From assembly GCA_964592365.1 (NCBI GenBank), contig CAZQDL010000001.1, positions 13,198 through 77,197 on the forward strand: a DNA stretch of 64,000 nt, in the 5' to 3' direction. The stretch is from an uncultured Candidatus Saccharibacteria bacterium. GTDB taxonomy: Bacteria; Patescibacteriota; Minisyncoccia; Phycocordibacterales; UBA1006. The notes beneath the pieces were generated by a model. It was not told the DNA's origin. It ran no database searches and saw nothing but the letters and a program-made list of their open reading frames with translations. This document shows positions 1 through 64,000 of this stretch, piece after piece; the stretch's first letter is position 1; every line of letters starts with the position of its first letter. A program made the translations under genes and the position numbers.

Positions 1-45
1 GGAGGTATCGTGAATGAAGATTAATGTCTTTGTTCACGGTTTTTA

Positions 46-924
46 TCATGCACCTTTTCCAATCTTCCATTTACCACCTTCTTGAAAAGCTGGTATGGTT
101 TGTCTTTTTGCTTTATTTAGCAAATTTGAATAAGAAATTTTTCTATACTCTGCATATTCTTTAAGTGAAATAATATCTTCACCCTTAAGATAGCTTATTC
201 TTTTATGGTAACTATTCATAAGCGCAATACCAATGATATTTTCCATAGTCTCAGTTGATCCATCGTTATCATATTCACTGAATGCTTTATAATATTGAGT
301 ACGATCAACAAAGCGAATATTAATAGGAACATAGCCTTTTCTTAATAACAGATAATTATTCAAGACCCTTCCAATTCGTCCATTTCCATCAATAAAAGGA
401 TGGATATTTTCAAATGCTAAGTGGAACCTAGAAATTTTTCTTACAATATGCTCTGTAGTATTACTTAGGTATGCAGTGAAAACATCTTGCAACAAGTTTT
501 CAATGCGTTCAGGCGCAGGTGCAATATGATTTGCAACTTTCACATATTCTCCTTTCTCACGAAACCTCCCCGCTATGTCGTCTTGAATATTTGAAATTAG
601 CATGCGATGAAGAAGTAATATCATGCTGTTATCTAAATCATGATCCTTAGCTTTTTTATGAATATATTCAGAAACCCGAGCAAGATTTTTTGCTTCAAAA
701 AGCTCACGCTCACTTATATACCTATCTACATCAATTTCCATAAGAATTCTTTCTGTTTCTTCCAACGTCAAAGTACTGCTTTCAATAGCATTTGAGTTAT
801 ACACCTGCTCACTCACCTCCTTTTCATTTATCATATTAACGAGCGTTTCTTTCCCAGGAAGTAGTTGATAGTATTCATTTCGTAATTCTTCTATGCTTTT
901 ATAGAAATGCTGAATTTTAGACAT
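46..924 (-). CDS. Fic/Doc family protein (putative AMPylase)
   Basis: HPFIDGNGRIGR matches the Fic core motif HPFx(D/E)GNGR. N-terminal SNAIES resembles the inhibitory-helix motif (S/T)xxxE(G/N). Confidence 0.8.
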   Translation of the reverse strand: MSKIQHFYKSIEELRNEYYQLLPGKETLVNMINEKEVSEQVYNSNAIESSTLTLEETERILMEIDVDRYISERELFEAKNLARVSEYIHKKAKDHDLDNSMILLLHRMLISNIQDDIAGRFREKGEYVKVANHIAPAPERIENLLQDVFTAYLSNTTEHIVRKISRFHLAFENIHPFIDGNGRIGRVLNNYLLLRKGYVPINIRFVDRTQYYKAFSEYDNDGSTETMENIIGIALMNSYHKRISYLKGEDIISLKEYAEYRKISYSNLLNKAKRQTIPAFQEGGKWKIGKGA

Positions 925-983
925 ATATATATTATAGTATATTTTAACGTTTTTACAAACAAAAACGTTAAAATAAAGTAAAA

Positions 984-1031
984 AAGCAATATTTTCACGT
1001 TTTTGCTATTTATATCGTGAAAATATTGCTT
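984..1031 (-). terminator. Intrinsic terminator downstream of pgk
   Basis: 16-bp perfect inverted arms (aagcaatattttcacg / cgtgaaaatattgctt) followed by a T-run on the minus strand. Confidence 0.55.
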
Positions 1032-2179
1032 TATTTTCCTACAATCGCTTCAATACCAGGCAATGTTCCTTCAACTAAGAAATCAAGCATTGCTCCACCA
1101 CCGGTTGATACCACATCAATAGTATCAATGAGATTTGTCTCTTGCAAAACAGTTGCTGTATCACCACCTCCAGTAACTACCCATGCAGGAGCATGAGCAC
1201 AACTCTCTGCTACTGAAATTGATCCAGAAGTATATCCATCTTCATACTTCCCCATTGGACCATTCCAGAGGATAGTATCAGATGCAGCAATAATGTGTTC
1301 AAAGAGTTTTTCTGTTTCAGGGCCAATATCTAGCATAACATCATGATTTTGTATTTCATCTACTGAAACTACATCACCATCTTGATCAATAGCATCAATC
1401 ATTACGATAATCTTTTCATTATCAACGATATCACTGATATCAGTATCATCTACATACGATGCTCCAATGTTAAACCCTCGCTCTTTAAGAAACACATTAG
1501 CCAAAGCTCCCCCAATCATGGCGTATGAGATATGGGGAAGCATTTTCTTTAGTAAATCAAGCTTTGTTCCAAATTTTGCACCCCCTAGGATAAGGGAAGT
1601 TGTTCCCTCTCGTTTTGTAACGTCATACAGTGAAGATACCTCATGCACAAACTGAATACCGAAGTATGAAGGAAGTAATGATGTTACTGCATGTACACTT
1701 GCATGCTTGCGATGTGACACTGAGAAAGCATCATTTACATATATGTCACATGCGTTTGCAATATTTTTTAAATACTCTGCATCGTTATTCTCTTCACCAT
1801 CAAATTGACGAATGTTTTCTAGCATAATTACATCACCATGCCCCAAAGCTTCAATTCGTTCCTGGATCAATGACTCATCAAAATGAGGGATATACCCTAT
1901 GGTAATTTTCTGTGATAGATAATCAGCAATTGGCTTTAAACGTTCTTCTTTAGCTCGCCCAATATGACTTATTACCACAACTGAAGCCCCTTCAGATGAA
2001 AGGAAATTGATGGTTTTCAATGATGCCATAATTCTCCAATCTTCATATGGATCAACTACTCCATTTTCACCAAGAGGAGTATTTACATCAATTCGTAGCA
2101 AGACCTTTTTACCTTGCAGTGAATGCTGTTTTGCATATTGCTCAATACTATATTGTTCTACCTTATCTTTTATGTTCAT
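1031..2179 (-). CDS. pgk: Phosphoglycerate kinase
   Basis: Full-length PGK-like sequence (N-terminal hinge region, GGGA/GGGD motifs). The start is placed at the internal Met (MNIKDK). Confidence 0.88.
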   Translation of the reverse strand: MNIKDKVEQYSIEQYAKQHSLQGKKVLLRIDVNTPLGENGVVDPYEDWRIMASLKTINFLSSEGASVVVISHIGRAKEERLKPIADYLSQKITIGYIPHFDESLIQERIEALGHGDVIMLENIRQFDGEENNDAEYLKNIANACDIYVNDAFSVSHRKHASVHAVTSLLPSYFGIQFVHEVSSLYDVTKREGTTSLILGGAKFGTKLDLLKKMLPHISYAMIGGALANVFLKERGFNIGASYVDDTDISDIVDNEKIIVMIDAIDQDGDVVSVDEIQNHDVMLDIGPETEKLFEHIIAASDTILWNGPMGKYEDGYTSGSISVAESCAHAPAWVVTGGGDTATVLQETNLIDTIDVVSTGGGAMLDFLVEGTLPGIEAIVGK

Positions 2180-2201
2180 TGCTTTAGTATATATGAAAAA
2201 C

Positions 2202-2224
2202 AAAAAAGAGCAGTGCTCTTTTTT
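2202..2224 (-). terminator. Hairpin between tpiA and pgk (terminator or attenuator)
   Basis: Hairpin agagca-g-tgctct flanked by A-run and T-run. Confidence 0.5.
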
Positions 2225-2227
2225 GTT

Positions 2228-3013
2228 TTATAGTTCTTCTTCGTTTTCTACATGTGTTTCAATGAGTCTGAACATACTCATTAAGATTCTTGGGTCATGA
2301 GATACTCTTCCCACAAGGAAACCATCAGTATCAGTGTTCTTCAAAAAGTCTTCAATGTTCTTGTCATCAAGTGAACCACCGTACACAAACTTCATCTCTT
2401 CTACTGCCTTTTGTGTTCTGAAAATCTTTTTAAGTTCTTCTTTTATCACAGCAATTGATTCATTATATTGAACTGAGGTAGCAGGACTCTTCTTGTCACC
2501 TGAAATTGCCCAGATAGGTTCGTAGGCGATGATGATATTCTCAGGTTCCTTCTTTGATACCCTATCAAATACATCTTTAAGTTGCTGTTGGATTTCCTTT
2601 TTCCAATTCTTGTCTCGTTGTTCTTCTCCGATACAAATTATTGGTTTCATTCCATGTTCTAGAACTGCAGATACTTTTCGAGCCACATCTAGTTTTGTTT
2701 CTAAATGTCTTCGCTCTGAGTGCCCAAGGATAACATGACCTACCTCTGCATTCTTAATCATGAGTACTGATGTTTCTCCCGTACGTGATCCTGATTCTTC
2801 TGCATATGCATCTTGTGCTCCAACGGTATAGTTATTACTATTTACATGTTCAGCCACCTGATTTAGGTAAATATGTGGAGGACAGCAAATCATATGGGTA
2901 TGATTGAGTCTCGTTATTACGTTACGAATAGAAAGAAAAAGTCCTTCTGCTTCTTTTTGAGAAGTTACATTCATTTTCCAGTTTGCGATCAGTAATTTTT
3001 TCTTGTTAATCAT
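2228..3013 (-). CDS. tpiA: Triosephosphate isomerase
   Basis: IANWKMN start region, HSERR and the lid region are typical of TIM. Confidence 0.88.
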   Translation of the reverse strand: MINKKKLLIANWKMNVTSQKEAEGLFLSIRNVITRLNHTHMICCPPHIYLNQVAEHVNSNNYTVGAQDAYAEESGSRTGETSVLMIKNAEVGHVILGHSERRHLETKLDVARKVSAVLEHGMKPIICIGEEQRDKNWKKEIQQQLKDVFDRVSKKEPENIIIAYEPIWAISGDKKSPATSVQYNESIAVIKEELKKIFRTQKAVEEMKFVYGGSLDDKNIEDFLKNTDTDGFLVGRVSHDPRILMSMFRLIETHVENEEEL

Positions 3014-3049
3014 AGTACTTGTAGTATACCACACACATAGTGTTTAGCC

Positions 3050-6000
3050 CTATTTTTTAACAAAATTAAGCACTTTTGGCTCAAAAAGCTTTGGCATTTG
3101 CATATCTATATATATAGTTTCACCATCTGGATTAAGTTCTTCTGGAAGATATACCGTATGCTCACGCTGAAATGAAATACCTATTTCATATACATCATCA
3201 AAAACATATGGGCGTATATCAATTAGCTGTTCCCTATACGGATGAACACTAACTTCAATTACTCTATTTGCGAGATATAGCTGTACCGTTGATGAGCCTG
3301 TTCCTTCAAGAAGTAATTGCTTTCCCTTTAGAGATTCAGATGAGGTTAATGTCATTTGATACATTCCTTGTTCATCTCCTTTAGGCAAGGTTCCATCTAT
3401 TAATTCCATCTGTGAGATTGACCCTACCCCTTCAACACGTCCATCTTGAATATCATAATCAAGAAGTTCCCATGATGATGGAAGAAATACGTCAACAGAA
3501 TCTTCAAGAGGGATAATATCTATGTTTGTTGAACTTTCTGTTAATGGAAGAAACTGTTCATCATTTGGAAAAAACGGTTCACTAAAAGATGGAAGAGATA
3601 TTTCTTGCTGTCCAGGAATACCTCTATGTGTCTGGTATGACAAGATGAGCTTTTCAGAAGAAAGTGATTCGTTTGGAATACGAACCTCTTGAATACTTTC
3701 AGGCAAAAGATTTCCTAAAGAAATACCATTACTTATCTGAACATCATACAATGCATATTCTCTTATATTCCTAAGCTGCAAAAGAAGATCATCATCAGAA
3801 AGGATATAGCTTACATCTATATCATTAAACATATTTTCTACCACATGAGCTAAAGACTTCTGCTCGTTTCTGTTATTAAATATTCCCCTTGCATCATCTG
3901 GCTGATCAAGGACAAAGGGATTGTTGTAACCCTCAGGTACTGGCTGTGCCCAGTTATCATGTGATTGGAAGATAAAAGCTCCTGAAAATCCCCTATTGAT
4001 AATATTCATCCACTGTTCTTTGAGTCTAATGGCTCTAAGTACTGGATCAGTTTTTTCATAGAACGCTTCAAATCCACCTAACTCTGTTGCGATCACTGGT
4101 TTTTCAAAGCTTTGTAGAATATCAAGAGATTTTTCCCAGTATGTCTCTCCCGTATCAAGCATATTCACCCCTAAAACTGAAGATGGATAATTAATACTTG
4201 GATAGAAACTAGCATAGCTTGAAAGCTGTTCGTATTCAGCATCATTAATATCATCTAGCATCTGGAAAATAGTATTGATACGATCTACTGAATGAATTTC
4301 TATCTCGTTTCCTAAACTTATCGAAAGTATATGAGGGTTACTTCCATATTTCTCTTGTAGACGATCATATCTATTTAGCAATCCCAAAGATCCTCGTAAC
4401 CAGATATCAGTTGATTTCCAATTTGATCGTGCTGGTTGTATCATTGCAAACATCATATGTTCATCAAGTGCCTTCAGAAATTGCTTGTTAGGTGCATGAT
4501 ATATTCGTATTGCATTAGCTCCAAGAGAGGTAATAAGTTGCATACCTTCTTGATGTGAAAGTCCAACTGATCGTTGTGTATATGCACCAACAATACCCTT
4601 TACCAAAAAGGGTTCCCCATTTAGATAGATTGTTCCATTTCTTGTTTCAATGTGTCTGGTATTAAATTCTGTTGATACACGGCAAGAAGTTTCAGGAATT
4701 GATATGGATATAGCATACTCTTCAAACCCTAATGGAAATTTCTTTGTGATGGCTGTAGAACCATTAACCAAGGGATGTGTCTCTTCAATATCATTAATAT
4801 GAAGGATAATCATTTCCTGTTCTGTGTTTGCCGTAACTTCAATATCAACAACAATTTGGTCGCCCTCAATATTCTTTTGAATATCAAAATCAATAGCGTT
4901 ATGTGAAAAATAGCTAAGCCATGGATTTTTACAAGAATTAGGAGAAAATATATGACTGATATATCCATATACAACAATTCCTAATATCAAAAAAAGTATC
5001 CCAATTTTTCTATATGGAAATTGCTTTACTGTATTTCGGCTAATTGGTTTCCAATTAAATCTCTTTAAAAGAGCATCTCCAAAACCAAGAAGGAAGGTAT
5101 ACATATCTACAATTACCATAAAGGGGTAGCTTAAGATGATCACAAGCATTTGCTTTTTTGAAAACGATTGAAAGAAATAGTTTGACCTAATTGCAAACAA
5201 CAAAGGAAGAACAAAAGCTATGGCAACAATCACACCTAACCAATCTTGTAGGTATGGAAAACTGATAAGTGAATAATATATGTCACTGCCCTGAAGAAAC
5301 ATAACAGAAAGAAAACCAATAATTGTTAATGGGAAAGAAATAAAGGTTCCAAATATAGTTCCAATTGCAACCAAAGAAGCCTTCCGTTCCATTATCAAGG
5401 AAACTAGAAATACGATGAGGATACTTGATACCACAATATACATCTGTAATGATGAAGTTAATTGCAGAAAAACAAAGGTATTAATTGCGATAAGAGGAAC
5501 TACTGAAAGTACAGGAACAATGAATACCAAACTATGTAACAGCATTATCAATCTTTGCTTTGTATCAATGTTTTGAGAAAGGAAAATGTTTTTGAAGAAA
5601 TTAAAGGCAATCCTGTTGTGACCTGCTGACCATCTTCTTCTTCGTGCGATATAGTCAACCAATCGAGGAGATACACTTTCTGAAGATCCAAGGTGTGATA
5701 TATATCCAATACGGTGACCAGCAAGAATAAGTTGGTAACTTAGATAAGTATCTTCAGTAATGGAATTACTAAATCCATATTCTTTCAAGATATCAGTTTT
5801 GAAAAGTGCTGTTGTACCTGTAAAAAAAGAACTCCCGTGATAATAACGGATAAGATGGTTCATCATTTCATTTCCTACATGGTTTTGTAAACTGTCCAAT
5901 AGTTGGAAAAACCCTTTTGTAGATTTAGCTCTTCTTACCCCCTGTACAGCGACAACCATATGGGTATCTAAGTATGAAACAGAAGATGAAACTACAGCAG

Positions 6001-6421
6001 GATCAGCAATGTGATCAGCATCAATAAGGAAGGTGTAGTCTGTATGTATTTTGGGAATAATAGCATTTAACTTATCCTTTTTTGCTGAAAATCCTGTAGA
6101 CACTACATTTATTTGATGCCTAGTTTTGTTCTCTTGTATTAACTTAGTAACATATTGATACGAAGTATCAGATTCTGATTTTACAAGTATATAGATGAAT
6201 AACGTTCCAAGATATTTCTGTTTTAACAGTGACTCAATTACGGCTACGATTTCTTCACCTTCATTGTGGCATGGGATAAGGACTGAAATATCTTTATCTG
6301 AAGAATCTATCTCTTCACTTTCAGAAGAAGACATTTTTGCACTTAACAGAAGAGGAAAAAGAACATATCCTGTAACTCCAAACAGGATAACGATAACTAA
6401 AGCAATAATAACTGAAAGCAT
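3050..6421 (-). CDS. Family-2 processive glycosyltransferase (synthase-like) fused to a C-terminal clan GH-A glycoside hydrolase-like domain, with multiple TM segments
   Basis: The N-terminal part has a DAD motif and RRRRWSAGH (Q/RxxRW), which are GT2 processive synthase features. The central part has at least 6 TM helices. The C-terminal part has LGNEIE (acid/base) and IATELGG (nucleophile), which are motifs typical of clan GH-A (GH5/GH2-like). Confidence 0.6.
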   Translation of the reverse strand: MLSVIIALVIVILFGVTGYVLFPLLLSAKMSSSESEEIDSSDKDISVLIPCHNEGEEIVAVIESLLKQKYLGTLFIYILVKSESDTSYQYVTKLIQENKTRHQINVVSTGFSAKKDKLNAIIPKIHTDYTFLIDADHIADPAVVSSSVSYLDTHMVVAVQGVRRAKSTKGFFQLLDSLQNHVGNEMMNHLIRYYHGSSFFTGTTALFKTDILKEYGFSNSITEDTYLSYQLILAGHRIGYISHLGSSESVSPRLVDYIARRRRWSAGHNRIAFNFFKNIFLSQNIDTKQRLIMLLHSLVFIVPVLSVVPLIAINTFVFLQLTSSLQMYIVVSSILIVFLVSLIMERKASLVAIGTIFGTFISFPLTIIGFLSVMFLQGSDIYYSLISFPYLQDWLGVIVAIAFVLPLLFAIRSNYFFQSFSKKQMLVIILSYPFMVIVDMYTFLLGFGDALLKRFNWKPISRNTVKQFPYRKIGILFLILGIVVYGYISHIFSPNSCKNPWLSYFSHNAIDFDIQKNIEGDQIVVDIEVTANTEQEMIILHINDIEETHPLVNGSTAITKKFPLGFEEYAISISIPETSCRVSTEFNTRHIETRNGTIYLNGEPFLVKGIVGAYTQRSVGLSHQEGMQLITSLGANAIRIYHAPNKQFLKALDEHMMFAMIQPARSNWKSTDIWLRGSLGLLNRYDRLQEKYGSNPHILSISLGNEIEIHSVDRINTIFQMLDDINDAEYEQLSSYASFYPSINYPSSVLGVNMLDTGETYWEKSLDILQSFEKPVIATELGGFEAFYEKTDPVLRAIRLKEQWMNIINRGFSGAFIFQSHDNWAQPVPEGYNNPFVLDQPDDARGIFNNRNEQKSLAHVVENMFNDIDVSYILSDDDLLLQLRNIREYALYDVQISNGISLGNLLPESIQEVRIPNESLSSEKLILSYQTHRGIPGQQEISLPSFSEPFFPNDEQFLPLTESSTNIDIIPLEDSVDVFLPSSWELLDYDIQDGRVEGVGSISQMELIDGTLPKGDEQGMYQMTLTSSESLKGKQLLLEGTGSSTVQLYLANRVIEVSVHPYREQLIDIRPYVFDDVYEIGISFQREHTVYLPEELNPDGETIYIDMQMPKLFEPKVLNFVKK

Positions 6422-6482
6422 ACTCCTATAGTATAGAATATCACTACCCTGTCTAGAAATATAAAAACACCTTTCGGTGTTT

Positions 6483-8177
6483 TTATTGTGATACTCCCCA
6501 AATACATGTTGGACCTAATGATCGATAACAATAGCCACTTGGATCTCCAGGTCTACAACTATCAGATACATATGGCATAGGTTGGCCAGTGAAGTCCACG
6601 TCTTCTGGCGGTACAAGCACGGTAATCATTCCATATGAGTGAATAGCATAATCGTTTTCAACTCCAGGATATGGCTCCATTGCAAATACAGGAGTTGACC
6701 ATAGATCTACATCATTTTCATAAAATCCAACCTTACCTTGATTCCAGTAATATGTATTATTATTACATGTAGATTTTGTAGTCATACTAGAACAAAGTGT
6801 TCTTGCTAATGAGTACGCTGAGTTAGTTTGAGGATTAGGACCCAACTCACTATATTGCAAAGGATAACATCCTGCAGTTCCAATATCTTCAATTACTGGC
6901 TTTGGATCTTTTATCTCGTCAGGCTCAGGTGTACATGCTCTAGTTGCTGAAGGTTTCACTCCAGTACACAGTGAATCATCAACCACTGTTCCTGTCTGAT
7001 TTTGACATCTTACCGTTTGAGTTTGAACTCCATCTGAAGCACTTGTCCAACCACACTGTGCGTACGCAGTACATGATGTCTGTGTTGTCTTTGATGAACA
7101 ATATCCTGTTTCTATTGGTACCTGTTCCCACGAACATCCTGCTGTAGTTCCACACTGTGTTTGAGAAAGTGATGTACAAGAATTTTGAGTATTTATACTT
7201 GCTGAACCACTAGGGTTTCCACTTGTCTGAAGTGGTTGATTGCTTTGAATAGTATTTCCGGTCCAATTACAGCTTCCGTTTACTACACTGAATTCATCAT
7301 ATCTCCAAGAGTTTCCAGAGACATATACTTCGTAACATGAACCTGATGGTGAGTAATACAAACCATCAAGTTCAGCGATCAACAAATCTTGTAAACCGCC
7401 TCCAAGTACATTAGTGGTTTTGAATCGTTGCCCCTCAGTCCAATTAAACTCATCACCATCCCAATTTATATATGTAGAAGTAGTATATGTCCCAATACAA
7501 CTATTACCATAGTTTGTATACAGTGCATCTTTAGTTGGATCATTAATATCGCTACAAGTATCAGTAGCAAATCCACTACATGCTCCCCAATCACCTACCT
7601 GAACCCATTGATATGTATCTGTTGTTGGAGTAACAGGTGCTGAACAGTTTTGTCCATTTGCAGGGTCATATACCCCACAACGTAGAAATGAACCTGATTC
7701 ATTAACACATGTACAATATGTTGTTGGGTCATCATTGTATAGAACAAGTGATTGAATCTGGATATCACCATCAATTTGAAGCTTTGCAATATTTGGAACT
7801 GGACTAGCAAAGCCAATATTTACTGAATTGTTAAGTGGAGTTCTTTGTGTCTTGTTATCTTCATTAAGTGCATTAAATTCAGCATTTCCATACGTAAGTA
7901 CGCTATCAAAGAGTGTATCTCCTGCTGATCTAAATTTTATATCTTTAGTATTGAAAGCAATGGCTTCTTCACTATCTTTAAAGAAAGTAAAGATTTGAGG
8001 TCGATCTTTAGCCCCCACCTGGAATCGAGACAAACGCCCTCCACTTCCATCAGTTTTAATTAAATTACTTGATGTGTAATTCTGTGCTCCTGCTGATTGA
8101 GTAAGAATAAGTAGTGCTGCTAAAGCTACTACTGAAATAGCACCCGCAACAACCTTTTTAATGACTTTGTTATTCAT
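6483..8177 (-). CDS. Secreted Cys-rich, Ser/Thr-rich protein with a TSR-like module
   Basis: Signal peptide (MNNKVIKKVVAGAISVVALAALLILTQSAGA). The C-terminal region carries CGWTSASDGVQTQTVRCQNQTGTVVDDSLCTGVKPSATRAC, which is shared with two neighbouring proteins. Confidence 0.6.
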   Translation of the reverse strand: MNNKVIKKVVAGAISVVALAALLILTQSAGAQNYTSSNLIKTDGSGGRLSRFQVGAKDRPQIFTFFKDSEEAIAFNTKDIKFRSAGDTLFDSVLTYGNAEFNALNEDNKTQRTPLNNSVNIGFASPVPNIAKLQIDGDIQIQSLVLYNDDPTTYCTCVNESGSFLRCGVYDPANGQNCSAPVTPTTDTYQWVQVGDWGACSGFATDTCSDINDPTKDALYTNYGNSCIGTYTTSTYINWDGDEFNWTEGQRFKTTNVLGGGLQDLLIAELDGLYYSPSGSCYEVYVSGNSWRYDEFSVVNGSCNWTGNTIQSNQPLQTSGNPSGSASINTQNSCTSLSQTQCGTTAGCSWEQVPIETGYCSSKTTQTSCTAYAQCGWTSASDGVQTQTVRCQNQTGTVVDDSLCTGVKPSATRACTPEPDEIKDPKPVIEDIGTAGCYPLQYSELGPNPQTNSAYSLARTLCSSMTTKSTCNNNTYYWNQGKVGFYENDVDLWSTPVFAMEPYPGVENDYAIHSYGMITVLVPPEDVDFTGQPMPYVSDSCRPGDPSGYCYRSLGPTCIWGVSQ

Positions 8178-8327
8178 ATCTGCAATTATATCACAGCTTG
8201 ATAAAAAATAACCATATGTGGATATCTTTTTCAGACATATTGCCGTTTTCATTGTTTAAATGTATAATTTTGACAGAAACGCAGAAAGTCTGTGTAAATA
8301 ATCTTTTACAAAAAAAATCCAACACGC

Positions 8328-10208
8328 ATGAAAAACTTTATTTTCTCATTGATTCTGACGGTGTTAGGATCAATGTTTGGCTACTCGCAAGAGTTGCCTA
8401 AAACGACAGCGCAACTATCTGTTGCTCAATCTATTGATAGATTTGCATATATACATAGTAGCTATAGGAATAATCATTCACTTATGGCTGGGGTTATCAT
8501 CAATGATGATGACTTCCCATCACTAAGATTAGATAATTTTAGTATATTAGAATCTTTTCGTAACCCACTTGATACCCCTGATTTTCCGTACTTTCCAACA
8601 GAGACAAGTATTTCAAATACATTAGGGAGTATTATAGGTAACGTAAATATTTCAGAAAATCATGATAATCAAGTGCGAATTTCGATCGTTAACATTAATG
8701 ATGGGTCTGTTGTGAAACAATTCACCCTAAGAAACATGAAGATTGGAGCCATGGTACGTAATCATATGCTCGTAAATGACGATTATTTGTACATACTATT
8801 GTCAGGTAATCAAAATTCTTCAACCATTGAAGATGGATATACTGGCTTTCCATTTAGTATTTCAAAAGGAACTAGATTGAATCATGACACACCAATATTG
8901 CTTCAAGTGAGGATCTCTGATTTCAGAGTAAAAACTTACGCCTTCCCCGAAGGAACAATGTTTAAAAGAGGTAATTTAACTGCCGATGAAGATGGAAACA
9001 TCTATTTACAAGCAGTAGATTCTTTGATTTCTGAGACCTTCTATTTATTAGGTCTTAATACTGAACTTGAAGTACTATTCAAATCACCTGAAATTGCCAG
9101 AGTTAAATATGATGTAGATTTGTTTAAAACTCAAATGTTACATGCAAAAATACTCGGTAATGAATATCTTGTATATTGGAATGGTGTAGCTCCTGGGATA
9201 TATAACATATCAAGAGGAGAAAACATCATTAGTACTGATTTGAAAACAGGTCTTGACTGGTCAGAAGAAATCCAATTCCACGATGTGAATATTGAATCAA
9301 TACATCACATTCCTGGAACAGATAAATTCTTACTCGTAAGACAAGTAGGAGTACATGAACGAGTTCTTCCATGGATGCAAGTAGTAAATATCTATGGAGA
9401 AAGAACTCTATTCTTCAGAGAAAGAATTGAACGTACAAAAAATGGTGTCTCTTCATTCTCTCGCCCGTATATTATCGGTTCATATTTTGATGATCAAAAA
9501 AATCTTCACTATATGGCCATGTATAACGAGGGGGGAATAGCATCTCTTAATGGAACCACCATCGCAGATGGTACCCAAGCAGATGATACGGCTATTATTT
9601 TCAAAGGAACTCTTCAAGGAATAGATGTAAATTTCTCTTCAAAAGGAGGACTTGAGAATTTTATTCCACAAAGTGGTTCTGTAACGTACGATAGTTCTGA
9701 TGGAAATAATAATGTGGTCTATTCAGGAGTTTCTGATGTATCTAATATTATTGTAAATCGCCAAGTAGCTGAAGGCTATACGGCGGTTCCTGATAGCTAT
9801 GTTCCTAGTAACGGAAGTAACTTTGTTTTTAATGCTGATTTCAGTAATAAAAGAGTTCAAAGAACAGCAATTGCGAATATCGTAAATGGCAAAGGGCAAA
9901 CAACTAGAGATCTTGATATTATAATGATAGTAAGAGAATTTGCTGATGAAAATCTATCAACTGAAGTTTTCAATGAAAATGATTTTGCTGTTTATCCAAA
10001 TCCAGCAAGTGATGAGGTGTCAGTAAGGTTTGATAGTGATGTTGAGATTAACGTTAAGATATACAATTTAATGGGCCAACTAATTTATAGAAAAACTAAT
10101 ATTTTTTCTGGAGAATCAGTTGATGTTTCATCTTTCGCAAGAGGGATGTATATTGTACACTTTTCAAATAACGAGAAGAGTATAAGTAAAAAAATCGTTC
10201 TTCAATAG
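8328..10208 (+). CDS. Secreted protein with a T9SS/Por-type C-terminal sorting domain
   Basis: N-terminal signal peptide. The last ~80 aa (DFAVYPNPASDEVSVRFDSDVEINVKIYNLMGQLIYRKTNIFSGESVDVSSFARGMYIVHFSNNEKSISKKIVLQ) match the Por_Secre_tail/TIGR04183 pattern. Confidence 0.6.
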   Translation: MKNFIFSLILTVLGSMFGYSQELPKTTAQLSVAQSIDRFAYIHSSYRNNHSLMAGVIINDDDFPSLRLDNFSILESFRNPLDTPDFPYFPTETSISNTLGSIIGNVNISENHDNQVRISIVNINDGSVVKQFTLRNMKIGAMVRNHMLVNDDYLYILLSGNQNSSTIEDGYTGFPFSISKGTRLNHDTPILLQVRISDFRVKTYAFPEGTMFKRGNLTADEDGNIYLQAVDSLISETFYLLGLNTELEVLFKSPEIARVKYDVDLFKTQMLHAKILGNEYLVYWNGVAPGIYNISRGENIISTDLKTGLDWSEEIQFHDVNIESIHHIPGTDKFLLVRQVGVHERVLPWMQVVNIYGERTLFFRERIERTKNGVSSFSRPYIIGSYFDDQKNLHYMAMYNEGGIASLNGTTIADGTQADDTAIIFKGTLQGIDVNFSSKGGLENFIPQSGSVTYDSSDGNNNVVYSGVSDVSNIIVNRQVAEGYTAVPDSYVPSNGSNFVFNADFSNKRVQRTAIANIVNGKGQTTRDLDIIMIVREFADENLSTEVFNENDFAVYPNPASDEVSVRFDSDVEINVKIYNLMGQLIYRKTNIFSGESVDVSSFARGMYIVHFSNNEKSISKKIVLQ

Positions 10209-10220
10209 AAGGACAACATA

Positions 10221-10247
10221 AAAAGCGTCATAATGACGCTTTTTTTT
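10221..10247. terminator. Bidirectional intrinsic terminator between convergent genes
   Basis: aaaaagcgtca-taa-tgacgctttttttt. Confidence 0.65.
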
Positions 10248-10252
10248 GTACC

Positions 10253-11602
10253 CTAACAAGATTGTGAAGTTGCTGGTTTAGTTGTTGTACACTGTCCATC
10301 AGGAACAACAGCTCCCAGATTATCCTTACAAGTTACGGTTCGAGTTTGTGTTCCTGTTGCTCCTTCATTCCAGGTACATGCTGCATTCAATGAAGTACAT
10401 GCAGTTGATGATGTCGGTCCTGCACACTGATTTACCGTTGTTGTATTAGTCGCTACCCATGAACAATCTCTATTCAATGAAGTACATGCAGTTGATGATG
10501 TCGGTCCTAAACAAGAAAGGAACGTTGGTGTGTATCGATTGTTACACGCAGAGTATTCAGGACAAACATAGTCATATCTAAACTGCTGTGCTTGTGTAGC
10601 TACAATCGCATCGGTTGTTGAACTCTGATCTCCACACCAAATAGCTGAACAGTTTGGCGTATTAACCGGAGATCTAACCCATCCTGAACCAGTCCAACGA
10701 GCTTTGTACCATTCTGAGTTATTTATTCCTCCTGTGTGCACTCTTACACTCCCTTGATTAGAAAGAATCTGATTGAATTGTGTTGAAGATAATTGAGAAT
10801 GCCCCTCTGAGGTATATGTACTATATGAATAATAGTATTTGTACTGAGCTTCTGTTTGGTTAGCCATGTAATAGTCTTGAGTTGTTGAACAACCAGAACA
10901 AGTTCCTCCTGTTGCCCCCATTGGATTTAAGCTATTAACACTACCTACCTGTACCCTGCTACCGTTATACACTCTATGTTCAACCCAATTGAATGCTGTC
11001 GTGTTATCAATCCAAACTTTTTGTGAAACAGGTGATACCGTATACACCCCTTCACATGAACCCCCCGCAGTTGTAGTTGTCCATGAACCTTCACATGAAC
11101 CTAGAGAAGCTGAAGTACAACTTCCCCATGCTGATGTTTCCCATGAATATGTTGCTGGTCCATTTCCACAAAGAGTAATCAAACCATCTTCATTTGAACA
11201 AACATATCTTGGGTTAGTTGCAGAAAGGTCAGCAAGAGCTGTAGACATAATGTTTCCATTTACATAAATACCTGAAGTTGTATATGTACCCATCCATGTT
11301 GCACCAAAACGAGCAGCATCAAGAACTTGTGTAACACCATTTACTTCTAAATCTTTGAAAGCTGCTGCTTTTTCTGAATAGATTTTTAAATCATCAAAAA
11401 CTGATGCAAATGATGCTGATGGATCAGTAGCTGTCTGATCAGTAAAGATTACTCGAGCATACTTATTCTGAAGATCAGTTCCTGAGATAAACTTAGCAAC
11501 AGTTGGCGTTTGAGCTACGGCTATATATCCAAGTGCAAATGTAGCAATAGCAAGAACTAGGACTCCAGCTTTTCCTCTAAATAAATGTAAAAACTTTTTC
11601 AT
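10253..11602 (-). CDS. Secreted Cys-rich, Ser/Thr-rich protein, paralogue of the TSR-like family
   Basis: Signal peptide (MKKFLHLFRGKAGVLVLAIATFALGYIAVAQT). The C-terminus ends in GTQTRTVTCKDNLGAVVPDGQCTTTKPATSQSC. It contains an internal 29-aa tandem duplication. Confidence 0.6.
   Translation of the reverse strand: MKKFLHLFRGKAGVLVLAIATFALGYIAVAQTPTVAKFISGTDLQNKYARVIFTDQTATDPSASFASVFDDLKIYSEKAAAFKDLEVNGVTQVLDAARFGATWMGTYTTSGIYVNGNIMSTALADLSATNPRYVCSNEDGLITLCGNGPATYSWETSAWGSCTSASLGSCEGSWTTTTAGGSCEGVYTVSPVSQKVWIDNTTAFNWVEHRVYNGSRVQVGSVNSLNPMGATGGTCSGCSTTQDYYMANQTEAQYKYYYSYSTYTSEGHSQLSSTQFNQILSNQGSVRVHTGGINNSEWYKARWTGSGWVRSPVNTPNCSAIWCGDQSSTTDAIVATQAQQFRYDYVCPEYSACNNRYTPTFLSCLGPTSSTACTSLNRDCSWVATNTTTVNQCAGPTSSTACTSLNAACTWNEGATGTQTRTVTCKDNLGAVVPDGQCTTTKPATSQSC
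10385..10508. repeat. Two perfect 37-nt direct repeats (10385-10421 and 10472-10508), in-frame and inside the CDS
   Basis: attcaatgaagtacatgcagttgatgatgtcggtcct occurs twice, 87 nt apart. It encodes the duplicated peptide GPTSSTACTSLN..C. Confidence 0.9.
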
Positions 11603-11738
11603 ATATGAGAATATTGTACCATGTGTAAATAAATAATGACAAATACATTCTACACTGACATGCATTAAGCACAGCTTTTTATAGATTTATTAAAGAAAAA
11701 ATTTTGAAATGTTTTTCGTTTCCACAGAAAGCTAACTT

Positions 11739-11764
11739 AAAAAGCGTCGAGACTGACGCTTTTT
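11739..11764 (-). terminator. Intrinsic terminator downstream of the 11794..13098 gene
   Basis: aaaaagcgtc-gagact-gacgcttttt. The same AAAAAGCGTC...GACGCTTTTT skeleton occurs in the terminator at 10221. Confidence 0.55.
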
Positions 11765-11793
11765 AAATTTAAATGTTTCTTTAATAAGACTAA

Positions 11794-13098
11794 TTACGAA
11801 CATGCCGGAGCAATTGGTACAAATCTGCTATAGAAACTAGGTCCTGAAATCCATGACTCTGGACTTCCAACGGTAGAATATGACGGAGTATTATTTGTAG
11901 GTGGATTATATGGATCTCCAGAAGCATTTGTGTAGATCACACTTCCTGGGCTTCCACCTCCATTTACCTGATATTTATAGTATGGATTAACTCCAAGAGG
12001 ATTCCCATTTGAAACACACTCGTAACGATACCATGTATTATCCGAACCACTAACATAATACCCATAACAAGCATCTTGCAAATTAGTTGTTGGATTAATT
12101 GAAACCTTTGATTGATTAAAGTACCCATAACTTGCTCCCTTCCAGTTGAATGGAGAGCCATCTACCCAAATAGGGCTACAGCTACTTGTATTTGAAACTG
12201 CTGCTGTTCCGGTAATTTGAATACTATTAGAAGTAACGGTTGCTCCAGTTGATTTACAAATTGCGGTAATACTTGCATTCCAAGTAATAGGTCCAAAATT
12301 ACCATGAGACACTGGTGAAACATCAGTTTGTGCTGAAGTTGAAGTGGTTGGTCCTGATACTCTTAGGCTTACATTTTCATAAGCTGATTCATCAAAATCT
12401 ACGTTCACTATTCCATTTGCACCAGAAGTAATTGTTGGGTCTTGACTAACAGAAACATCTCCTGCTGTTAATACTGGAGCCTGACAAGAAGAAACACAAC
12501 TTTGAGATACTGCGGGCTTTGTTGCAGTACACTGCCCGTCAGAAACGACAGTACCTATATTACTTCGACACTCAACAGTTCGAGTTTGGGTTCCACTTGT
12601 ACAACTCCCCCAATTTGAAGTATACCAAGAGTAGCTCGGCTGTCCTTCACAAGGAATAAGAGTATGCCGAAATGAGCATAGATTCTTGTTGGTACCCGTG
12701 TTTTTTAGAGAAGTTGCCATGATTGAACCATCAACATTTAATCGTTGTGAGAGAGGCAGTAACGAAATATCTTCAAAAGCGTTATTTGGATTTGCAACCT
12801 TAAACCCTGAATTCTTATCACCTATCCACGTCATCCCTGAAATAAGCAGATTATTTAACACCATGAACATACTTCCTGGTTTTGGAAATTGACTCAATGC
12901 AGATCCACTTCCAGAAACATTGATTCCATATCCTGGATTATCCAAATCACCGATACTTAATCGTGAAAGTGGTTGGGGCATATTTCCTGGATGTAATAAA
13001 GGTGTTATTGGATCTCCTGGTGCTGCTTCAACCGAGGTAACAGTCATTCCTAGTACGAGTATTAATACTGTATATACAATTGTTTTTAATGATTTCAT
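11794..13098 (-). CDS. Secreted Cys-rich protein with a TSR-like module
   Basis: Signal peptide MKSLKTIVYTVLILVLGMTVTSVEA. The module is SWYTSNWGSCTSGTQTRTVECRSNIGTVVSDGQCTATKPAVSQSC. Confidence 0.6.
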   Translation of the reverse strand: MKSLKTIVYTVLILVLGMTVTSVEAAPGDPITPLLHPGNMPQPLSRLSIGDLDNPGYGINVSGSGSALSQFPKPGSMFMVLNNLLISGMTWIGDKNSGFKVANPNNAFEDISLLPLSQRLNVDGSIMATSLKNTGTNKNLCSFRHTLIPCEGQPSYSWYTSNWGSCTSGTQTRTVECRSNIGTVVSDGQCTATKPAVSQSCVSSCQAPVLTAGDVSVSQDPTITSGANGIVNVDFDESAYENVSLRVSGPTTSTSAQTDVSPVSHGNFGPITWNASITAICKSTGATVTSNSIQITGTAAVSNTSSCSPIWVDGSPFNWKGASYGYFNQSKVSINPTTNLQDACYGYYVSGSDNTWYRYECVSNGNPLGVNPYYKYQVNGGGSPGSVIYTNASGDPYNPPTNNTPSYSTVGSPESWISGPSFYSRFVPIAPACS

Positions 13099-13112
13099 AT
13101 ATCTATTATGCA

Positions 13113-14021
13113 TTAGCTCTCGATAAATTGGAAGTTATTAACATCTGCATTATCCGGACAATTTGGTCCAGGACAAGTATCATCTACTCCACATCGTACT
13201 TGTGCAGATCCAACAATAATATCATTAGTGTTATCCCCTTCACATTGAATTCTAAAGAATGACCCTGAATTACCACTTGTAATTAATCCTGAATTTTCTC
13301 CTGAAGAACTTGTCCCTCGAGATCCTGGACTATTCCAAGGAGCATTTCCTGCTGTTTGACAGTTTGATACATTCTTAGAATTCCAAGAAACAGTAGCAGT
13401 TTGTCCACATGCACCAATATTTGCTGACGATCTTCCATTTACAAGAACATCGATGGTTTCAGCACATGGCCCATCAGCATCTGAAGGAGTGTTTGCTCGC
13501 GAAACGTTAGAAAAATCTAACAATCCCATTCCAACCTGAACATCACCTTGTGATTGACCACTTACATACTGTGTATCCTTTGCTTCTCCTGCTGAAAATG
13601 AACCAGTATTTGTTGAGTACACTACAGTTTGAAGACCTTCAATTGTTCCTGTATATCCACCCCATGCGAAATTTCCATCGGGAGAAAGTGCATCTGCTTC
13701 ATCATCGGTACCGTAATCAAAATCAATCCATCCAAGTGTCTCATTCCATCCCCTTCCGGTGAAATATCCGCCTCCATTCTCGGTAGTTACATAACTTACT
13801 GAATATCCATGATCAGGTTCCCATGGATCAGTAAGAGAATTAACATAAATGTTTTGACCATCCTCAGGTAAGTTTGTTGCGATAATATACCCAGTGAGAT
13901 TTCCTGTGTTCTGATAGGTACTACAATCAACCTGAGCATCAGATTGAAAAGTTGGTACACTTACCCCTACGATAAGTGAAAGAGTTAAAACTACTGCAAT
14001 TTTTTTCATCATGTTTTTCAT
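13113..14021 (-). CDS. Secreted protein, Gly/Ser/Thr-rich and Cys-containing
   Basis: Signal peptide MKNMMKKIAVVLTLSLIVGVSVPTFQSDAQ. No recognisable catalytic motif. Confidence 0.5.
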   Translation of the reverse strand: MKNMMKKIAVVLTLSLIVGVSVPTFQSDAQVDCSTYQNTGNLTGYIIATNLPEDGQNIYVNSLTDPWEPDHGYSVSYVTTENGGGYFTGRGWNETLGWIDFDYGTDDEADALSPDGNFAWGGYTGTIEGLQTVVYSTNTGSFSAGEAKDTQYVSGQSQGDVQVGMGLLDFSNVSRANTPSDADGPCAETIDVLVNGRSSANIGACGQTATVSWNSKNVSNCQTAGNAPWNSPGSRGTSSSGENSGLITSGNSGSFFRIQCEGDNTNDIIVGSAQVRCGVDDTCPGPNCPDNADVNNFQFIES

Positions 14022-14028
14022 AAAAATA

Positions 14029-14352
14029 TTATTGATTATAGAATAAACGTAGTTTATCCTCTCGTTCTTCTGGTGTTAATGCTGGAACCTGTGCCTGATA
14101 TTCAATAAGGGTTTGCTCTCTTAGCTCTTGTTCAATACGTCGCTCCTCTTCAGCTTCACGACGTTCATTTTCTTGCACATGCTTTCCTGTCCAAACTCCA
14201 GCAAGGTATACAAGACCAAGGAAAATCAATAGTCCTACTACCCATAGGACAACACGTGAACTTCCTGAATCTTGTTCGGGTGACCTTGAGGTTTTTAAAA
14301 TGCCATGCATTTCTTCTGGTAACACTTGATTGTCTTTAATAAATGTATTCAT
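14029..14352 (-). CDS. Small bitopic membrane protein with a charged coiled-coil tail
   Basis: Single TM segment (VVLWVVGLLIFLGLVYLAGVW) followed by an E/R-rich helix. Confidence 0.4.
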   Translation of the reverse strand: MNTFIKDNQVLPEEMHGILKTSRSPEQDSGSSRVVLWVVGLLIFLGLVYLAGVWTGKHVQENERREAEEERRIEQELREQTLIEYQAQVPALTPEEREDKLRLFYNQ

Positions 14353-14426
14353 ATCTAATGCATAAAGTATATCATGATAAAGAATAAGGTGAAAAGAAAA
14401 AACAAGCCTAGCTTGTTTTTTCTTTT

Positions 14427-15659
14427 CTATTCAGTATCTCCAAGTTCAGAAAGTGGTGTAAATCCATCATCTTCTTCTTGATCGTCTTCAACGATATGTG
14501 GATTACTACTTGTTCCTGAAATATCAATTTTCCATCCTGTTAATTTTGCAGCCAAACGAGCATTTTGCCCTTCCTTTCCAATAGCAAGTGAAAGTTGATC
14601 ATCTGCAACTATTACCTTTGCTTGTTTTTTCTCAAGATCACCTTCAATATCAATAACTGAAGCTGGTGCAAGTGCATTAGCCACAAAAAGTAATTCATCC
14701 TCAGACCAAACGATGATATCAATTTTTTCTTCTCCTAGTTCTCCTACTACTGCATTAATTCTTGATCCACGCTGACCAACACAAGCACCAATAGGGTCAA
14801 CGTCAGGGTCATGACTAACCACTGCAATCTTAGTTCGAGAACCTGCTTCTCGAGTAATTGATTTAATTTCAACTACTCCTGTTGCAATTTCTGGTGATTC
14901 GATTTTAAATAGTTCACGAATCAATTCTGGAGTACTTCGAGAAAGGTGAAGTCGAACTCCTCGTGTACCTGGTTCTACTTCTGAAAGAAGTACTTTAATC
15001 CGATCTCCTGGTTTATACCATTCTCCTCGTGATTGATCAGGCTTATCGATAACTCCAACCGTACGTGGAGCAAGTTCAACGAAAACTTTTCCTCCTACTA
15101 CTTTTTGGATAATACCGGTAAGAATTGTTCCGATAAGTGATTCATATCTTTTCAATTTGATGTCTTTCTCTGCATCACGAAGTTTTTGCATAATAACTTG
15201 TTTTGCAGTCATTGCAGCAACACGTCCAAATTCTTCATTATCATCAAGCGGATTATCAAGTGGGAAGATGATTTCATCTTCTAATCCTGCATTAGCTCGT
15301 AAACGCTTTGCATCTTCAAGATACATATGATGTTCAGCATTGAATCTAACTCGTTCATCTTCTTCATTGTCTTCTTGAAAATCAGGGTCATCTAATTGCT
15401 CTTGAGTAAGTGCTGGTTTTACCAAACTATCATCAACAACAGTTTTCACTTGATAAAATTCAAGGTCTCCAGTTTCGGGATTAAAACGAGATCTAATTAC
15501 TTGCCCTTTTGCTCCATAATCCTTTTTATATGCAGCAGCAAGAGAGTGCTCAATGGCTTCTAGTATTTTTTCTCGTGGAATATTTTTTTCTTCTTCAATT
15601 TGTTGCAGTGTTGACTGCAGTACTTTTAAGTCAAACATAATTTTATTTTGTTTCACCAA
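14427..15659 (-). CDS. nusA: Transcription termination/antitermination factor NusA
   Basis: NusA N-terminal domain plus S1 and KH regions (GxxG), at typical length. Confidence 0.85.
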   Translation of the reverse strand: MVKQNKIMFDLKVLQSTLQQIEEEKNIPREKILEAIEHSLAAAYKKDYGAKGQVIRSRFNPETGDLEFYQVKTVVDDSLVKPALTQEQLDDPDFQEDNEEDERVRFNAEHHMYLEDAKRLRANAGLEDEIIFPLDNPLDDNEEFGRVAAMTAKQVIMQKLRDAEKDIKLKRYESLIGTILTGIIQKVVGGKVFVELAPRTVGVIDKPDQSRGEWYKPGDRIKVLLSEVEPGTRGVRLHLSRSTPELIRELFKIESPEIATGVVEIKSITREAGSRTKIAVVSHDPDVDPIGACVGQRGSRINAVVGELGEEKIDIIVWSEDELLFVANALAPASVIDIEGDLEKKQAKVIVADDQLSLAIGKEGQNARLAAKLTGWKIDISGTSSNPHIVEDDQEEDDGFTPLSELGDTE

Positions 15660-15745
15660 TTACTGGTGATGATTAATTCCCGAATGAAAAAGAATATGTA
15701 AGGTACATATTCTTTTGTATTCGATACCTTTATAGTACCCGAATA

Positions 15746-16690
15746 TTATGCTTCGGCAATATTTTGATCTTCAAAGACGGTATCGTCAGCGATAATTTCA
15801 AAAAATGCTTGGATATTAAAAGCTGATTCACGTACTTGATTAAGCCTATCATCCATTTGAATAATGGTTGAAAGGGTTAGTAATTCATCTTGTTCATCTG
15901 CACTAAGATTCTTCAATGAGCCTGCAACGTGTGAAATACTGTTGAGTAACTCAGTATGTCGTGCCCCTATCGCATAAGGAACATCAAGAGATACTAATTC
16001 GTTTACTAAAATATCATATTTTTCAGCTGCTTTTTTTAATTCGCTTTTTCTTGGTTCATCACTTTCCAATGATTCAACAAGTAGTTGAATGTCAGCAGTT
16101 TCAACTGGATATTTAGAGAGAAGAGATTCCATCTCCTGTTGATACTTTCGAGTGAGTTCTCTTGTATTTTCAACCAAGTTTAATTCGTCTCTAACATATA
16201 ATCTTCCAGAAACAGGGATCTGCTTTACATACTCTGCTATGTTATTAGATATTTGATCTTGAGTTTCTGGATCTAAGGTTCCTCCAGATTCTTCAATAGC
16301 AAGTATCGCAGTATAGATACTTCTTCCTAATCTTTCTGATTCTGTCATGTTGGTTTCATAATTTTCAAAACCAGCATCTCTTCGTTCTTGAATATTTTTT
16401 CGATTTCTCACATATTGAGCATCATCCACCCCATCACTGTCAGTATCAGCAAGATATGGATTAAGACCCCAGAGGATCTCTTCCCAATCAGGTAAACCAT
16501 CCATATCGGTATCAACATCACTTCTTTCTTCGTCTTCAAGAAATACGATATCAATTCCTCTATTTTTTTGTTCTGAGCGCTCCTTTTGACGTTCAATTAT
16601 TGTATATATGCTGAATCCAACAATGATCAATGAGAGTGTGATGATGATAATACGGCGAACCCATAGGCTCGGAAGGAAATTCATGTTCAT
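15746..16690 (-). CDS. Membrane-anchored protein with acidic DxDxDG calcium-binding-like repeats
   Basis: N-terminal TM helix. DTDMDGLPDWEE and DTDSDGVDD resemble thrombospondin type-3 or EF-hand-like Ca-binding repeats. Confidence 0.45.
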   Translation of the reverse strand: MNMNFLPSLWVRRIIIITLSLIIVGFSIYTIIERQKERSEQKNRGIDIVFLEDEERSDVDTDMDGLPDWEEILWGLNPYLADTDSDGVDDAQYVRNRKNIQERRDAGFENYETNMTESERLGRSIYTAILAIEESGGTLDPETQDQISNNIAEYVKQIPVSGRLYVRDELNLVENTRELTRKYQQEMESLLSKYPVETADIQLLVESLESDEPRKSELKKAAEKYDILVNELVSLDVPYAIGARHTELLNSISHVAGSLKNLSADEQDELLTLSTIIQMDDRLNQVRESAFNIQAFFEIIADDTVFEDQNIAEA

Positions 16691-16720
16691 ACCTATTAGT
16701 ATACGAAGGCCTTCAACATT

Positions 16721-17509
16721 TTACAAACATGAAGCAAGGAAAAGAAAATCTTGAAGTGATACCGCTTCAGCTCTAACCTGCTTGGAATACCCTCGATTGA
16801 TAAGTATTTGTTGCCAATATTCTTTGTCTTTCCATAATAGTGCCAAATTAGAAGCAAGCTGTTTTCTTTTGTGAGCAAAACCCGCCTTAATGATATTAAA
16901 GAATGCTTGCTCCTGATTGATATCAGAAAACACATTACGAGATATATTGCTAATAGTTATCACAGCTGAATCAACTTTTGGTTTTGGAGAGAAATATCTT
17001 CGAGGAACCTTCGTTACCATTTTTGCCTTTCCATATACGGCAACAGAAAGTGCAAGTAAACTATTTTTTTGAACATCAACGATACGTGAAGCAACTTCTT
17101 TCTGAATAAGTAAGGTCATTGTTTTAGGCTGACACACAGAGGAAAGAAATAATCTGATAATAGCGCTTGTAATGTAGTAAGGAACATTAGCAATAACTAC
17201 ATAGGATATTCCTGCATATCGTTTTGCAAGATCTATTTCCATGATATCAGCGTGGATTAAGATAAGTAATCCTGATTCAATGTATGAAGAAAGACGTTCC
17301 GAAAGATATTCAATCATTCGAATGTCTAGTTCATATGCATGAACGGTATACCCTCTTTCAAGGAGTGCTTCAGTAAGTACTCCCTTTCCTGGACCCACTT
17401 CAACAACAATATCTTCTGAAGATATTGAAGAAGATTCAATCATCGAAGAAACAACTTGGGGTGCATTTAAGAAGTTTTGACCTAGTGATTTTTTTGCACG
17501 AAGATTCAT
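16721..17509 (-). CDS. rsmA: 16S rRNA (adenine1518/1519-N6)-dimethyltransferase
   Basis: LGQNFL motif and the SAM-binding VVEVGPGKGVLT. Confidence 0.8.
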   Translation of the reverse strand: MNLRAKKSLGQNFLNAPQVVSSMIESSSISSEDIVVEVGPGKGVLTEALLERGYTVHAYELDIRMIEYLSERLSSYIESGLLILIHADIMEIDLAKRYAGISYVVIANVPYYITSAIIRLFLSSVCQPKTMTLLIQKEVASRIVDVQKNSLLALSVAVYGKAKMVTKVPRRYFSPKPKVDSAVITISNISRNVFSDINQEQAFFNIIKAGFAHKRKQLASNLALLWKDKEYWQQILINRGYSKQVRAEAVSLQDFLFLASCL

Positions 17510-17547
17510 GGATACACTGTAGCAAAAAAGCATGTCTTTTAACATGC

Positions 17548-19452
17548 TTAAAACTCAAGGTATGAGGTTTGAATACCGCTATCACCATCAGCATCCACAA
17601 GAAGATGTTCAGGGATATCAACGATAAACTCTGAAGGTTCATTTATGCGTTGTTGACCAAAAATGGTTCTCATTTGAGCGTAGGAAAGATGAAGTTGTTT
17701 TTTAGCTCGAGTAAAGGCAACATAACACAATCTTCTTTCCTCCTCTTCTTCATGCTTGTTCTTCACCTCGTCACGAGATGAAGGAAATAATCCTTGTTCA
17801 AGACCAACAACAAATACTTGTTCAAACTCTAATCCTTTTGACGCATGAATAGTCATAAGTTTTACGGTATTTCCGTCTTTAGTGTTTGATCCTAAATTAT
17901 CTTGATCTGAAAGTAAGGCAACTTCCTCAAGAAACTTCTCAAGAGCATACTCGTCATCATCATACTTGTTAGCATAGGTAACTAATTCCTTCATGTTTTC
18001 CAGTCTTTCTCTATCGTCTGCACTTCCTTCTTGTAGGGCTTTTTCAAGACCTGATTCTTTGATTACAAAACGAATAGTGTCTGAAGGTGTGTTTGATTGT
18101 GCATAGTGATATATTTTTGAAAGTACTTCAGTAAATTGCTGATATGCAATTTTTGATTTTCCAGATAGTTCTCCTGACTGTCCTGCAAAAATCTTTGCGA
18201 TAGCAACTTTTCCTAAACCTCTTTTTGGTTCATTTATTATTCGCTTTATATCAGCAAGTGAATCAGGATTCAACGCTGATCTTAAATACGACATAACATC
18301 TTTAATTTCTTTACGAGCAAAGAATTTTACCCCTACCACCTGATATGGTAACGAATACCTTAGGAAAGCTTCTTCCAATATTCGTGATTGAAAGTTGGTT
18401 CTAAAAAGTACTGCAATTTCTCTTGGCTCTACTCCTTCACTTATATATCGCTGAGCTTCTGAAGCAACATACTCTGCTTCTTGATGCGCTGAAAAGGCTT
18501 GATATAAGCTAACCTTTTCTCCTTCTTCATTGTCAGTCACTAATTTCTTTTCAATACGTTTCGTGTTTTTTGAAATTACCTCATGGGCAACTTGAAGAAT
18601 ATTTGAAGTTGACCGATAGTTTTTTTCTAAAAGAACAATTGTTGCGTTTGGGAAATCTTTTTCAAAGTTTAATATATTTCGCATGTCTGCACCTCGCCAA
18701 GAATAGATGTTTTGATCTCCATCACCCACAGCACATATATTATTATGCTTTGCTACAAGTAACCTTATTAACTTATATTGAATAGTATTAGTGTCTTGAT
18801 ATTCATCAACATGTACATATTTCCAACGTTCTTGATATTGTTTGAGAATTTCCTCATTACGAGCAAGTAATTCATATGTCTTGGATAACAAATCAGAAAA
18901 ATCTAAAGACTTTGATTCCCTTTTTATCTCTTCATATCGACGCCAAATTGAATGAACAATGCTTGATTGAGGATTTGAACCGGTTGCAAAAGTCTCAACA
19001 TCAACATTATCTGATTTTGATTTTGAGATAATACTTCCAATAGTTTTGGGTTCCCATATTTTGGGATCAATATCCAATTCATTCATTGCCTGTTTGATAA
19101 GTGCATGGGTATCTTGAGAATCAAGTATGGTGAAGTATTTATTCAATCCAAGCAATGGTGCATGCTCTCGTAAGATACGAACACCAAGAGAGTGAAACGT
19201 ACTTACCAAAGGAAGACCATCAATTTCCTGTAGCTCTGCATGTACTCGTTCTCTCATTTCTGTTGCTGCTTTATTGGTAAAAGTAATAGCTAAAATTGAT
19301 CGTGGATCTACCCCTTGTGCGATAAGGTTAATGATTCGATGAACGATAGTTTTTGTTTTTCCTGTTCCAGCTCCTGCAATTACCAACAAAGGTCCATGAG
19401 TGTGTATTGCCGCTTGGTATTGTTGTTCATTTAATGAGTGCAGATGTGACAT
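17548..19452 (-). CDS. UvrD/PcrA-family ATP-dependent DNA helicase (short form)
   Basis: Walker A GAGTGKT, DEYQDTN (motif II), and helicase motifs III-VI. Confidence 0.8.
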   Translation of the reverse strand: MSHLHSLNEQQYQAAIHTHGPLLVIAGAGTGKTKTIVHRIINLIAQGVDPRSILAITFTNKAATEMRERVHAELQEIDGLPLVSTFHSLGVRILREHAPLLGLNKYFTILDSQDTHALIKQAMNELDIDPKIWEPKTIGSIISKSKSDNVDVETFATGSNPQSSIVHSIWRRYEEIKRESKSLDFSDLLSKTYELLARNEEILKQYQERWKYVHVDEYQDTNTIQYKLIRLLVAKHNNICAVGDGDQNIYSWRGADMRNILNFEKDFPNATIVLLEKNYRSTSNILQVAHEVISKNTKRIEKKLVTDNEEGEKVSLYQAFSAHQEAEYVASEAQRYISEGVEPREIAVLFRTNFQSRILEEAFLRYSLPYQVVGVKFFARKEIKDVMSYLRSALNPDSLADIKRIINEPKRGLGKVAIAKIFAGQSGELSGKSKIAYQQFTEVLSKIYHYAQSNTPSDTIRFVIKESGLEKALQEGSADDRERLENMKELVTYANKYDDDEYALEKFLEEVALLSDQDNLGSNTKDGNTVKLMTIHASKGLEFEQVFVVGLEQGLFPSSRDEVKNKHEEEEERRLCYVAFTRAKKQLHLSYAQMRTIFGQQRINEPSEFIVDIPEHLLVDADGDSGIQTSYLEF

Positions 19453-19518
19453 AGCAAGGAGTATATCATATTTAACTGAGGTGCTTTCATGATAAAAAAC
19501 CCATTTCTGGGCTTTTTA

Positions 19519-19854
19519 TCATGAGGCTACTTCATCTGCATCTTCTGAGTTTAAGAATATATCTAATTCCTCAAGTACAATGCTTTGAAATGACGGAAGG
19601 TGTTGTTCGATAAATTGTGCCATATCATCTTCTGATGGATTAGAGACGATAAATGTTTGGAAAATATTTTGTGTTTCCTCGCCAGCTTCGGTTAATGAAC
19701 GTATCAATGAGGCTTCCATAATCATTGATGATGTTTCATTGATCAGCTCCTTCTTTTGTTCTTCGGTATAGTCAGAAAAATCAAATGCTGCTTCGATAAG
19801 CTGATCAATAGTTAATTGTTGTTCTTGTTCCATATGTTGTTTAGTATGACGCAC
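19519..19854 (-). CDS. Acidic hypothetical protein
   Basis: ORF only. It is in an operon-like arrangement with the upstream gene. Confidence 0.35.
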   Translation of the reverse strand: MRHTKQHMEQEQQLTIDQLIEAAFDFSDYTEEQKKELINETSSMIMEASLIRSLTEAGEETQNIFQTFIVSNPSEDDMAQFIEQHLPSFQSIVLEELDIFLNSEDADEVAS

Positions 19855-19867
19855 ATTAAGTTAGATA

Positions 19868-22156
19868 TCAACGCTGTGCTTCAGTTAATGATTTTTTTAA
19901 TTGCTCTAGATCCACGTGTTCGTATATATACTTCCATCCTACTAATTTATCTGTTCCCTTAATCCTAAAAGTCTCAGAAGCTGATTTGAAAGGTTCTTTA
20001 TTTATCTCAAGACCCATCAATTCCATTAATTGATCATTCATCTGCATGAAATTTTCAGGGTACTGAGTATTTTCAAAAAGAGTAATGATATATTCAGGAA
20101 CTAAAAGATTTTCAAACTTTGGTCCAAGAGATTTTCCAATAATACTTCCACCAATATTTTTATATCCAGGAAGAGAATCTAAAGAACGTACTGTTTTTTG
20201 GAAATAATTTTCAGGTAATGAAAGTTTTTCATCTGACAATAGTATCTCTTCTTTCAGAGTAGATTCTGGAAAGACTTCTTCAAGATCAATACGTGTTTCA
20301 ACTATTGGTTCTGAAATATATTCTTCCTTTAAATTAATATCTGTTTCAGGAGTATCATATATTGTTTGAAAAGCACCCTTGTTAGTTAAATACTCTCGAT
20401 GTTTCTCAATATCTTCTCCTTCAAACTCTTCACCACTTATATGTAGTTCCTTTTTCTCACCTGTATATATTCCATCTTTTTCGGTAATACCTTCATATTC
20501 TTGTGATACAAGTTTTCCATCTTTAATTGAAAGTTCGTAACCAGCATTTTTATCCAAATAGACTCTCACCTCTTGTGTATCAGAAATATATCCTGTTTCA
20601 GTTGCAGCCTTTGCTGAGGCATTAATAAGTTCTCGTTGTGTTGGATTTTCTCCAAGATTGAAATATTCCTTTAATTCAGGACTATTTTCAATTTGTCTTT
20701 TAAATGCATCGGTTATTCCTTCCCCCTCCCCTATCTTTATATCCTTGTATGAAGGAATATGTTCTTCAAGTTGAACAATCTCTTCTTTTAATTCTGGAAC
20801 ATCTTTTTCAATTTCCAAATGTTCTATTTGATTTACCTGATCAACATTAGTAAAAGGTGCTATGTGTTCAAGAATGTTAGCATCAGAAATACCAATTGAT
20901 CTTAGAATATCAGCTCCAGTTTCCCGAGTAATACCAGAAAAAAGCATTCCTCCTAGAACACCTGATATTTTCTTAAATCGTTCTGAACTTCTAATATTTT
21001 TTGCTAATGAAGCGTCGTTAATATTATCTAACCTATGTAGATACGTATTTTTTCTATGCTGAAGAATGTTATCTTTTTCTTCTTCTGAAGTTATTGATTC
21101 AGGATTCTGAAGCCCTTCTTTCCTTAGTTTTATCAAATCACTTCTAAAATCTTTTCTGATGAATTTGTCATAGAATCCACGACCAATACCTTGTCCAAAA
21201 TATGCACCAGGTACACCACCTACTACTGAAGCAAGTCCTGTTCCAAAACCAAAAACACCCATAAGTCCACTAATTCCAACAGAAACAAGAACTCGACTTG
21301 AAAGTTTTTTTGTACCTCCTGATTCTTCATACCAGTCTCCTAATGTTTTAAAATTTCTACTAGATCGAGATAATAATTGTTTTCCTAAACTATCTTTACG
21401 CTCCTTGTAATTAGCAATTCTGTTTTTTAAAGTATGTGATCTTTTTTCTAAGATTCTTACTCGCTCCTGGAGGATAGTAAGAGTATCTTTAGATTCTACA
21501 GATTTCTTTGAGGTAACATCTTCGATTCTTTTATTAAAATTAGCTATTCGATTCTTAATAATCTCTTGTTGCTGTTCCTCTGCTTGAAATTCTTCATCAC
21601 TTTCAGCTCTATTTTTTATTGAATCTGCTGCACCTTTTATCTTTTCAAGGAAAGGATCGAAAGATTCTTTATCAAAACTAACCTTATCAACAAGTGCCTG
21701 AATATTAATCTTAGGAATATCAAATGAAAATTTTTCTCGAAGAGAGTTAAACCTACTTGTTACATATTCTTTGCTTTTTTGGAAGAACGGAGTTTTTTCT
21801 TCTTCACTGTTTTCAACTATGGCCTCAGGTTCATGTTCCAAAATATCTTCATCAAGCTCAGGTATTTTCTTATCTGCATCTTGGAAAGATTCTTCCAAAG
21901 AAGAATCAAGTCCTTCAGTACTTTTCTTTTGCTCTAGGTATTCTTGAATTTTACTAAGATCATTTTTTTCATCAGCATCTAAAGGAATCTTATTCTTTGC
22001 CTTTTCTATGTATTTCTTAACTTTTGATTTTAGTTCCTCTACGTACCCTTTGTCATCTTCAATAGACGGAGATGATTCACCTTGATTCAAAGTATTTTCT
22101 TCTATCTTACTTGTATATCCGTATCTTTTATTAAATTTATCAACCTGATTATTCAT
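19868..22156 (-). CDS. Large coiled-coil protein with a Gly-rich membrane segment
   Basis: Long E/K-rich helical regions. The central GISGLMGVFGFGTGLASVVGGVPGAYFGQGIGRGF looks like a glycine-zipper membrane segment. Confidence 0.45.
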   Translation of the reverse strand: MNNQVDKFNKRYGYTSKIEENTLNQGESSPSIEDDKGYVEELKSKVKKYIEKAKNKIPLDADEKNDLSKIQEYLEQKKSTEGLDSSLEESFQDADKKIPELDEDILEHEPEAIVENSEEEKTPFFQKSKEYVTSRFNSLREKFSFDIPKINIQALVDKVSFDKESFDPFLEKIKGAADSIKNRAESDEEFQAEEQQQEIIKNRIANFNKRIEDVTSKKSVESKDTLTILQERVRILEKRSHTLKNRIANYKERKDSLGKQLLSRSSRNFKTLGDWYEESGGTKKLSSRVLVSVGISGLMGVFGFGTGLASVVGGVPGAYFGQGIGRGFYDKFIRKDFRSDLIKLRKEGLQNPESITSEEEKDNILQHRKNTYLHRLDNINDASLAKNIRSSERFKKISGVLGGMLFSGITRETGADILRSIGISDANILEHIAPFTNVDQVNQIEHLEIEKDVPELKEEIVQLEEHIPSYKDIKIGEGEGITDAFKRQIENSPELKEYFNLGENPTQRELINASAKAATETGYISDTQEVRVYLDKNAGYELSIKDGKLVSQEYEGITEKDGIYTGEKKELHISGEEFEGEDIEKHREYLTNKGAFQTIYDTPETDINLKEEYISEPIVETRIDLEEVFPESTLKEEILLSDEKLSLPENYFQKTVRSLDSLPGYKNIGGSIIGKSLGPKFENLLVPEYIITLFENTQYPENFMQMNDQLMELMGLEINKEPFKSASETFRIKGTDKLVGWKYIYEHVDLEQLKKSLTEAQR

Positions 22157-22399
22157 ATATGTATGTATCTTAGTATATCAGTAATGTACTGATATTATGT
22201 AAAAATATTATACAATATAATTAATATCATATCAATGGACGGAATATCTGAACTTGATATCATTTAGACATACTAACCGTGTAGCAATACACTTGTAAGT
22301 ATCACGGGAACATTTATTTTATTTGGACTGTTGATACGATTGAGGCTTATTAAACCTAATGCTCAAGACCCTGCTGACCATCAGCCGGTGACATATAAG

Positions 22400-23416
22400 A
22401 TGATAAAACCAAAGGTTTTATTTTCATCTGCTACTATTTTAGCCATATTATTTGTGGTTCCTGTGGTATTTACCCTAAGCCAAGCTATGGAAACTGAGTA
22501 CGTTATTCGAACTAACGAAAACTCACAAAGTATGACGCTTCTGAGCTCAAACTTTAGTATAGAAGTACCAAAGGCAATTGGAGGTCCAGATGCTCCACAT
22601 ATTGAAGATGGAACTCTTCATCCACAAATTGGTATGAGTTCAGCTCTCGCAAGCCAAGTTGAGCAAGACGAAGATGGAACAAGTTACTATATTGTTCAAA
22701 AAGGTGACACCTTATCTGAAATTGCTGAACTCTTTGGTGTTTCTATTAATACTATTATCTGGGAAAACAATATTGGAAAGAGTATTAAACCAGATCAGGA
22801 GCTAAAGATTCTACCAGTTACAGGAATCAGACATACGGTAAAGAAAGGAGATACAATTAGTAGTATTGCAAAGCAATATGATGTTGAGCAAGAAGATATC
22901 ACTGTCTACAACGATATTGATGAATCAAGATTGGTTGTAGGAGGGACAATTATCATTCCAAACGGAGTGAAAAAACAAGTAGAAAATCCTTCACCTAAAG
23001 CAAAGACAAGTACGCCAGTATCATCACCTAGTTCATCAGTTCAAGGAGGGTACTACATTAGACCAACTACAGGTAGTGTTAGTTCTCGATTTGGTGTTCG
23101 TTCTCGGGGATATCACTATGGTATTGACTACGCTGCTCCAACAGGTACTCCAATTGTTGCTTCTGCTTCAGGTACTGTACTAAAAACAAGCTGTGGTTCT
23201 GGATATGGAAATTGTTTGATCATTAGCCATGATAACGGAACACAAACACTGTATGCTCATGCAAGTGTGTTGTATGTATCAGCTGGAGCTGTGGTAAAGC
23301 AAGGACAAAAGATTGCAGCAGTTGGTTCAACTGGACGATCAACAGGTCCTCACTTACACTTTGAAATTATCAAATCAAATGGTCAGAAGCTTAACCCTGA
23401 AAAATATATTCAATAA
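22400..23416 (+). CDS. LysM-domain M23 family metallopeptidase (peptidoglycan endopeptidase)
   Basis: N-terminal anchor. Two LysM repeats (YYIVQKGDTLSEIAELFGV and HTVKKGDTISSIAKQYDV). M23 motifs HYGIDYAA...HLHFEI. Confidence 0.8.
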   Translation: MIKPKVLFSSATILAILFVVPVVFTLSQAMETEYVIRTNENSQSMTLLSSNFSIEVPKAIGGPDAPHIEDGTLHPQIGMSSALASQVEQDEDGTSYYIVQKGDTLSEIAELFGVSINTIIWENNIGKSIKPDQELKILPVTGIRHTVKKGDTISSIAKQYDVEQEDITVYNDIDESRLVVGGTIIIPNGVKKQVENPSPKAKTSTPVSSPSSSVQGGYYIRPTTGSVSSRFGVRSRGYHYGIDYAAPTGTPIVASASGTVLKTSCGSGYGNCLIISHDNGTQTLYAHASVLYVSAGAVVKQGQKIAAVGSTGRSTGPHLHFEIIKSNGQKLNPEKYIQ

Positions 23417-23445
23417 AAAAGAAACATCTTACGATGTTTCTTTTT

Positions 23446-23796
23446 TTATTTAGTATATGCAATACAAGTTGTTGATGAAGGATTAACAAGTAATCGTTCT
23501 TCTTTAATATTCTCCTTGCATACCTCACAGATTCCATAATTTCCTTCTTCAATTGCTTCTAGAGCTTTATTAACCTGCTCATATCGTGACTCAAGTATTC
23601 CTAGAATTGCAATATCTTCTTCTAGTTCTTCTGCAACTTCTGCATCATCAAGAGGATCAGCATAGTGTCCTTCTTCTCTTTTAGGAACGACAATCCAATC
23701 ACCACTTTCGCTAATTTCTCTTCCTAGGGAAGATAATTCTTCGATGAGTGATTCTTTATTCGCAAGTAATGCATTTTTTTGTTCTTCAATATTCAT
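23446..23796 (-). CDS. DksA/TraR-family zinc-finger protein
   Basis: A C-terminal CEVC...C motif follows a coiled-coil region. Confidence 0.55.
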   Translation of the reverse strand: MNIEEQKNALLANKESLIEELSSLGREISESGDWIVVPKREEGHYADPLDDAEVAEELEEDIAILGILESRYEQVNKALEAIEEGNYGICEVCKENIKEERLLVNPSSTTCIAYTK

Positions 23797-23844
23797 ACGT
23801 ACATTATATACCTTGTAATAATAAAAAAAACCACATTAGTGGTT

Positions 23845-26800
23845 TTAATTAAAAATATTCTCAAAAGCTCTTCGTTCGATGATTTCATTTATCACTGATT
23901 CATGACGAGTTATCAAAATAGTACTTTCATCTAAGAATGTGTATAGGAGAATAACATCACCTTCTCTTAGAGAATTTGCTTCTGCAGTATTTACTACGAA
24001 ACTTACAGAACCAGGCCCAAGGCTACCTAAGAATTCACCGTTTCCTTCAAGTGTACCATTAGCATTTACGGTATACCCCGATCCTAAATAATTATTCTCT
24101 CGAATTGTAGTATTTAATTGGTCTAGGGTATCAAGAGAAATGATACATTCATTTGGTTCAGCAATTTCAAGACCTTGATCTTCTTGATACTTGATAAGTG
24201 CATTACAAACTTCTCTGTCATAGATTCCATCAAATTCAGATATATCATACCCTTCGTTATACAGCACCATTTGAAGATTTCGTACCTCTTCATTGAAGGT
24301 TCCAAGACCCATTTGTTGAGTAAAGAAATCATTGATTGTTGCAGCCTCTCCACCAAATAGATTTCCAGCTCCTACTACCATTTGTTGAATTAAGGCTACA
24401 TCCTCTGCTGAAATAAATGTCTGATCTAGAGTTCCAGGTGTTCCTCCGTTGTTTCCAATGAATGACTGAAGTGCTTGTTGAGTAACAATATCCAATTCAC
24501 CAGTTACAGAAAGAGGATCAAGAAGTCCCATTTCAACAAGTGCTTGTTGAACAGATTTAATTCCCTCTACATCGTTATCCCCTGGATAGACATTCTTTCC
24601 AATAGGTAAATTGTTTCCAATGGTTACCCAAGTAACGTTATTATTTAATCCTAAAGCATCTTTTACAATAGCAATCAAATTAGCCAGTTCTTGAATAATT
24701 TCTGATTGCTGGATCTGTGGAGGGAGTGTCCTGATAATCTGTTCTAGATCTTGAAGAGCCCCAGCAGCAAATCTCAGCGTATCATCAGCAAGTACATCAG
24801 CATATGCGATTTGAAAAAATGCATCAGCTGCTTTTTCTAAACTATTTGCTAATCCTGATTGACCCAAAACTCTTACAATCCTTGAAATTATTCTTAACCT
24901 CGTTGCAGCTTGTGCCGCAACCTCCCTTATTTCACCGTTTAATCCACGGTTGAATTGATCGTTCAACTGTTCAGTCTCAAGAGCATCAAAACATACTTTT
25001 ACCGAAGGGTCGCTACTTTCAATTGGAAATTCTGTACCATCAGCGGTCACTCGATATCCGTTAATGATCTTGTTATTATTGTCAATACAATATCGTTTGT
25101 TTCTGGTAAGTGGTGAGATGCATTGTACACCACCACCCTGACGTGATATCTGTCTTGTATTTTCTATATTTACCTGTCTATCTTGTAAGTAGAAATCATC
25201 AAGACTTGAAGGTCCCTGATTCACTTGAGAACCATTCTGATCAAAACAAAGATTCTTTCCAGAAAGGTTTTGTAATCGAAGCAGATCAAGATACTGTGTA
25301 CAACTCTTTCTTCCTTCAAAATCTAAACTCACCTCTTCTGCCAAATTACACTGTACCCCAGGTTCACCTTCAAGATCATTTGAAACTACTCTATTTCCTT
25401 GCCTACATTCAATACGATTACACTGATATGGCTTGTAACAAATATCATAAGGTTCAACAGCTCTATCTTCAGGATTTATTCTATCTCCACTAACTGGATC
25501 AAAACAAATATCTGAAGTGTATGCAATATCACTAAACCCTAGAGAATTATTTACTGAAATAAGAGTATCGGTTCCTGTCAGCATTTGTTTACAAACATAA
25601 CTAGAATCATTTCCAACTTCTTGTGGTGTTTTTGGTTCACTCATTAGCCCAGTTTGTGGATCAAGTAAATCATCATAACAAGTTACGGTACTTGAAGGGG
25701 TTACTGTTCCTGGTAACTCATTTCCGGTTAGGACATCAATACATCGCTTAACCGCTTTGTAACACATAACTTGTCCAGCATCGTTGTTTATAGTCTCAGT
25801 GACAAAAGTTCCACCAACCTGTGCAAAAGCACGTTTTGCCATAAATGGTTTAGTAAGAAAATTAGATATTAATAGTGAAATCGTTTCACTAGGTTCGATA
25901 TCAACATCAGCATCGATAAATTCTTCTGTTTGATTTTCAAAGTCTTCAGGTAGTTCTTGATTAAACTCAGAACCGTCTGAACGAATAAAATCAAGAAGTC
26001 CCTTTTGATCATTTTCTCGAGGAACATAGCGTGAAACACGTACATTCTTGTTTTTAATAATATCATCTGAGAAACCATCTTGAATTAGTGATCGATTTGC
26101 AGCTTCATCTGGTAGATCAAGATAACTTGCAAGATCATCAATCATTGTTGGTTCCCATTGCTTCATACCAACGAAAGCTCTGTCATATGAAATTGCTTTA
26201 AGGATAACAAAGGGGTAATTCTTATCAGTGGTGTACACTCCATGCATAAAGTTGTTTTCAATATTGTTGTACAACAATTCAGGTGTTTTTGCCCCTGTCT
26301 TATCAAAAATCTCTTTAATCCCCATTCTCCTTAAATTCCCCATTTCATCTTTCTGAACATAGTAAATCTGAGATACTGAATCAGTATCATGATCTCTTTT
26401 AAGAAGAGTTCTAATTGCTTCATTAGCTTGAAAAGCTTCAATGCTAGTGGTATCAATACCCAAATCTTGGTCAGAATACACCAAAGAACGAACTCGTTCA
26501 TTCGTGATGAAAGTTACTTCATCCTTTGGCTGGAAAAAGGTGAGCCAAGTGACCACAGAAAGAACAAGGAGAATAATGCTTCCAATGAAATATTTTCCAT
26601 TTCTACTTGTGAAAGGTGAGTTTGCTTTCTTAAGTTCTTTTTCAAATCGAGCCTTTTGAATCAACTCTGACATGGTCTTAGGATCATTAGCCCCCATAGC
26701 TCGTGACATGTCTTGATAGTAGGTTGTTTGAATACCGAGATCTTTCTTTGGCTCCTCCACCTGTTCTTGTACATCTACTTCTGGAATTTCTTCTTGAGCT

Positions 26801-27042
26801 CCTAAATCACGTGCAATTTCTGCTTCAAGAGAAGCAACCGTCTGTTCACTGACTGGTAAATCTTGCACAGCATCAATGGGAAGTGAATCAGTAGGTTCAG
26901 ACTCTACATGTTTTGATGGTACAGAAGGAAATGGAATATCAGAATTCTGATTCAATTGAGAAAATTCATTAAAAAGATTCTCTAATTCATCTACATCATT
27001 CTTTGTACTAGGTTCATGATTATCATTTAAGGGAGTATTCAT
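23845..27042 (-). CDS. Large membrane-anchored surface protein with two peptidoglycan-binding-like domains
   Basis: TM segment at about aa 150-170. A Cys-rich central region. The C-terminal part has two PG_binding_1-like motifs (GIKSVQQALVEMGLLDPLSVTGELDIVTQQALQSF and VRNLQMVLYNEGYDISEFDGIYDREVCNALIKYQ). Confidence 0.5.
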   Translation of the reverse strand: MNTPLNDNHEPSTKNDVDELENLFNEFSQLNQNSDIPFPSVPSKHVESEPTDSLPIDAVQDLPVSEQTVASLEAEIARDLGAQEEIPEVDVQEQVEEPKKDLGIQTTYYQDMSRAMGANDPKTMSELIQKARFEKELKKANSPFTSRNGKYFIGSIILLVLSVVTWLTFFQPKDEVTFITNERVRSLVYSDQDLGIDTTSIEAFQANEAIRTLLKRDHDTDSVSQIYYVQKDEMGNLRRMGIKEIFDKTGAKTPELLYNNIENNFMHGVYTTDKNYPFVILKAISYDRAFVGMKQWEPTMIDDLASYLDLPDEAANRSLIQDGFSDDIIKNKNVRVSRYVPRENDQKGLLDFIRSDGSEFNQELPEDFENQTEEFIDADVDIEPSETISLLISNFLTKPFMAKRAFAQVGGTFVTETINNDAGQVMCYKAVKRCIDVLTGNELPGTVTPSSTVTCYDDLLDPQTGLMSEPKTPQEVGNDSSYVCKQMLTGTDTLISVNNSLGFSDIAYTSDICFDPVSGDRINPEDRAVEPYDICYKPYQCNRIECRQGNRVVSNDLEGEPGVQCNLAEEVSLDFEGRKSCTQYLDLLRLQNLSGKNLCFDQNGSQVNQGPSSLDDFYLQDRQVNIENTRQISRQGGGVQCISPLTRNKRYCIDNNNKIINGYRVTADGTEFPIESSDPSVKVCFDALETEQLNDQFNRGLNGEIREVAAQAATRLRIISRIVRVLGQSGLANSLEKAADAFFQIAYADVLADDTLRFAAGALQDLEQIIRTLPPQIQQSEIIQELANLIAIVKDALGLNNNVTWVTIGNNLPIGKNVYPGDNDVEGIKSVQQALVEMGLLDPLSVTGELDIVTQQALQSFIGNNGGTPGTLDQTFISAEDVALIQQMVVGAGNLFGGEAATINDFFTQQMGLGTFNEEVRNLQMVLYNEGYDISEFDGIYDREVCNALIKYQEDQGLEIAEPNECIISLDTLDQLNTTIRENNYLGSGYTVNANGTLEGNGEFLGSLGPGSVSFVVNTAEANSLREGDVILLYTFLDESTILITRHESVINEIIERRAFENIFN

Positions 27043-27074
27043 ATTGGTATTGTATCGCGTGGCTTACATTCAAA

Positions 27075-27100
27075 CAAGAAAAAACAACCAAAAAGGTTGT
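27075..27100 (-). terminator. Intrinsic terminator downstream of rpsO
   Basis: acaacc-aaaaa-ggttgt followed by a T-run on the minus strand. Confidence 0.5.
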
Positions 27101-27101
27101 C

Positions 27102-27368
27102 TTATTTCTTTAATCCTAGTTTCTTTACCAGTGATTGATATGCTTCAAAATCACTATTTTTAAAGTTTCGAAGAAACTTTCTTCGAGTATCTACCATCTT
27201 GATAAGTCCGCGTCGACTATGAACGTCTTTCTTGTGCACTTTAAGGTGCTCAGTTAGTTCATCAATACGCCCAGAAAGAAGTGCAATCTGAACAGCAGGA
27301 GAACCAGTATCGGTATCATGTGTCTTTACGTCATCAATGATGTTTTGTTTTGCTTGGTTACTTAACAT
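27102..27368 (-). CDS. rpsO: 30S ribosomal protein S15
   Basis: HxxDTGSPxVQIALL and the HxKDxHSRRGL motif. An 88-aa product if started at MLSNQ. Confidence 0.85.
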
Positions 27369-27457
27369 ATGGAATGAAGATACCACAGCAATGGTTTTTT
27401 GCAATACTACAGCTTGAATATCTTTGTCTTTTGATAACCATTTGATATAGTGGCCAC

Positions 27458-28519
27458 ATGAAAACCAATATTGAAAAAAAAGAACAGTCAGAAGTAGTTA
27501 TCACCGTTACCCTTCCAAATAAGGATCTTGAAGGGTACCGTTTAGACGTTGAGAAGAAATTTAAGGATAATCTGGAAATTGATGGATTTCGAAAAGGAAA
27601 GGTTCCTGAGGATATCGCAAAGAAACATATTAATAATATGAGAGTTCTTGAAGAAATGGCTCATCGTGCAATTTCTGAAAAGTATATTGATATCCTTAAA
27701 GAACATGATATTAAAGCAATTGGTAATCCAAATATCAGTATTACTAAAATTGCAGAAGGTAATGATCTCGAATTTACCATTACCACAGCTGTCTTACCTG
27801 AAATCAAGGTAGCTGATTTCAAAAAGATTGCTAAAAAGATTAATGCTCAAGAACTTGATGCTGAAGTGAGCGGTGAAGAAGTAGATGGTGCTATCTTAAA
27901 CCTAAGAAAGATGAGAGCACAACAGCAATTATCATCAGACGCAAAAGAAGGAGAAAATGTTCCATCATGGAACGAAATATCAGAAGAAAACCTTCCTGAA
28001 ATGACTGATGAGTGGGTAAAAGAAATAGGTCCTTTTACAACAGTAGAAGATTTTGTAACTAAGATAAAAGAGAATCTCCTTGAAGAGAAGAAGGTAAGAG
28101 CACTTGATAAGAAACGGATTGCTTTAGTTGATGAAATCCTAGCAGAATCAGATATCGAAGTTCCTCAAATGATGATTGATTATGAACTGGATAAAATGCT
28201 TCATGAGTTTGAACACAATATATCTATGACAGGAATGAGTTTTGATGATTACCTCAAATCAATTAATAAGACACGTGAAGATTATAAAAAAGAGTGGAAT
28301 GATCAAGCTAAGAAACGTGCGCAAACACAACTTATGCTCAATCACATTGCTGAAGTTGAAAAAATTGAACCAACTGATGAAGAGATTCAACAAGAAGTTA
28401 AGAAAATCATGGAACAATATAAGCATAATCCTCAGATTAATGAGACTCATGTCACTTCATATGTTTCATCTGTACTCTCACATCAAAAAGTATTTGAATA
28501 CTTAGAGAGTATTTCTTAA
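27458..28519 (+). CDS. tig: Trigger factor (short form)
   Basis: N-terminal ribosome-binding region GFRKGKVP and the overall TF architecture. Confidence 0.75.
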
Positions 28520-28545
28520 AAAAACAACATACTGTTGTTTTTTTA
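28519..28545 (+). terminator. Intrinsic terminator after tig
   Basis: aacaac-atact-gttgtt followed by ttttttt. Confidence 0.6.
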
Positions 28546-28570
28546 TATTAAAAAGAGATATACTATCTGC

Positions 28571-28807
28571 ATGAAATCAAAGAAATTTGGGCATAAGTTT
28601 GAATTACATATTGACGATCAACTAAAACAAGTTTTTGTTGGAAGACATACACTCTTTTCAGTTCTTAGCTTTACGGTAGCAGGTATTCTTATCGGTGGAA
28701 CTATAGAGAAAATGCTCCATGAGCTCATTGGAAAGCCTCTTACTCTTTTAATCGGCCTTGTGTTGTTAGTAATAAGTGGGCTTGTATTGAAGGAATTTAA
28801 TGACTAA
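28571..28807 (+). CDS. Small two-TM membrane protein
   Basis: The ORF has two hydrophobic helices. The start is placed after the tig terminator. Confidence 0.35.
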   Translation: MKSKKFGHKFELHIDDQLKQVFVGRHTLFSVLSFTVAGILIGGTIEKMLHELIGKPLTLLIGLVLLVISGLVLKEFND

Positions 28808-28843
28808 TATTGCCGGATATAAACTCATTGGTATACTAACACT

Positions 28844-29425
28844 ATGTTAATCCCAACTGTTATTGAAAAAACGCATGCTGGAGAGCGAGCGTATGACATT
28901 TATTCACGTTTACTCAAAGAACGAATCGTTTTCGTTGGTGGAACCATTAGTTCAGACCTAGCAAATAGTGTAGTTGCTCAGCTATTGCATCTAGAACAAG
29001 AAGATGCTGAAAAGGATATTACTATGTATATCAATTCTCCTGGAGGATCAGTTGATGCTGGAATGGCTATGATAGACACCATGAACTTTATCAAACCAAA
29101 GGTATCAACCGTATGTGTTGGTATGACAGCATCTATGGGCGCAATGATTCTTTCTCAAGGAGAGCCCGGAAAGAGATATGCTCTTCCAAACAGTAGAGTA
29201 ATGATTCATCAACCGATGACTGGAGTTGAAGGTCAGGCTTCTGACATCATGATCACCGCAGAAGAAATTATCAAAATAAAGGATAAGTTAGCAGAAATGA
29301 TTGCAAACTCTTCTGGACAAAAGAAAGCAAAAGTAGAGAAAGACATGGACAGAGATTTTTGGATGTCAGCGGAAGAAGCAAAGAAATATGGAATCATTGA
29401 TGGAATTATTAAAAAAAGAAAGTAA
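28844..29425 (+). CDS. clpP: ATP-dependent Clp protease proteolytic subunit
   Basis: Catalytic Ser in GMTASMGA and His in MIHQP, with a conserved N-terminus. Confidence 0.9.
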
Positions 29426-29568
29426 ATCTTTCTTTTTTTGTTTTTAATTAAAAAAATAATATATAGTTTTGTCAATAAACAAAATCAATATAATCGTTGT
29501 ATTATAAGCATATGAAAGCTTTTTAGGTTTCAGAAATTACTCAGAACATAGTAACCAATATTATATAT

Positions 29569-29844
29569 ATGAAAAAACAAGATTTAATTAACATGGTAGC
29601 AGACATCACTTCAGGAACTAAAACTCAAGCTGATGAAATTGTGAATGGAATTTTTGATGCTATTGCAGGTGAAATGGCAAAAGGAGGAACTGTTGATATC
29701 GCTGGATTTGGAAAGTTTGAAGGAAAAATGCGTGAAGCACGAACTGCTCGAAACCCTCGAACTGGAGAAATGGTAAAAGTAGATGCTCAACGAGTACCTA
29801 AATTCAAAGCAGGAAAGAAACTAAAAGATACCCTAAAAGGTTAG
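29569..29844 (+). CDS. hup: DNA-binding protein HU
   Basis: 91 aa with the HU/IHF signature GFGKFE...RNPRTGE. Confidence 0.88.
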   Translation: MKKQDLINMVADITSGTKTQADEIVNGIFDAIAGEMAKGGTVDIAGFGKFEGKMREARTARNPRTGEMVKVDAQRVPKFKAGKKLKDTLKG

Positions 29845-29854
29845 CTATATATAA

Positions 29855-29881
29855 TAAAAAACGACATTATGTCGTTTTTTA
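29855..29881. terminator. Bidirectional terminator (hup / downstream convergent gene)
   Basis: aaaaaacgac-attat-gtcgtttttt. Confidence 0.65.
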
Positions 29882-29893
29882 TTATGCCAATAT

Positions 29894-30265
29894 TTAGAAC
29901 CAACTTTCTAACCAATTTTTCATCATATTGATTTCCTTGTCCTGAACATCAATTATTTCTTGAGCAAATGCTTGCAATTCTGGTCTTTGAGTTTTTTCCT
30001 TTAATATCGCTGCCATATCAACAGCTCCTTGATGATGTACAATCATGTCTTCTAGAAAAATCATATCAAGTTCATCTCCTTCCTTTCCTTCCATGCGAGC
30101 AGTCATATCCATCATCATACCTCCCATGTCCATACCTTTCATAGAATGATTCATTTTTGAATGATCCATTTTCATTGGGCATGATGTCTTTGAGTTAATA
30201 AAGTATCCGATTCCTCCCCCAACAAGAAGAGTAATAATAGCGATAAGTATTGTATTTGTTTTCAT
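29894..30265 (-). CDS. DUF305-like protein with a Met/His-rich N-terminal segment (putative copper-handling periplasmic protein)
   Basis: Signal/TM segment. MKMDHSKMNHSMKGMDMGGMMMDM resembles CusF/CopC-type Met-rich Cu(I) motifs. HHQGAVDMA is the DUF305 signature. Confidence 0.55.
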   Translation of the reverse strand: MKTNTILIAIITLLVGGGIGYFINSKTSCPMKMDHSKMNHSMKGMDMGGMMMDMTARMEGKEGDELDMIFLEDMIVHHQGAVDMAAILKEKTQRPELQAFAQEIIDVQDKEINMMKNWLESWF

Positions 30266-30319
30266 ATATATAAAGATTAGTGTTTTAAATAAGCGAATAA
30301 AATATTAGCCTACAATTAT

Positions 30320-30661
30320 CTATATTTGAGATCTTGCCAATTGCTTATGTGAAAGGGGTATTCTTTCTCTTACCCTGCTAAAGTTATTTTCATAGAATGA
30401 TTCTAATACACACTCATGCAACAAAGATGATCGTGAAACATCGGATATATTTAAGTATTCTGCTGAAACCTTAAGCTGTTCGCCATCAATTTTTTCACAT
30501 ATATCCAGTTTCTTTTCATGATGGCACTCATCAACGGAACAAACACTATCAGGAATTTGATGTCTATTTGAATGTTGTGCATGCACCTGAAAAGAATGAT
30601 GACCAACAAGCATCATCACGATGAATATCATTCCTATGCTTTTATAGAAAGCTGACAACAT
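30320..30661 (-). CDS. Small secreted His/Cys-containing protein
   Basis: Signal peptide followed by H- and C-containing patches (HAQHSNRH, CSVDECHHEK). It may be metal-binding and sits adjacent to the DUF305 gene. Confidence 0.35.
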   Translation of the reverse strand: MLSAFYKSIGMIFIVMMLVGHHSFQVHAQHSNRHQIPDSVCSVDECHHEKKLDICEKIDGEQLKVSAEYLNISDVSRSSLLHECVLESFYENNFSRVRERIPLSHKQLARSQI

Positions 30662-30887
30662 ATTACTAATTAGATAATACCATATTGTATTGATTTCTTG
30701 AAAAAATGGACTTCTAAAATCCTATACTTGTTAGGTTAATTAAGGAAAGATAATTATGAAACGAACCAAAAAGTAATGCACACAACATGGGAAAGTGCTG
30801 AGACAGATATACTATACCCAATGAAATAATTCAAAATCTTAAGCTGCAAATACTTGCATAATTCACCTAACCTTTCATTCGAACAAA

Positions 30888-30910
30888 CAAAAAAACCTTG
30901 TTTCACAAGG
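30888..30910 (-). terminator. Terminator downstream of tRNA-Gly
   Basis: ccttg-tttca-caagg preceded by an A-run (a T-run on the minus strand). Confidence 0.5.
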
Positions 30911-30946
30911 CTCTTGGAAGAATTTAAAGAGATGCTTTTCTCACTG

Positions 30947-31017
30947 TGCGGGTGGAGAGAATCGAACTCTCGTCCTCTGCTTGGAAGGCAGATATTCTAC
31001 CACTAAACTACACCCGC
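30947..31017 (-). tRNA. tRNA-Gly (anticodon TCC)
   Basis: Manual cloverleaf of the reverse complement, GCGGGTG...CACCCGC-A. T-arm GAGAG-TTCGATT-CTCTC. Anticodon loop CTTCCAA. No CCA is encoded. Confidence 0.8.
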
Positions 31018-31202
31018 ATATTCACATGCCACAAAGTGACATAAAAAGCATATTATCATAGGAACTGTTTTATGCAAACAAAATAACCATCAAAGATGGT
31101 TATTTTGCAGGATGTTCATGGCTAAAAAATTACCTATGTAACCCGCCACTCACAAATATAATATACATGAATTATTTTTTTTGTCAATTATTTAAATCCT
31201 GG

Positions 31203-31231
31203 TTGTTATCAATAGATCTTTGTGCTAATAT
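31203..31231 (+). promoter_or_regulatory. Candidate sigma70-type promoter for tRNA-Pro
   Basis: TTGTTA-17nt-TAATAT, ending 10 nt before the tRNA 5' end. Confidence 0.4.
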
Positions 31232-31241
31232 CTTGCGTATT

Positions 31242-31314
31242 CGGGGTGTGGTGTAACGGCTAACATGCTTGTTTTGGGTACAAGTGACTCCGGGTTCGAA
31301 TCCCGGCTCCCCGA
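31242..31314 (+). tRNA. tRNA-Pro (anticodon TGG)
   Basis: Acceptor stem CGGGGTG/CTCCCCG with a C1-G72 pair. Anticodon loop TTTGGGT with G37. T-arm CCGGG-TTCGAAT-CCCGG. Confidence 0.8.
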
Positions 31315-31331
31315 CAACATTATTATTTTAC

Positions 31332-31462
31332 TTGTTTCACATGAAACAAAATAAATATACTCAGTTTGTTTCACATGAAACAAGGTAAACATAGCCATAT
31401 TGTTTCATATGAAACAATAAAAAGTTATATATACCAACAAAAGGTTTCATATGAAACCTTTT
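31332..31462. repeat. Array of four palindromic sites with core GTTTCA-YA-TGAAAC
   Basis: 31332-31349 and 31366-31383 are the identical 18-mer ttgtttcacatgaaacaa. 31398-31419 is a perfect 22-nt palindrome, tattgtttcatatgaaacaata. 31439-31462 is a perfect 24-nt palindrome, aaaaggtttcatatgaaacctttt. Centre-to-centre spacing is 34, 34 and 42 bp. The last site plus its T-run also looks like a terminator. Confidence 0.85.
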
Positions 31463-31485
31463 TATTAAATAATTATTAAGGACAT
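31459..31485. repeat. 27-nt sequence tttttattaaataattattaaggacat, identical to 36878-36904
   Basis: Exact match between the two loci. Here it is followed by the imperfect inverted copy atgtcctt 17 nt later. Confidence 0.85.
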
Positions 31486-31620
31486 TTTAAAAGACAAATG
31501 CATGTCCTTTATTCCCACAATCCACTGAGTTATCCACAATTGTCCAATAGAAGACCTGTGTCCTATGGAAAAGCTTGATTAATTAATAAAAGTATTTACA
31601 ATCAAATCGTTGGTTCAAAT

Positions 31621-31692
31621 CCACCTGTGGTGAAATGGATATCACAACGGTCTTCGGAACCGTTATTCCAGGTTCGAGTCCTGGCGGGTGGA
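31621..31692 (+). tRNA. tRNA-Arg (anticodon TCG)
   Basis: Acceptor stem CCACCTG/CGGGTGG. D-arm GTGA-AATGGATA-TCAC. Anticodon arm ACGGT-CTTCGGA-ACCGT. T-arm CCAGG-TTCGAGT-CCTGG. Confidence 0.7.
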
Positions 31693-31723
31693 CATATATA
31701 TAAAAGACCTTTTGCAAGGTCTT

Positions 31724-33478
31724 TTATGCTAGGTACTTTCTGATGTCCTCCTTTGTTAGCCCAATCTTCTTTCCAGGATTGAATATATTATTAGGATCAA
31801 AGATATTCTTTATTTCTTTGAAAACTAACATCATTTCCTCTCCAAACATTTGTGGAAGAAAAGGGGTTCTTACAATACCATCATTATGCTCTGCAGTAAT
31901 GGAACCGCCGAGGCTTAGAGCCAAATCGTATACTTTCTCTGAAATTTCCACAATTTTATCCTTGTTTTCCTCTTTATTCATATCAACCAATGGAATTATG
32001 TGAAAATTACCATTTCCAAGGTGACCAGCAATGGTATACATGAATTCATCCTTATATTCATCTAATATTTGAACTAGTTTAGGAATATACTCAGGAAGAT
32101 ACTTAGGGTCCACAGCTATGTCGTCGATAAATGGGGCAGTACGTGTCCCTTGTCCCGTTTTTCTTGTCTTTAGTGAATGTTCAGTTAATAGTTTAAAGCT
32201 ATCATGTCTGAAATCCCAGTATTTTTGTGCATTTTTCTCGCCTTTTACGATAAATGACTTAAGCCCAGGTATTTCTCGTTTAAGATCATTAAGTTCGGCT
32301 TTTACTTCTTTTTCCAAAGTAAATCCGCTTGAATCAACACTTTCAGCAAGAACGACAAACTTTGGAACTCCTCCAGTAAGAGCCATCCAGAATTCTGGCA
32401 AAAATCTTATACTATATTTCATTGCTGAGAAGAAACCCTTGTCCTTTATAAAGTCCTTAAAGAATTTAATCCCTATTTTGAAGGTATTATCATCATAGAG
32501 CTCAATAGTTTCTAAATCATACTTGTTCAAAACAGTAACAATTTGAGGTAATTGTTGAATATCATCAACAAACATAACGATAAGTGCCTCTTTTTCCTCC
32601 TGTTTCACAAGCTTATACTCTATTTTCGTAATAATTCCAGTTGTTCCCTGCGATCCAACAAATAACTTTGTTAAATCAAAGTATCCATTACCAGCCTCAA
32701 AGGATTCAATAGAATCAGCTGATATTACATCCCAAATCAGGTATCCAGCAGCATTTTTAGCTGTTTTTGGCCTTTTTTCTTGAATAATTTCCCAGTTTTC
32801 CTTTATCAAAGCATATGTTTCACGTGATACCTTTCCAAATTCGCTGTCTTCAAGCATTATTTCCTCTAATTGCGAGAAATTAACTTGTTTCACGTGATAC
32901 ATATTCCCATCTGAAAGAATTACCTCAAGTGAATGTACAAAATCCCTGTTCTGACCATATTTTAGAGACTTTTCACCCGCACCATTATTAGCAACCATAC
33001 CTCCAATAGCGCAGAGCTTTCTTGATGCTGGAAATACTGGCATTATCAAATTATGTTTCACAGTTTCACGTTCAAAATCTATATATGAAATTCCAGGCTG
33101 TGAAACGGCTAGTCCTTCTATTTTGTATGGAAACCCCTTATGATGTTCCTGTGTTCCATAATCTCCTTTTGTAATTTCGTAGAAATTGTTTAAGTATCTA
33201 GTAATATCCAAAATAATCGAGTCATTCAATGAACCTCCTGTCATTCCTGAACCAGCAGCTCTTGGTGTTAAGCTAAAATTTGAGCCCTTACTGTTTTCTT
33301 GATTAACAAAAAGAACGAGTTTTTTGATATCTTCCTCATTCTTTGGATACACAACCATCTGAGGTGTAATTTTGAATAACGACCAATCGGTTGAATGGCT
33401 TTCTAAATCATCTTTATTTGTTGTAACATCACCTTCTAATATATTAGAGAGATGAATTTCTGCTTCTTGATATGTCAT
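31724..33478 (-). CDS. FAD-linked oxidase (FAD_binding_4 / GlcD-D-lactate dehydrogenase-like)
   Basis: N-terminal FAD-binding region with GGMVANNGAGEKSLKYG and a C-terminal oxidase domain. Confidence 0.7.
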   Translation of the reverse strand: MTYQEAEIHLSNILEGDVTTNKDDLESHSTDWSLFKITPQMVVYPKNEEDIKKLVLFVNQENSKGSNFSLTPRAAGSGMTGGSLNDSIILDITRYLNNFYEITKGDYGTQEHHKGFPYKIEGLAVSQPGISYIDFERETVKHNLIMPVFPASRKLCAIGGMVANNGAGEKSLKYGQNRDFVHSLEVILSDGNMYHVKQVNFSQLEEIMLEDSEFGKVSRETYALIKENWEIIQEKRPKTAKNAAGYLIWDVISADSIESFEAGNGYFDLTKLFVGSQGTTGIITKIEYKLVKQEEKEALIVMFVDDIQQLPQIVTVLNKYDLETIELYDDNTFKIGIKFFKDFIKDKGFFSAMKYSIRFLPEFWMALTGGVPKFVVLAESVDSSGFTLEKEVKAELNDLKREIPGLKSFIVKGEKNAQKYWDFRHDSFKLLTEHSLKTRKTGQGTRTAPFIDDIAVDPKYLPEYIPKLVQILDEYKDEFMYTIAGHLGNGNFHIIPLVDMNKEENKDKIVEISEKVYDLALSLGGSITAEHNDGIVRTPFLPQMFGEEMMLVFKEIKNIFDPNNIFNPGKKIGLTKEDIRKYLA

Positions 33479-33538
33479 GTGTATAGTATATCACCTTAAG
33501 CATTTGTATTTTGTTTTTCAGCAAGTACACTTAATAGT

Positions 33539-35020
33539 ATGCATAAGGTACCTCAAGAAGTTCTTTGGACTATTCAACAACTACATACCAATGGTTACGA
33601 AGCATATCTTGTAGGAGGATCAGTTAGAGATATTTTCTTAGGTAGAAATGTAAAGGACTGGGATATAACCACAAATGCAGTTCCCGACCAAATTATTGAA
33701 GTATTTGAAAAAACTGATCGTAGAGTGGTTTATGAGAATAATTTTGGTACGGTTGGGATAGTTAATAAAGATTTGGATTTCAGCAGTTCTGAGTATGAAA
33801 TTGAAATAACGCCCTATAGGACTGAAGGGAAGTATTCTGATCACAGAAGACCTGATCAGGTAGAGTTTGCAGAGACAATTGAGGAAGACTTGTCGCGAAG
33901 AGACTTCACCATTAATGCAATGGCATATGATCCTATCAAAGACCTACTTATCGATATATACGGAGGAAGAGATGATCTTCAAAAAGGGGTAATTGCAACA
34001 GTTGGCGACGCACAGGAGCGATTCAGTGAGGATGCTTTGAGGATATTACGTGCACTTAGATTTTCTGCGCAACTAGGATTCTCTTTAACAGAAGAAACTA
34101 TTTTAGGAATAAAAAAGCAGGTACAGACACTTTCACATGTTTCAGCTGAAAGGAAACGTGATGAACTATTGAAAATATTTGATGCACCTCATGCAAAAGA
34201 TGCTTTTGTTGCTATGCAGAAATTTGGAATTCTTAAGGACTTAATTCCAGAGCTTGAAGAGGGGGTTGCCTGTCACCAAGGTGGTATTCATAAATTTGAC
34301 GTATGGACACACCTTCTTAAGTCTCTTGAGCATGCAACTGAAAGAAATTATTCTCTTCAAGTAAAAATTGCTGCTTTGTTTCACGATATAGGAAAACCAA
34401 GAACAAGAAGAAAAGCAAACGGTCGAGGAACAAAAGAGTGGACATTCTATGGTCATGAGGTTGTTGGTGCTAAAATTTCAAGGGATATAATGCAACGACT
34501 TAAGTTTCCTAAGACAATTTCTGATCCGGTTGAAAAACTTGTCCGATATCACATGTTTTTTTCTGATCCGGACAGTATTACTCTTTCTGCGGTAAGGAGA
34601 ATGGTAGCTAATGTTGGAGTTGAATTAATTTGGGAACTTATGAACCTTCGTATCTGTGATCGTATTGGTACAGGACGGCCCACAGAAAAACCATACAGGC
34701 TTAGGAAATATCACGCGATGATTGAGGAGGTTCTCAGGGACCCAATATCGGTTTCAATGCTTAAGATTAACGGAGATATTATGATTAAAGAGCTAAACAT
34801 GAAACCTGGAAAGAGAATGGGTTGGATACTCCATGCCTTACTTGAAGATGTTCTTGATGATCCAACTAAGAACAATCGTGAATATCTTGAAAAGAAGATT
34901 GGGGAACTTGAAATGCTTAGCGACATTGAACTTCAACAAAAAGGTGAAGCGGGGAAGGAGAAGAAGGATGATGAAGAACATAGAGAAATAAAGAAACTTC
35001 ATAAAAAGCATAATGTTTAA
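33539..35020 (+). CDS. cca: CCA-adding tRNA nucleotidyltransferase with HD domain
   Basis: PolyA-polymerase head motif GGSVRDIFLGRNVKDWDITT (GGxVRD..D.D) and the HD motif FHDIGKP. Confidence 0.8.
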   Translation: MHKVPQEVLWTIQQLHTNGYEAYLVGGSVRDIFLGRNVKDWDITTNAVPDQIIEVFEKTDRRVVYENNFGTVGIVNKDLDFSSSEYEIEITPYRTEGKYSDHRRPDQVEFAETIEEDLSRRDFTINAMAYDPIKDLLIDIYGGRDDLQKGVIATVGDAQERFSEDALRILRALRFSAQLGFSLTEETILGIKKQVQTLSHVSAERKRDELLKIFDAPHAKDAFVAMQKFGILKDLIPELEEGVACHQGGIHKFDVWTHLLKSLEHATERNYSLQVKIAALFHDIGKPRTRRKANGRGTKEWTFYGHEVVGAKISRDIMQRLKFPKTISDPVEKLVRYHMFFSDPDSITLSAVRRMVANVGVELIWELMNLRICDRIGTGRPTEKPYRLRKYHAMIEEVLRDPISVSMLKINGDIMIKELNMKPGKRMGWILHALLEDVLDDPTKNNREYLEKKIGELEMLSDIELQQKGEAGKEKKDDEEHREIKKLHKKHNV

Positions 35021-35046
35021 AAACACCATATTCTATGGTGTTTTTT
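35021..35046 (+). terminator. Intrinsic terminator after cca
   Basis: aaacaccata-ttc-tatggtgtttttt. Confidence 0.65.
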
Positions 35047-35102
35047 CTTGCATCAGATTCCTCTATATATATACTTTAAGAGAACTTTAAAAATAAATAG
35101 CC

Positions 35103-35540
35103 ATGATACTGAAAAAATTAATCTATAAATTTTTAAAATATTTTTTCGCATTGAAAACAATATTTAGCATCTATATTGGATATCTGAAAATGTTTAAGGA
35201 AAATGATACAGAATTGATTAACAACTACCCTTGGTTCGTAATCATCACTGATATTCTTTTCTTTGTAATGTATATTATTCTTGTATTCAAATTAGGATAT
35301 TACTCTTCTGCCGTAAAAGTTGAAGAATGGATGTTTGATGAGTGGGTAGACAAAAAAATTCCTTCACCTCTTACTATCTCTATAACTTATATTGCTCTTA
35401 TGTACTTATGTTATCTTTTCGGAGACTGCATCACATGGTCATATATTATTGGAACCATCATATTCACTACAGCGTGGTTTCAATCGCCACACATACGAAA
35501 TGTATTCAAACGGGAATACAGGAATATGATGAATGCATAA
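35103..35540 (+). CDS. Hypothetical polytopic membrane protein
   Basis: Four predicted hydrophobic helices. No known motif. Confidence 0.35.
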   Translation: MILKKLIYKFLKYFFALKTIFSIYIGYLKMFKENDTELINNYPWFVIITDILFFVMYIILVFKLGYYSSAVKVEEWMFDEWVDKKIPSPLTISITYIALMYLCYLFGDCITWSYIIGTIIFTTAWFQSPHIRNVFKREYRNMMNA

Positions 35541-35563
35541 CCAACGATGAACGTCGTTGGTTT

Positions 35564-36415
35564 TTATATTACCAAACCTATAGGACAATGATCGGAACCA
35601 TAGACCTGATCATATATTTCTGCTCCTTTAATTTTGTCCTTAAGAATTTTTGATACAAGAAAATAATCGATTCTCCAACCTACATTTCTTTCTCGGGCAA
35701 AAGCTCGATATGACCACCAAGAATATTTTTCTTCATCTGGATTTAAATATCTAAAAGTGTCGATAAATCCTGCATTGATAAAATCAGAAAATCTTTCACG
35801 TTCTTGATCAGTGAATCCAGCGACTCCTGGTTTTGTTTTAGTAGTCATGTTGGCTTGATGATTTTTTAAATCAATTTCAGAATGAGCAACATTAAAATCT
35901 CCACACACAATCACCGGTTTTTTCTTTTCAATTTTTTGAAGATGTTCTAAGAACTTAATATCCCATTGTTCATATCGAAGCATCAAACGTGATAAATCAT
36001 TTTTACTATTCGGGGTATAAACAGTTACAAGATAGTGTTCCTCAAACTCAAGAGTAATCACTCTTCCTTCATTATCAAGTTCATGTCCAATACCATAACT
36101 AACTGAGATGGGTTCAACTTTTGAAAAAATGGCAGTCCCTGAATATCCTTTTTTTTGAGCACTGTTCCAATACTCAAATGGATAGTCTGAAAATGTTTGC
36201 GGTGAGAAAGGATCAGCATTCTCTTTTTTTGAAATAGAAAGTTCTTCTGTTTTTTGTGCATCTATTTTTGTTTCTTGCAGACAGAAAACATCAGGGGACT
36301 CTTTGGTAATAAATTCTAATACACCCTCCTTGTCTTTCCATGCTCGAATACCATTAACATTCCAAGAAATATATTTCATAAAATGAGTATATCGCTGAAA
36401 TACAATATTTGACAA
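35564..36415 (-). CDS. xthA: Exodeoxyribonuclease III
   Basis: WNVNG, LQETK, and the C-terminal SDHCP motif of the Exo III/APE family. Confidence 0.85.
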
Positions 36416-36472
36416 GTCAATTTTAAATTAGTAGTATTTTATTAAACACAAACAATTAAAAATTTACAACTT

Positions 36473-36838
36473 ATGGAAATTATTGAAAAGTATTCGAAAA
36501 AAGATCTTTTAATCTTCAAAGAAATTATTTTAAAAAAGTTAGAAACTGCAGAAAATGATTTAAAATTCTACAGTGGCATTAATCAAAATAATGGTACCGA
36601 CGATACGTCACCATCTTCCAAATCCTTTGATGAAAGTTCAAATGCAACGAGTAAAGAAATGAACATGCAATTGGCAACAAGGCAAGAAAAATTAATTAGA
36701 GATTTGAAAAATGCTCTCACAAGAATTGAAAACAATACTTACGGCATATGTCGCGGTACAGGAAAAAAAATCCCTAAGGAAAGACTTCTTTTGGTACCAC
36801 ACGCTACTATGTCTATAGAAGCAAAAAAAGTTTCATAA
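36473..36838 (+). CDS. DksA/TraR-like protein lacking the complete Cys4 zinc finger
   Basis: The TYGICRGTGKKIPKERLL C-terminal region aligns with the DksA finger but has a single Cys. Confidence 0.45.
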   Translation: MEIIEKYSKKDLLIFKEIILKKLETAENDLKFYSGINQNNGTDDTSPSSKSFDESSNATSKEMNMQLATRQEKLIRDLKNALTRIENNTYGICRGTGKKIPKERLLLVPHATMSIEAKKVS

Positions 36839-36847
36839 AATTTTATT

Positions 36848-36882
36848 TAAAAAAACGCATGTCCTTAATTACATGCGTTTTT
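36848..36882. terminator. Bidirectional terminator (dksA-like / recombinase)
   Basis: aaaaacgcatg-tccttaatta-catgcgtttttt. Confidence 0.6.
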
Positions 36883-36939
36883 TATTAAATAATTATTAAG
36901 GACATGTGTCCTTTAGAAATGTCCTTAATAATTATTTAA
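36883..36939. repeat. Perfect 22-bp inverted repeat with a 13-bp spacer (candidate recombination site)
   Basis: attaaataattattaaggacat-gtgtcctttagaa-atgtccttaataattatttaat. It contains the nested palindrome aaggacatgtgtcctt and lies 18 bp downstream of the recombinase stop. Confidence 0.85.
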
Positions 36940-36957
36940 TGTTTCTCTGTTTCATAT

Positions 36958-37872
36958 TTACCCTTTCTTATGAAACTTCTTATGAACATCTCTCAGTTGA
37001 CGGTCAGTTATGTGTGTATATATCTGTGTTGTGGCAATGTTACTGTGCCCCAGCATAATTTGAACACTTCGTATGTCTGCACCGTTTCTCAGTAAATCAG
37101 TTGCGAAGCTATGTCTAATAGTGTGTGGCGTAACTCTTTTTGAGATCCCAGCCTTAATGGCAATCTGTTTCACAATTCGTTCCACAGAACGTGGAGTTAA
37201 TCTAATTGACTCTTGGTTCTCAAGACGTTTCACGAGACCTGGGCCTTCTTGAATAAATAGAGCCTCATCAACATCTGCTCTTGAAGCCATGTATTTCTTC
37301 AGTGAAACACGTGCCTCTTCAGACAAAAAGACAATTCTAATTTTTTCTCCTTTTCCTCTAATGCTGAATTCATCCTTGGATAAATCAAGATCCCTATTTA
37401 AAGAACAGAGTTCAGAAATTCGAAGACCAGTTGAAAAGAGAAGATTAATGATTGCATGATCACGTAGATGACTACTTGATACTTCAATCATACGTAATAG
37501 TTCATTTCCATCTAAATGATCAATATGCCTCTCTCCTACTTTTGCCAGTTCAATTTTGTCAGGACTATACGAAGAAATATTTTGCTGCATTAAATATTTT
37601 AGAAATACTCGAAGAGCAATGAGGTGATAATTTTGGGTTCTTTTCTTTAGCGTAGTTGCTGCCTGACCTTTTTGTTTTATTCCTGGTTGACGGTTCAAGT
37701 GTAATCTAAACTCTCGAATACATTCTGAGTTAATTTCACTTGTTGTTGAAATCTTACTAAAGTTAATAAATCGTTTGATATACCTTTTATAATTTACGAC
37801 AGTCTTAAGACTTCTTCCTTTTTCAATTTCGATGTACTCAAGAAAGCGAGTAAGTGCATCATTAATGTTCAT
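36958..37872 (-). CDS. Tyrosine site-specific recombinase, XerC/XerD-like
   Basis: The C-terminal catalytic region HTIRHSFATDLLRNGADIRSVQIMLGHSNIATTQIYTHI provides the R..HxxR..Y tetrad. Total length is 304 aa. Confidence 0.8.
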   Translation of the reverse strand: MNINDALTRFLEYIEIEKGRSLKTVVNYKRYIKRFINFSKISTTSEINSECIREFRLHLNRQPGIKQKGQAATTLKKRTQNYHLIALRVFLKYLMQQNISSYSPDKIELAKVGERHIDHLDGNELLRMIEVSSSHLRDHAIINLLFSTGLRISELCSLNRDLDLSKDEFSIRGKGEKIRIVFLSEEARVSLKKYMASRADVDEALFIQEGPGLVKRLENQESIRLTPRSVERIVKQIAIKAGISKRVTPHTIRHSFATDLLRNGADIRSVQIMLGHSNIATTQIYTHITDRQLRDVHKKFHKKG

Positions 37873-37924
37873 GTATATAGTATAGCAAACAATGTCGTAA
37901 AATTTTTTAGATTAGGTAAAAAAT

Positions 37925-37953
37925 AAAAAGCAGGGAACTGCTTTTTATTTTTT
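37925..37953 (-). terminator. Terminator downstream of ppa
   Basis: aaaagcag-ggaa-ctgctttt followed by a T-run. Confidence 0.5.
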
Positions 37954-38481
37954 AAATTTCTGATCATACAATTGAATTGATTTTTTTACCGCTTCAATTG
38001 CATCTTCCTTTCCTTTGATTCCTCTGATTTCTACAATCACTTCTTTTCCTTTGAGTTCTTTGTAGGTTTCAAAAAAATGTTTCCATTCTTTTACATTGTG
38101 CTGATTAAGATCTTTAAGATCTTGAACATCATCCCATCGCTTGTCATCAACAGGAACCGCGATCACTTTGTAATCTGATTCACCGTCATCAATCATTTCC
38201 ATAATTGCCACTGGTCTTACACGAACAAGAATTCCAGTTGCAAGAGGGAAGGTTGAGGGAACAATAATATCAAGAGCATCACCATCATCCCATAATGTCT
38301 GTGGAACAAATCCATAATCAAAAGGATATGGTGCTGAACTATAGTTTGCTCTATCAAGAGCAATCAATCCTGTCTCCTTATCAATCTCGTATTTGTTTGG
38401 AGATCCTTTTGGAATCTCAATAATACAATTCAACTCGTTTGGAATATTTTCTCCCCGAGGAATATCATGCCATAAATTCAT
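37945..38481 (-). CDS. ppa: Inorganic pyrophosphatase (family I)
   Basis: IPKGSPNKYEID, DGDALD and the signature Asp cluster. The start is placed at MNLWHDIP. Confidence 0.85.
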   Translation of the reverse strand: MNLWHDIPRGENIPNELNCIIEIPKGSPNKYEIDKETGLIALDRANYSSAPYPFDYGFVPQTLWDDGDALDIIVPSTFPLATGILVRVRPVAIMEMIDDGESDYKVIAVPVDDKRWDDVQDLKDLNQHNVKEWKHFFETYKELKGKEVIVEIRGIKGKEDAIEAVKKSIQLYDQKFKK

Positions 38482-38545
38482 ATGCTTCTTAGTATAGGGA
38501 AAGTAGCAAAAAAATCTAGGGTAAACTTTATGGATTAATGCGCTG

Positions 38546-41077
38546 GTGTATACTATATATATGAAGAAATATTTTATATCCCTTGTGATCATTTCAGCCT
38601 TGGGCTTTTCTGTACAACCAAAAGAGGCTCAGGCTTTTGTAGTTTTTGAAAGTGGAACAAATCTATTTACAAACATTGCAACCACAGCTGAATCTATTTG
38701 GAATACCGCAGCTCAGGAAATTCTTCTGCCAGCGGTTGAAAGAATGATTGAACGAGAGCTTGAAAAAGTTGTTAACAAATCATTAAATCTTGGAGGGGAA
38801 TTACTGGTTACTGATTTGGATCAAGCACTACGTGGAACAGGTTATGCTGCTTTAGCAAATAGATTTAATAGTGCTAATAATTATTACTACCGAACTCTTT
38901 CAGAAAGTGGTATTTGTGCAAGAGACCAGGCTGGTTGTTCACTTAATCCAACAGAGCAGGCTGAACAAAATTATCGCCTCATGGAAGATGGATCGATAAA
39001 CTCAAAAAGAAGTGTTGCTTCAACTATTTCAAAAGTAGCTACAAAATCACTTTTCAGTAATGCTTTAGATAGGGTAATTAAAAGTGATCAAAAATTAATT
39101 AAGAATGAAGATTTTAATCAATCAAATTTTTGGGGAAATTATTTAGAAATTATCAACCCAGAAAGAACAGAGGTTGGAGTATCAGGAGTAGTAACGGGTA
39201 GTTTAAGTGCAGAAGTTACGACCTCTCGAGGGAATTTCTTACGTGACCTTCAAACTCCACAACGATTTCTAGATCAAAAGCGATGTATTGAGTATGAAGT
39301 AGATGACATTACGGGAGAACAGGTTTGTGTGAGGAATGTTACTCTTACTCCAGGAGCTCAAATTGCTGAGAAGGTAAACGAATCAATATTGAAAGATGAA
39401 CGTGTAGCAGGTAGTGCTGAGGGACTTGTTGGTATGCTTATCTCATCAGCAATTGGAAAGGTTACTGATGATTTGATTAGTAAAGGTATTGCTGGAATTA
39501 GTGGAAGACTAAGCGGAGGAAGTAACAATCAAGGGAATATTAATAATTCTGTATTTAACAGTTCAGGTTTAGGAAGATCTGAATTTGATGTCCTTGGAAA
39601 TTCTGTTGATAGTTTTCAAGATAATTCAACTAGGATTTATGATGATTTCCAAGTTGATGGATCTACAGGTGGGGGAGCTTCTATCGGTGGACCAGAAGAT
39701 GGTAACAGTGTTCAGATCACTATTGATTTAAGCGAGGTCATTGAAGAAAACATCCGTTTTGCTGAAGAAGAGCAATCATACTTTGATGAAATTCAATCAA
39801 TTAGAAATAGGAGTAAAGAAACAATCATAGCACTTGATCAGTGTCTGCCTTCTCCTCAATATGGCTGGGAGGAACGTTTCTCTGATATTTTTCAAACATC
39901 AGGAACCAGTGACTATAGTCTTTTGAATTCAATCGCTTTAAGTGAAACAAGACAAATGGTTAATGATCCATGGGTAAATATTCCAGGAGCTTCAGATATT
40001 AGACAATCAATTGATGGAGTTATCTCTGAGACAAAACAAGATCAAGCTCAGAACGCACAAAGAATCTCTGCTGTACGTGAAACTCTTTCAACTCTTCGGT
40101 TTATTAAAGATCAAGTAGTTTCAGATGCAGCTACTCTTGCTGCTTCAAATAGTAGCTTTCAAAATTTAGTGATGTTTGATGACCAATGGTCAAAACTAGG
40201 CGTGCCTGGACAAACAAATGCTTTTAATTCTGCAATAAGTAATAACTACTATTCACTTAAAACAGGTGAAACAGCTTCTTCTATCATCAATGAAAGAAAT
40301 AGCTTTGCTAGAGATATTGTTAAAACTAGATCATGGGACATCTGGAGAGAAAATACAGAGAAAACTAAAAAGAATGATTTGCGATATAGTTTCTTCGTAA
40401 TCCAAAACAAATTATCTAATGAAGAATTCGTAACTCGAGCACGTGTTTTGAAAAACCAAATTGGAAGTAAGTCTGAATTTTCAGAAAGCCTACTACAAGA
40501 TTGTTTTGTTTTCAGGGCATACAGCCTTGGAGCTAGCCAGGCAAATATTCAGCAGACGATAAATAGTAGTAACAACGTAGATGAATTGATTGCCAACTTT
40601 GATAAACTACTAGCACCATATCAAAATATTTCTCACCGTGGTTTCAAACAAGAGTTAACTTTCATTAATACAGATACTGCACGAGATGATGATGAGATTG
40701 GCGAATTCATCAATGATGAATATCAAAAGCAATTGCGTGGTGTTAGTTCGTTGTTCAAAACAACAACAATCACCGGAGCATTGCCAACTAGTATCCTAGG
40801 ATTTGCTAACGAATCAGATAAAGAAGAATACTTTGAAGAAAACTATCCTATTGATGATTTCAAAGATCCGATATCTTTCAACCAAATGAGTGTAAAAGAG
40901 ATGCTTCGTGCAGATAGATTTATCTCAACATATGGAAGAGCACGTGGAATTCGTGGTGTGTTATTCTGTAGAGTGAAAGGAGTATGGGATGCAGGAGCTG
41001 ATAACAGATCAATTTGTTTGCTTGATTGGTATACAACAAGTAATCTTGATTACAACGTTGCTTTTGCCGGAATATAA
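38546..41077 (+). CDS. Large secreted protein (843 aa), first gene of the T4SS-like locus
   Basis: Signal peptide MKKYFISLVIISALGFSVQPKEAQA. No catalytic motif was recognised. Confidence 0.5.
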   Translation: MYTIYMKKYFISLVIISALGFSVQPKEAQAFVVFESGTNLFTNIATTAESIWNTAAQEILLPAVERMIERELEKVVNKSLNLGGELLVTDLDQALRGTGYAALANRFNSANNYYYRTLSESGICARDQAGCSLNPTEQAEQNYRLMEDGSINSKRSVASTISKVATKSLFSNALDRVIKSDQKLIKNEDFNQSNFWGNYLEIINPERTEVGVSGVVTGSLSAEVTTSRGNFLRDLQTPQRFLDQKRCIEYEVDDITGEQVCVRNVTLTPGAQIAEKVNESILKDERVAGSAEGLVGMLISSAIGKVTDDLISKGIAGISGRLSGGSNNQGNINNSVFNSSGLGRSEFDVLGNSVDSFQDNSTRIYDDFQVDGSTGGGASIGGPEDGNSVQITIDLSEVIEENIRFAEEEQSYFDEIQSIRNRSKETIIALDQCLPSPQYGWEERFSDIFQTSGTSDYSLLNSIALSETRQMVNDPWVNIPGASDIRQSIDGVISETKQDQAQNAQRISAVRETLSTLRFIKDQVVSDAATLAASNSSFQNLVMFDDQWSKLGVPGQTNAFNSAISNNYYSLKTGETASSIINERNSFARDIVKTRSWDIWRENTEKTKKNDLRYSFFVIQNKLSNEEFVTRARVLKNQIGSKSEFSESLLQDCFVFRAYSLGASQANIQQTINSSNNVDELIANFDKLLAPYQNISHRGFKQELTFINTDTARDDDEIGEFINDEYQKQLRGVSSLFKTTTITGALPTSILGFANESDKEEYFEENYPIDDFKDPISFNQMSVKEMLRADRFISTYGRARGIRGVLFCRVKGVWDAGADNRSICLLDWYTTSNLDYNVAFAGI

Positions 41078-41097
41078 AAAACCCTTATGGGTTTTTT
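41074..41097 (+). terminator. Intrinsic terminator
   Basis: aaaaaaccc-ttat-gggtttttt. Confidence 0.6.
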
Positions 41098-41139
41098 ATA
41101 TTCCATGACATTTTGAACCTCCTTCGCTATAATAGAAAC

Positions 41140-43257
41140 ATGAATAAACTAAAACATCTTCTTATTGTGTGTGCATTTGCTCTAAGCATGTTCATGCAAC
41201 CATTTTCTTTTTCTCAAGGGGAAGATCAAATAGCAATTATAACGGATATTAATTATTCTTATGCACAAGAAGTAGCCACAAGTAACGATGTATCTGAGGG
41301 TTTCCTTACTGTTGAATGTGATGGAATTGATTTAGGATGTTATTTTGCAAACGGTGTACTTTATTTTTTCCACCTTGTTTGGTATTCAACCACCCAAGTA
41401 CTAGCATTCATTGCAGGATTTACCCTTGATGTACTTTTATTCCACTCAATTAGCAGTGCTACATATCGAACTGGACTTATCGAAGCTGGTTGGGAGATTC
41501 TCAGAAATCTAACTAATATTGTTTTCATTTTCTCTTTACTATTTATCGCCTTTAAAATGGTTCTCTCTGGATCATCATCGATAAAAAAGGTGTTAATCAA
41601 AACTATATTAGTTGCTTTGGTAATTAATTTTAGTTTGTACATGAGTTACGTTATCATTGACTCATCAAATATTTTGGCAAATATTTTCTATCAGCGAATA
41701 GAAATTGATAATCAATCACGGACGACAAATGAATTCATCAATACTTTTTTCTCAGCACAGACAATGAAATCACCGTCTGCAGCATTGGTAAGTAAGTTTG
41801 AACCACAAGCCATCATTACGAAAGCAGGACCTGATTTGAACACAACTCAACGTTTCTTAGTAGTATTTAGTGCTGGTGGAATCAATATTCTAATGATATC
41901 TATCTTCTTAAGTATTATCCTCCTTTTCTTAGGAAGAACGGTAGGGTTAATGCTTTCTGTGATTCTTGCTCCTCTTGCTTTTGTAACCCTAGCAATACCT
42001 ACAAGTGATATGAGTAATATAAAGTGGATTGGTTTTAATTCATGGTTAAAGCAACTCATTACGTTGTCATTTATGGCACCTGTGTACCTATTCTTCTTAT
42101 ATTTGATAATAATATTTGCAAATAACGATGCACTCTTTAATTCTATTAACATTGCAGGGAATACAGGTACAGGAAGTACTAATGTTATTAATATTATCCT
42201 TGGAGTTATTCTTCCTTTCTCTTTGATTGCAATCCTTCTTACAACTGCTAAGAAAATTACCACAGACATGGCTGGTGATCTTGGAGGAAGAATTAGTGAG
42301 TATGCTTCAAAAGGACTCACTGGAGCTGCAGCCGTTGGACTTGGAGCTGCGACTATGGGAATTGCAGCAACTGGTGGTGCAGCAAGACTTCTTGGTAAAG
42401 GTGCTTCAAAAATAGGTATGGAAGGAACAGGTAAATTCCTAGAAGGAGCAGGTAAGTGGGGTCAAACTGCAAAATTTGATGCATCAAAAATTCCTGGTTT
42501 TGAAAATACTTTTGGAAAAAATACCTTTGCATCAAAAGTTGCTAAAGGTATTGGAAGTACAAGCTATTCAGATATTGATACTGGAGTAAGAGGAGCAGCT
42601 AACAAGGTAAGATCAGGTATTAGTGACTTTAATACCGGAAGGACTCCTGAGAGCGTTGCTCAATGGGAAAAAAATGTTCAGGATAGTAGAAATGCTAATA
42701 CTCAAAGGAGAGCTGATAATCAAGCAAGGGTGGCTAGTGACGATGCAAAAACTGAAAGAAATAAAATTGCCATCAATACAGATCCTTTTGGAACAATTAC
42801 TTATATGCCAGAAGGCGCGCGTGTACAAGACAAACTAGAAGAATACAGACAAAAACGTGCTGAGATGGATGAAGCAGCTGTTAAAAGAGAGAAGAAGGAT
42901 ATAGATGATGCAAAAGCAATACTCGAGGCAGAAATTCAGGTTCTTCAAAAAGAATCTAAGGGGTCAACAAACCCTGCTGAAATTGCAACGAAGAAACAGG
43001 CTATTGCCGATAAAAAGAAGAAAATTGAACAAATTGAACAGACATCTACTGAGGGAGTTATCAAACAACTTGAAAAAGTCATTAGTACAGCTGAAACTAA
43101 TGCTAAGGCACAGATGTTCATAGATGATAATTATAATAGAAATAATACTCAGGATTCAAACTTCACGATGTCAGGAGATAGAAGAAGAGAACGTGTCCGG
43201 AAACAAGCATCAGAATACGTTAAGAATGGAGGTAATAATTCTAAAGACAAGAAATAA
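41140..43257 (+). CDS. VirB6/TrbL-like (PrgH/TcpH-like) polytopic membrane protein with a charged coiled-coil C-terminal tail
   Basis: Signal peptide, then about 7 or more TM helices with a large extracytoplasmic loop. Gly/Ala-rich segment GLTGAAAVGLGAATMGIAATGGAARLLGKG. K/E-rich tail. Confidence 0.5.
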   Translation: MNKLKHLLIVCAFALSMFMQPFSFSQGEDQIAIITDINYSYAQEVATSNDVSEGFLTVECDGIDLGCYFANGVLYFFHLVWYSTTQVLAFIAGFTLDVLLFHSISSATYRTGLIEAGWEILRNLTNIVFIFSLLFIAFKMVLSGSSSIKKVLIKTILVALVINFSLYMSYVIIDSSNILANIFYQRIEIDNQSRTTNEFINTFFSAQTMKSPSAALVSKFEPQAIITKAGPDLNTTQRFLVVFSAGGINILMISIFLSIILLFLGRTVGLMLSVILAPLAFVTLAIPTSDMSNIKWIGFNSWLKQLITLSFMAPVYLFFLYLIIIFANNDALFNSINIAGNTGTGSTNVINIILGVILPFSLIAILLTTAKKITTDMAGDLGGRISEYASKGLTGAAAVGLGAATMGIAATGGAARLLGKGASKIGMEGTGKFLEGAGKWGQTAKFDASKIPGFENTFGKNTFASKVAKGIGSTSYSDIDTGVRGAANKVRSGISDFNTGRTPESVAQWEKNVQDSRNANTQRRADNQARVASDDAKTERNKIAINTDPFGTITYMPEGARVQDKLEEYRQKRAEMDEAAVKREKKDIDDAKAILEAEIQVLQKESKGSTNPAEIATKKQAIADKKKKIEQIEQTSTEGVIKQLEKVISTAETNAKAQMFIDDNYNRNNTQDSNFTMSGDRRRERVRKQASEYVKNGGNNSKDKK

Positions 43258-43282
43258 TAAAAAGAACCATCAGGTTCTTTTT
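43257..43282 (+). terminator. Intrinsic terminator
   Basis: aagaacc-atca-ggttcttttt. Confidence 0.55.
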
Positions 43283-43308
43283 ATTATTTCATTTGATATA
43301 CTTTTAAT

Positions 43309-43965
43309 ATGAATACTAATGCTCAAAAAATTAGACACGCTCTTGCTGATTTACCAGAAAATATACAACATGCAGTAAATATTTTTAACTGGGAGAAAAT
43401 TATTCCATCAATAGCCTCAAAGTATAATATTCAATTAGATGAGGCATGGATATTTCAAGAAGAAACAATGAAGGTTGTTGTAGGTATATCTCCTTCCTCT
43501 GAGTATAAGAAAAACTTAATGAAAGCTTTGAATATTAATTCTCAGCTTGCAGAAGCATTACTTTTTGAAGCAAACACTCACATCTTTAAAGAATTACAAC
43601 GATTAGCGTTTAACAGCAAAGATGATGTAGATGATGATATTGTAAGTTCCATGAAAGACGAGGGAATTCACCTTATCGATCATGAGGAAGATATGACCGT
43701 AGATTTTGATGAGGTCTCTGATCATCTCGATGAAGAAACACAGGTTGAAAAACAAGTTTCTCCTTCTGGGTATTCAGAAGAAATTACCGAAGATGATCTC
43801 ATAGGTATTTATGGGCACCGTATAAAAACAGAAGCTATTCCTGAAAAAAAAGATTTTCATGTTGAAGAATCACTACATGGAAAAACTAGGATTTCAAAAG
43901 AAGATAGTTTAATAGTTAAGGATATTAATGATGGTCATTTAGATGTAATAAAAAATAACGCTTAG
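43309..43965 (+). CDS. Acidic hypothetical protein
   Basis: ORF only. D/E-rich. Confidence 0.35.
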   Translation: MNTNAQKIRHALADLPENIQHAVNIFNWEKIIPSIASKYNIQLDEAWIFQEETMKVVVGISPSSEYKKNLMKALNINSQLAEALLFEANTHIFKELQRLAFNSKDDVDDDIVSSMKDEGIHLIDHEEDMTVDFDEVSDHLDEETQVEKQVSPSGYSEEITEDDLIGIYGHRIKTEAIPEKKDFHVEESLHGKTRISKEDSLIVKDINDGHLDVIKNNA

Positions 43966-43974
43966 CGTTATTTT

Positions 43975-44619
43975 TTATGTATTCAACTCTGGAATATTTC
44001 GATGTCCTTCACCTGGGTTAAACATGTTGTAGAATACTTCGATAGCTTGTTGGGTGTTTAGCTGTTCTGAACGTACACCAAAACGTGATAGCCCACCCTT
44101 TACGATAGCTACACGCTGTTCAAGCTGACTTCGCTGTTCTTCGAATCTTTGAGTCTCTTCTTGAAATGACTTTTTCTTTGTAGAAAGTAAGTCCTTAAAT
44201 ATACTACTGGTGCTTTGTTGTGCAGTGAATGCCGCTCCTGAATATGGAACAACTACATAAAATCGTTTAGACATGATATTTACTGAGTCAGTAAACCATC
44301 TGATAAATTCAATATATTCTCTAGTTTGTAATCGAAGAAGCTCTTCTGTTTGTTGTCCAATTCTTTGCTCAAGAGTCATTAGATATGGCTTTATATCATA
44401 TCTACGTGATCCAACTGCAATTTGAACAGGGAAATCAAGTGAGTTGAGGAATCCTTGGAATTGCATAATAACAGCTTGCTGTTCATCTTCTGATTTTAAG
44501 GCAATGTTAATAGCCGAAGCAAGTAATATTGCTCTTAAACTTCCATCTTGAAGTACTACAATACCGTCACGAATTTCTTTGATAGGTATAAAATCTTGTG
44601 TTCTTGGTCCGTTTGCCAT
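43975..44619 (-). CDS. VirB4 N-terminal-domain-like protein (soluble, 214 aa)
   Basis: The N-terminal segment FIPIKEIRDGIVVLQDGSLRAILLASAINIALKSEDEQ resembles the conserved start of VirB4/TrbE ATPases (compare Agrobacterium VirB4 LPYIGHLSDHIVLLEDGSIMSIARIDGVAFELEE). It lies directly downstream of the VirB3-like gene. Confidence 0.45.
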   Translation of the reverse strand: MANGPRTQDFIPIKEIRDGIVVLQDGSLRAILLASAINIALKSEDEQQAVIMQFQGFLNSLDFPVQIAVGSRRYDIKPYLMTLEQRIGQQTEELLRLQTREYIEFIRWFTDSVNIMSKRFYVVVPYSGAAFTAQQSTSSIFKDLLSTKKKSFQEETQRFEEQRSQLEQRVAIVKGGLSRFGVRSEQLNTQQAIEVFYNMFNPGEGHRNIPELNT

Positions 44620-44672
44620 ATGAGTACCTCCAGTATACCACTATTAAAAAAATCTCTCATCAAATGAGAGAT

Positions 44673-45086
44673 TTATTCTTCTGAATCAAGAATATCTAAA
44701 CTCCAAGCAAGGTCAGAAACTCTCTGTTGGTGAATTCGCTGTTGAGTATCTGTAAATAGCTGAGGAGTTTCTGGTAGTTCTTTTATTTCAACTGAATTGC
44801 TCTTTTCTTCTTTTCTTCTCCATAGGTAGAATCTTTCTGAAAAAGCATAGATGAGGTAGGATTCAACCATTTTAATAAAAGGTCGTCCGTTTGGTTTGAT
44901 AAACACTAAAGCTAGGGTAAATGCTGCAATAGGTAAACCAAGTATTACCACAACAAAGGTAGGTAGAAGTCGGTAGATCAAGAAGATAAGTCCACCTCCA
45001 CCAACTAAATAAATAGATTGTTTGAAGGTGAAGGGACCAAATAGCTTATCCTCTACATTAATAAATTGGGGAACTTCAAATCTCAT
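44673..45086 (-). CDS. PrgI/VirB3-like small membrane protein
   Basis: 137 aa. N-terminal FGPFTFKQSIYLVGGGG followed by two TM helices, as in Gram-positive PrgI-family VirB3 analogues. Confidence 0.5.
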   Translation of the reverse strand: MRFEVPQFINVEDKLFGPFTFKQSIYLVGGGGLIFLIYRLLPTFVVVILGLPIAAFTLALVFIKPNGRPFIKMVESYLIYAFSERFYLWRRKEEKSNSVEIKELPETPQLFTDTQQRIHQQRVSDLAWSLDILDSEE

Positions 45087-45122
45087 ACTTTTAGTATATC
45101 TCTATAGTTTTTTTCTGTCATC

Positions 45123-46139
45123 TTAAGATGAAAAAGATATGCTAATATTTTCTGAAGCTGATTGTAAAATATTATTTATACTGTCTAGATTTACCCCAAT
45201 ATCAACATTTCCAGATTGTCCTCCTGATGAAATAAATAGTTCATTCTGTCTTCCAAAATCTTGAGGAGCTTGATTTTCATTATTGATAGACCACTGTACG
45301 AAAAGATCAGTAAAATTTCTTTGTATAGTACTCATGTGTAAAGGATGGAAAGAAAATTTTACCTGAGATCCATTTATTTCTGAACGAGTATTTAATGCTC
45401 TTTGAGTAAGAATTCTTTCCTTTTCATCAATTTCGTAGAATAAGATTTTTGGTAAGAAGGTATTTGTTGAAATATCAATAGTGTTACGCGCAAAAGAGTT
45501 TTCTCTTCTGTCATTTGCCGTCACGCTAATCTTTTCAGTAAAGTTTAGCGCCCCTGCTTCTATCGTATATGATTGTCTTCCAAAACCAGATGCCTTACTA
45601 TCATTAGTGTAATTATTTTCCCAATAGTAAATTAAATTTTTAGCATCAGTTGGTGAAATTAACTGAGTTTGAGGAATTGCTGTTATCTTTATCGTTGATT
45701 GAGGTAAGGGAAGTACCTTTCCTTTATAAAAAGGAGGGATATATCCATCTTCAACTTCCCAAAGAAGATCTATTTCTGAAGGTGAAAATCTAAGTTCTTT
45801 TCTAAAAACCTGATTACCAATTTCAATAACAGCAGTAAGGTTAGTTACACTACCTAAAGAGCCTGTTCTAAAAACAAATTCCTTTGCTCCATAATCTGCG
45901 CTTTTTCTCTCACCATTTTCAAACCAAGAAATATAATAGTTATTAAGATTAAAGCTATAACTATTAAGAATTACTCGAACTTCTTCATCAACTCCAGGAA
46001 TAAGGGGGATTGTTTCAACTAAAATATCGTTTTCTGAATAAAGTGATACCCCTTGGGCCTTCACTTCTTTGGTAACAAGAAAAAAACTGATTATCAGAAA
46101 AAAGATTAGAGATATAGTCAGTAGAGGTTTTCTTTTCAT
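45123..46139 (-). CDS. Secreted or bitopic protein (338 aa), possible T4SS accessory component
   Basis: N-terminal signal/anchor sequence. No known motif. In an operon with the VirB3-like and VirB4N-like genes. Confidence 0.4.
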   Translation of the reverse strand: MKRKPLLTISLIFFLIISFFLVTKEVKAQGVSLYSENDILVETIPLIPGVDEEVRVILNSYSFNLNNYYISWFENGERKSADYGAKEFVFRTGSLGSVTNLTAVIEIGNQVFRKELRFSPSEIDLLWEVEDGYIPPFYKGKVLPLPQSTIKITAIPQTQLISPTDAKNLIYYWENNYTNDSKASGFGRQSYTIEAGALNFTEKISVTANDRRENSFARNTIDISTNTFLPKILFYEIDEKERILTQRALNTRSEINGSQVKFSFHPLHMSTIQRNFTDLFVQWSINNENQAPQDFGRQNELFISSGGQSGNVDIGVNLDSINNILQSASENISISFSS

Positions 46140-46219
46140 TTATACTTATATTATACCTAGACATATATATTTAACAAAAGTAATTTATTTTAATATAGAT
46201 ATATCGTATAATAGTAAGC

Positions 46220-48376
46220 ATGAAAAAGTTTTTATTATTTTCACTCCTTACTATTATCTTCTCTTTTGGTGTTCAATATAACAATGAAGCTATTGCTCAA
46301 GAAGAATGTTCTGTTACTTCAGCTTCGTTTAGTGAAATTACGGGGTGGACAAGTAGCAACCGGTTTGAAGGAAACTTTACAAACCTAACCATTAGTACTT
46401 CAGGTGACTGTTCTGCTGGATTAAGCATTAACTTAAAAAAAGTAGATGATAGAGGAAAACACTTGCCGGCTGTTATTAATAAAATGCCAGCAAAACTTGT
46501 ACCTGGTCCTATATCTAAGAAAATAATTGCCAAGTTTAAGCTTTATGAAGATACCTGTTATGGATACAATAATGAATCTACTCGCGGCCTTAATTGGGGA
46601 TATGACTGTGTTACATATATTGAAATAACTCATAAAGATAAGGTAATATTTTCACCTAAAAATGTAACAGGATTCAATGCTGACTACATTCGAGATACCA
46701 AAGATTCAATCGTAGAGATGAGAAATCAAGGAATTCTACTTGGAAACTGTACCTTAGATTGTGCATACGGTACTCAAGATGAGAAAGGTGCTCATAACTG
46801 GATTTTTTGGGGGACGTTTGATGGAAATGGCTCAATTGGAGATTCAAATGCCCTTCAAAGTAAATGTAAAATAACCGACGAAGATGTTTCTTTCAGCGGG
46901 ATGAAGAATAGAGTAATAACAAATGCTTCTCCTGTACTAAAAATAAATACTAAAGACTGTATTGGTGTTAAATTAAGTGTAAGCCTTATGGAAGGAAGTG
47001 GTTACATAGATATTGAAATTAATGATGACGTTACGAGGACAACGATTGATGTTATCCCAAAAGATGAAGTTGTTACTTTTTTATATGAAGCAGGGAATGA
47101 GGAGTGTAATATTTTAGGTAATCCTGATTGTCAGATATATCTTTACATACAATACAATGGAAATGTCTATAGTAATGAGGAACTTCTTACCGGTCACATA
47201 TACAAATATGCTGAGTCAGAAACATATTCTTCATACTTAGATGATGGAATCCTTCTTGGAGATTGTGCTTATGTTGCTCCCACTAATCAATTTAATTTTG
47301 TATCAAATTGTTTAGCTGGAAAAAGTGATTGGACCCTAAAGGGAGTAGATGGAGTTGAAACATCAGCAACAGGATCTCCTGCACAAGAAGTTGCCATTAC
47401 ACAAAAATTTGATAGAAATCACCCCTGTCACAATGGAAAATCTGGAGATGAAGAGGCATATCTCCGAGATTGTTATGAACTCCTTGCTCCCATTCCTGGA
47501 ATCTCAAGTACATATACTGATGGATCAGGATCAACAAGAAGTACTGGTTTTGAAGTAACAGAAGATGGACGTCAGTTTGTTAAAAACATTGGTCAATTAC
47601 AAATTGGTGATTATATAAATACTTTAGTAAGGATTGCATTAGGAGTACTTATTGTTCTTTCAATTATCATGATAATAATTGCAGGAGTTGAGTACATGGT
47701 TCAAGAAAGTATGTTTGGAAAATCTGCTGCGAAATCAAGAATTGCTAATGCATTAAGTGGTCTAATTGTTGGATTAAGTATCTATTTAATCCTTTCAACA
47801 ATTAACCCACAACTTCTTGAAGTTAACTTTTCACCACCAGTACAAGAACTACTGGTTATCGGAGATGGAGGGGTTGAGCCAGTTGATCTTCCTTCTTTTG
47901 ATATTCCAGGAAACAGTTTGTGTAGTAGCTTTACTACTATTAACCAACCGGGGGCTATTCGCGCTAAAAAATTCAGTGTATGTAGCACGATAGCACCTAA
48001 GATTAATAATTTACTGAAAGATGCAAAGGCCGATGGTATTATTCTTAGTGCTTACGGGGCAAGAGAAACAAAAAAACAGATCGAATTACGAGTTAAAAAC
48101 TGTGGGGGTACTGCTCAGGTATATAATCCAAAAGCTACTTGTAAACCTCCAACAGCTCTCCCAGGTCAATCTATGCATGAAAGTGGATTAGCTTTAGATT
48201 TTATTTGTGTTGATGGAAACAAAGAAGGAACTGTTAATGTACATGAAGGAAATACAAATGGAACTAAAAAGGAGTGGACAAGGGGATGCTATGAATGGAT
48301 CAAGAAAAATGCATCTAAATATGGACTGAAGGGTCTCAAATCAGAAAATTGGCACTGGTCAACAACAGGAAGATAA
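46220..48376 (+). CDS. Surface protein with an internal TM hairpin and a C-terminal M15 (VanY/D-Ala-D-Ala carboxypeptidase-like) peptidoglycan peptidase domain
   Basis: Signal peptide. Two TM helices at about aa 465-525. C-terminal SAYGAR...QSMHESGLALDF...ENWHW matches the LAS/M15 motifs (SxHxxGxAxD and a terminal His). Confidence 0.6.
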   Translation: MKKFLLFSLLTIIFSFGVQYNNEAIAQEECSVTSASFSEITGWTSSNRFEGNFTNLTISTSGDCSAGLSINLKKVDDRGKHLPAVINKMPAKLVPGPISKKIIAKFKLYEDTCYGYNNESTRGLNWGYDCVTYIEITHKDKVIFSPKNVTGFNADYIRDTKDSIVEMRNQGILLGNCTLDCAYGTQDEKGAHNWIFWGTFDGNGSIGDSNALQSKCKITDEDVSFSGMKNRVITNASPVLKINTKDCIGVKLSVSLMEGSGYIDIEINDDVTRTTIDVIPKDEVVTFLYEAGNEECNILGNPDCQIYLYIQYNGNVYSNEELLTGHIYKYAESETYSSYLDDGILLGDCAYVAPTNQFNFVSNCLAGKSDWTLKGVDGVETSATGSPAQEVAITQKFDRNHPCHNGKSGDEEAYLRDCYELLAPIPGISSTYTDGSGSTRSTGFEVTEDGRQFVKNIGQLQIGDYINTLVRIALGVLIVLSIIMIIIAGVEYMVQESMFGKSAAKSRIANALSGLIVGLSIYLILSTINPQLLEVNFSPPVQELLVIGDGGVEPVDLPSFDIPGNSLCSSFTTINQPGAIRAKKFSVCSTIAPKINNLLKDAKADGIILSAYGARETKKQIELRVKNCGGTAQVYNPKATCKPPTALPGQSMHESGLALDFICVDGNKEGTVNVHEGNTNGTKKEWTRGCYEWIKKNASKYGLKGLKSENWHWSTTGR

Positions 48377-48379
48377 TAT

Positions 48380-50035
48380 ATGAAAATCAATATCAAAAAA
48401 GTAATACTCTTTATCATCATTAGTACCGCACTCATTTTAGGAGGGGTATGGCTTTTTGGATATTTTCAAAATGGTAATCAAGGTGAAGAAACTTCAGGTG
48501 GTTTAAGAAATTTATTTCCATTCGGAGAAATCTTTTCTGGATCAAGGAATGAAGAAAATAGTCAAAACATCATTCTTGATGAAAATGGTAATCCTGTTCA
48601 ACAAGTTGATGGAGAAGAAGATGTTGTTAATGCAACAAGACCTCAACTTCAACTTATCACAAATAAACCAACAGGTGGTTTTGTAGCCTTAACAAGAATT
48701 ACACAGGAAGAAGTACTCACTGAAACAACCTTGCCTGACGGAACAACAAGTCAGCAATCATCTATTGCAGATATTGAGCAATCTCTCATTCGATATAGTG
48801 ATATTAATTCTGGTACGATATATGAAACAGCTCTCGGTGGTGAAAATGCATTCAATGAAGTAAAGGTGATTGATAATGTGATACCAAATGCTGAACACTC
48901 ATTTTTCTCAGCTAATGGTAACCATGTAGCCTTTCAATATTGGGATGAGGGAGATAGAGAAATAGAAACATATCTAGCAACGATAAGTCTTCTCTCATAC
49001 CAAGCTGAGCCTTGTGGATATAGTTTTGAAGGAACTCTAGTGCTTGGCGAAGAAAGTGAGTTTGCACTCAATCTCCATCGTTTCCTTAACTTAGTTCCAG
49101 AAACACAATTAGCAAGCTCAGGGATAAATAGTTTAGGAAATGAATCTCCTTTAGTAACACAGTCTACTTTCGATGCTATATCACGCTTCCAGACAGTTCA
49201 TAATCTTTCTGTTGATGGTTCATTAGGTCCTCAGACACGTTCAAAAATGATAGAAGTATGTAATCTTCAAGAAGAACAAAAGGCTAAGGAACGTTTTGAA
49301 AATTCAGATACTAAATATGAAATCTTTGGATCTTTTCTTCCAGAAGGAATAGTAAGTTTAAGTATGCACCCTCTTGAAAATAAACTTTTCTTTTTAGAAA
49401 AGAGTGCTTCAGGGATATTAGGGAATATATACGATCTAATGTCACAAGAACGGAAAACCGTATTTACATCACCATTCACTGAATGGTTAAGCTATTGGAA
49501 TATTGGTAGAAATGTTGAACTTGTAACCAAACCAAGTTATGGAGTTGAAGGGTATAGTTATAACTTGAATATTGATAATGGTGATTACAAAAAATCATTT
49601 AGAGAACGAAAAGGTCTTATGGTATTACCAAGTCCTGATGATAAGAAATTATTAGTATTTGATACTGAACAAGGTAGACCGAGTCTATCTATCTATGAAA
49701 GAGAATTAAATAGATTTCTCCCTCTATCCATTCAAACCTTTATAGATAAGTGTGTATGGTCAACTACTAGTGAATATCTCTTCTGTGGCGTTCCTGATTC
49801 GTTTGGATATGGTGATGTATACCCTGATACGTGGTATCAAGGACTTGAAACATACAGTGATAGTCTATGGAGAATTGACGCAACAACTCTTGAAGAAGAA
49901 GTTCTAAGCGACATGGTTAGTGATTATTCATTAAGCATTGATATTGAAAAAATTAATATTGATAGAAAAAATGAATTTCTGTTCTTTATTGATAAGAATT
50001 CTGAATTTCTTTGGAGTTATCGTATAGAAGAATAA
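48380..50035 (+). CDS. Membrane-anchored protein with a PG_binding_1-like domain and a C-terminal beta-rich domain
   Basis: N-terminal TM helix. TQSTFDAISRFQTVHNLSVDGSLGPQTRSKM fits the peptidoglycan-binding domain pattern. It is translationally coupled to the upstream M15 gene (4-nt gap). Confidence 0.5.
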   Translation: MKINIKKVILFIIISTALILGGVWLFGYFQNGNQGEETSGGLRNLFPFGEIFSGSRNEENSQNIILDENGNPVQQVDGEEDVVNATRPQLQLITNKPTGGFVALTRITQEEVLTETTLPDGTTSQQSSIADIEQSLIRYSDINSGTIYETALGGENAFNEVKVIDNVIPNAEHSFFSANGNHVAFQYWDEGDREIETYLATISLLSYQAEPCGYSFEGTLVLGEESEFALNLHRFLNLVPETQLASSGINSLGNESPLVTQSTFDAISRFQTVHNLSVDGSLGPQTRSKMIEVCNLQEEQKAKERFENSDTKYEIFGSFLPEGIVSLSMHPLENKLFFLEKSASGILGNIYDLMSQERKTVFTSPFTEWLSYWNIGRNVELVTKPSYGVEGYSYNLNIDNGDYKKSFRERKGLMVLPSPDDKKLLVFDTEQGRPSLSIYERELNRFLPLSIQTFIDKCVWSTTSEYLFCGVPDSFGYGDVYPDTWYQGLETYSDSLWRIDATTLEEEVLSDMVSDYSLSIDIEKINIDRKNEFLFFIDKNSEFLWSYRIEE

Positions 50036-50036
50036 T

Positions 50037-50064
50037 AAATACCACGTTTGTGGTATTTATTTTG
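50037..50064 (+). terminator. Intrinsic terminator
   Basis: aaataccac-gtttg-tggtatttattttg. Confidence 0.55.
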
Positions 50065-50097
50065 TTACAAACATAAAATTCATAGTATACTATATGC

Positions 50098-51945
50098 ATG
50101 TCATTGATTTCAGATCTACTTGAAACAAATAAAAATAAGGGAGTTCAAATAAAGCAAACTGCTGTTCCTGTAATGCCTGGTGATATCTACAAAACAGCAA
50201 CACTAGAACTTCAGGATGTTTTAGCTCCAGCAGCACTTGAAATTGGCCCTAAATCAATAAAAATTGCAGGAAAAACATCACGTACTTTTTTTGTTATGTC
50301 ATATCCTCGTTTTCTAACTGATGGATGGCTTGCTCCTATTGTTAATCTGGATAAGGTTTTTGATGTTGGAATTCATATTCACCCTATTGCAACAGAAAAA
50401 ATACTTAATGAATTTAAGAAAAAAGTTGCTGAAGTTCAATCACAAATCAATGATAGGGAATCAAAAGGCTTGGTTCGTGATCCAATTTTAGATACTGCAT
50501 ATCAAGACCTTGAACAACTGCGAGATGCTCTACAGCAAGCTCAAGAAAAAATATTCTCTGTTGGTTTATATATCACTATCTATGCTGAAAGTGATGATGA
50601 ATTGTATAAGACAGAGAATGAAATTAGATCTCTACTTGAATCAAAATTGGTATATTTAAAACCAGCATTGTTTCAACAAGTAGAAGGTTTCTTATCTGTT
50701 GCACCATTAGGGGATGATCGTTTGGAAGTTCACACAAAGTTAAATACAGGACCTGTATCATCCTTCTTTCCATTTATTTCCTCAGAACTTACTGACAACA
50801 AGGGAATTCTCTATGGTATTAATAGACATAATTCTGGATTAGTTATTTTTGATAGGTATTCATTACCTAACTACAACTCTGTGATATTTGCTACTTCAGG
50901 AGCAGGAAAGTCATATGCAACGAAGTTAGAGATTCTTCGAACTATGATGTTTGATACTGAAGTTATTGTTATTGACCCTGAGCGTGAGTATGAATACTTA
51001 GCAGAAGCTGTTGGAGGACGTTACTTTAACATTTCTCTTTCTTCAGAACATCACATTAACCCTTTTGATGTTCCTGAACCTCTTGATGATGAAGATCCAT
51101 CAGATGTGTTAAGAACACATATTATTCACTTAGTTGGTCTCTTTAGAATTATGTTAGGAGGATTATCTCCTGAAGAAGATTCTATTATCGATAGAGCTAT
51201 TACTGAAACCTATGCACTTAAAGACATTAGCGTTTCAAGTAACTACAAGGGAATTGAACCTCCACTTATGTCAGATTTTGAGATGGTTCTCTCTTCAATG
51301 GATGGAAGTGATTCACTTCTTGCAAGACTTACTAAATATACTCATGGAACATGGTCTGGTTTTATTAACAAACCATCAAATGTTGATATTAACAGGAAAC
51401 TGGTTGTATTCTCAATTAGAGATATGGAAGATGATCTTAAGCCAGCTGCTATGTATATCATCACCCAATTCATCTGGAATGCAGTTAGAAAGAACATCAA
51501 GAAAAGGTTGTTGGTAGTTGATGAGGCTTGGTGGATGATGAAGTCAGATGATACTGCTTCATTCCTATTTATGATTGCAAAACGTGGAAGAAAATATTTC
51601 TTAGGTCTTGCAACGATAACTCAAGACGTTGGTGACTTCATCAAATCACGATATGGAGTACCTATTATCACTAACAGCTCAATGCAATTACTTCTCAAGC
51701 AATCGCCCAGTGCTATTGATAATCTTCAGGAGATATTCAGATTAACTGATGAAGAGAAATATCTCCTTATGGAATCTGGAGTAGGTGAAGGAATATTCTT
51801 TGCAGGTATGAAGCATGTGGCTATTAAAATAATTGCATCATACACCGAAGATCAAATTATCACCTCTGATCCTGCTCAAGTACTTTCAATTAAAAAGGCA
51901 AAACAAGATTTGAGAGATGCAAATGCTCAAGGCTATGCAAATTAA
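50098..51945 (+). CDS. virB4: VirB4/TrbE/CagE-family conjugation-type ATPase (Gram-positive short form)
   Basis: Walker A ATSGAGKSYATK, Walker B LLVVDEAWWMM, and the conserved N-terminal RTFFVMSYPRFL region. Confidence 0.8.
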   Translation: MSLISDLLETNKNKGVQIKQTAVPVMPGDIYKTATLELQDVLAPAALEIGPKSIKIAGKTSRTFFVMSYPRFLTDGWLAPIVNLDKVFDVGIHIHPIATEKILNEFKKKVAEVQSQINDRESKGLVRDPILDTAYQDLEQLRDALQQAQEKIFSVGLYITIYAESDDELYKTENEIRSLLESKLVYLKPALFQQVEGFLSVAPLGDDRLEVHTKLNTGPVSSFFPFISSELTDNKGILYGINRHNSGLVIFDRYSLPNYNSVIFATSGAGKSYATKLEILRTMMFDTEVIVIDPEREYEYLAEAVGGRYFNISLSSEHHINPFDVPEPLDDEDPSDVLRTHIIHLVGLFRIMLGGLSPEEDSIIDRAITETYALKDISVSSNYKGIEPPLMSDFEMVLSSMDGSDSLLARLTKYTHGTWSGFINKPSNVDINRKLVVFSIRDMEDDLKPAAMYIITQFIWNAVRKNIKKRLLVVDEAWWMMKSDDTASFLFMIAKRGRKYFLGLATITQDVGDFIKSRYGVPIITNSSMQLLLKQSPSAIDNLQEIFRLTDEEKYLLMESGVGEGIFFAGMKHVAIKIIASYTEDQIITSDPAQVLSIKKAKQDLRDANAQGYAN

Positions 51946-51968
51946 AAGCTTCTGTATATCAGAAGCTT
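51945..51968. terminator. Bidirectional terminator (virB4 / jag)
   Basis: aaagcttct-gtatatc-agaagcttt. Confidence 0.65.
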
Positions 51969-52415
51969 TTATTCTTTAATCATTTTCAAACGTCTATCTA
52001 TTCCTTGTCCTTCTGAAACAGTACTCACTCCAGGTATTTGAGCAGTAAGGTGGTGAACGAGCATTCTTTTAAAAGAGCTTAATCTTCCAAATTCGTATGG
52101 TTTACCAAATTGTAAAACTCTTTTAGAGGCTATAGCTGTTATCTCCTTTATATATTCAATTTCTTTACATGTTTCTCCATTAATATCGATAAGATATTCT
52201 TCTTCAAGTGAAAGGGAATTGATAATATGTTTCACTATGTAGGAAAAGGCATCAAGGAATTCCTTCTTATTCTCTCCTTTGTATACTGATGATGGAATAG
52301 TGAAGGACACAACAGAGAAACCAAGTTCCTTTTCATGGATACACTCAACCATATTAATATTCAATCTAAAATATGAGAGAAATTTACTAAGTTCTTTTTC
52401 AAGGATACTGTTCAT
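51969..52415 (-). CDS. Jag/KhpB-like RNA-binding protein (R3H domain)
   Basis: C-terminal R3H-like LSSFKRMLVHHLTAQIPGVSTVSEGQG. Positioned downstream of yidC as in the canonical operon. The start was chosen at MNSILE to avoid overlapping yidC. Confidence 0.55.
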   Translation of the reverse strand: MNSILEKELSKFLSYFRLNINMVECIHEKELGFSVVSFTIPSSVYKGENKKEFLDAFSYIVKHIINSLSLEEEYLIDINGETCKEIEYIKEITAIASKRVLQFGKPYEFGRLSSFKRMLVHHLTAQIPGVSTVSEGQGIDRRLKMIKE

Positions 52416-52441
52416 ATCTCTAGTATACCAAAAGAAAAAAC

Positions 52442-53167
52442 CTATGCTTCGCTTAGGTTTTCTTTTGTTATTTTCTTCTGTAGATACTGTTCTTGAATAA
52501 TCATAAATACATTTGAAGTTATCCAATATAGTGCAACAGCTCCACCGATAACATAGGCAAATACGGTGATCATAACCGGCATGATGTATTTCATTGATTG
52601 CTGAACCATCATCATCATCTTTTCTTGCTCAGTTTGATTTTCCACACTGTCATCTTTCTTCATGGTAGAAGCAGTAGCAAGATAAATGTATTGAGTAAAT
52701 CCAGTAAGGAAGGCGAGAAGTATGCTTTTTTGTGATAAGTCTAAACCAAAACTAGTTTTTACAATGAGGTCTGGTTCCTGAACAAATGAGTAGAGTAGTG
52801 TAGGATCAATTTCAAGTCCTCCATCTTTGAATACCCAATATAATGCGAGGATAATAGGTAATTGAACAAGAATTAAGAAGAAACTTGAGAAGGGATTAAC
52901 TCCATGCTTCTTGTATAAAGCTAAGGTAGCCCTTGCTTGCTCCTGCTTATCCTTAATGAGCTTAATATCCTTAAGCATAGGTTGCAGTTGCTTTGTCTTT
53001 AATTGAGTCTTAATTGCCTTATATGAAAGCGGAGAGATAAGTAAACGTACAATAATGGTAAGTATTATAACAGCAAGAAACAATGAATTATTAGGGAGAG
53101 TATCTATAATAAAAAAGAGTGCATTGTACAGTGGTTTATAAAAAATAATATTCCAAAGAGTAACCAT
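52442..53167 (-). CDS. yidC: Membrane protein insertase YidC (short, monoderm type)
   Basis: 241 aa, about 5 TM helices, conserved hydrophilic-groove region. Located in the rnpA-yidC operon. Confidence 0.8.
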   Translation of the reverse strand: MVTLWNIIFYKPLYNALFFIIDTLPNNSLFLAVIILTIIVRLLISPLSYKAIKTQLKTKQLQPMLKDIKLIKDKQEQARATLALYKKHGVNPFSSFFLILVQLPIILALYWVFKDGGLEIDPTLLYSFVQEPDLIVKTSFGLDLSQKSILLAFLTGFTQYIYLATASTMKKDDSVENQTEQEKMMMMVQQSMKYIMPVMITVFAYVIGGAVALYWITSNVFMIIQEQYLQKKITKENLSEA

Positions 53168-53199
53168 ACAGAAGATTGTAGCAGATGAACTAAAACAAG

Positions 53200-53532
53200 C
53201 TAGTTTTTAATAGACAACAATAATATTGTTAATGAAGAAGAAAGTTCTTCAAAAGTAGCATGATCAATTGATTCTTTTAACGAGACAATAATACTTTTTC
53301 CTGGCAATAGCTGTGGATAGATATTTGCTATTATTTGGGCAATTTTTCTCTTATTTTTATTCCTTTGATAAGCTTTTTTATAAATCTTTTTTGGAATTAC
53401 AACTGCACATTTTGTTATTTCTTCTTTTAAATCAAATACTTGAATCTGAAAATATGTATTCGAAAAACGTTGCCCTTTTTTAAGAACCAGAAGATGTTCC
53501 TTACTATTTAATTTTTGTGATTTTTTTAGCAT
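53200..53532 (-). CDS. rnpA: Ribonuclease P protein component
   Basis: Basic 110-aa protein lying between rpmH and yidC. Confidence 0.7.
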   Translation of the reverse strand: MLKKSQKLNSKEHLLVLKKGQRFSNTYFQIQVFDLKEEITKCAVVIPKKIYKKAYQRNKNKRKIAQIIANIYPQLLPGKSIIVSLKESIDHATFEELSSSLTILLLSIKN

Positions 53533-53575
53533 AAGAATGGTTCTGGTAGATAAAAACCCTTAAAAATAAGGGTTT

Positions 53576-53725
53576 TTATGCAACGGTAAGACGCTTTCGT
53601 TCTTTTCGTCGACGAGTAAGGATTATTTTTCTACCTCCTGCAGTTTTCATTCGTGCAAGAAATCCATGTACCTTAAACATCTTTCTATTTTTTCTTTTTC
53701 TTAATGTTTGTGACTTAGCTGCCAT
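53576..53725 (-). CDS. rpmH: 50S ribosomal protein L34
   Basis: The translation MAAKSQTLRKRKNRKMFKVHGFLARMKTAGGRKIILTRRRKERKRLTVA is not in the supplied ORF track because it is under 60 aa. It was read manually. Confidence 0.85.
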   Translation of the reverse strand: MAAKSQTLRKRKNRKMFKVHGFLARMKTAGGRKIILTRRRKERKRLTVA

Positions 53726-53816
53726 GATAGTATTTATCTTAAGTAAATAAAGATAATGTTGATATTAATATACTTGTGAAAATAAGCAAGTCTTTATTTT
53801 TATTATTTTTTAATTC

Positions 53817-53848
53817 TTTTCCACAGAGTTATGCACCATTTGGATAAC
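53817..53848. promoter_or_regulatory. DnaA-box-like motifs upstream of dnaA
   Basis: TTTTCCACA at 53817-53825 and TTATCCA, read on the reverse complement of tggataac, at 53841-53848. Consensus is TTATCCACA. Confidence 0.5.
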
Positions 53849-53895
53849 TTACTTTTTTCCTTTTTTAGTATTATATTAGTTGTAGTAAAAAACCT

Positions 53896-55251
53896 ATGGA
53901 ATATACACCAGAAAAAATTTGGGAGGGAGTTCTTGCTCAAGTAGAACTTGAGATATCAAAACCTAATTACAACACGTGGTTTAAAAACACTTTTGCTATT
54001 AACAAAGATGGTTCTACTTTTATCGTCGGTGTACCTAATGAATTTAATAAGGAATGGTTATATACAAAGTTTAATAAGATGATTATCACTACTCTTAGAA
54101 ATTTTGATCAAAACATTAGAAACGTTGAGTATGTTGTTCAGAAAGATAAGACTAAAATTGAAAAAGAAGTTCTTTCTCAAAGAGTTCATCAATCTGAGAT
54201 AGAATCACTTCCTCTTAAAAAAGCAGAGGTAAATAAAGAAAACAATTTAAATGAACGATATTCATTTAATTCCTTCGTGGTTGGGCCCTTTAATGAACTT
54301 GCATATTCTGCATCCCAAGCGATTATCAAAAAACCTGGGGTATATAATCCTTTATTTATTTATGGATCAACTGGATTAGGAAAGACTCACCTTATCCAAG
54401 CAACAGGTAACAAATTACAGGAAATGTTTCCAAACATTACCATCTTCTACACGAGTTCAGAAAAATTCTCTCAAGACTATGTTAATGCCTTAAAGAATAA
54501 CAAAATAAACCAATTCAAAAATAGATACAGAAATTATGATATTTTGATTATGGATGATATACAATTCTTTTCTGGAAAAGAAAAACTACAGGAAGAACTA
54601 TTTCACCTATTTAATATTCTGTATGACAGAGGTAAACAAATTATTTTTTCATCAGATAAACATCCAAACTATATTATTGGATTGGAAGATAGGTTACGTT
54701 CCCGATTTTCAGCTGGAATGATTGTAGATGTGAATAAGCCTGATTACGAATCACGAGCTGCATTACTTAAAACCAAGTCTGCTGAAAAAGGTATTGAGAT
54801 GAGTGAGGAAGTAATTGATTTTCTTGCTACAAATATTGAAGGAAACGTAAGGGAATTGGAAGGTATTCTAAATACCGTAACCATTCAAACAGATATTAGA
54901 AACAGAAGGTTAACAATAGGGGAGGTTAAGTCCTTAATTAAAAATAATGTAAAACCAAAGAAACACCTTGCTGTTGAAGAAATTGTTAAGATTATTGCTG
55001 GATACTACAACATTGATCCACAACTAATTATTGAAAAAACAAGAAAGAAAGAAGTTGTATATATTAGACAAGTAACTATGTATCTTCTTCGAGAATATTT
55101 TAATCTTTCATATCCAGGAATTGGAAAAGAAATAGGAGGTAGAGACCACACAACGGTAATGCACTCTTGTGAAAAGATTAAAGAGAAGAAAGAAAATGAT
55201 CCAAATTTAGTTCAAGAACTAGAACAATTAGAAGCAATTCTAAATGTATAA
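53896..55251 (+). CDS. dnaA: Chromosomal replication initiator DnaA
   Basis: AAA+ motifs GSTGLGKTHL and DDIQF. C-terminal DnaA-box binding helix. Confidence 0.92.
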   Translation: MEYTPEKIWEGVLAQVELEISKPNYNTWFKNTFAINKDGSTFIVGVPNEFNKEWLYTKFNKMIITTLRNFDQNIRNVEYVVQKDKTKIEKEVLSQRVHQSEIESLPLKKAEVNKENNLNERYSFNSFVVGPFNELAYSASQAIIKKPGVYNPLFIYGSTGLGKTHLIQATGNKLQEMFPNITIFYTSSEKFSQDYVNALKNNKINQFKNRYRNYDILIMDDIQFFSGKEKLQEELFHLFNILYDRGKQIIFSSDKHPNYIIGLEDRLRSRFSAGMIVDVNKPDYESRAALLKTKSAEKGIEMSEEVIDFLATNIEGNVRELEGILNTVTIQTDIRNRRLTIGEVKSLIKNNVKPKKHLAVEEIVKIIAGYYNIDPQLIIEKTRKKEVVYIRQVTMYLLREYFNLSYPGIGKEIGGRDHTTVMHSCEKIKEKKENDPNLVQELEQLEAILNV

Positions 55252-55477
55252 GTATGTGAATTTCGTGTTAATTAACTGAAGTACCTTCTGTGGAAAATAA
55301 CTGGGGAAATAATTGATTGAGGATAACTCATATTTAGTCACAGAAATACACACAGTGAAAAAATTATAAAATAGACATAAAAGCTTTATAAAATAATATT
55401 TTTTACACTATCAACACTTTCCACACCCCTAATAATAACTATAATTAATTTATATATAACTAACTACTTTTAATACT
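55252..55477. promoter_or_regulatory. Probable oriC (dnaA-dnaN intergenic region with DnaA boxes and an AT-rich DUE-like tract)
   Basis: tgtggaaaa at 55289-55297 is the reverse complement of TTTTCCACA. ggataact at 55321-55328 gives TTATCC. cTTTCCACAc at 55417-55426. An AT-rich tract at 55430-55477. Confidence 0.55.
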
Positions 55478-56578
55478 ATGAATGTACAATCAACTATTGA
55501 AAAAATTTCACATGCAGTAAGTAAGGTTCAAAAAATATCTGCAAAGAATGTGAGTCTCCCTATTTTGGAAAATGTCCTTCTTATCGCGGATGGAAATAAT
55601 CTGATAATGAGAGCTACTAATTTGCATGTTGGAGTGGAAGTAAGTGTTCCTGTGAAAGTTAAAAAAGAGGGTGCGGTTGCGGTAAATCTTTCTATCTTTG
55701 CAAATATCATTTCTAGTATTAAAAATGAAACAAATATTGAATTGATGTTAGAGGATCAAACCCTATCGATTATCACTGACTATTCACAAATGGAGTTAAA
55801 AACTTTTTCTTATGAAGATTTTCCAACCCTACCTCATCCTAAAGAAGAATTATTTTTTAATATAAACATCGAAGATTTTATTAATGGAATTCGATCAGTG
55901 ATGTACAGTGCTTCACAGTCTGATATCAAACCAGAAATATCTTCAGTATATATTTATAACCAAGAAGGAAATCTAACCTTCGTTTCAACTGATTCATTTC
56001 GATTAGCAGAGAAAAAAATAGAAGTGAAAGGTTTAGAAGATTTTCCTGGAGTAATTGTTCCAATTAGAAATATTCAAGAATGTGTGAAGGTATTTTCAGG
56101 TGATAACAAGGAAGTTAAATTAATTATTGAAAAAAACCAGTTAACAATTATTTCTTCAGATACTTACTTCACATCACGAATTGTTGATGGAAACTATCCT
56201 GATTATCAACAAATTATTCCTCAATCATTTCAAACAGAAGCTATTCTTTTGAAAGAAGACCTTATCCAAACCCTCAAATTAGTTAATGTATTTTCAAATA
56301 CTTTTAACCAAGTTTCTTTAAATACTATTGCAAAAGAAGGAAAGTTAAGTATTTCTTCAAGAAACACAGATATTGGGGAGAACAAATCAAAAATCGATGC
56401 TGCTATTTCTGGTTCTGATGTTGAAACCTTTGTAAATCATAGATATATATCAGATATATTTAGTTCAATTTCTTCAGACAGCATTAGTTTTTCATTTTTA
56501 GAGAAGAATAAACCTTTCGTGGTAAGAGGTGTTGGTGATACTAGTTTCCTTTACTTAATAATGCCAATGAATAGATAA
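55478..56578 (+). CDS. dnaN: DNA polymerase III beta sliding clamp
   Basis: 366 aa with three-domain clamp architecture, directly after dnaA. Confidence 0.85.
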   Translation: MNVQSTIEKISHAVSKVQKISAKNVSLPILENVLLIADGNNLIMRATNLHVGVEVSVPVKVKKEGAVAVNLSIFANIISSIKNETNIELMLEDQTLSIITDYSQMELKTFSYEDFPTLPHPKEELFFNINIEDFINGIRSVMYSASQSDIKPEISSVYIYNQEGNLTFVSTDSFRLAEKKIEVKGLEDFPGVIVPIRNIQECVKVFSGDNKEVKLIIEKNQLTIISSDTYFTSRIVDGNYPDYQQIIPQSFQTEAILLKEDLIQTLKLVNVFSNTFNQVSLNTIAKEGKLSISSRNTDIGENKSKIDAAISGSDVETFVNHRYISDIFSSISSDSISFSFLEKNKPFVVRGVGDTSFLYLIMPMNR

Positions 56579-56598
56579 AACACCGTTAGGTGTTTTTT
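56577..56598 (+). terminator. Intrinsic terminator after dnaN
   Basis: aaacacc-gtta-ggtgttttttg. Confidence 0.6.
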
Positions 56599-56856
56599 GT
56601 ATATACTGTAATTATGGTTATTTCACTAAAAGATATCATTGAAAAAAAATCATTTAATTCCAAAGAAGAAGAAATTATTATTTCTATTTTTAAGGAACTG
56701 TCTGATGATTTTAATAAAAGTAATTTTGAATTTAACAAAGGTATTTTAACTTTTAAAAATATTGGATCTTCTATGAAAATGGCTATTATAATGAAAAAGA
56801 GTATTTTCCTAAAAAAGATGAAAGAGAAGGGTTTGTATATACGTGATATTATATAA
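56590..56856 (+). CDS. Hypothetical small protein
   Basis: ORF only. The start is uncertain because it overlaps the dnaN terminator. Confidence 0.25.
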   Translation: MFFVYTVIMVISLKDIIEKKSFNSKEEEIIISIFKELSDDFNKSNFEFNKGILTFKNIGSSMKMAIIMKKSIFLKKMKEKGLYIRDII

Positions 56857-56858
56857 TC

Positions 56859-57335
56859 ATGATAGTTCTTGGTATTGATCCTGGGTATGATCGCTTAGGT
56901 ATAGCGGTAATTGAAAAAACAGATTCTGAAAACATTCTTTATTCAGAATGTTTTCAAACAATGTCTTCACAAGAATTAAATATTCGATTTCTTGCCGTTG
57001 GAAAAAGAATCAGAGAGGTTATCGAACAATATCATCCTGATATTGTTGCGGTTGAAGATATTTATTTTAGTAAAAACACAAAAACAGCAATGGCTGTTGC
57101 TCATGTTCGAGGTATCATCATTTTTCAAGCATTAGATAAGTCTATTAGAGTAACTGAACATACTCCTAATCAAATAAAAGTGGCTACAACAGGATATGGA
57201 TCTGCTTCTAAGTCAGAAGTTCACACTATGGTTAAAAGATTAATTAATCTAGAGAACAGGAAATATATTGATGATGAAATTGATGCTATTGCCATTGCTA
57301 TTACTTCTCTTGCAACATACAAAACAAAACAATAA
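56859..57335 (+). CDS. ruvC: Holliday junction resolvase RuvC
   Basis: MIVLGIDPGYDRLGIAV start and the conserved catalytic Asp/Glu positions. Confidence 0.85.
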   Translation: MIVLGIDPGYDRLGIAVIEKTDSENILYSECFQTMSSQELNIRFLAVGKRIREVIEQYHPDIVAVEDIYFSKNTKTAMAVAHVRGIIIFQALDKSIRVTEHTPNQIKVATTGYGSASKSEVHTMVKRLINLENRKYIDDEIDAIAIAITSLATYKTKQ

Positions 57336-57353
57336 TGTACAAAGTTTTGCAGT

Positions 57354-60032
57354 ATGTATAATGGAGATATGTCAGAACGAAAGTTAAATAGGTACGAGAA
57401 AGCTTTTCTTCGTACCCAAGAAAGAATGCGAAGTAACGCAAAGAAAAAAATGACTTCAGTTAAAGTCAAAGAAAAAAAAGATAGTAAAAACATCCTTGAT
57501 TATCTCATTAGTATTTTTGATACAAAACCAAAAAGAAAAAAAGAAAAAAAGAAAGCAGGGATTGTTAAAAACTTTTTCTTTGTTTTAGCTATTTTGATAA
57601 TGATAGGCCTTTCTGCTGTTAGTCTTTGGTTCATCTCACTTGAAATACCAGATGTAAGTAATTTTAGCCAACGAAAAATTTCAAACTCTACAAAAATATA
57701 TGACAGAACAGGAGAAATTCTTCTGTATGATATTCATGAAAATATACAAAGAACTGTTGTTGATTTAGATGAAATCAACAAGTATGCAGTAGATGCAATT
57801 GTTGCGATTGAAGATCATACCTTCTATGAACATAATGGAGTAGTTATTAAATCAACCGCAAGAGCAGTACTACAAACAATACTATCAAGACTTGGTTTAA
57901 GTAATGAAGGAACCTCAGGAGGATCAACCCTTACCCAACAGGTAGTAAAAAATACTCTTCTTGATTCAAGAAGACAAGTTTCTCGAAAGGTAAAAGAATG
58001 GATTCTTGCATATAAGATTGAACAGAGATTAACAAAAGATGAAATTCTTGAAATCTATTTAAATGAAGCTCCGTACGGAGGAACTCTATATGGAATTGAA
58101 AAAGCTTCAAATATGTTTTTTGGAATTCCAGCATCTGATTTAACTCTTGGACAATCAGCATACCTTGCAGCTATTCCAAATCTACCAACCTTCTATTCAC
58201 CATATGGACCGAATAAGGATAAGCTAGATATACGACAAAGAATCGTTCTTCAGGAAATGAAACGACATGGTTTCATTACTGATCAAGAATATAGAGATGC
58301 TCTTGAAGAAAAAGTAGAATTCCTTCTTGAGGAAGAAACTAACTTTAAGGCACTGCATTTTGTACAATACGTACGATCATACCTTGAAGAAAAATATGGC
58401 AAAGACATTGTGGAAAATGGTGGTCTCAAGGTTGTAACTACGTTAGATTATAAATTACAGCAAAAAGCTGAACAGATAATTAAGGAACACATAGAAGAGG
58501 TAGAAAGCCTCCACAATGCCTCTAATGCAGCTTTGGTGGCACTTGATGCTAATACTGGTCAAATACTTACCATGGTAGGTTCCCGAGACTATTTTGACGA
58601 AGATATCGATGGTAACTTCAATGTTACTTTGGCTAATAGACAACCAGGATCTTCATTTAAACCAATTGCCTATGCAAATGCATTTGAAAAGGGATATCTT
58701 CCACAAACTATACTTTTTGATACACCTACTCAGTTTAATGCGGGTTGTGATGCAACAAGATTAAATAGTGAAAATAACTGTTATAGCCCAAGAAATTATG
58801 ATGGTGAATTTAAGGGTCCATTAAGCATGAAAAATGCTTTAGCTCAATCAAGAAACATCCCGGCAGTGAAAGCTCTCTATTTAGGAGGATTAGAAGACAC
58901 TATGAAATTAGCTCGAAACCTTGGTATTACTTCACTTAATCGTAAACCAAGTTTCTATGGTTTGAGTTTGGTATTGGGAGGTGGAGAAGTTTCACTTCTT
59001 GAAATGACAGGTGCTTATTCTGTTTTTGCAAATGATGGAGTATTTAACAAACCAACAGGAATACTCTTAATTGAAGACTCAGAGGGTGAAATATTAGAAG
59101 AATTTGAAGCAATCGACGTGCAAGCAATTGAAACAAATACTGCACGAATGATAGCTGATATTCTTTCTGATAATCAGGCAAGAACTCCTTTGTTTGGATC
59201 AAATTCTTTTCTCTATTTTGGAGGTAAGGACGTTGCAGGAAAAACAGGAACAACTAATGATAATAGAGATGCTTGGCTTATCGGATTTACTCCAGATGTA
59301 GCTCTCGGAGTTTGGACAGGAAATAATGATAATACACCAATGACGAGAGGTTCTGCTATTACCGGAAAACCATGGAGAGCCTTTATGGATGAAATCATTA
59401 AGGAATATGACACGGGAAGAGAATTTAGTTCATATTCACTCCCAGAAGATATTGATAGCTATCCAGCTATGGTTAGAGGAGAATGGGAAAGACCAGGTAC
59501 TTTAACCGAACAGTCACTAGATGAGAACGGAAATCAAATTAATGTTGAAACTACAGATTCACGATTCGGCCCTCATACTATTCTTCATTTCATTAACAAA
59601 GAAAATCCACGAGTTCTTGATCAACAAAGAAGTGATCCACAATATAGCAACTGGGAAGCTTCAGTAAGAAACTATGTTGCACAAAATTTTTCTGGTCAAT
59701 TAAATGAACAAATCACTCCACAAAATCCAGAAGAAAATGAACCATCATTCACTCTTTCTGTGCGTGGTATAGAAAATCAAGAAGTATTCTTATCAAATGA
59801 TGAGATAAGTCTTAGGGTTAGAGCAAGAGATATCGAAGAAGAAGATATCGAAAAAGTTGATTTTTATGTAAACGGAGTATTGTTAGGAACAGATAGTGAA
59901 ACCACTTTTGAAATGATGCTAGATTTACAAAGTATTGATAATATTAATACTCAAAATAGCTTGCAAATAGTTGCCTATTCAACAGATGGAATTTCAGAAT
60001 CAGAAACATTTACTTTCTTTGTACAAGAATAA
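57354..60032 (+). CDS. Class A penicillin-binding protein (bifunctional transglycosylase/transpeptidase, PBP1A-like)
   Basis: GT51 motifs EDHTFYEHNG and GGSTLTQQ. Transpeptidase motifs SSFKP, SRN and KTGT. N-terminal TM anchor. Confidence 0.85.
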   Translation: MYNGDMSERKLNRYEKAFLRTQERMRSNAKKKMTSVKVKEKKDSKNILDYLISIFDTKPKRKKEKKKAGIVKNFFFVLAILIMIGLSAVSLWFISLEIPDVSNFSQRKISNSTKIYDRTGEILLYDIHENIQRTVVDLDEINKYAVDAIVAIEDHTFYEHNGVVIKSTARAVLQTILSRLGLSNEGTSGGSTLTQQVVKNTLLDSRRQVSRKVKEWILAYKIEQRLTKDEILEIYLNEAPYGGTLYGIEKASNMFFGIPASDLTLGQSAYLAAIPNLPTFYSPYGPNKDKLDIRQRIVLQEMKRHGFITDQEYRDALEEKVEFLLEEETNFKALHFVQYVRSYLEEKYGKDIVENGGLKVVTTLDYKLQQKAEQIIKEHIEEVESLHNASNAALVALDANTGQILTMVGSRDYFDEDIDGNFNVTLANRQPGSSFKPIAYANAFEKGYLPQTILFDTPTQFNAGCDATRLNSENNCYSPRNYDGEFKGPLSMKNALAQSRNIPAVKALYLGGLEDTMKLARNLGITSLNRKPSFYGLSLVLGGGEVSLLEMTGAYSVFANDGVFNKPTGILLIEDSEGEILEEFEAIDVQAIETNTARMIADILSDNQARTPLFGSNSFLYFGGKDVAGKTGTTNDNRDAWLIGFTPDVALGVWTGNNDNTPMTRGSAITGKPWRAFMDEIIKEYDTGREFSSYSLPEDIDSYPAMVRGEWERPGTLTEQSLDENGNQINVETTDSRFGPHTILHFINKENPRVLDQQRSDPQYSNWEASVRNYVAQNFSGQLNEQITPQNPEENEPSFTLSVRGIENQEVFLSNDEISLRVRARDIEEEDIEKVDFYVNGVLLGTDSETTFEMMLDLQSIDNINTQNSLQIVAYSTDGISESETFTFFVQE

Positions 60033-60054
60033 AAAACACCCTAAGGTGTTTTTT
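60031..60054. terminator. Bidirectional terminator (PBP / yebC)
   Basis: aaaacacc-ctaa-ggtgtttttt. Confidence 0.65.
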
Positions 60055-60057
60055 ATA

Positions 60058-60585
60058 TTAAGCAGCATTGTGATACACATCTTGAACATCATCTTGATCT
60101 TCAATGATTTCTAGAAGTTTCTCTAATTTTTCCTCATCATCCTCTGAAAGTTCAATAGTACTTTGAGATTCCCATTCTTGTTCACTGTTTCTTTTGAAAT
60201 TCCAAGATACCGAACCAGGAGCTCCTAGTGAAGCATTATTTTTAGAAAGGATATGTTTAATTTCAGCACTTGTTCTATTACTATTATCAGTAAGTCCAGT
60301 GATGATTAAACCAACACCACCAGGTCCATATGCTTCATACATTACCTCATGCGAATCACCAGCATCAGAAGCCTTTTTGATAGCTCTCTCAATATTATCC
60401 TTCGGCATATTTGCCTTCAATGCTTTAGTAATTGCACTTGCTAATCCAGGGGCAAGCACGTCACCTTGTGATTTTTTAGCCTCTACTTGAATAAGTCGTA
60501 CCAATTTACTAAATATTTTTGACTTTACCGCATCAGTTGCTGCTTTTTTGTGTTTAATTTTTGACCATTTGTTGTGTCCTGACAT
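60058..60585 (-). CDS. YebC/PmpR-family protein (short)
   Basis: MSGHNKWSKIKHKK start and the conserved N- and C-terminal YebC domains. At 175 aa it is shorter than the usual ~240 aa. Confidence 0.7.
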   Translation of the reverse strand: MSGHNKWSKIKHKKAATDAVKSKIFSKLVRLIQVEAKKSQGDVLAPGLASAITKALKANMPKDNIERAIKKASDAGDSHEVMYEAYGPGGVGLIITGLTDNSNRTSAEIKHILSKNNASLGAPGSVSWNFKRNSEQEWESQSTIELSEDDEEKLEKLLEIIEDQDDVQDVYHNAA

Positions 60586-60616
60586 AGCAAAAGTGTATAT
60601 CTGGTTTCATTTGTAA

Positions 60617-61600
60617 TCAAGTACTTACGTGATCACGAGCTTTCTGTGTAGCCACTCTTCCTCGTGAGGTAAGTTCAAGTAATCCTTTTTGAATAAGATA
60701 TGGTTCGATAACCGTTTCAATTGATGACTCTTCTTCGTGTGTTGCTGTTGCTATTGTTTTTAGTCCAACAGGCCCACCGTTAAATTTGTAGATGATAGTA
60801 GAAAGTACCTCTCTATCAATGGCTCGTAAACCTAAGTCATCTACACCGATTAAAGCAAGAGCATCTAAAACAGTTTCCTTGGTAATACTCATTTCGTGTA
60901 CATCAGCAAAATCTCTACATCTCTTTAAAAAGTAATTTGCTGTTCTTGGCGTGTATCTACTTCTTTTTGCTATTTCTTCTAAAGCATCTTCAGATATCTC
61001 AATTGATAGCTTGTGTGCTGATTGTTTTAAAATCTTTGCTATTTCAGTATTGGTATAAAATTCTAATTTAAACACACCTCCTGAAAATCGAGATCGTAAG
61101 GGTGATGACATCATGGCAATCTTTGTAGTTGCACCAAGAAGGGTAAAGGAAGGTAGGTCTAATTGAATAGTTCTTGCAGAAGGACCTTTTCCAATGATTA
61201 TATCCAATACCCCTGATTCCATAGCAGGATAAAGAACTTCTTCAATATTTTTGTTAAGTCGATGAATCTCATCGATAAAAAGAATATCTCCTTCACTTAA
61301 GTTGGTAAGAATACTTGCAAGATCACCAACTTTTTCAATCGCTGGTCCCGATGTTATTTTAATGTTCCTTCCAGTTTCTTTTGCAATAAGGTGAGAAAGC
61401 GTTGTTTTTCCTAATCCGGGAGGTCCATAAAAAAGAAGGTGTTCAGGTTGCTGATTTCTTTTTTTTGCAGCAGTTAGTAGAATATGAAGATTATCTTTAA
61501 TACTTTGTTGTCCAATGTATTCATCCCAGGTAGTTGGTCTAAGCTGTGGATCTACTATTCCAAGAATACTGATATCTTTTGGTGACTCATTCATATACAT
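60617..61600 (-). CDS. ruvB: Holliday junction branch-migration helicase RuvB
   Basis: AAA+ Walker A GPPGLGKTT, sensor motifs, and a C-terminal winged helix. Confidence 0.9.
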   Translation of the reverse strand: MYMNESPKDISILGIVDPQLRPTTWDEYIGQQSIKDNLHILLTAAKKRNQQPEHLLFYGPPGLGKTTLSHLIAKETGRNIKITSGPAIEKVGDLASILTNLSEGDILFIDEIHRLNKNIEEVLYPAMESGVLDIIIGKGPSARTIQLDLPSFTLLGATTKIAMMSSPLRSRFSGGVFKLEFYTNTEIAKILKQSAHKLSIEISEDALEEIAKRSRYTPRTANYFLKRCRDFADVHEMSITKETVLDALALIGVDDLGLRAIDREVLSTIIYKFNGGPVGLKTIATATHEEESSIETVIEPYLIQKGLLELTSRGRVATQKARDHVST

Positions 61601-62041
61601 ATAGTATCATATACAGGCATAGTTATTGATATATACATGAAAGTTTATTTATCAACATTTTATACACAGTCAAAGTAGTACTAATTTAAGAGTATTGTTA
61701 TACTCTACATTGTCACCGTGTTTGTTTAAAGTTTTCCACAAGCACTTGACAACTTTTCATATTATGTTAGTATATCTTTACATAAGGTTATTAACCTTGT
61801 GTGAACCAATTTCAGTTGAGTAATCTCTAAACAATCAGATCTCGCGAATTTGGTCAGGCGGATAAGACTCGTTGGTAGCCACCCTAGCAGTGGTCAACAC
61901 TGATGTCATCTTTGAAACCTGGTCATCCTTTATTTTTAAAGTTTTTCTGTTGTTTAGAGGTTATTCCACTGAAACAAATAAAAGTCTCCTTGAGGCTTTT
62001 TTTGTTTCATTGCATAACTCCTTGGTGTACAATGAACACAT

Positions 62042-64000
62042 ATGCCGCAATTCAATGATGTTGAACAAGATAAAAAAATTGATGAGATAAAAAGAAGAGA
62101 AGAGGAATCTTTTGTTGAACGAATTTCTGCAAAATTTAAACTACCGTATATAGATCTTTCTGGTGTAAATATTGAAACAGATGCTCTTATCTTAATTGAT
62201 GAAGAAACTGCAAGACGTGCTCAGATTGCAGCATTTAAACGAATTGGAACAGACTTGTACCTAGCGGTAAAATCACCAAATCTTCCTGAAACAAAGAAGG
62301 TTTTAGATTCTTTAGATCAGAAATATGCCTTAGGTATACATATGGTATCTGACAGAAGTCTAGAAAAGGCTTGGGATAGATATCAAGATGTTTCAAAGGC
62401 TCAATTAACTCAGGGTGGAATGCTTGATATTTCAGAAGAGGAACTTGCTGAAATCGCTGCTACTGTTCATACCAATGAAGAAGTTGCAATAAAGATACAA
62501 GAGGTACTTCAAAATGAACATACTAAAAAGATAACAGAATTAATGGAGGTAATATTTGGAGGAGCAATTGCAACGAAGGCTTCTGATATTCATATTGAAG
62601 CACAGAATGAACAAGTAAGGTTGCGATATCGTCAAGATGGAGTATTACAAGATATTGCAAATATTGATCATGAATCATATGCAAAGTTACTTTCTCGAAT
62701 AAAGTTGTTGTCAGAAATGAAACTTACTCAGAATAGTAATGCTCAAGATGGACGATTTACTATTGATTTTGATGAAAAAGAAATTGAAGTCCGTGTTTCT
62801 GTTATTCCAAGTGCGTATGGTGAATCTTTTGTAATGCGTATTCTTAACCCTGATGGTATAAAGGTGGGTATTGAGAAACTTGGTATTGAACCTAAGTTAT
62901 ACGAGATCTTGTTAAGAGAAATAAAAAAGCCAAATGGAATGATCCTCACCACTGGTCCTACTGGATCTGGAAAGACGACCACTCTCTATTCATTTTTAAG
63001 GAAGGTATATAATCCTGAAGTAAAGATACTCACTATCGAAGATCCAATTGAGTATCACCTTGAAGGAATTAGCCAAACCCAAGTAAAAAGAGAAAAAGGA
63101 TATGATTTTCAATCAGGTTTACGTGCAGCATTACGTCAAGATCCTGACATTGTAATGGTTGGGGAAATTCGTGATAAGGAAACAGCAACGATTGCTGTAA
63201 ATGCTTCTTTAACCGGACACTTGGTTCTTTCAACCCTGCACACCAATGGAGCAGCTGGAGTTATTCCACGATTGATTGATCTTGGTGTTTCACCACAAAT
63301 TTTAGCTGCAGCCCTATCCGTTTCACTAGCACAGCGACTCGTGCGAAAGGTATGTAGTAATTGTAGTACTGAAGTTGAAGCAAGCGAGCAAGAGAAACAT
63401 ACCATTACAGAGGTTCTTAAGAGAGCTCTTGAGAACGGAAAGAAAATCTCTGATTATGGTGTTTCCTTAGATCAAAAAATGATAGTTGCAAAGGCTAATG
63501 GTTGTGAGACTTGTAACAACACTGGGTATAAAGGACGGATTGGAATCTTTGAAGCTATCATCACTGATGAACGTATTGAAGAGCTTTTGAATAAAAAGCC
63601 TTCAGAACAAGAAGTAAGAAAGGTAGCTGAACAACAAGGACTATTAAATATGGCAGAAGATGGGGTTATTAAGATACTTAATAAGGTAACAACACTTGAA
63701 GAAGTTCAATCAGTAGTAGATCTTGAAATTAAAAAAATAGTTTCTCTATCTGAGCCCAAGCAAGACTTAATCGTAAAGGAACCTAATTTACCTTCTCCTA
63801 AAATGGTTGTTCCTGAAGATTCTATGGAAATTACTTTTCTTTTGGAATACCTACAGCAATTAGAAAATCAACAAGCTATTAATCCTGATGTTGATGTAAG
63901 TGAAAAGATACATGATCTTGAACATACCATCATTACCATCATGAGACACAAGGGACCTGAACACTTCAACCCAAATAAGCCACAGAAGGTTCAATCAAGG
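62042..64000 (+). CDS. pilB: Type IV pilus assembly / type II secretion ATPase (PilB/GspE family), 3' end beyond the window
   Basis: Manual translation gives Walker A GPTGSGKTT, the Asp box, the His box LSTLHTN and the tetracysteine CSNC...CETC. The ORF is open to the window edge and is absent from the supplied track. Confidence 0.85.
   Translation, partial: MPQFNDVEQDKKIDEIKRREEESFVERISAKFKLPYIDLSGVNIETDALILIDEETARRAQIAAFKRIGTDLYLAVKSPNLPETKKVLDSLDQKYALGIHMVSDRSLEKAWDRYQDVSKAQLTQGGMLDISEEELAEIAATVHTNEEVAIKIQEVLQNEHTKKITELMEVIFGGAIATKASDIHIEAQNEQVRLRYRQDGVLQDIANIDHESYAKLLSRIKLLSEMKLTQNSNAQDGRFTIDFDEKEIEVRVSVIPSAYGESFVMRILNPDGIKVGIEKLGIEPKLYEILLREIKKPNGMILTTGPTGSGKTTTLYSFLRKVYNPEVKILTIEDPIEYHLEGISQTQVKREKGYDFQSGLRAALRQDPDIVMVGEIRDKETATIAVNASLTGHLVLSTLHTNGAAGVIPRLIDLGVSPQILAAALSVSLAQRLVRKVCSNCSTEVEASEQEKHTITEVLKRALENGKKISDYGVSLDQKMIVAKANGCETCNNTGYKGRIGIFEAIITDERIEELLNKKPSEQEVRKVAEQQGLLNMAEDGVIKILNKVTTLEEVQSVVDLEIKKIVSLSEPKQDLIVKEPNLPSPKMVVPEDSMEITFLLEYLQQLENQQAINPDVDVSEKIHDLEHTIITIMRHKGPEHFNPNKPQKVQSR

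Follow-up and report, generated by a model that had tools for sequence, protein, structure and literature searches.

The gene cluster at positions 38546 to 51945 of the window, the 64-kb stretch of DNA analysed here, is a genuine conjugation-derived secretion-system cluster, located chromosomally, beside dnaA, in an ultrasmall bacterium of the Paceibacteria (CPR). With a probability of roughly 0.85, we regard it as a chromosomal, vertically inherited type IV secretion system (T4SS) of the Patescibacteria type, which derives from the monoderm MPF-FATA conjugation systems and has lost its membership in a mobile element. Clusters of this kind without DNA-transfer genes are already known and were published between 2023 and 2025, and the locus is a good example rather than a discovery. 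The Patescibacteria clade of T4SS is described as being of MPF-FATA origin, located near dnaA, dnaN and rnpA and rarely accompanied by relaxases, with TrsD, PrgI, VirB6 and VirB2-like pilins among its components (Quinonero-Coronel et al., 2025, PMC12102498). In the saccharibacterium Southlakia (strain ML1), the T4SS was found by Tn-seq to be essential for epibiotic growth (Wang et al., 2023, PMC10633639), and the T4SS of Patescibacteria have been reviewed (PMC12857230, 2025). The statement in the sequence-only reading that such loci are largely uncharacterised is therefore outdated. Its view of the locus as a monoderm-type T4SS, chromosomal and adjoining dnaA in a CPR genome, agrees with every test run, and the homologues are named Paceibacteria, Pacebacteria or Nomurabacteria, in keeping with the CPR traits it had listed. 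Two local details appear to be under-described, namely the pilin core within a modular hydrolase protein and the lineage-fixed separation of PrgI and TrsD from virB4. Table 1 provides an overview of the features.

Table 1. Features of the T4SS cluster and the adjoining housekeeping block (window positions; aa, amino acids).
Feature	Position	Strand	Description
Secreted protein	38546-41077	+	843 aa; accessory gene that evolves fast, located 5' of the VirB6-like gene
VirB6-like ("extended VirB6") polytopic membrane protein	41113-43257	+	Putative; from predicted fold
Perfect 18-bp stem-loop	43251-43290	.	Overlaps the end of the VirB6-like gene; looks like a terminator
Acidic soluble protein	43309-43965	+	218 aa; 45 D+E against 22 K+R
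TrsD-family protein	43975-44619	-	VirB4 N-terminal-domain-like; adjoins the PrgI gene
PrgI/VirB3-like small membrane protein	44673-45086	-	137 aa; PF12666
Surface protein	45123-46139	-	338 aa; N-terminal membrane helix/signal, then three tandem Ig/FnIII-like beta-sandwich domains
Modular envelope protein	46220-48376	+	718 aa; signal peptide, Cys-rich ectodomain of ~440 aa, pilin core, M15/VanY peptidase
VirB2-like pilin core	47486-47842	+	Residues 423-541 of the 718-aa protein
M15/VanY peptidase domain	47981-48361	+	Residues 588-714 of the 718-aa protein; VanY 1.5e-8 (Pfam)
Membrane-anchored peptidoglycan-binding protein	48380-50035	+	551 aa; PG_binding_1 at residues 244-290, 5.6e-6 (Pfam)
virB4	50098-51945	+	615 aa; ATPase of MPF-FATA affinity that lacks the outermost N-terminal part, to which TrsD is similar
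Terminator-like hairpin	51943-51971	+	Immediately 3' of virB4
jag (R3H), yidC, rnpA	within 51969-56578	-	Origin-proximal housekeeping block (Pfam); context, not machinery
dnaA, dnaN	within 51969-56578	+	Follow jag, yidC and rnpA in the same block

The encoded energising module is formed by the VirB4 ATPase, a separate TrsD resembling the VirB4 N-terminus and the VirB3-like membrane anchor PrgI. VirB4 matched the NCBIfam model conju_CD1110 over profile positions 182-733 with 1.8e-111 and 373.7 bits (cutoff 325) and the Pfam families P-loop_TraG (1.4e-26) and AAA_10. Its nearest solved relative is the C-terminal domain of Thermoanaerobacter VirB4 (4ag5, 1.2e-41), with R388 TrwK at 1.2e-7, and its Walker A motif ATSGAGKS is intact. 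More than 8000 homologues were found, and the best 120 share 73-99% identity; this level of identity to VirB4s of Paceibacteria suggests a position inside the published Patescibacteria clade. TrsD matched the NCBIfam models TrsD (4e-7, profile positions 17-200 of 201), VirB4_plasma (3.6e-9) and conju_CD1110 (positions 1-138), all with scores below the cutoffs of the full-length models, as expected of a fragment-sized protein, and has a precomputed Pfam match to PF26593 (TraC-like). PrgI exceeds the cutoff of PF12666 (9.7e-10, 39.3 bits, cutoff 27) and contains one hydrophobic hairpin of two helices (residues 27-66). The gene set is syntenic, beside yidC, dnaA and dnaN, in all 80 related genomes that were fetched. 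Among these loci, TrsD is present in 77, nearly always immediately upstream of virB4, and the PrgI family in 74.

The sequence-only reading had named PrgI/VirB3, VirB4, an M15 hydrolase, a peptidoglycan-binding membrane protein and secreted and surface proteins, and all of them were confirmed at the positions in Table 1; TrsD and the VirB2-like pilin core had been overlooked. Its VirB6/TrbL-like protein gains support from predicted fold and at the family level, while a direct profile match, including one in Pfam, is absent. About seven to eight hydrophobic segments lie between residues 15 and 383 of the protein and precede a charged tail of 274 aa predicted to be a coiled-coil, and each single test remained below threshold (Foldseek E 0.04, TM 0.27-0.39). 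On the basis of fold and family-level evidence, it is counted here as a probable VirB6-like component. No VirB8-like component was identified in the cluster. The 843-aa protein probably starts at the ATG at 38561, which yields the 838 aa that gene callers also report, and the N-terminus is signal-peptide-like. It had no match in Pfam, NCBIfam or the PDB, and in the eight to nine loci with a long enough flank, weak homologues (~23% identity) immediately precede the VirB6-like gene. The acidic 218-aa protein, without a family match in Pfam or NCBIfam, is poorly conserved and was detected in only 11-13 of the 80 loci. The 338-aa protein family is found in 76 of the 80 loci, usually immediately after virB4; its AF2 model (pLDDT 88.3) gave generic Ig/adhesin matches with Foldseek, e.g., SiiE at 1.7e-8. 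The 551-aa protein consists of an N-terminal anchor (residues 1-30), the PG_binding_1 domain and a conserved C-terminal domain without known fold; its family occurs in 71 of the 80 loci, and PG_binding_1 was detected in 8 of the approximately 30 members scanned.

The modular 718-aa protein combines a pilin core, with hydrophobic helices at 464-497 and 507-533 and a K/R-rich loop between them, with a peptidase whose zinc and catalytic motifs (SMHESGLALD, ENWH) are intact; weak PDB matches were to VanY-type carboxypeptidases. Its own pilin segment reached 0.0082 and 16.6 bits against Pfam T4SS_pilin (PF18895), below the cutoff of 26.6. A pilin-core HMM made from syntenic homologues matched the 718-aa protein with 1.2e-33 and nothing else in the window. 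T4SS_pilin was matched by 32 of 40 syntenic homologues and TrbC/VirB2 by 10 of 40, and at least two of the 32 (L036, L043) exceed the PF18895 cutoff; the segment in the window is tied to such members solely via the family HMM. These sequence profiles point to a VirB2-like pilin encoded near virB4. The C-terminal hydrolase is exchanged among close relatives, being VanY/M15 in the window and NlpC/P60 where a genome has a 91%-identical VirB4, and other relatives carry YkuD, amidase, SLT or CHAP modules; the N-terminal ectodomain is also swapped, even between close relatives. It is conceivable, albeit rather doubtful, that the pilin of Paceibacteria T4SS is not a free small subunit but serves a modular surface protein as its membrane or polymerisation core, with the swappable hydrolase of that protein aimed at the wall of the host and not at that of the cell itself. 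If true, the hydrolase would be exposed on the T4SS structure or set free from it, module swapping would track host range, and the pilin-hydrolase protein would be the host-breaching tip of the T4SS.

The usual gene order in the related loci is VirB6, PrgI, TrsD, VirB4, the 338-aa protein, the pilin protein and the 551-aa protein. In the window, the adjoining genes for PrgI and TrsD and that for the 338-aa protein are on the other strand, and virB4 comes last, at the 3' end; a fixed rearrangement in the source lineage parts PrgI and TrsD from VirB4. Since the identical arrangement is present in at least 23 independent assemblies, an assembly artefact is ruled out. The start of dnaA is located 1.95 kb past virB4, and among the 80 loci yidC was found in 64 and dnaA in 56. 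DnaA-box matches across the window were not above chance, and the cumulative GC skew has its minimum at ~33-38 kb. Close relatives of VirB4 are encoded in 588 stretches of a species-representative genome collection. The surface parts diverge fast (23-34% identity) and the cytoplasmic parts are conserved (41-72%).

Pfam scans covered all ORFs of at least 100 aa in the window except two, both embedded in longer genes, and revealed neither a relaxase nor a coupling protein (T4CP; VirD4/TcpA) in the 64 kb; convincing Walker-A proteins are limited to VirB4, DnaA, PilB, RuvB and UvrD. The absence of VirD4 and relaxase reported from the sequence is thereby borne out, as is the pilB gene, a pilB-like ORF at the end of the window. 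The alternative of an ordinary integrated conjugative element (ICE), which that reading had raised, was also looked for. In the 64 kb there is no ICE-type integrase, the only nearby recombinase being of the Xer type 0.7 kb upstream, and neither a tRNA nor att-like direct repeats flank the locus; an oriT is not recognisable without a relaxase. ICE or plasmid status was rejected given the lack of relaxase, T4CP and att boundaries, the uniform G+C (0.32-0.36, flat and like the rest of the window) and the position conserved across species. Because of the synteny in 80 of 80 genomes, the conservation of VirB4, the flat G+C and the absence of ICE boundaries, T4CP and relaxase from the 64 kb, the cluster is considered core and vertically inherited, not mobile. 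That it is instead the decaying remnant of an ICE without current function would fit the missing relaxase and T4CP and the rearranged gene order, but is most improbable: all ORFs of the locus are intact, as are the Walker A and M15 active-site motifs, ICE boundaries are absent, the same arrangement recurs in the 23 or more assemblies, and VirB4 retains 70-93% identity in dozens of species, exceeding DnaA in conservation (median identity 72% against 52% in the same loci, a selection-biased sample).

A working conjugation apparatus for DNA export, with coupling protein and relaxase encoded elsewhere in the genome, is an unlikely explanation. It would accord with the homology of the machinery to MPF-FATA conjugation systems and with T4CP genes often being distant from virB4, with 5,713 VirD4-like homologues in 2,918 Patescibacteria genomes (PMC12102498). 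However, relaxases are rare in the phylum (109 in 103 of 3,035 genomes), none was found in the window, and in Southlakia the distant t4cp is non-essential whereas the T4SS genes are essential (PMC12102498); moreover, a fixed synteny beside dnaA across hundreds of species is ill-suited to the transfer apparatus of a mobile element. The earlier proposal that plasmid transfer is probably not the role is supported by the agreement of all tests run.

For the vertically inherited T4SS, VirB4, TrsD and PrgI would dock on the VirB6-like polytopic channel or translocon in a single membrane. Judged by the positive-inside rule and the topology of VirB2, the M15 domain would be extracellular and may open the peptidoglycan locally, which is the role of VirB1, and the pilin core and the Ig-domain proteins may form a stalk or contact structure outside the cell. 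Such a T4SS would serve a host-dependent lifestyle, either by delivering proteins or a pilus into contact with the host or by transporting molecules that come from the host, and relaxase-driven plasmid transfer would not be its role. This lifestyle is suggested because the homologous cluster of Southlakia is essential for epibiotic growth and competence (comEC) is not; we infer the role in host growth and the essentiality by analogy with a different class, the Saccharimonadia. That the cluster is a DNA-uptake machine comparable to ComB of Helicobacter or Ced of archaea, supplying a cell auxotrophic for nucleotides, seems quite unlikely. T4SS-derived importers do exist, the locus of the ABY1 class lies near comF, recG and radA (PMC12102498), and VirB4 has weak partial similarity to CedB (1.1e-8, 34 bits) and CedD, but these scores of 34 and 16 bits face cutoffs of 700 and 600 and concern the P-loop region only, and no CedA/CedB-type or ComB-type components were found in the locus. 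In addition, saccharibacterial competence needs ComEC and type IV pili, and deletion of comEC abolishes transformation and leaves viability unaffected, whereas the T4SS is essential (PMC12857230); the window contains a pilB gene as well.

Compared with the Firmicutes MPF-FATA systems, the window VirB4 scores above the cutoff of the model for the C. difficile CTn CD1110 family, VirB4 has a separate TrsD at its side as in pGO1 (TrsC/TrsD/TrsE), PrgI is present as in pCF10 (PrgH/PrgI/PrgJ/PrgK), and the cluster includes a gene for a wall hydrolase (as with PrgK and TrsG). In contrast to these systems, the window is without relaxase, T4CP, oriT and mobile-element context, neither a PrgB-like adhesin nor a VirB8-like PrgL/TraM was detected in it, its hydrolase is an M15 peptidase and not SLT+CHAP, and it has a VirB2-like pilin core that the Firmicutes systems lack. 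Compared with TrwI/VirB6 of R388 (PDB 7o3v, 8rt9), the putative VirB6-like protein is only 14% identical, has no sequence-profile match, bears the extra charged C-terminal tail and is of monoderm origin.

The T4SS of Southlakia epibionticum ML1 (SEML1_0006-0019), the only member with functional data, is likewise Gram-positive-like, with pilin-type subunits, wall-hydrolase genes beside virB4 and a cluster in which neither a coupling protein nor a relaxase can be recognised (PMC10633639); however, it has an array of six separate divergent VirB2-like pilin genes as opposed to one fused pilin core in the window. With the Patescibacteria-clade T4SS, in particular the Paceibacteria subgroup, the locus shares an MPF-FATA VirB4, TrsD, PrgI/VirB3, a probable VirB6-like protein, a VirB2-like pilin domain near virB4, the lack of a nearby relaxase or T4CP and the chromosomal site by rnpA, dnaA and dnaN (PMC12102498). 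It differs from them in a pilin-M15 fusion, which is not mentioned in the text of PMC12102498 and joins the single pilin core to the C-terminal peptidase of the 718-aa protein, and in its gene arrangement, with PrgI-TrsD and the 338-aa gene inverted relative to a virB4 that closes the cluster.

The total for the T4SS locus, a conjugation-derived type IV secretion cluster beside dnaA, is given as ten genes, of which six on the plus strand and three on the minus strand are listed in the table below, the latter located between the genes of the 218-aa and the 718-aa proteins. The locus proteins are named here according to their length if no family name applies. A 62-aa ORF overlapping the end of the VirB6-like gene was dropped, as it has no matches and was not called by any gene caller. 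The same gene end is overlapped by a perfect 18-bp stem-loop, and the 218-aa gene and trsD converge on a perfect 15-nt palindrome that covers both stop codons; stem-loop and palindrome look terminator-like, and terminator-like sites occur in the window at chance level. Promoter-like sites showed no enrichment, and the Rfam search yielded three tRNAs and nothing else.

Features of the T4SS locus, its neighbours and other sites of the window (window positions)
Feature	Position	Strand	Remark
626-aa protein	8328-10208	+	C-terminal T9SS type-A sorting domain
Large proteins without family assignment	10253-14352; 19868-22156; 23845-27042	-	
DksA/TraR-type C4 zinc-finger protein	23446-23796	-	
DksA/TraR-type C4 zinc-finger protein	36473-36838	+	1.7 kb upstream of locus
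Inorganic pyrophosphatase, tyrosine recombinase, DksA/TraR-type zinc-finger protein, exonuclease III-type nuclease, CCA-adding enzyme			upstream of locus
T4SS locus	38546-51945		
843-aa protein		+	signal-peptide-like N-terminus
714-aa polytopic membrane protein (VirB6-like)		+	
62-aa ORF	43124-43312		dropped
18-bp stem-loop	43251-43290		
218-aa protein		+	acidic
15-nt palindrome	43948-43978		
214-aa protein (TrsD)	43975-44619	-	
137-aa protein (PrgI)	44673-45086	-	
338-aa protein (p338)	45123-46139	-	
718-aa protein (pilin-hydrolase)	46220-48376	+	
551-aa protein (p551)		+	
615-aa ATPase (VirB4)		+	
jag (R3H), yidC (241 aa), rnpA		-	directly downstream of locus
DnaA-box-like pairs	53817-53847; 55289-55326		flanking dnaA
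dnaA	53896-55251		after jag-yidC-rnpA block
dnaN, ruvC, class A PBP, yebC, ruvB			after dnaA
Three DnaA-box-like 9-mers	61649-61740		ruvB-pilB intergenic
PilB/GspE-type ATPase ORF	62036-64000	+	continues past window end

The 615-aa protein matches the Pfam family P-loop_TraG (1.4e-26), in addition to AAA_10 and DUF87, and the NCBIfam CD1110 family of VirB4-like conjugal ATPases with 1.8e-111 and 373.7 bits, above the curated cutoff of 325. Among solved structures, the C-terminal domain of VirB4 from Thermoanaerobacter (Firmicutes) comes closest (4ag5, 1.2e-41), the match to TrwK of R388 being far weaker (1.2e-7). On these matches the protein is a VirB4. PrgI/VirB3 reaches 39.3 bits with PF12666 at a cutoff of 27 and contains the expected two-helix hairpin. 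The 214-aa protein, a TrsD-family member by profile, matches the NCBIfam TrsD model (4e-7) and also the first ~140 positions of VirB4 models, while the PDB sequence search returned only noise. Since the alignment of VirB4 covers positions 182-733 of the CD1110 model whose start is matched by TrsD, the two genes jointly span a full-length MPF-FATA VirB4, as is likewise the case for TrsD and VirB4 of pGO1. The sequence-only reading of this stretch had named VirB4 and PrgI, both of which are borne out by profile matches above cutoff, and did not mention the TrsD gene.

A VirB6/TrbL-like protein had also been proposed, and here the support comes from fold and family level, the 714-aa protein itself giving no match to the Pfam and NCBIfam profiles. 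Its ~7-8 hydrophobic segments precede a charged tail of 274 aa, and the Pfam matches among 55 of its homologues comprise TrbL in two (4.9e-5), TrbL_3 in one (7.1e-6) and TrbL_4 in one. AlphaFold2 modelled residues 1-440 with confidence (pLDDT 80.4, pTM 0.74), and among PDB structures Foldseek ranked TrwI/VirB6 of R388 highest for this model, with a probability of 0.96-0.97 and an E-value of ~0.04, together with the Legionella DotA protochannel. When a profile built from 72 homologues was compared with PDB sequences, the only matches were coiled-coil noise caused by the C-terminal tail. Although each of the four lines is weak alone, topology, homologue matches, model and fold matches agree, and the protein is therefore accepted as probably VirB6-like.

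The 718-aa protein carries the M15 hydrolase domain named in the earlier reading, which had missed the pilin core of the same protein. The VanY/M15 peptidase occupies residues 588-714 (1.5e-8), and its zinc and catalytic motifs SMHESGLALD and ENWH are intact. Residues 461-527 show a sub-threshold match to T4SS_pilin (PF18895, 0.0082) and a weak match to a Mycoplasma ICE pilin-like protein. Among syntenic homologues from 40 related loci, T4SS_pilin was matched in 32 (best 1.8e-8) and TrbC/VirB2 in 10, and an HMM of the shared core recognises the 718-aa protein at residues 423-541 with 1.2e-33 and nothing else within the window. In the core, a K/R-rich loop separates two hydrophobic helices; by VirB2 topology, the regions on either side of the core would be extracellular. 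ORFs with this core, ranging in length from 168 to 761 aa, are located near virB4 in 71 of 80 related loci, with one ORF in 66 and two in 5.

The wall-hydrolase module C-terminal to the pilin core varies by genome: the 40 homologues contain NlpC/P60 (10), VanY (6), YkuD (4), Amidase_5 (3) and Peptidase_M15_4 (2), as well as Amidase_2, SLT and CHAP (one each). When ten homologues were checked singly, a hydrolase was detectable in six and was C-terminal to the core in all six. The closest relative, with a VirB4 that is 91% identical, has NlpC/P60 at the position of the VanY domain in the window. The protein family has a three-part layout of variable N-terminal ectodomain, pilin core and C-terminal hydrolase, for example in L001:5978-8224, L043:12932-14023 and L017:11840-13684 of the related loci. 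Self-comparison of the 718-aa ectodomain revealed a weak similarity over 55 residues (E 0.004 for a single comparison). The 2025 survey of Patescibacteria T4SSs does not speak in its main text of a pilin-hydrolase fusion whose modules are swapped (PMC12102498), and the main text of the Southlakia study names pilins solely as separate subunits (PMC10633639). We regard the fusion with its swapped modules as under-described and do not claim novelty. Its modularity is the single lead of the locus worth following: since the sole pilin-like element shares a polypeptide with a wall hydrolase that is exchangeable, the protein is a natural first target for studies of localisation, processing and substrate specificity.

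The peptidoglycan-binding membrane protein noted earlier corresponds to p551, which is anchored at its N-terminus and contains a PG_binding_1 domain, the latter being detectable in just 8 of ~30 family members; a PDB sequence search gave one short SusB match that is probably spurious. The p338 model is confident (pLDDT 88) and shows an N-terminal helix followed by three Ig/FnIII-like sandwiches, with generic adhesin or Ig folds as the only matches. For the 843-aa and 218-aa proteins no relatives with known function were recognised, the former also having no match in the PDB sequence search, and no VirB8-like component was recognised at the locus.

More than 8000 VirB4 homologues are present in the database, the best 120 of which are 73-99% identical, and the named ones among these belong to Candidatus Paceibacteria, Pacebacteria and Nomurabacteria; in species-representative genomes, 588 stretches encode close relatives. 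In 80 related loci (L001-L080), the usual order on one strand is 843-aa family, VirB6-like, 218-aa, PrgI, TrsD, VirB4, p338, pilin-hydrolase and p551, the 843-aa family and the 218-aa protein being optional entries, followed by jag, yidC and rnpA on the opposite strand and then dnaA and dnaN. TrsD is present in 77, p338 in 76, PrgI in 74, p551 in 71 and the VirB6-like protein in 64 of the 80, and the neighbours yidC and dnaA in 64 and 56. Median identities of the window proteins to L005-L080 are 72% for VirB4, whose rank is inflated because VirB4 similarity served to select the loci, 55% for TrsD, 52% for DnaA, 42% each for DnaN and YidC, 41% for PrgI and 23-34% for the envelope-exposed proteins. 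The gradient is clear despite this selection bias, with conserved cytoplasmic and fast-evolving surface parts, as is characteristic of a vertically inherited core machine with outer parts under environment or host selection.

In the nearest relatives, L001 and L002, virB4 is relocated to the 3' end of the cluster, and the window, which shares this position of virB4, additionally has PrgI, TrsD and p338 encoded on the opposite strand. At least 23 independent contigs carry the window TrsD gene, and the gene maps shown (one 228-kb ENA contig and contigs of four JGI samples) all have the rearranged order; 17 similar places were grouped together with the mapped assemblies. Apart from the 15-nt palindrome, no inverted repeats of note flank the TrsD/PrgI/p338 block, and an invertible switch with phase variation was rejected because of this and the same orientation in every map shown. 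On the same grounds the arrangement is a fixed rearrangement, neither a misassembly nor a switch. The physical unlinking of TrsD and VirB4 in the window lineage means that VirB4, TrsD and PrgI work as separate and separable genes; adjacency and co-transcription are not needed for TrsD and VirB4, which are truly distinct genes.

Proximity to the replication origin, as previously claimed, is supported by the dnaA-dnaN pair and the rnpA-yidC-jag block adjoining the locus. The exact oriC is not placed, since DnaA-box matches with at most one mismatch are not significantly above chance in the whole window (31 versus 23.9 ± 4.6 expected), small clusters of such boxes occur at three places, and the cumulative GC-skew minimum at ~33-38 kb lies ~16-20 kb left of dnaA, where it coincides with a coding-strand switch. 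One of these clusters comprises three DnaA-box-like 9-mers with one mismatch each within 92 bp between ruvB and pilB; the pairs flanking dnaA are weaker.

Conjugation with a coupling protein and a relaxase encoded at a distance is an improbable reading of the locus. No VirD4/TcpA-type coupling protein and no relaxase were found by Pfam in the 64-kb window among the ORFs of at least 100 aa, all scanned except two embedded in longer genes, and the convincing Walker-A proteins are only VirB4, DnaA, PilB, RuvB and UvrD/PcrA, in agreement with the relaxase- and VirD4-free locus described from sequence. Relaxases occur in just 103 of 3,035 Patescibacteria genomes (Quinonero-Coronel et al., 2025; PMC12102498). 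A recombinase is located 0.7 kb upstream of the locus and is of Xer type (XerA/XerC/XerD models at ~222 bits). No ICE boundaries were found: no tRNA flanks the cluster, the three tRNAs of the window being 7 kb off, no att-like direct repeats were found around it, and the only recombinase is Xer-type; G+C is uniform across the locus. With no relaxase, coupling protein, ICE-type integrase or att repeats found in the window, the cluster is not the complete ICE that the earlier reading had considered as the opposing case. A decaying ICE is hardly credible.

Several other genes of the window deserve mention. The pilB gene remarked on previously was found as a PilB/GspE-type ORF with the Walker A motif GPTGSGKT, which places type IV pilus genes ~10 kb from the T4SS. 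Two DksA/TraR-type zinc-finger proteins occur in 64 kb of a reduced genome, and the unassigned minus-strand genes include a second PG_binding_1 protein (1065 aa) and a run of four unannotated genes. The 626-aa protein matches Por_Secre_tail (Pfam, 1.3e-16) and TIGR04183 (8e-16); the T9SS belongs to the Bacteroidota and comes as a surprise in a monoderm Paceibacteria genome. The protein may stem from a Bacteroidota host by gene transfer, or mark an association with such a host. L002 (JBLIKX010000014.1), with the same T4SS-dnaA synteny and a VirB4 88% identical, belongs to a MAG labelled Crocinitomicaceae (Bacteroidota), probably a binning error; together, label and T9SS-tail protein might hint at co-occurrence with Bacteroidota.

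A substantial part of bacterial diversity is made up of Patescibacteria, which seem to live on other cells. Gene content and conservation are the directly observed part of the mechanism of the machine described here. By established T4SS biology, PrgI would serve as membrane anchor for the ATPase assembly of VirB4 and TrsD, the translocon would consist of the VirB6-like protein, and the extracellular M15 domain would remodel peptidoglycan in the role of VirB1. The pilin core may polymerise or be seated in the VirB6 platform, and the Ig-domain and PG-binding proteins could form or brace the wall-spanning part. By extension from Southlakia epibionticum, a Saccharibacterium of another class, the machine would support a host-dependent lifestyle and not plasmid transfer. 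In this one cultivated species tested by Tn-seq, the "apparent T4SS" (SEML1_0006-0019) is essential for epibiotic growth, including its pilin subunits; it resembles Gram-positive conjugative systems, and coupling and relaxase proteins are not recognisable (Wang et al., 2023; PMC10633639). DNA import is an improbable alternative: deletion of comEC abolishes competence and not viability, so that ComEC-mediated DNA uptake is not what the T4SS is required for (PMC12857230, a 2025 nomenclature review).

The survey of Quinonero-Coronel et al. found VirB4 in 2,417 of the 3,035 genomes and placed 2,425 VirB4 sequences in a single monophyletic clade within MPF-FATA (PMC12102498). TrsD is the most abundant accessory component there, PrgI/VirB3, VirB6 and VirB2-like pilins are located near virB4, and dnaA, dnaN, rnpA, rpmH and ksgA are neighbours chiefly in Paceibacteria and Microgenomatia, which was read as a possible gene-dosage effect (PMC12102498). 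The observation made from sequence is confirmed and its T4SS interpretation supported, and every element of it, including the adjacency to the origin, is already published. The locus is not a new kind of system but an ordinary, nicely complete Paceibacteria member of a known one, of which the window provides a clean and independently re-assembled example.

Follow-up and report, generated by a model that had tools for sequence, protein, structure and literature searches.

Wall-opening enzymes of type IV secretion systems (T4SSs) in monoderm bacteria, the VirB1-type hydrolases such as PrgK of pCF10, TraG of pIP501, CwlT of ICEBs1 and TcpG, are extracytoplasmic proteins encoded within the T4SS locus, tethered by a plain transmembrane (TM) segment, and assumed to make an opening for the machine in the producer's wall. 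A 2025 survey found VirB1 to be mostly missing in Patescibacteria T4SSs, and noted both that its role may fall to other enzymes and that pilus biogenesis apparently proceeds without it (PMC12102498). No T4SS before that of Patescibacteria had been shown to be indispensable to the growth of the cell that carries it (PMC10633639; PMC12857230)–in a saccharibacterium, epibiotic growth requires the T4SS and a pilin array (PMC10633639). The described VirB2/TrbC-like pilins of Patescibacteria (PF18895; for example, the essential array of Southlakia epibionticum) are small proteins of about 100-270 aa, often in arrays and close to virB4 and dnaA, with a signal peptide, a YxLLAP motif, two helices, a basic loop and a TINP motif. 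In a different type of machine, TagX of the Acinetobacter T6SS, which T6SS biogenesis requires, combines two TM segments with an L,D-endopeptidase of the VanY superfamily at its C-terminus (PMC5061870). ChiX of Serratia looks like a further secretion-linked wall hydrolase. The characterised M15B enzymes (VanY and LdcB; MEROPS M15B), which serve vancomycin resistance or wall recycling, are carboxypeptidases (PMC4087270). Two T4SS papers, PMC12102498 among them, make no mention of M15B/VanY enzymes, and we found no description of a pilin-VanY fusion in the literature searched.

We analysed a 64-kb stretch of DNA (the window) from an ultra-small Paceibacteria (Patescibacteria/CPR) bacterium whose T4SS is chromosomal and oriC-proximal. 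Because the only pilin gene near this T4SS carries an intact, predicted zinc peptidase domain, the missing wall-opening enzyme of Patescibacteria T4SSs may be built into the pilin.

The T4SS locus and its gene pair

The conserved locus opens with an 843-aa secreted protein of no known family (38546..41077, + strand), which has a signal peptide and no Pfam match and is syntenic with relatives at 26-35% identity. It is followed by a 714-aa polytopic membrane protein (41113..43257, +) with about 6-8 hydrophobic segments, also syntenic and without a Pfam match, which only its topology and position mark as a VirB6-like candidate. On the opposite strand lie a TrsD-like protein that resembles VirB4's N-terminal portion (43975..44619, -; matches to NCBIfam VirB4_plasma, CD1110 and the TrsD N-terminus with E from 4e-9 to 4e-7, all below their cut-offs), whose relatives are annotated as PF26593 TraC-like; the PrgI (VirB3-like) membrane protein (44673..45086, -; Pfam PrgI, 39.3 bits against a cut-off of 27); and a 338-aa secreted or anchored protein of no known family and with no Pfam match (45123..46139, -), which adjoins the pilin gene and is syntenic in nearly all related loci.

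The two ORFs of interest were found where they had been claimed earlier, at 46220..48376 (+, 718 aa) and 48380..50035 (+, 551 aa). The TAA of the first occupies 48374-48376 and the ATG of the second starts at 48380, giving a spacer of 3 nt, and spacers of 1-3 nt between the same two genes are seen again in relatives. On the same strand, 62 nt downstream of the 551-aa gene, is the C-terminal ATPase part of a VirB4-like T4SS ATPase (50098..51945, +; NCBIfam conju_CD1110, 373.7 bits against a cut-off of 325; Pfam P-loop_TraG, 93.5 bits), and jag, yidC, rnpA and dnaA come after the T4SS genes. The linkage to a T4SS proposed in the earlier note is borne out by this ATPase and the adjacent PrgI and TrsD-like genes, but the system is a chromosomal Patescibacteria T4SS beside oriC, not a Gram-positive conjugative element. 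The ORF pair, its motifs, the membrane hairpin and the T4SS context are not due to chance.

Architecture of the two proteins

The 718-aa protein begins with a Sec-type signal peptide (aa 1-26, ending EAIA/QE; 46220..46297, +), recognised by its hydrophobic N-terminus, its AxA site and a modelled helix at 3-15; homologues begin alike. Inserted between it and the pilin N-terminus is a variable, Cys-rich and beta-rich ectodomain with 14 Cys (aa 27-417; 46298..47470, +), so that the claim of a large N-terminal ectodomain holds, at some 390 residues. An AF2 model has beta strands across residues 31-380 with pLDDT mostly 75-92, and the Foldseek matches are weak and tandem-Ig-like, with E-values of at least 2e-3. 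Relatives have between 38 and 631 aa ahead of YxLLAP.

The hairpin region (aa 418-537; 47471..47830, +) consists of CYELLAPIPG, a helix at 462-494, a basic loop (K501, K505, R507), a helix at 498-528, and STINPQLLEVNF. Against an HMM built from 81 short Patescibacteria pilins the protein scores 106 bits (E 6e-32), and by the same HMM it is the window's sole pilin ORF. A search with the core profile brings up 81 short proteins that belong mostly to PF18895 (two also to PF04956, and a few named 'pilin') and are built as a signal peptide, YELLAPIP, a hairpin and TINPxLL. PF18895 itself gives the window protein 16.6 bits, below its cut-off of 26.6 and thus a point against a pilin-tethered enzyme, and its orthologues 25-34 bits. 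By the short-pilin HMM the two-helix membrane hairpin is a predicted VirB2-like T4SS pilin module (YELLAPIPG ... TINPxLL). The earlier note was right about the two helices but missed the pilin module. The protein shares with described Patescibacteria pilins the signal peptide, two hydrophobic helices and short basic loop, as well as the type of locus, near virB4 and dnaA. It differs from them in its size, in being the sole pilin ORF of the window, and in carrying an ectodomain and an enzyme. In one related locus (L024), a plain 192-aa pilin is found where the window has the fusion.

A flexible acidic linker (aa 538-565; 47831..47914, +; pLDDT < 50 at aa 540-550) leads to the M15B (VanY/LdcB-type) domain (aa 566-718 and the stop codon; 47915..48376, +). 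The spacing from TINP to the SxH motif is constant family-wide, at 121-126 aa. Pfam PF02557 (VanY) matches aa 588-714 at profile positions 5-128 of 132 (34.9 bits against a cut-off of 25, E 1.5e-8), and the family profile matches VanYB at 5e-15 and LdcB at 4e-13 to 4e-9; the two scores are similar (58.8 and 52.3 bits), and the bond cleaved is not readable from the sequence. The motifs SAYGAR (610-615), QSMHESGLALDF (650-661) and ENWHW (709-713), which the earlier note had quoted in proposing an M15/VanY domain, are real and align to the R, H-x6-D and E-x2-H residues of VanYB and BaLdcB. Six residues–R615, S651, H653, D660, E709 and H712–show no variation across 149/149 fusions and correspond to Arg120, Ser151, His153, Asp160, Glu204 and His207 of SpLdcB (numbering of PMC4087270). 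By this alignment H653, D660 and H712 are the predicted Zn ligands, E709 the predicted catalytic Glu of E-x2-H, and R615 the predicted substrate Arg. The domain has the LAS / Hedgehog-DD-peptidase fold and is an intact, predicted Zn-dependent M15B peptidoglycan peptidase. Its identity to VanY and LdcB is only about 25%, and it differs from them in its fusion to a pilin, in its secretion setting, and in five nearly invariant Cys of its own (C568, C588, C641, C663, C690). VanY and LdcB trim stem peptides without cutting cross-links, so a VanY domain alone might not open a hole, which is a point against a VirB1-type role.

There are 20 Cys in the 718-aa protein versus none in the cytoplasmic T4SS proteins. 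From the signal peptide, the nearly invariant K501 and K505 in the loop, and the acidic segment past helix 2, we infer that both added domains are extracellular and that the inter-helix loop is cytoplasmic.

The 551-aa partner (48380..50035, +) has a TM anchor (aa 5-30), a disordered stalk (33-84) and a 7-bladed beta-propeller (90-204 and 313-548), into which a helical PG_binding_1 domain is inserted at 227-308 (PF01471, 26.9 bits against a cut-off of 23). The helices of this domain, at 227-236, 261-273 and 284-308, form a bundle inside the propeller. The protein is a non-enzymatic propeller scaffold. The earlier description of a tightly coupled gene with a PG_binding_1 motif and a beta-rich domain was accurate, and, among the profile searches suggested with it, those for VanY and for PG_binding_1 score above cut-off.

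Spread of the fusion and exchange of its enzyme

The fusion is not a rare oddity, because pilin-VanY proteins form at least 150 clusters at 50% identity. All of the best 150 representative clusters align, at their C-terminus, across the hairpin and VanY, and there are 190 matches with E <= 1e-30. Distant pilin-VanY genes (306-927 aa) sit in the same T4SS locus in each of the four cases that we looked up. The conserved order is g843, g714, g218, PrgI, TrsD, (VirB4), g338, pilin fusion, propeller protein, (VirB4), jag, yidC, rnpA, dnaA, and most of it is present in 18 of the related loci (L001-L008, L010-L015, L018, L019, L024, L025). Synteny with VirB4, PrgI and TrsD extends to every locus examined, including the four distant ones. 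Envelope-exposed parts diverge far faster than cytoplasmic parts–for example, in genomes that share 90% identity in VirB4, identity in the fusion is 35%.

Orthologues in the same position carry other enzymes in place of VanY: NlpC/P60 (P0004, P0005, L007), SLT (P0006, P0007, L026), YkuD (L012) or, in one case only, Peptidase_M15_4 (pfam13539; L013). Compared in stretches of 40 aa, the VanY protein P0003 and the NlpC/P60 protein P0004 share 85-92% identity in most stretches as far as about aa 520, and 12-25% beyond it. The breakpoints of this swap are sharp in the DNA, where collinearity ends just past LLEVNFSPK and returns 9 nt ahead of the next gene. Two paralogues in one genome have pilin cores that are 85-95% identical and unrelated cargo at both the N- and C-termini. 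By these comparisons, the C-terminal enzyme is an exchangeable cassette. The pattern of a conserved carrier with an abruptly replaced C-terminal catalytic domain is shared with polymorphic toxins and effectors, but polymorphic toxins have an adjacent, co-varying immunity gene, and the cassettes recognised so far in the pilin fusions differ from theirs in being all peptidoglycan-acting. No co-varying immunity gene was found after the cassette; the gene downstream encodes the propeller protein with every cassette, and, at 75% DNA identity versus 79% for the flanks, its divergence matches theirs. The YkuD transpeptidase fold of one orthologue suggests remodelling or attachment, not lysis, and the very fast divergence of the fusion, with its cassette exchange, fits an interaction with another organism; both are points against a VirB1-type role.

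Possible roles of the fusion protein

We consider it moderately likely that the 718-aa protein, at the position of a pilin gene and extended at both ends, is a pilin-tethered wall-remodelling enzyme in the VirB1 role. The Sec signal peptide would export the variable, disulfide-rich, beta-rich ectodomain, and the pilin module would be the part recognised by the T4SS (VirB4/TrsD, PrgI and the VirB6-like protein), so that the peptidase would be delivered to where the channel or pilus crosses the producer's wall. There it would cut or trim peptidoglycan stem peptides, doing the job of the stand-alone hydrolases (SLT, CHAP/NlpC-P60) of other monoderm T4SSs, and the propeller partner probably positions or restrains its activity on the wall. 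The window protein has neither of the domain types of VirB1 (SLT or CHAP/NlpC-P60), only VanY. A further point against a VirB1-type role is that in some pilin-VanY loci a stand-alone SLT or TseH-like gene is present too, which means that the fusion is not the sole hydrolase everywhere. The idea of an M15 peptidase in a VirB1-type role is strengthened, not proven, by the orthologues, because those at the same position in close relatives carry NlpC/P60 and SLT, the catalytic folds of VirB1-type enzymes. Like those enzymes the fusion is encoded within the T4SS locus, is predicted to be extracytoplasmic and membrane-tethered, and would open the producer's wall, but its anchor is a pilin module and its enzyme an M15B zinc peptidase. 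TagX resembles it in having two TM segments and, at the C-terminus, a wall-facing zinc peptidase of the LAS/VanY superfamily, in a secretion-system cluster (PMC5061870), and differs in belonging to a diderm T6SS, in its pfam13539 (Peptidase_M15_4) rather than PF02557 domain, and in TM segments that are not a pilin.

The locus thus suggests a concrete Paceibacteria answer to the absence of VirB1, in which pilin and wall enzyme share one polypeptide and the pilin module carries large cargo at both termini. A pilin with double cargo bears on whether these T4SS machines make pili and on how an epibiont handles two cell walls. Experimental handles are offered by a soluble, putative Zn-peptidase of 150 aa with clear active-site mutants, by the PG-binding propeller partner, and by natural domain-swap variants (VanY, NlpC/P60, SLT, YkuD).

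A role directed at the host is rather unlikely. In it, the fusion would be exposed along a T4SS pilus or surface structure or at its tip, where the ectodomain binds the wall of the host cell (these bacteria probably live on other microbes) and the enzyme cuts that wall as a route for uptake or transfer, and the exchangeable enzymes would be host-range or arms-race cassettes. The replacement of the cassette between near-identical carriers, the paralogues with unrelated cargo, the fast evolution of envelope-exposed parts, and the variable ectodomain with its weak Ig-like matches all favour it. In conjugative pilins both termini are believed to point outward from the filament, which makes such display topologically possible. 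The saccharibacterium does not grow epibiotically without its T4SS and pilin array (PMC10633639), and reviewers have speculated that a pilus might serve as a conduit to the host (PMC12857230). Against this, no cognate immunity gene was found and the downstream gene is kept whatever the cassette; an enzyme tethered on the producer's surface has the producer's own wall as its nearest substrate; about 60 kDa of cargo per subunit may not fit the helical packing of a pilus; and a pilus has never been seen in these organisms. We give still less credence to the fuller proposal that the fusion is a genuine pilin, which polymerises or sits at the tip, in an adhesin-decorated T4SS filament whose interchangeable wall-degrading enzymes breach the host wall and set up an epibiotic conduit; if so, cassette swapping would track host wall chemistry.

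It is improbable that the protein is instead a polyprotein precursor, cut around CYELLAPIPG and after LLEVNF into a small pilin, a free ectodomain and a free peptidase, in which case the fusion would only secure co-expression and stoichiometry. Some VirB2/TrbC pilins are trimmed at both ends, and the border motifs of the pilin module (C418-G427; N536, F537) are invariant among close homologues. YELLAPIP lies directly past the signal-peptidase site in short pilins, and TagX was active only as a shorter form (PMC5061870). However, N536 and F537 are not conserved in the wider family, none of the genes in the locus can be recognised as encoding a protease, and the constant spacing between TM2 and the active site suggests a constrained tether, not a disposable junction.

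Very unlikely is a housekeeping carboxypeptidase that trims pentapeptides or tetrapeptides in wall maturation, with the hairpin a mere anchor and the T4SS position without functional meaning: the activity of characterised M15B enzymes, the NCBI name of one relative ('D-alanyl-D-alanine carboxypeptidase family protein') and a class A PBP encoded near the T4SS locus in the window fit it, but the hairpin makes up a complete pilin module, pilin-specific motifs included, the fusion takes the place of the plain pilin of L024, synteny with VirB4, PrgI and TrsD holds even in distant loci, and lytic NlpC/P60 and SLT domains can stand in place of VanY.

The peptidase, the pilin module and the partner protein

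The earlier note had described a tightly coupled gene pair, a membrane-anchored M15 (VanY-like) peptidase followed by a peptidoglycan-binding protein. Both open reading frames are present on the plus strand, at 46220-48376 (718 amino acids) and 48380-50035 (551 amino acids), and their coupling is operon-like: the TAA codon of the first (48374-48376) is followed by a 3-nt spacer, and virB4 lies on the same strand, 62 nt 3' of the second.

The C-terminal domain of the 718-residue protein matches the Pfam family VanY (PF02557) over residues 588-714 with a score of 34.9 bits against a cut-off of 25, which bears out its assignment to the M15/VanY group. By phmmer searches with the C-terminal 179 residues we found VanYB (5hnm, 5zhf and 6a6a; E-value about 1e-4) and, weakly, LdcB. 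A profile made from 93 family members matches VanYB (5e-15), BsLdcB (4e-13), BaLdcB (1e-10) and SpLdcB (3e-9), with weaker matches to VanXYg (2e-4) and Ply500 (7e-4). The AF2 model of the whole protein has a mean pLDDT of 82, with values of 91-98 across the peptidase domain. SpLdcB binds zinc through His153, Asp160 and His207, and its nucleophilic water is flanked by Glu204 and Arg120; those VanY and LdcB enzymes that have been characterised are carboxypeptidases (PMC4087270). H653, D660, H712, E709 and R615 align to these residues with the H-x6-D and E-x2-H spacing kept. None of the five varies across 149 aligned representative fusions, nor do S651, A658, W711 and W713. The active site is intact and under strong purifying selection. 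Because the profiles match and the ligand residues are aligned and invariant, the two findings that the earlier note had named as fatal to its proposal (an absence of profile matches, or motifs lying off the ligand positions) did not materialise at the sequence level.

Judged by its sequence, the two-helix hairpin that precedes the peptidase is a pilin. The Pfam family T4SS_pilin (PF18895) scores 16.6 bits on residues 461-527, below its cut-off of 26.6. A profile of the conserved core (residues 396-540) retrieves 81 proteins, mostly 100-270 residues long, most of which contain PF18895 and two of which also contain PF04956 (TrbC/VirB2); a few, from Patescibacteria or Minisyncoccia, bear the name 'pilin'. 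The short pilins consist of a signal peptide, the motif (Y)ELLAPIP(G) directly past the cleavage site, a helix, a basic loop, a second helix, the motif TINPxLL and a short tail. An HMM of these short pilins finds a complete module at residues 418-537 of the 718-residue protein (106 bits, E = 6e-32) and no second pilin ORF in the 64-kb window. The order of the protein is therefore signal peptide, inserted ectodomain (about 390 residues, Cys-rich and beta-rich), pilin module, linker of about 25 residues, and VanY domain. In a related locus from Giovannonibacteria (L024), a plain 192-residue pilin occupies the matching syntenic position, so the gene for the 718-residue protein stands in the place of the system's pilin gene rather than being an addition to it. 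The signal peptide, the conserved basic loop (K501 and K505), the acidic stretch past helix 2 and the cysteines (20 in this protein, none in the cytoplasmic T4SS proteins) suggest that both appended domains lie outside the cell. We assigned the ectodomain to no family, the Foldseek matches of the whole model to Fab-like (tandem Ig) structures being too weak (E at least 2e-3, TM about 0.26-0.31 by target length).

In the 551-residue partner, the PG_binding_1 motif read from the sequence is confirmed by Pfam (26.9 bits against a cut-off of 23, residues 244-290), and the domain previously described as beta-rich is modelled by AF2 as a beta-propeller (residues 90-204 and 313-548; pLDDT 88). In front of the propeller the model has a transmembrane helix (5-30) followed by a disordered stalk (33-84). 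A helical insert (227-308), which is the PG_binding_1 domain, interrupts the propeller. We found 67 homologues, about 35 of them full length (534-552 residues) and about 30 shorter forms whose match is confined to the C-terminal 42-49% of the partner. Fold matches to the propeller are all of generic WD40 type, at about 10% identity, and we therefore propose no enzymatic role for it.

Spread of the fusion and exchange of its enzyme cassette

Eight full-length homologues in a word-indexed search had suggested a rare protein, a view overturned by an exhaustive phmmer search with residues 455-718 against 1.84 billion representatives, which gave 190 matches at E ≤ 1e-30. The best 150 of these 190 are all fusions, each aligned through hairpin and VanY as far as its own C-terminus. 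Fusion lengths range from 278 to 927 residues (median 457), and the variation sits in the N-terminal ectodomain: the YxLLAP motif lies anywhere from residue 38 to 631, and the spacing from the second transmembrane helix to the active site is constant at 121-126 residues.

Linkage to the T4SS is constant. Using tblastn with the locus proteins against 27 related loci, we found the conserved order g843, g714 (polytopic), g218, PrgI, TrsD, (VirB4), g338, pilin fusion, propeller protein, (VirB4), jag, yidC, rnpA, dnaA, where the g-numbers denote conserved locus genes. All four distant pilin-VanY genes that we looked up (306, 331, 819 and 927 residues) are in the same T4SS locus, three of them with a PG_binding_1 protein downstream. 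The related loci come from MAGs of Candidatus Paceibacterota, Nomurabacteria, Campbellbacteria and Magasanikbacteria. Three contigs are filed under MAGs of Crocinitomicaceae (L012), Flavobacteriaceae (L014) and Gammaproteobacteria (L020), labels that probably reflect binning contamination; VirB4 identity to the window's is 88% in L012 and 76% in L014, and L020 was matched by its pilin gene only. Divergence forms a steep gradient within the single locus (38546-51945, compared with the related locus L001): identity is 90% for VirB4, 79% for DnaA and 77% for TrsD, and falls to 59% for PrgI and g338, 46% for the propeller protein and 44% for g714; the lowest values, 33-35%, are those of g843, the pilin fusion and g218. 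Close relatives also differ in the orientation of PrgI, TrsD and g338 (43975-46139, compared with L001, L003, L005-L007, L011 and L012): in the window all three are on the minus strand, whereas the plus strand carries g338 in L001 and L003 and the whole trio in L005-L007. These changes are small inversions inside the T4SS locus.

The domain that follows the pilin module is exchangeable with the canonical folds of VirB1-type hydrolases. It is VanY in the window, L001 (protein P0003), L005, L006, L008, L009 and L010; Peptidase_M15_4 in L013; NlpC/P60 in L003 (P0004), P0005 and L007; SLT in P0006 (a second copy in L003), P0007 and L026; and YkuD in L012; in the remaining loci the C-terminal domain at the fusion position is unrecognised. 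In 40-residue windows, identity between P0003 and P0004 is mostly 85-92% as far as about residue 520 and drops to 12-25% beyond it. The DNA of L001 and L003 is collinear, at 79% identity, to codons just past LLEVNFSPK, and similarity returns 9 nt before the next gene, so that a 469-bp VanY segment in L001 stands against a 604-bp NlpC/P60 segment in L003. We rejected the downstream gene as an immunity gene specific to the cassette: there is no co-variation between the two, and the gene diverges only as much as the flanks. P0006 is encoded by an extra pilin-SLT gene (L003, 13814-15553) between the propeller gene and virB4, beside the pilin-NlpC/P60 gene. The pilin cores of these two paralogues from one genome are 85-95% identical and their N- and C-terminal cargoes are unrelated, which suggests concerted evolution of the core.

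Other arrangements also occur. In L026, a 638-residue protein (11012-12928) has its pilin module flanked by two enzymes, an N-terminal GDSL esterase and a C-terminal SLT domain; this 22-kb locus contains no VirB4. Stand-alone TseH-like (PF25218) or SLT proteins lie beside virB4 or the propeller gene in L029 (16497-17459) and L031 (12115-13089), so several wall enzymes can coexist with a pilin-VanY fusion.

Proposed role at the secretion machine

The locus agrees with the account of the Patescibacteria T4SS that Quinonero-Coronel et al. gave in 2025: the system is related to MPF-FATA, lies near dnaA, has TrsD, PrgI and VirB2-like pilins, and is usually without a relaxase and mostly without VirB1 (PMC12102498). 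A saccharibacterium requires this T4SS and its pilin array for epibiotic growth (PMC10633639; PMC12857230). We propose that the pilin module would direct the enzyme to the T4SS machine, where it would cleave or trim stem peptides of the producer's own wall, making the fusion a putative functional analogue of VirB1. A close functional precedent is TagX of the Acinetobacter T6SS, which combines two transmembrane segments with an L,D-endopeptidase of the VanY superfamily and is required for assembly (PMC5061870). The enzyme's target may instead be the host's wall, a reading that stays alive because the exposed parts diverge fast (identity is 35% for the pilin fusion in a comparison that gives 90% for VirB4) and the cassette is swapped between relatives.

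T4SS-linked wall hydrolases are known. Relative to the open-access literature that we searched, the M15 catalytic family, the fusion to a pilin and the cassette behaviour are new: we found no mention of VanY, M15 or a pilin-hydrolase fusion in that literature on Patescibacteria T4SSs, and nothing relevant for PF18895, for VirB2 with VanY, or for Paceibacteria with pilin and hydrolase. One relative is named 'D-alanyl-D-alanine carboxypeptidase family protein' in GenBank.

Surroundings of the locus

VirB4 is represented by two genes that lie about 5.5 kb from each other on opposite strands. One encodes a 214-residue TrsD-like protein resembling the N-terminal part of VirB4 (43975-44619, minus strand), the other a 615-residue VirB4-like ATPase (50098-51945, plus strand; NCBIfam conju_CD1110, 373.7 bits against a cut-off of 325). 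This arrangement fits the TrsD observation in PMC12102498. PrgI, another neighbour, scored 39.3 bits in a profile search. Pfam at E ≤ 1 gave nothing usable for g843 (38546-41077, plus), g714 (41113-43257, plus), g218 or g338 (45123-46139, minus); by topology and position, g714 is a candidate VirB6-like protein.

The T4SS locus is chromosomal (G+C about 34%), with ppa and a XerC/D-type recombinase on one flank and jag, yidC, rnpA, dnaA, dnaN, ruvC and a class A PBP on the other. We rejected a conjugative element: the flanks are housekeeping genes at oriC, and neither a relaxase nor a coupling protein turned up in the ORFs scanned, which were all those of 90 residues or more in 30-62 kb and, in 1-30 kb, 10 of the 18 with 150 residues or more. 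Rfam and tRNA scans gave three tRNAs, far from the locus, and nothing else, and promoter and terminator scans were uninformative, with fewer promoter-like sites than in shuffled sequence. An AT-rich palindrome with a 12-bp stem (50034-50061) lies between the propeller gene and virB4, and a second hairpin (51943-51971) directly follows virB4. Elsewhere in the window, a 1065-residue protein (23845-27042, minus strand) has a further PG_binding_1 domain (39 bits, residues 917-959) as its sole recognised domain, and a 626-residue protein (8328-10208, plus strand) has at its end a Por_Secre_tail domain (PF18962, 61 bits), known from Bacteroidota as the C-terminal signal for T9SS sorting and unexpected in a monoderm Paceibacteria-like genome.
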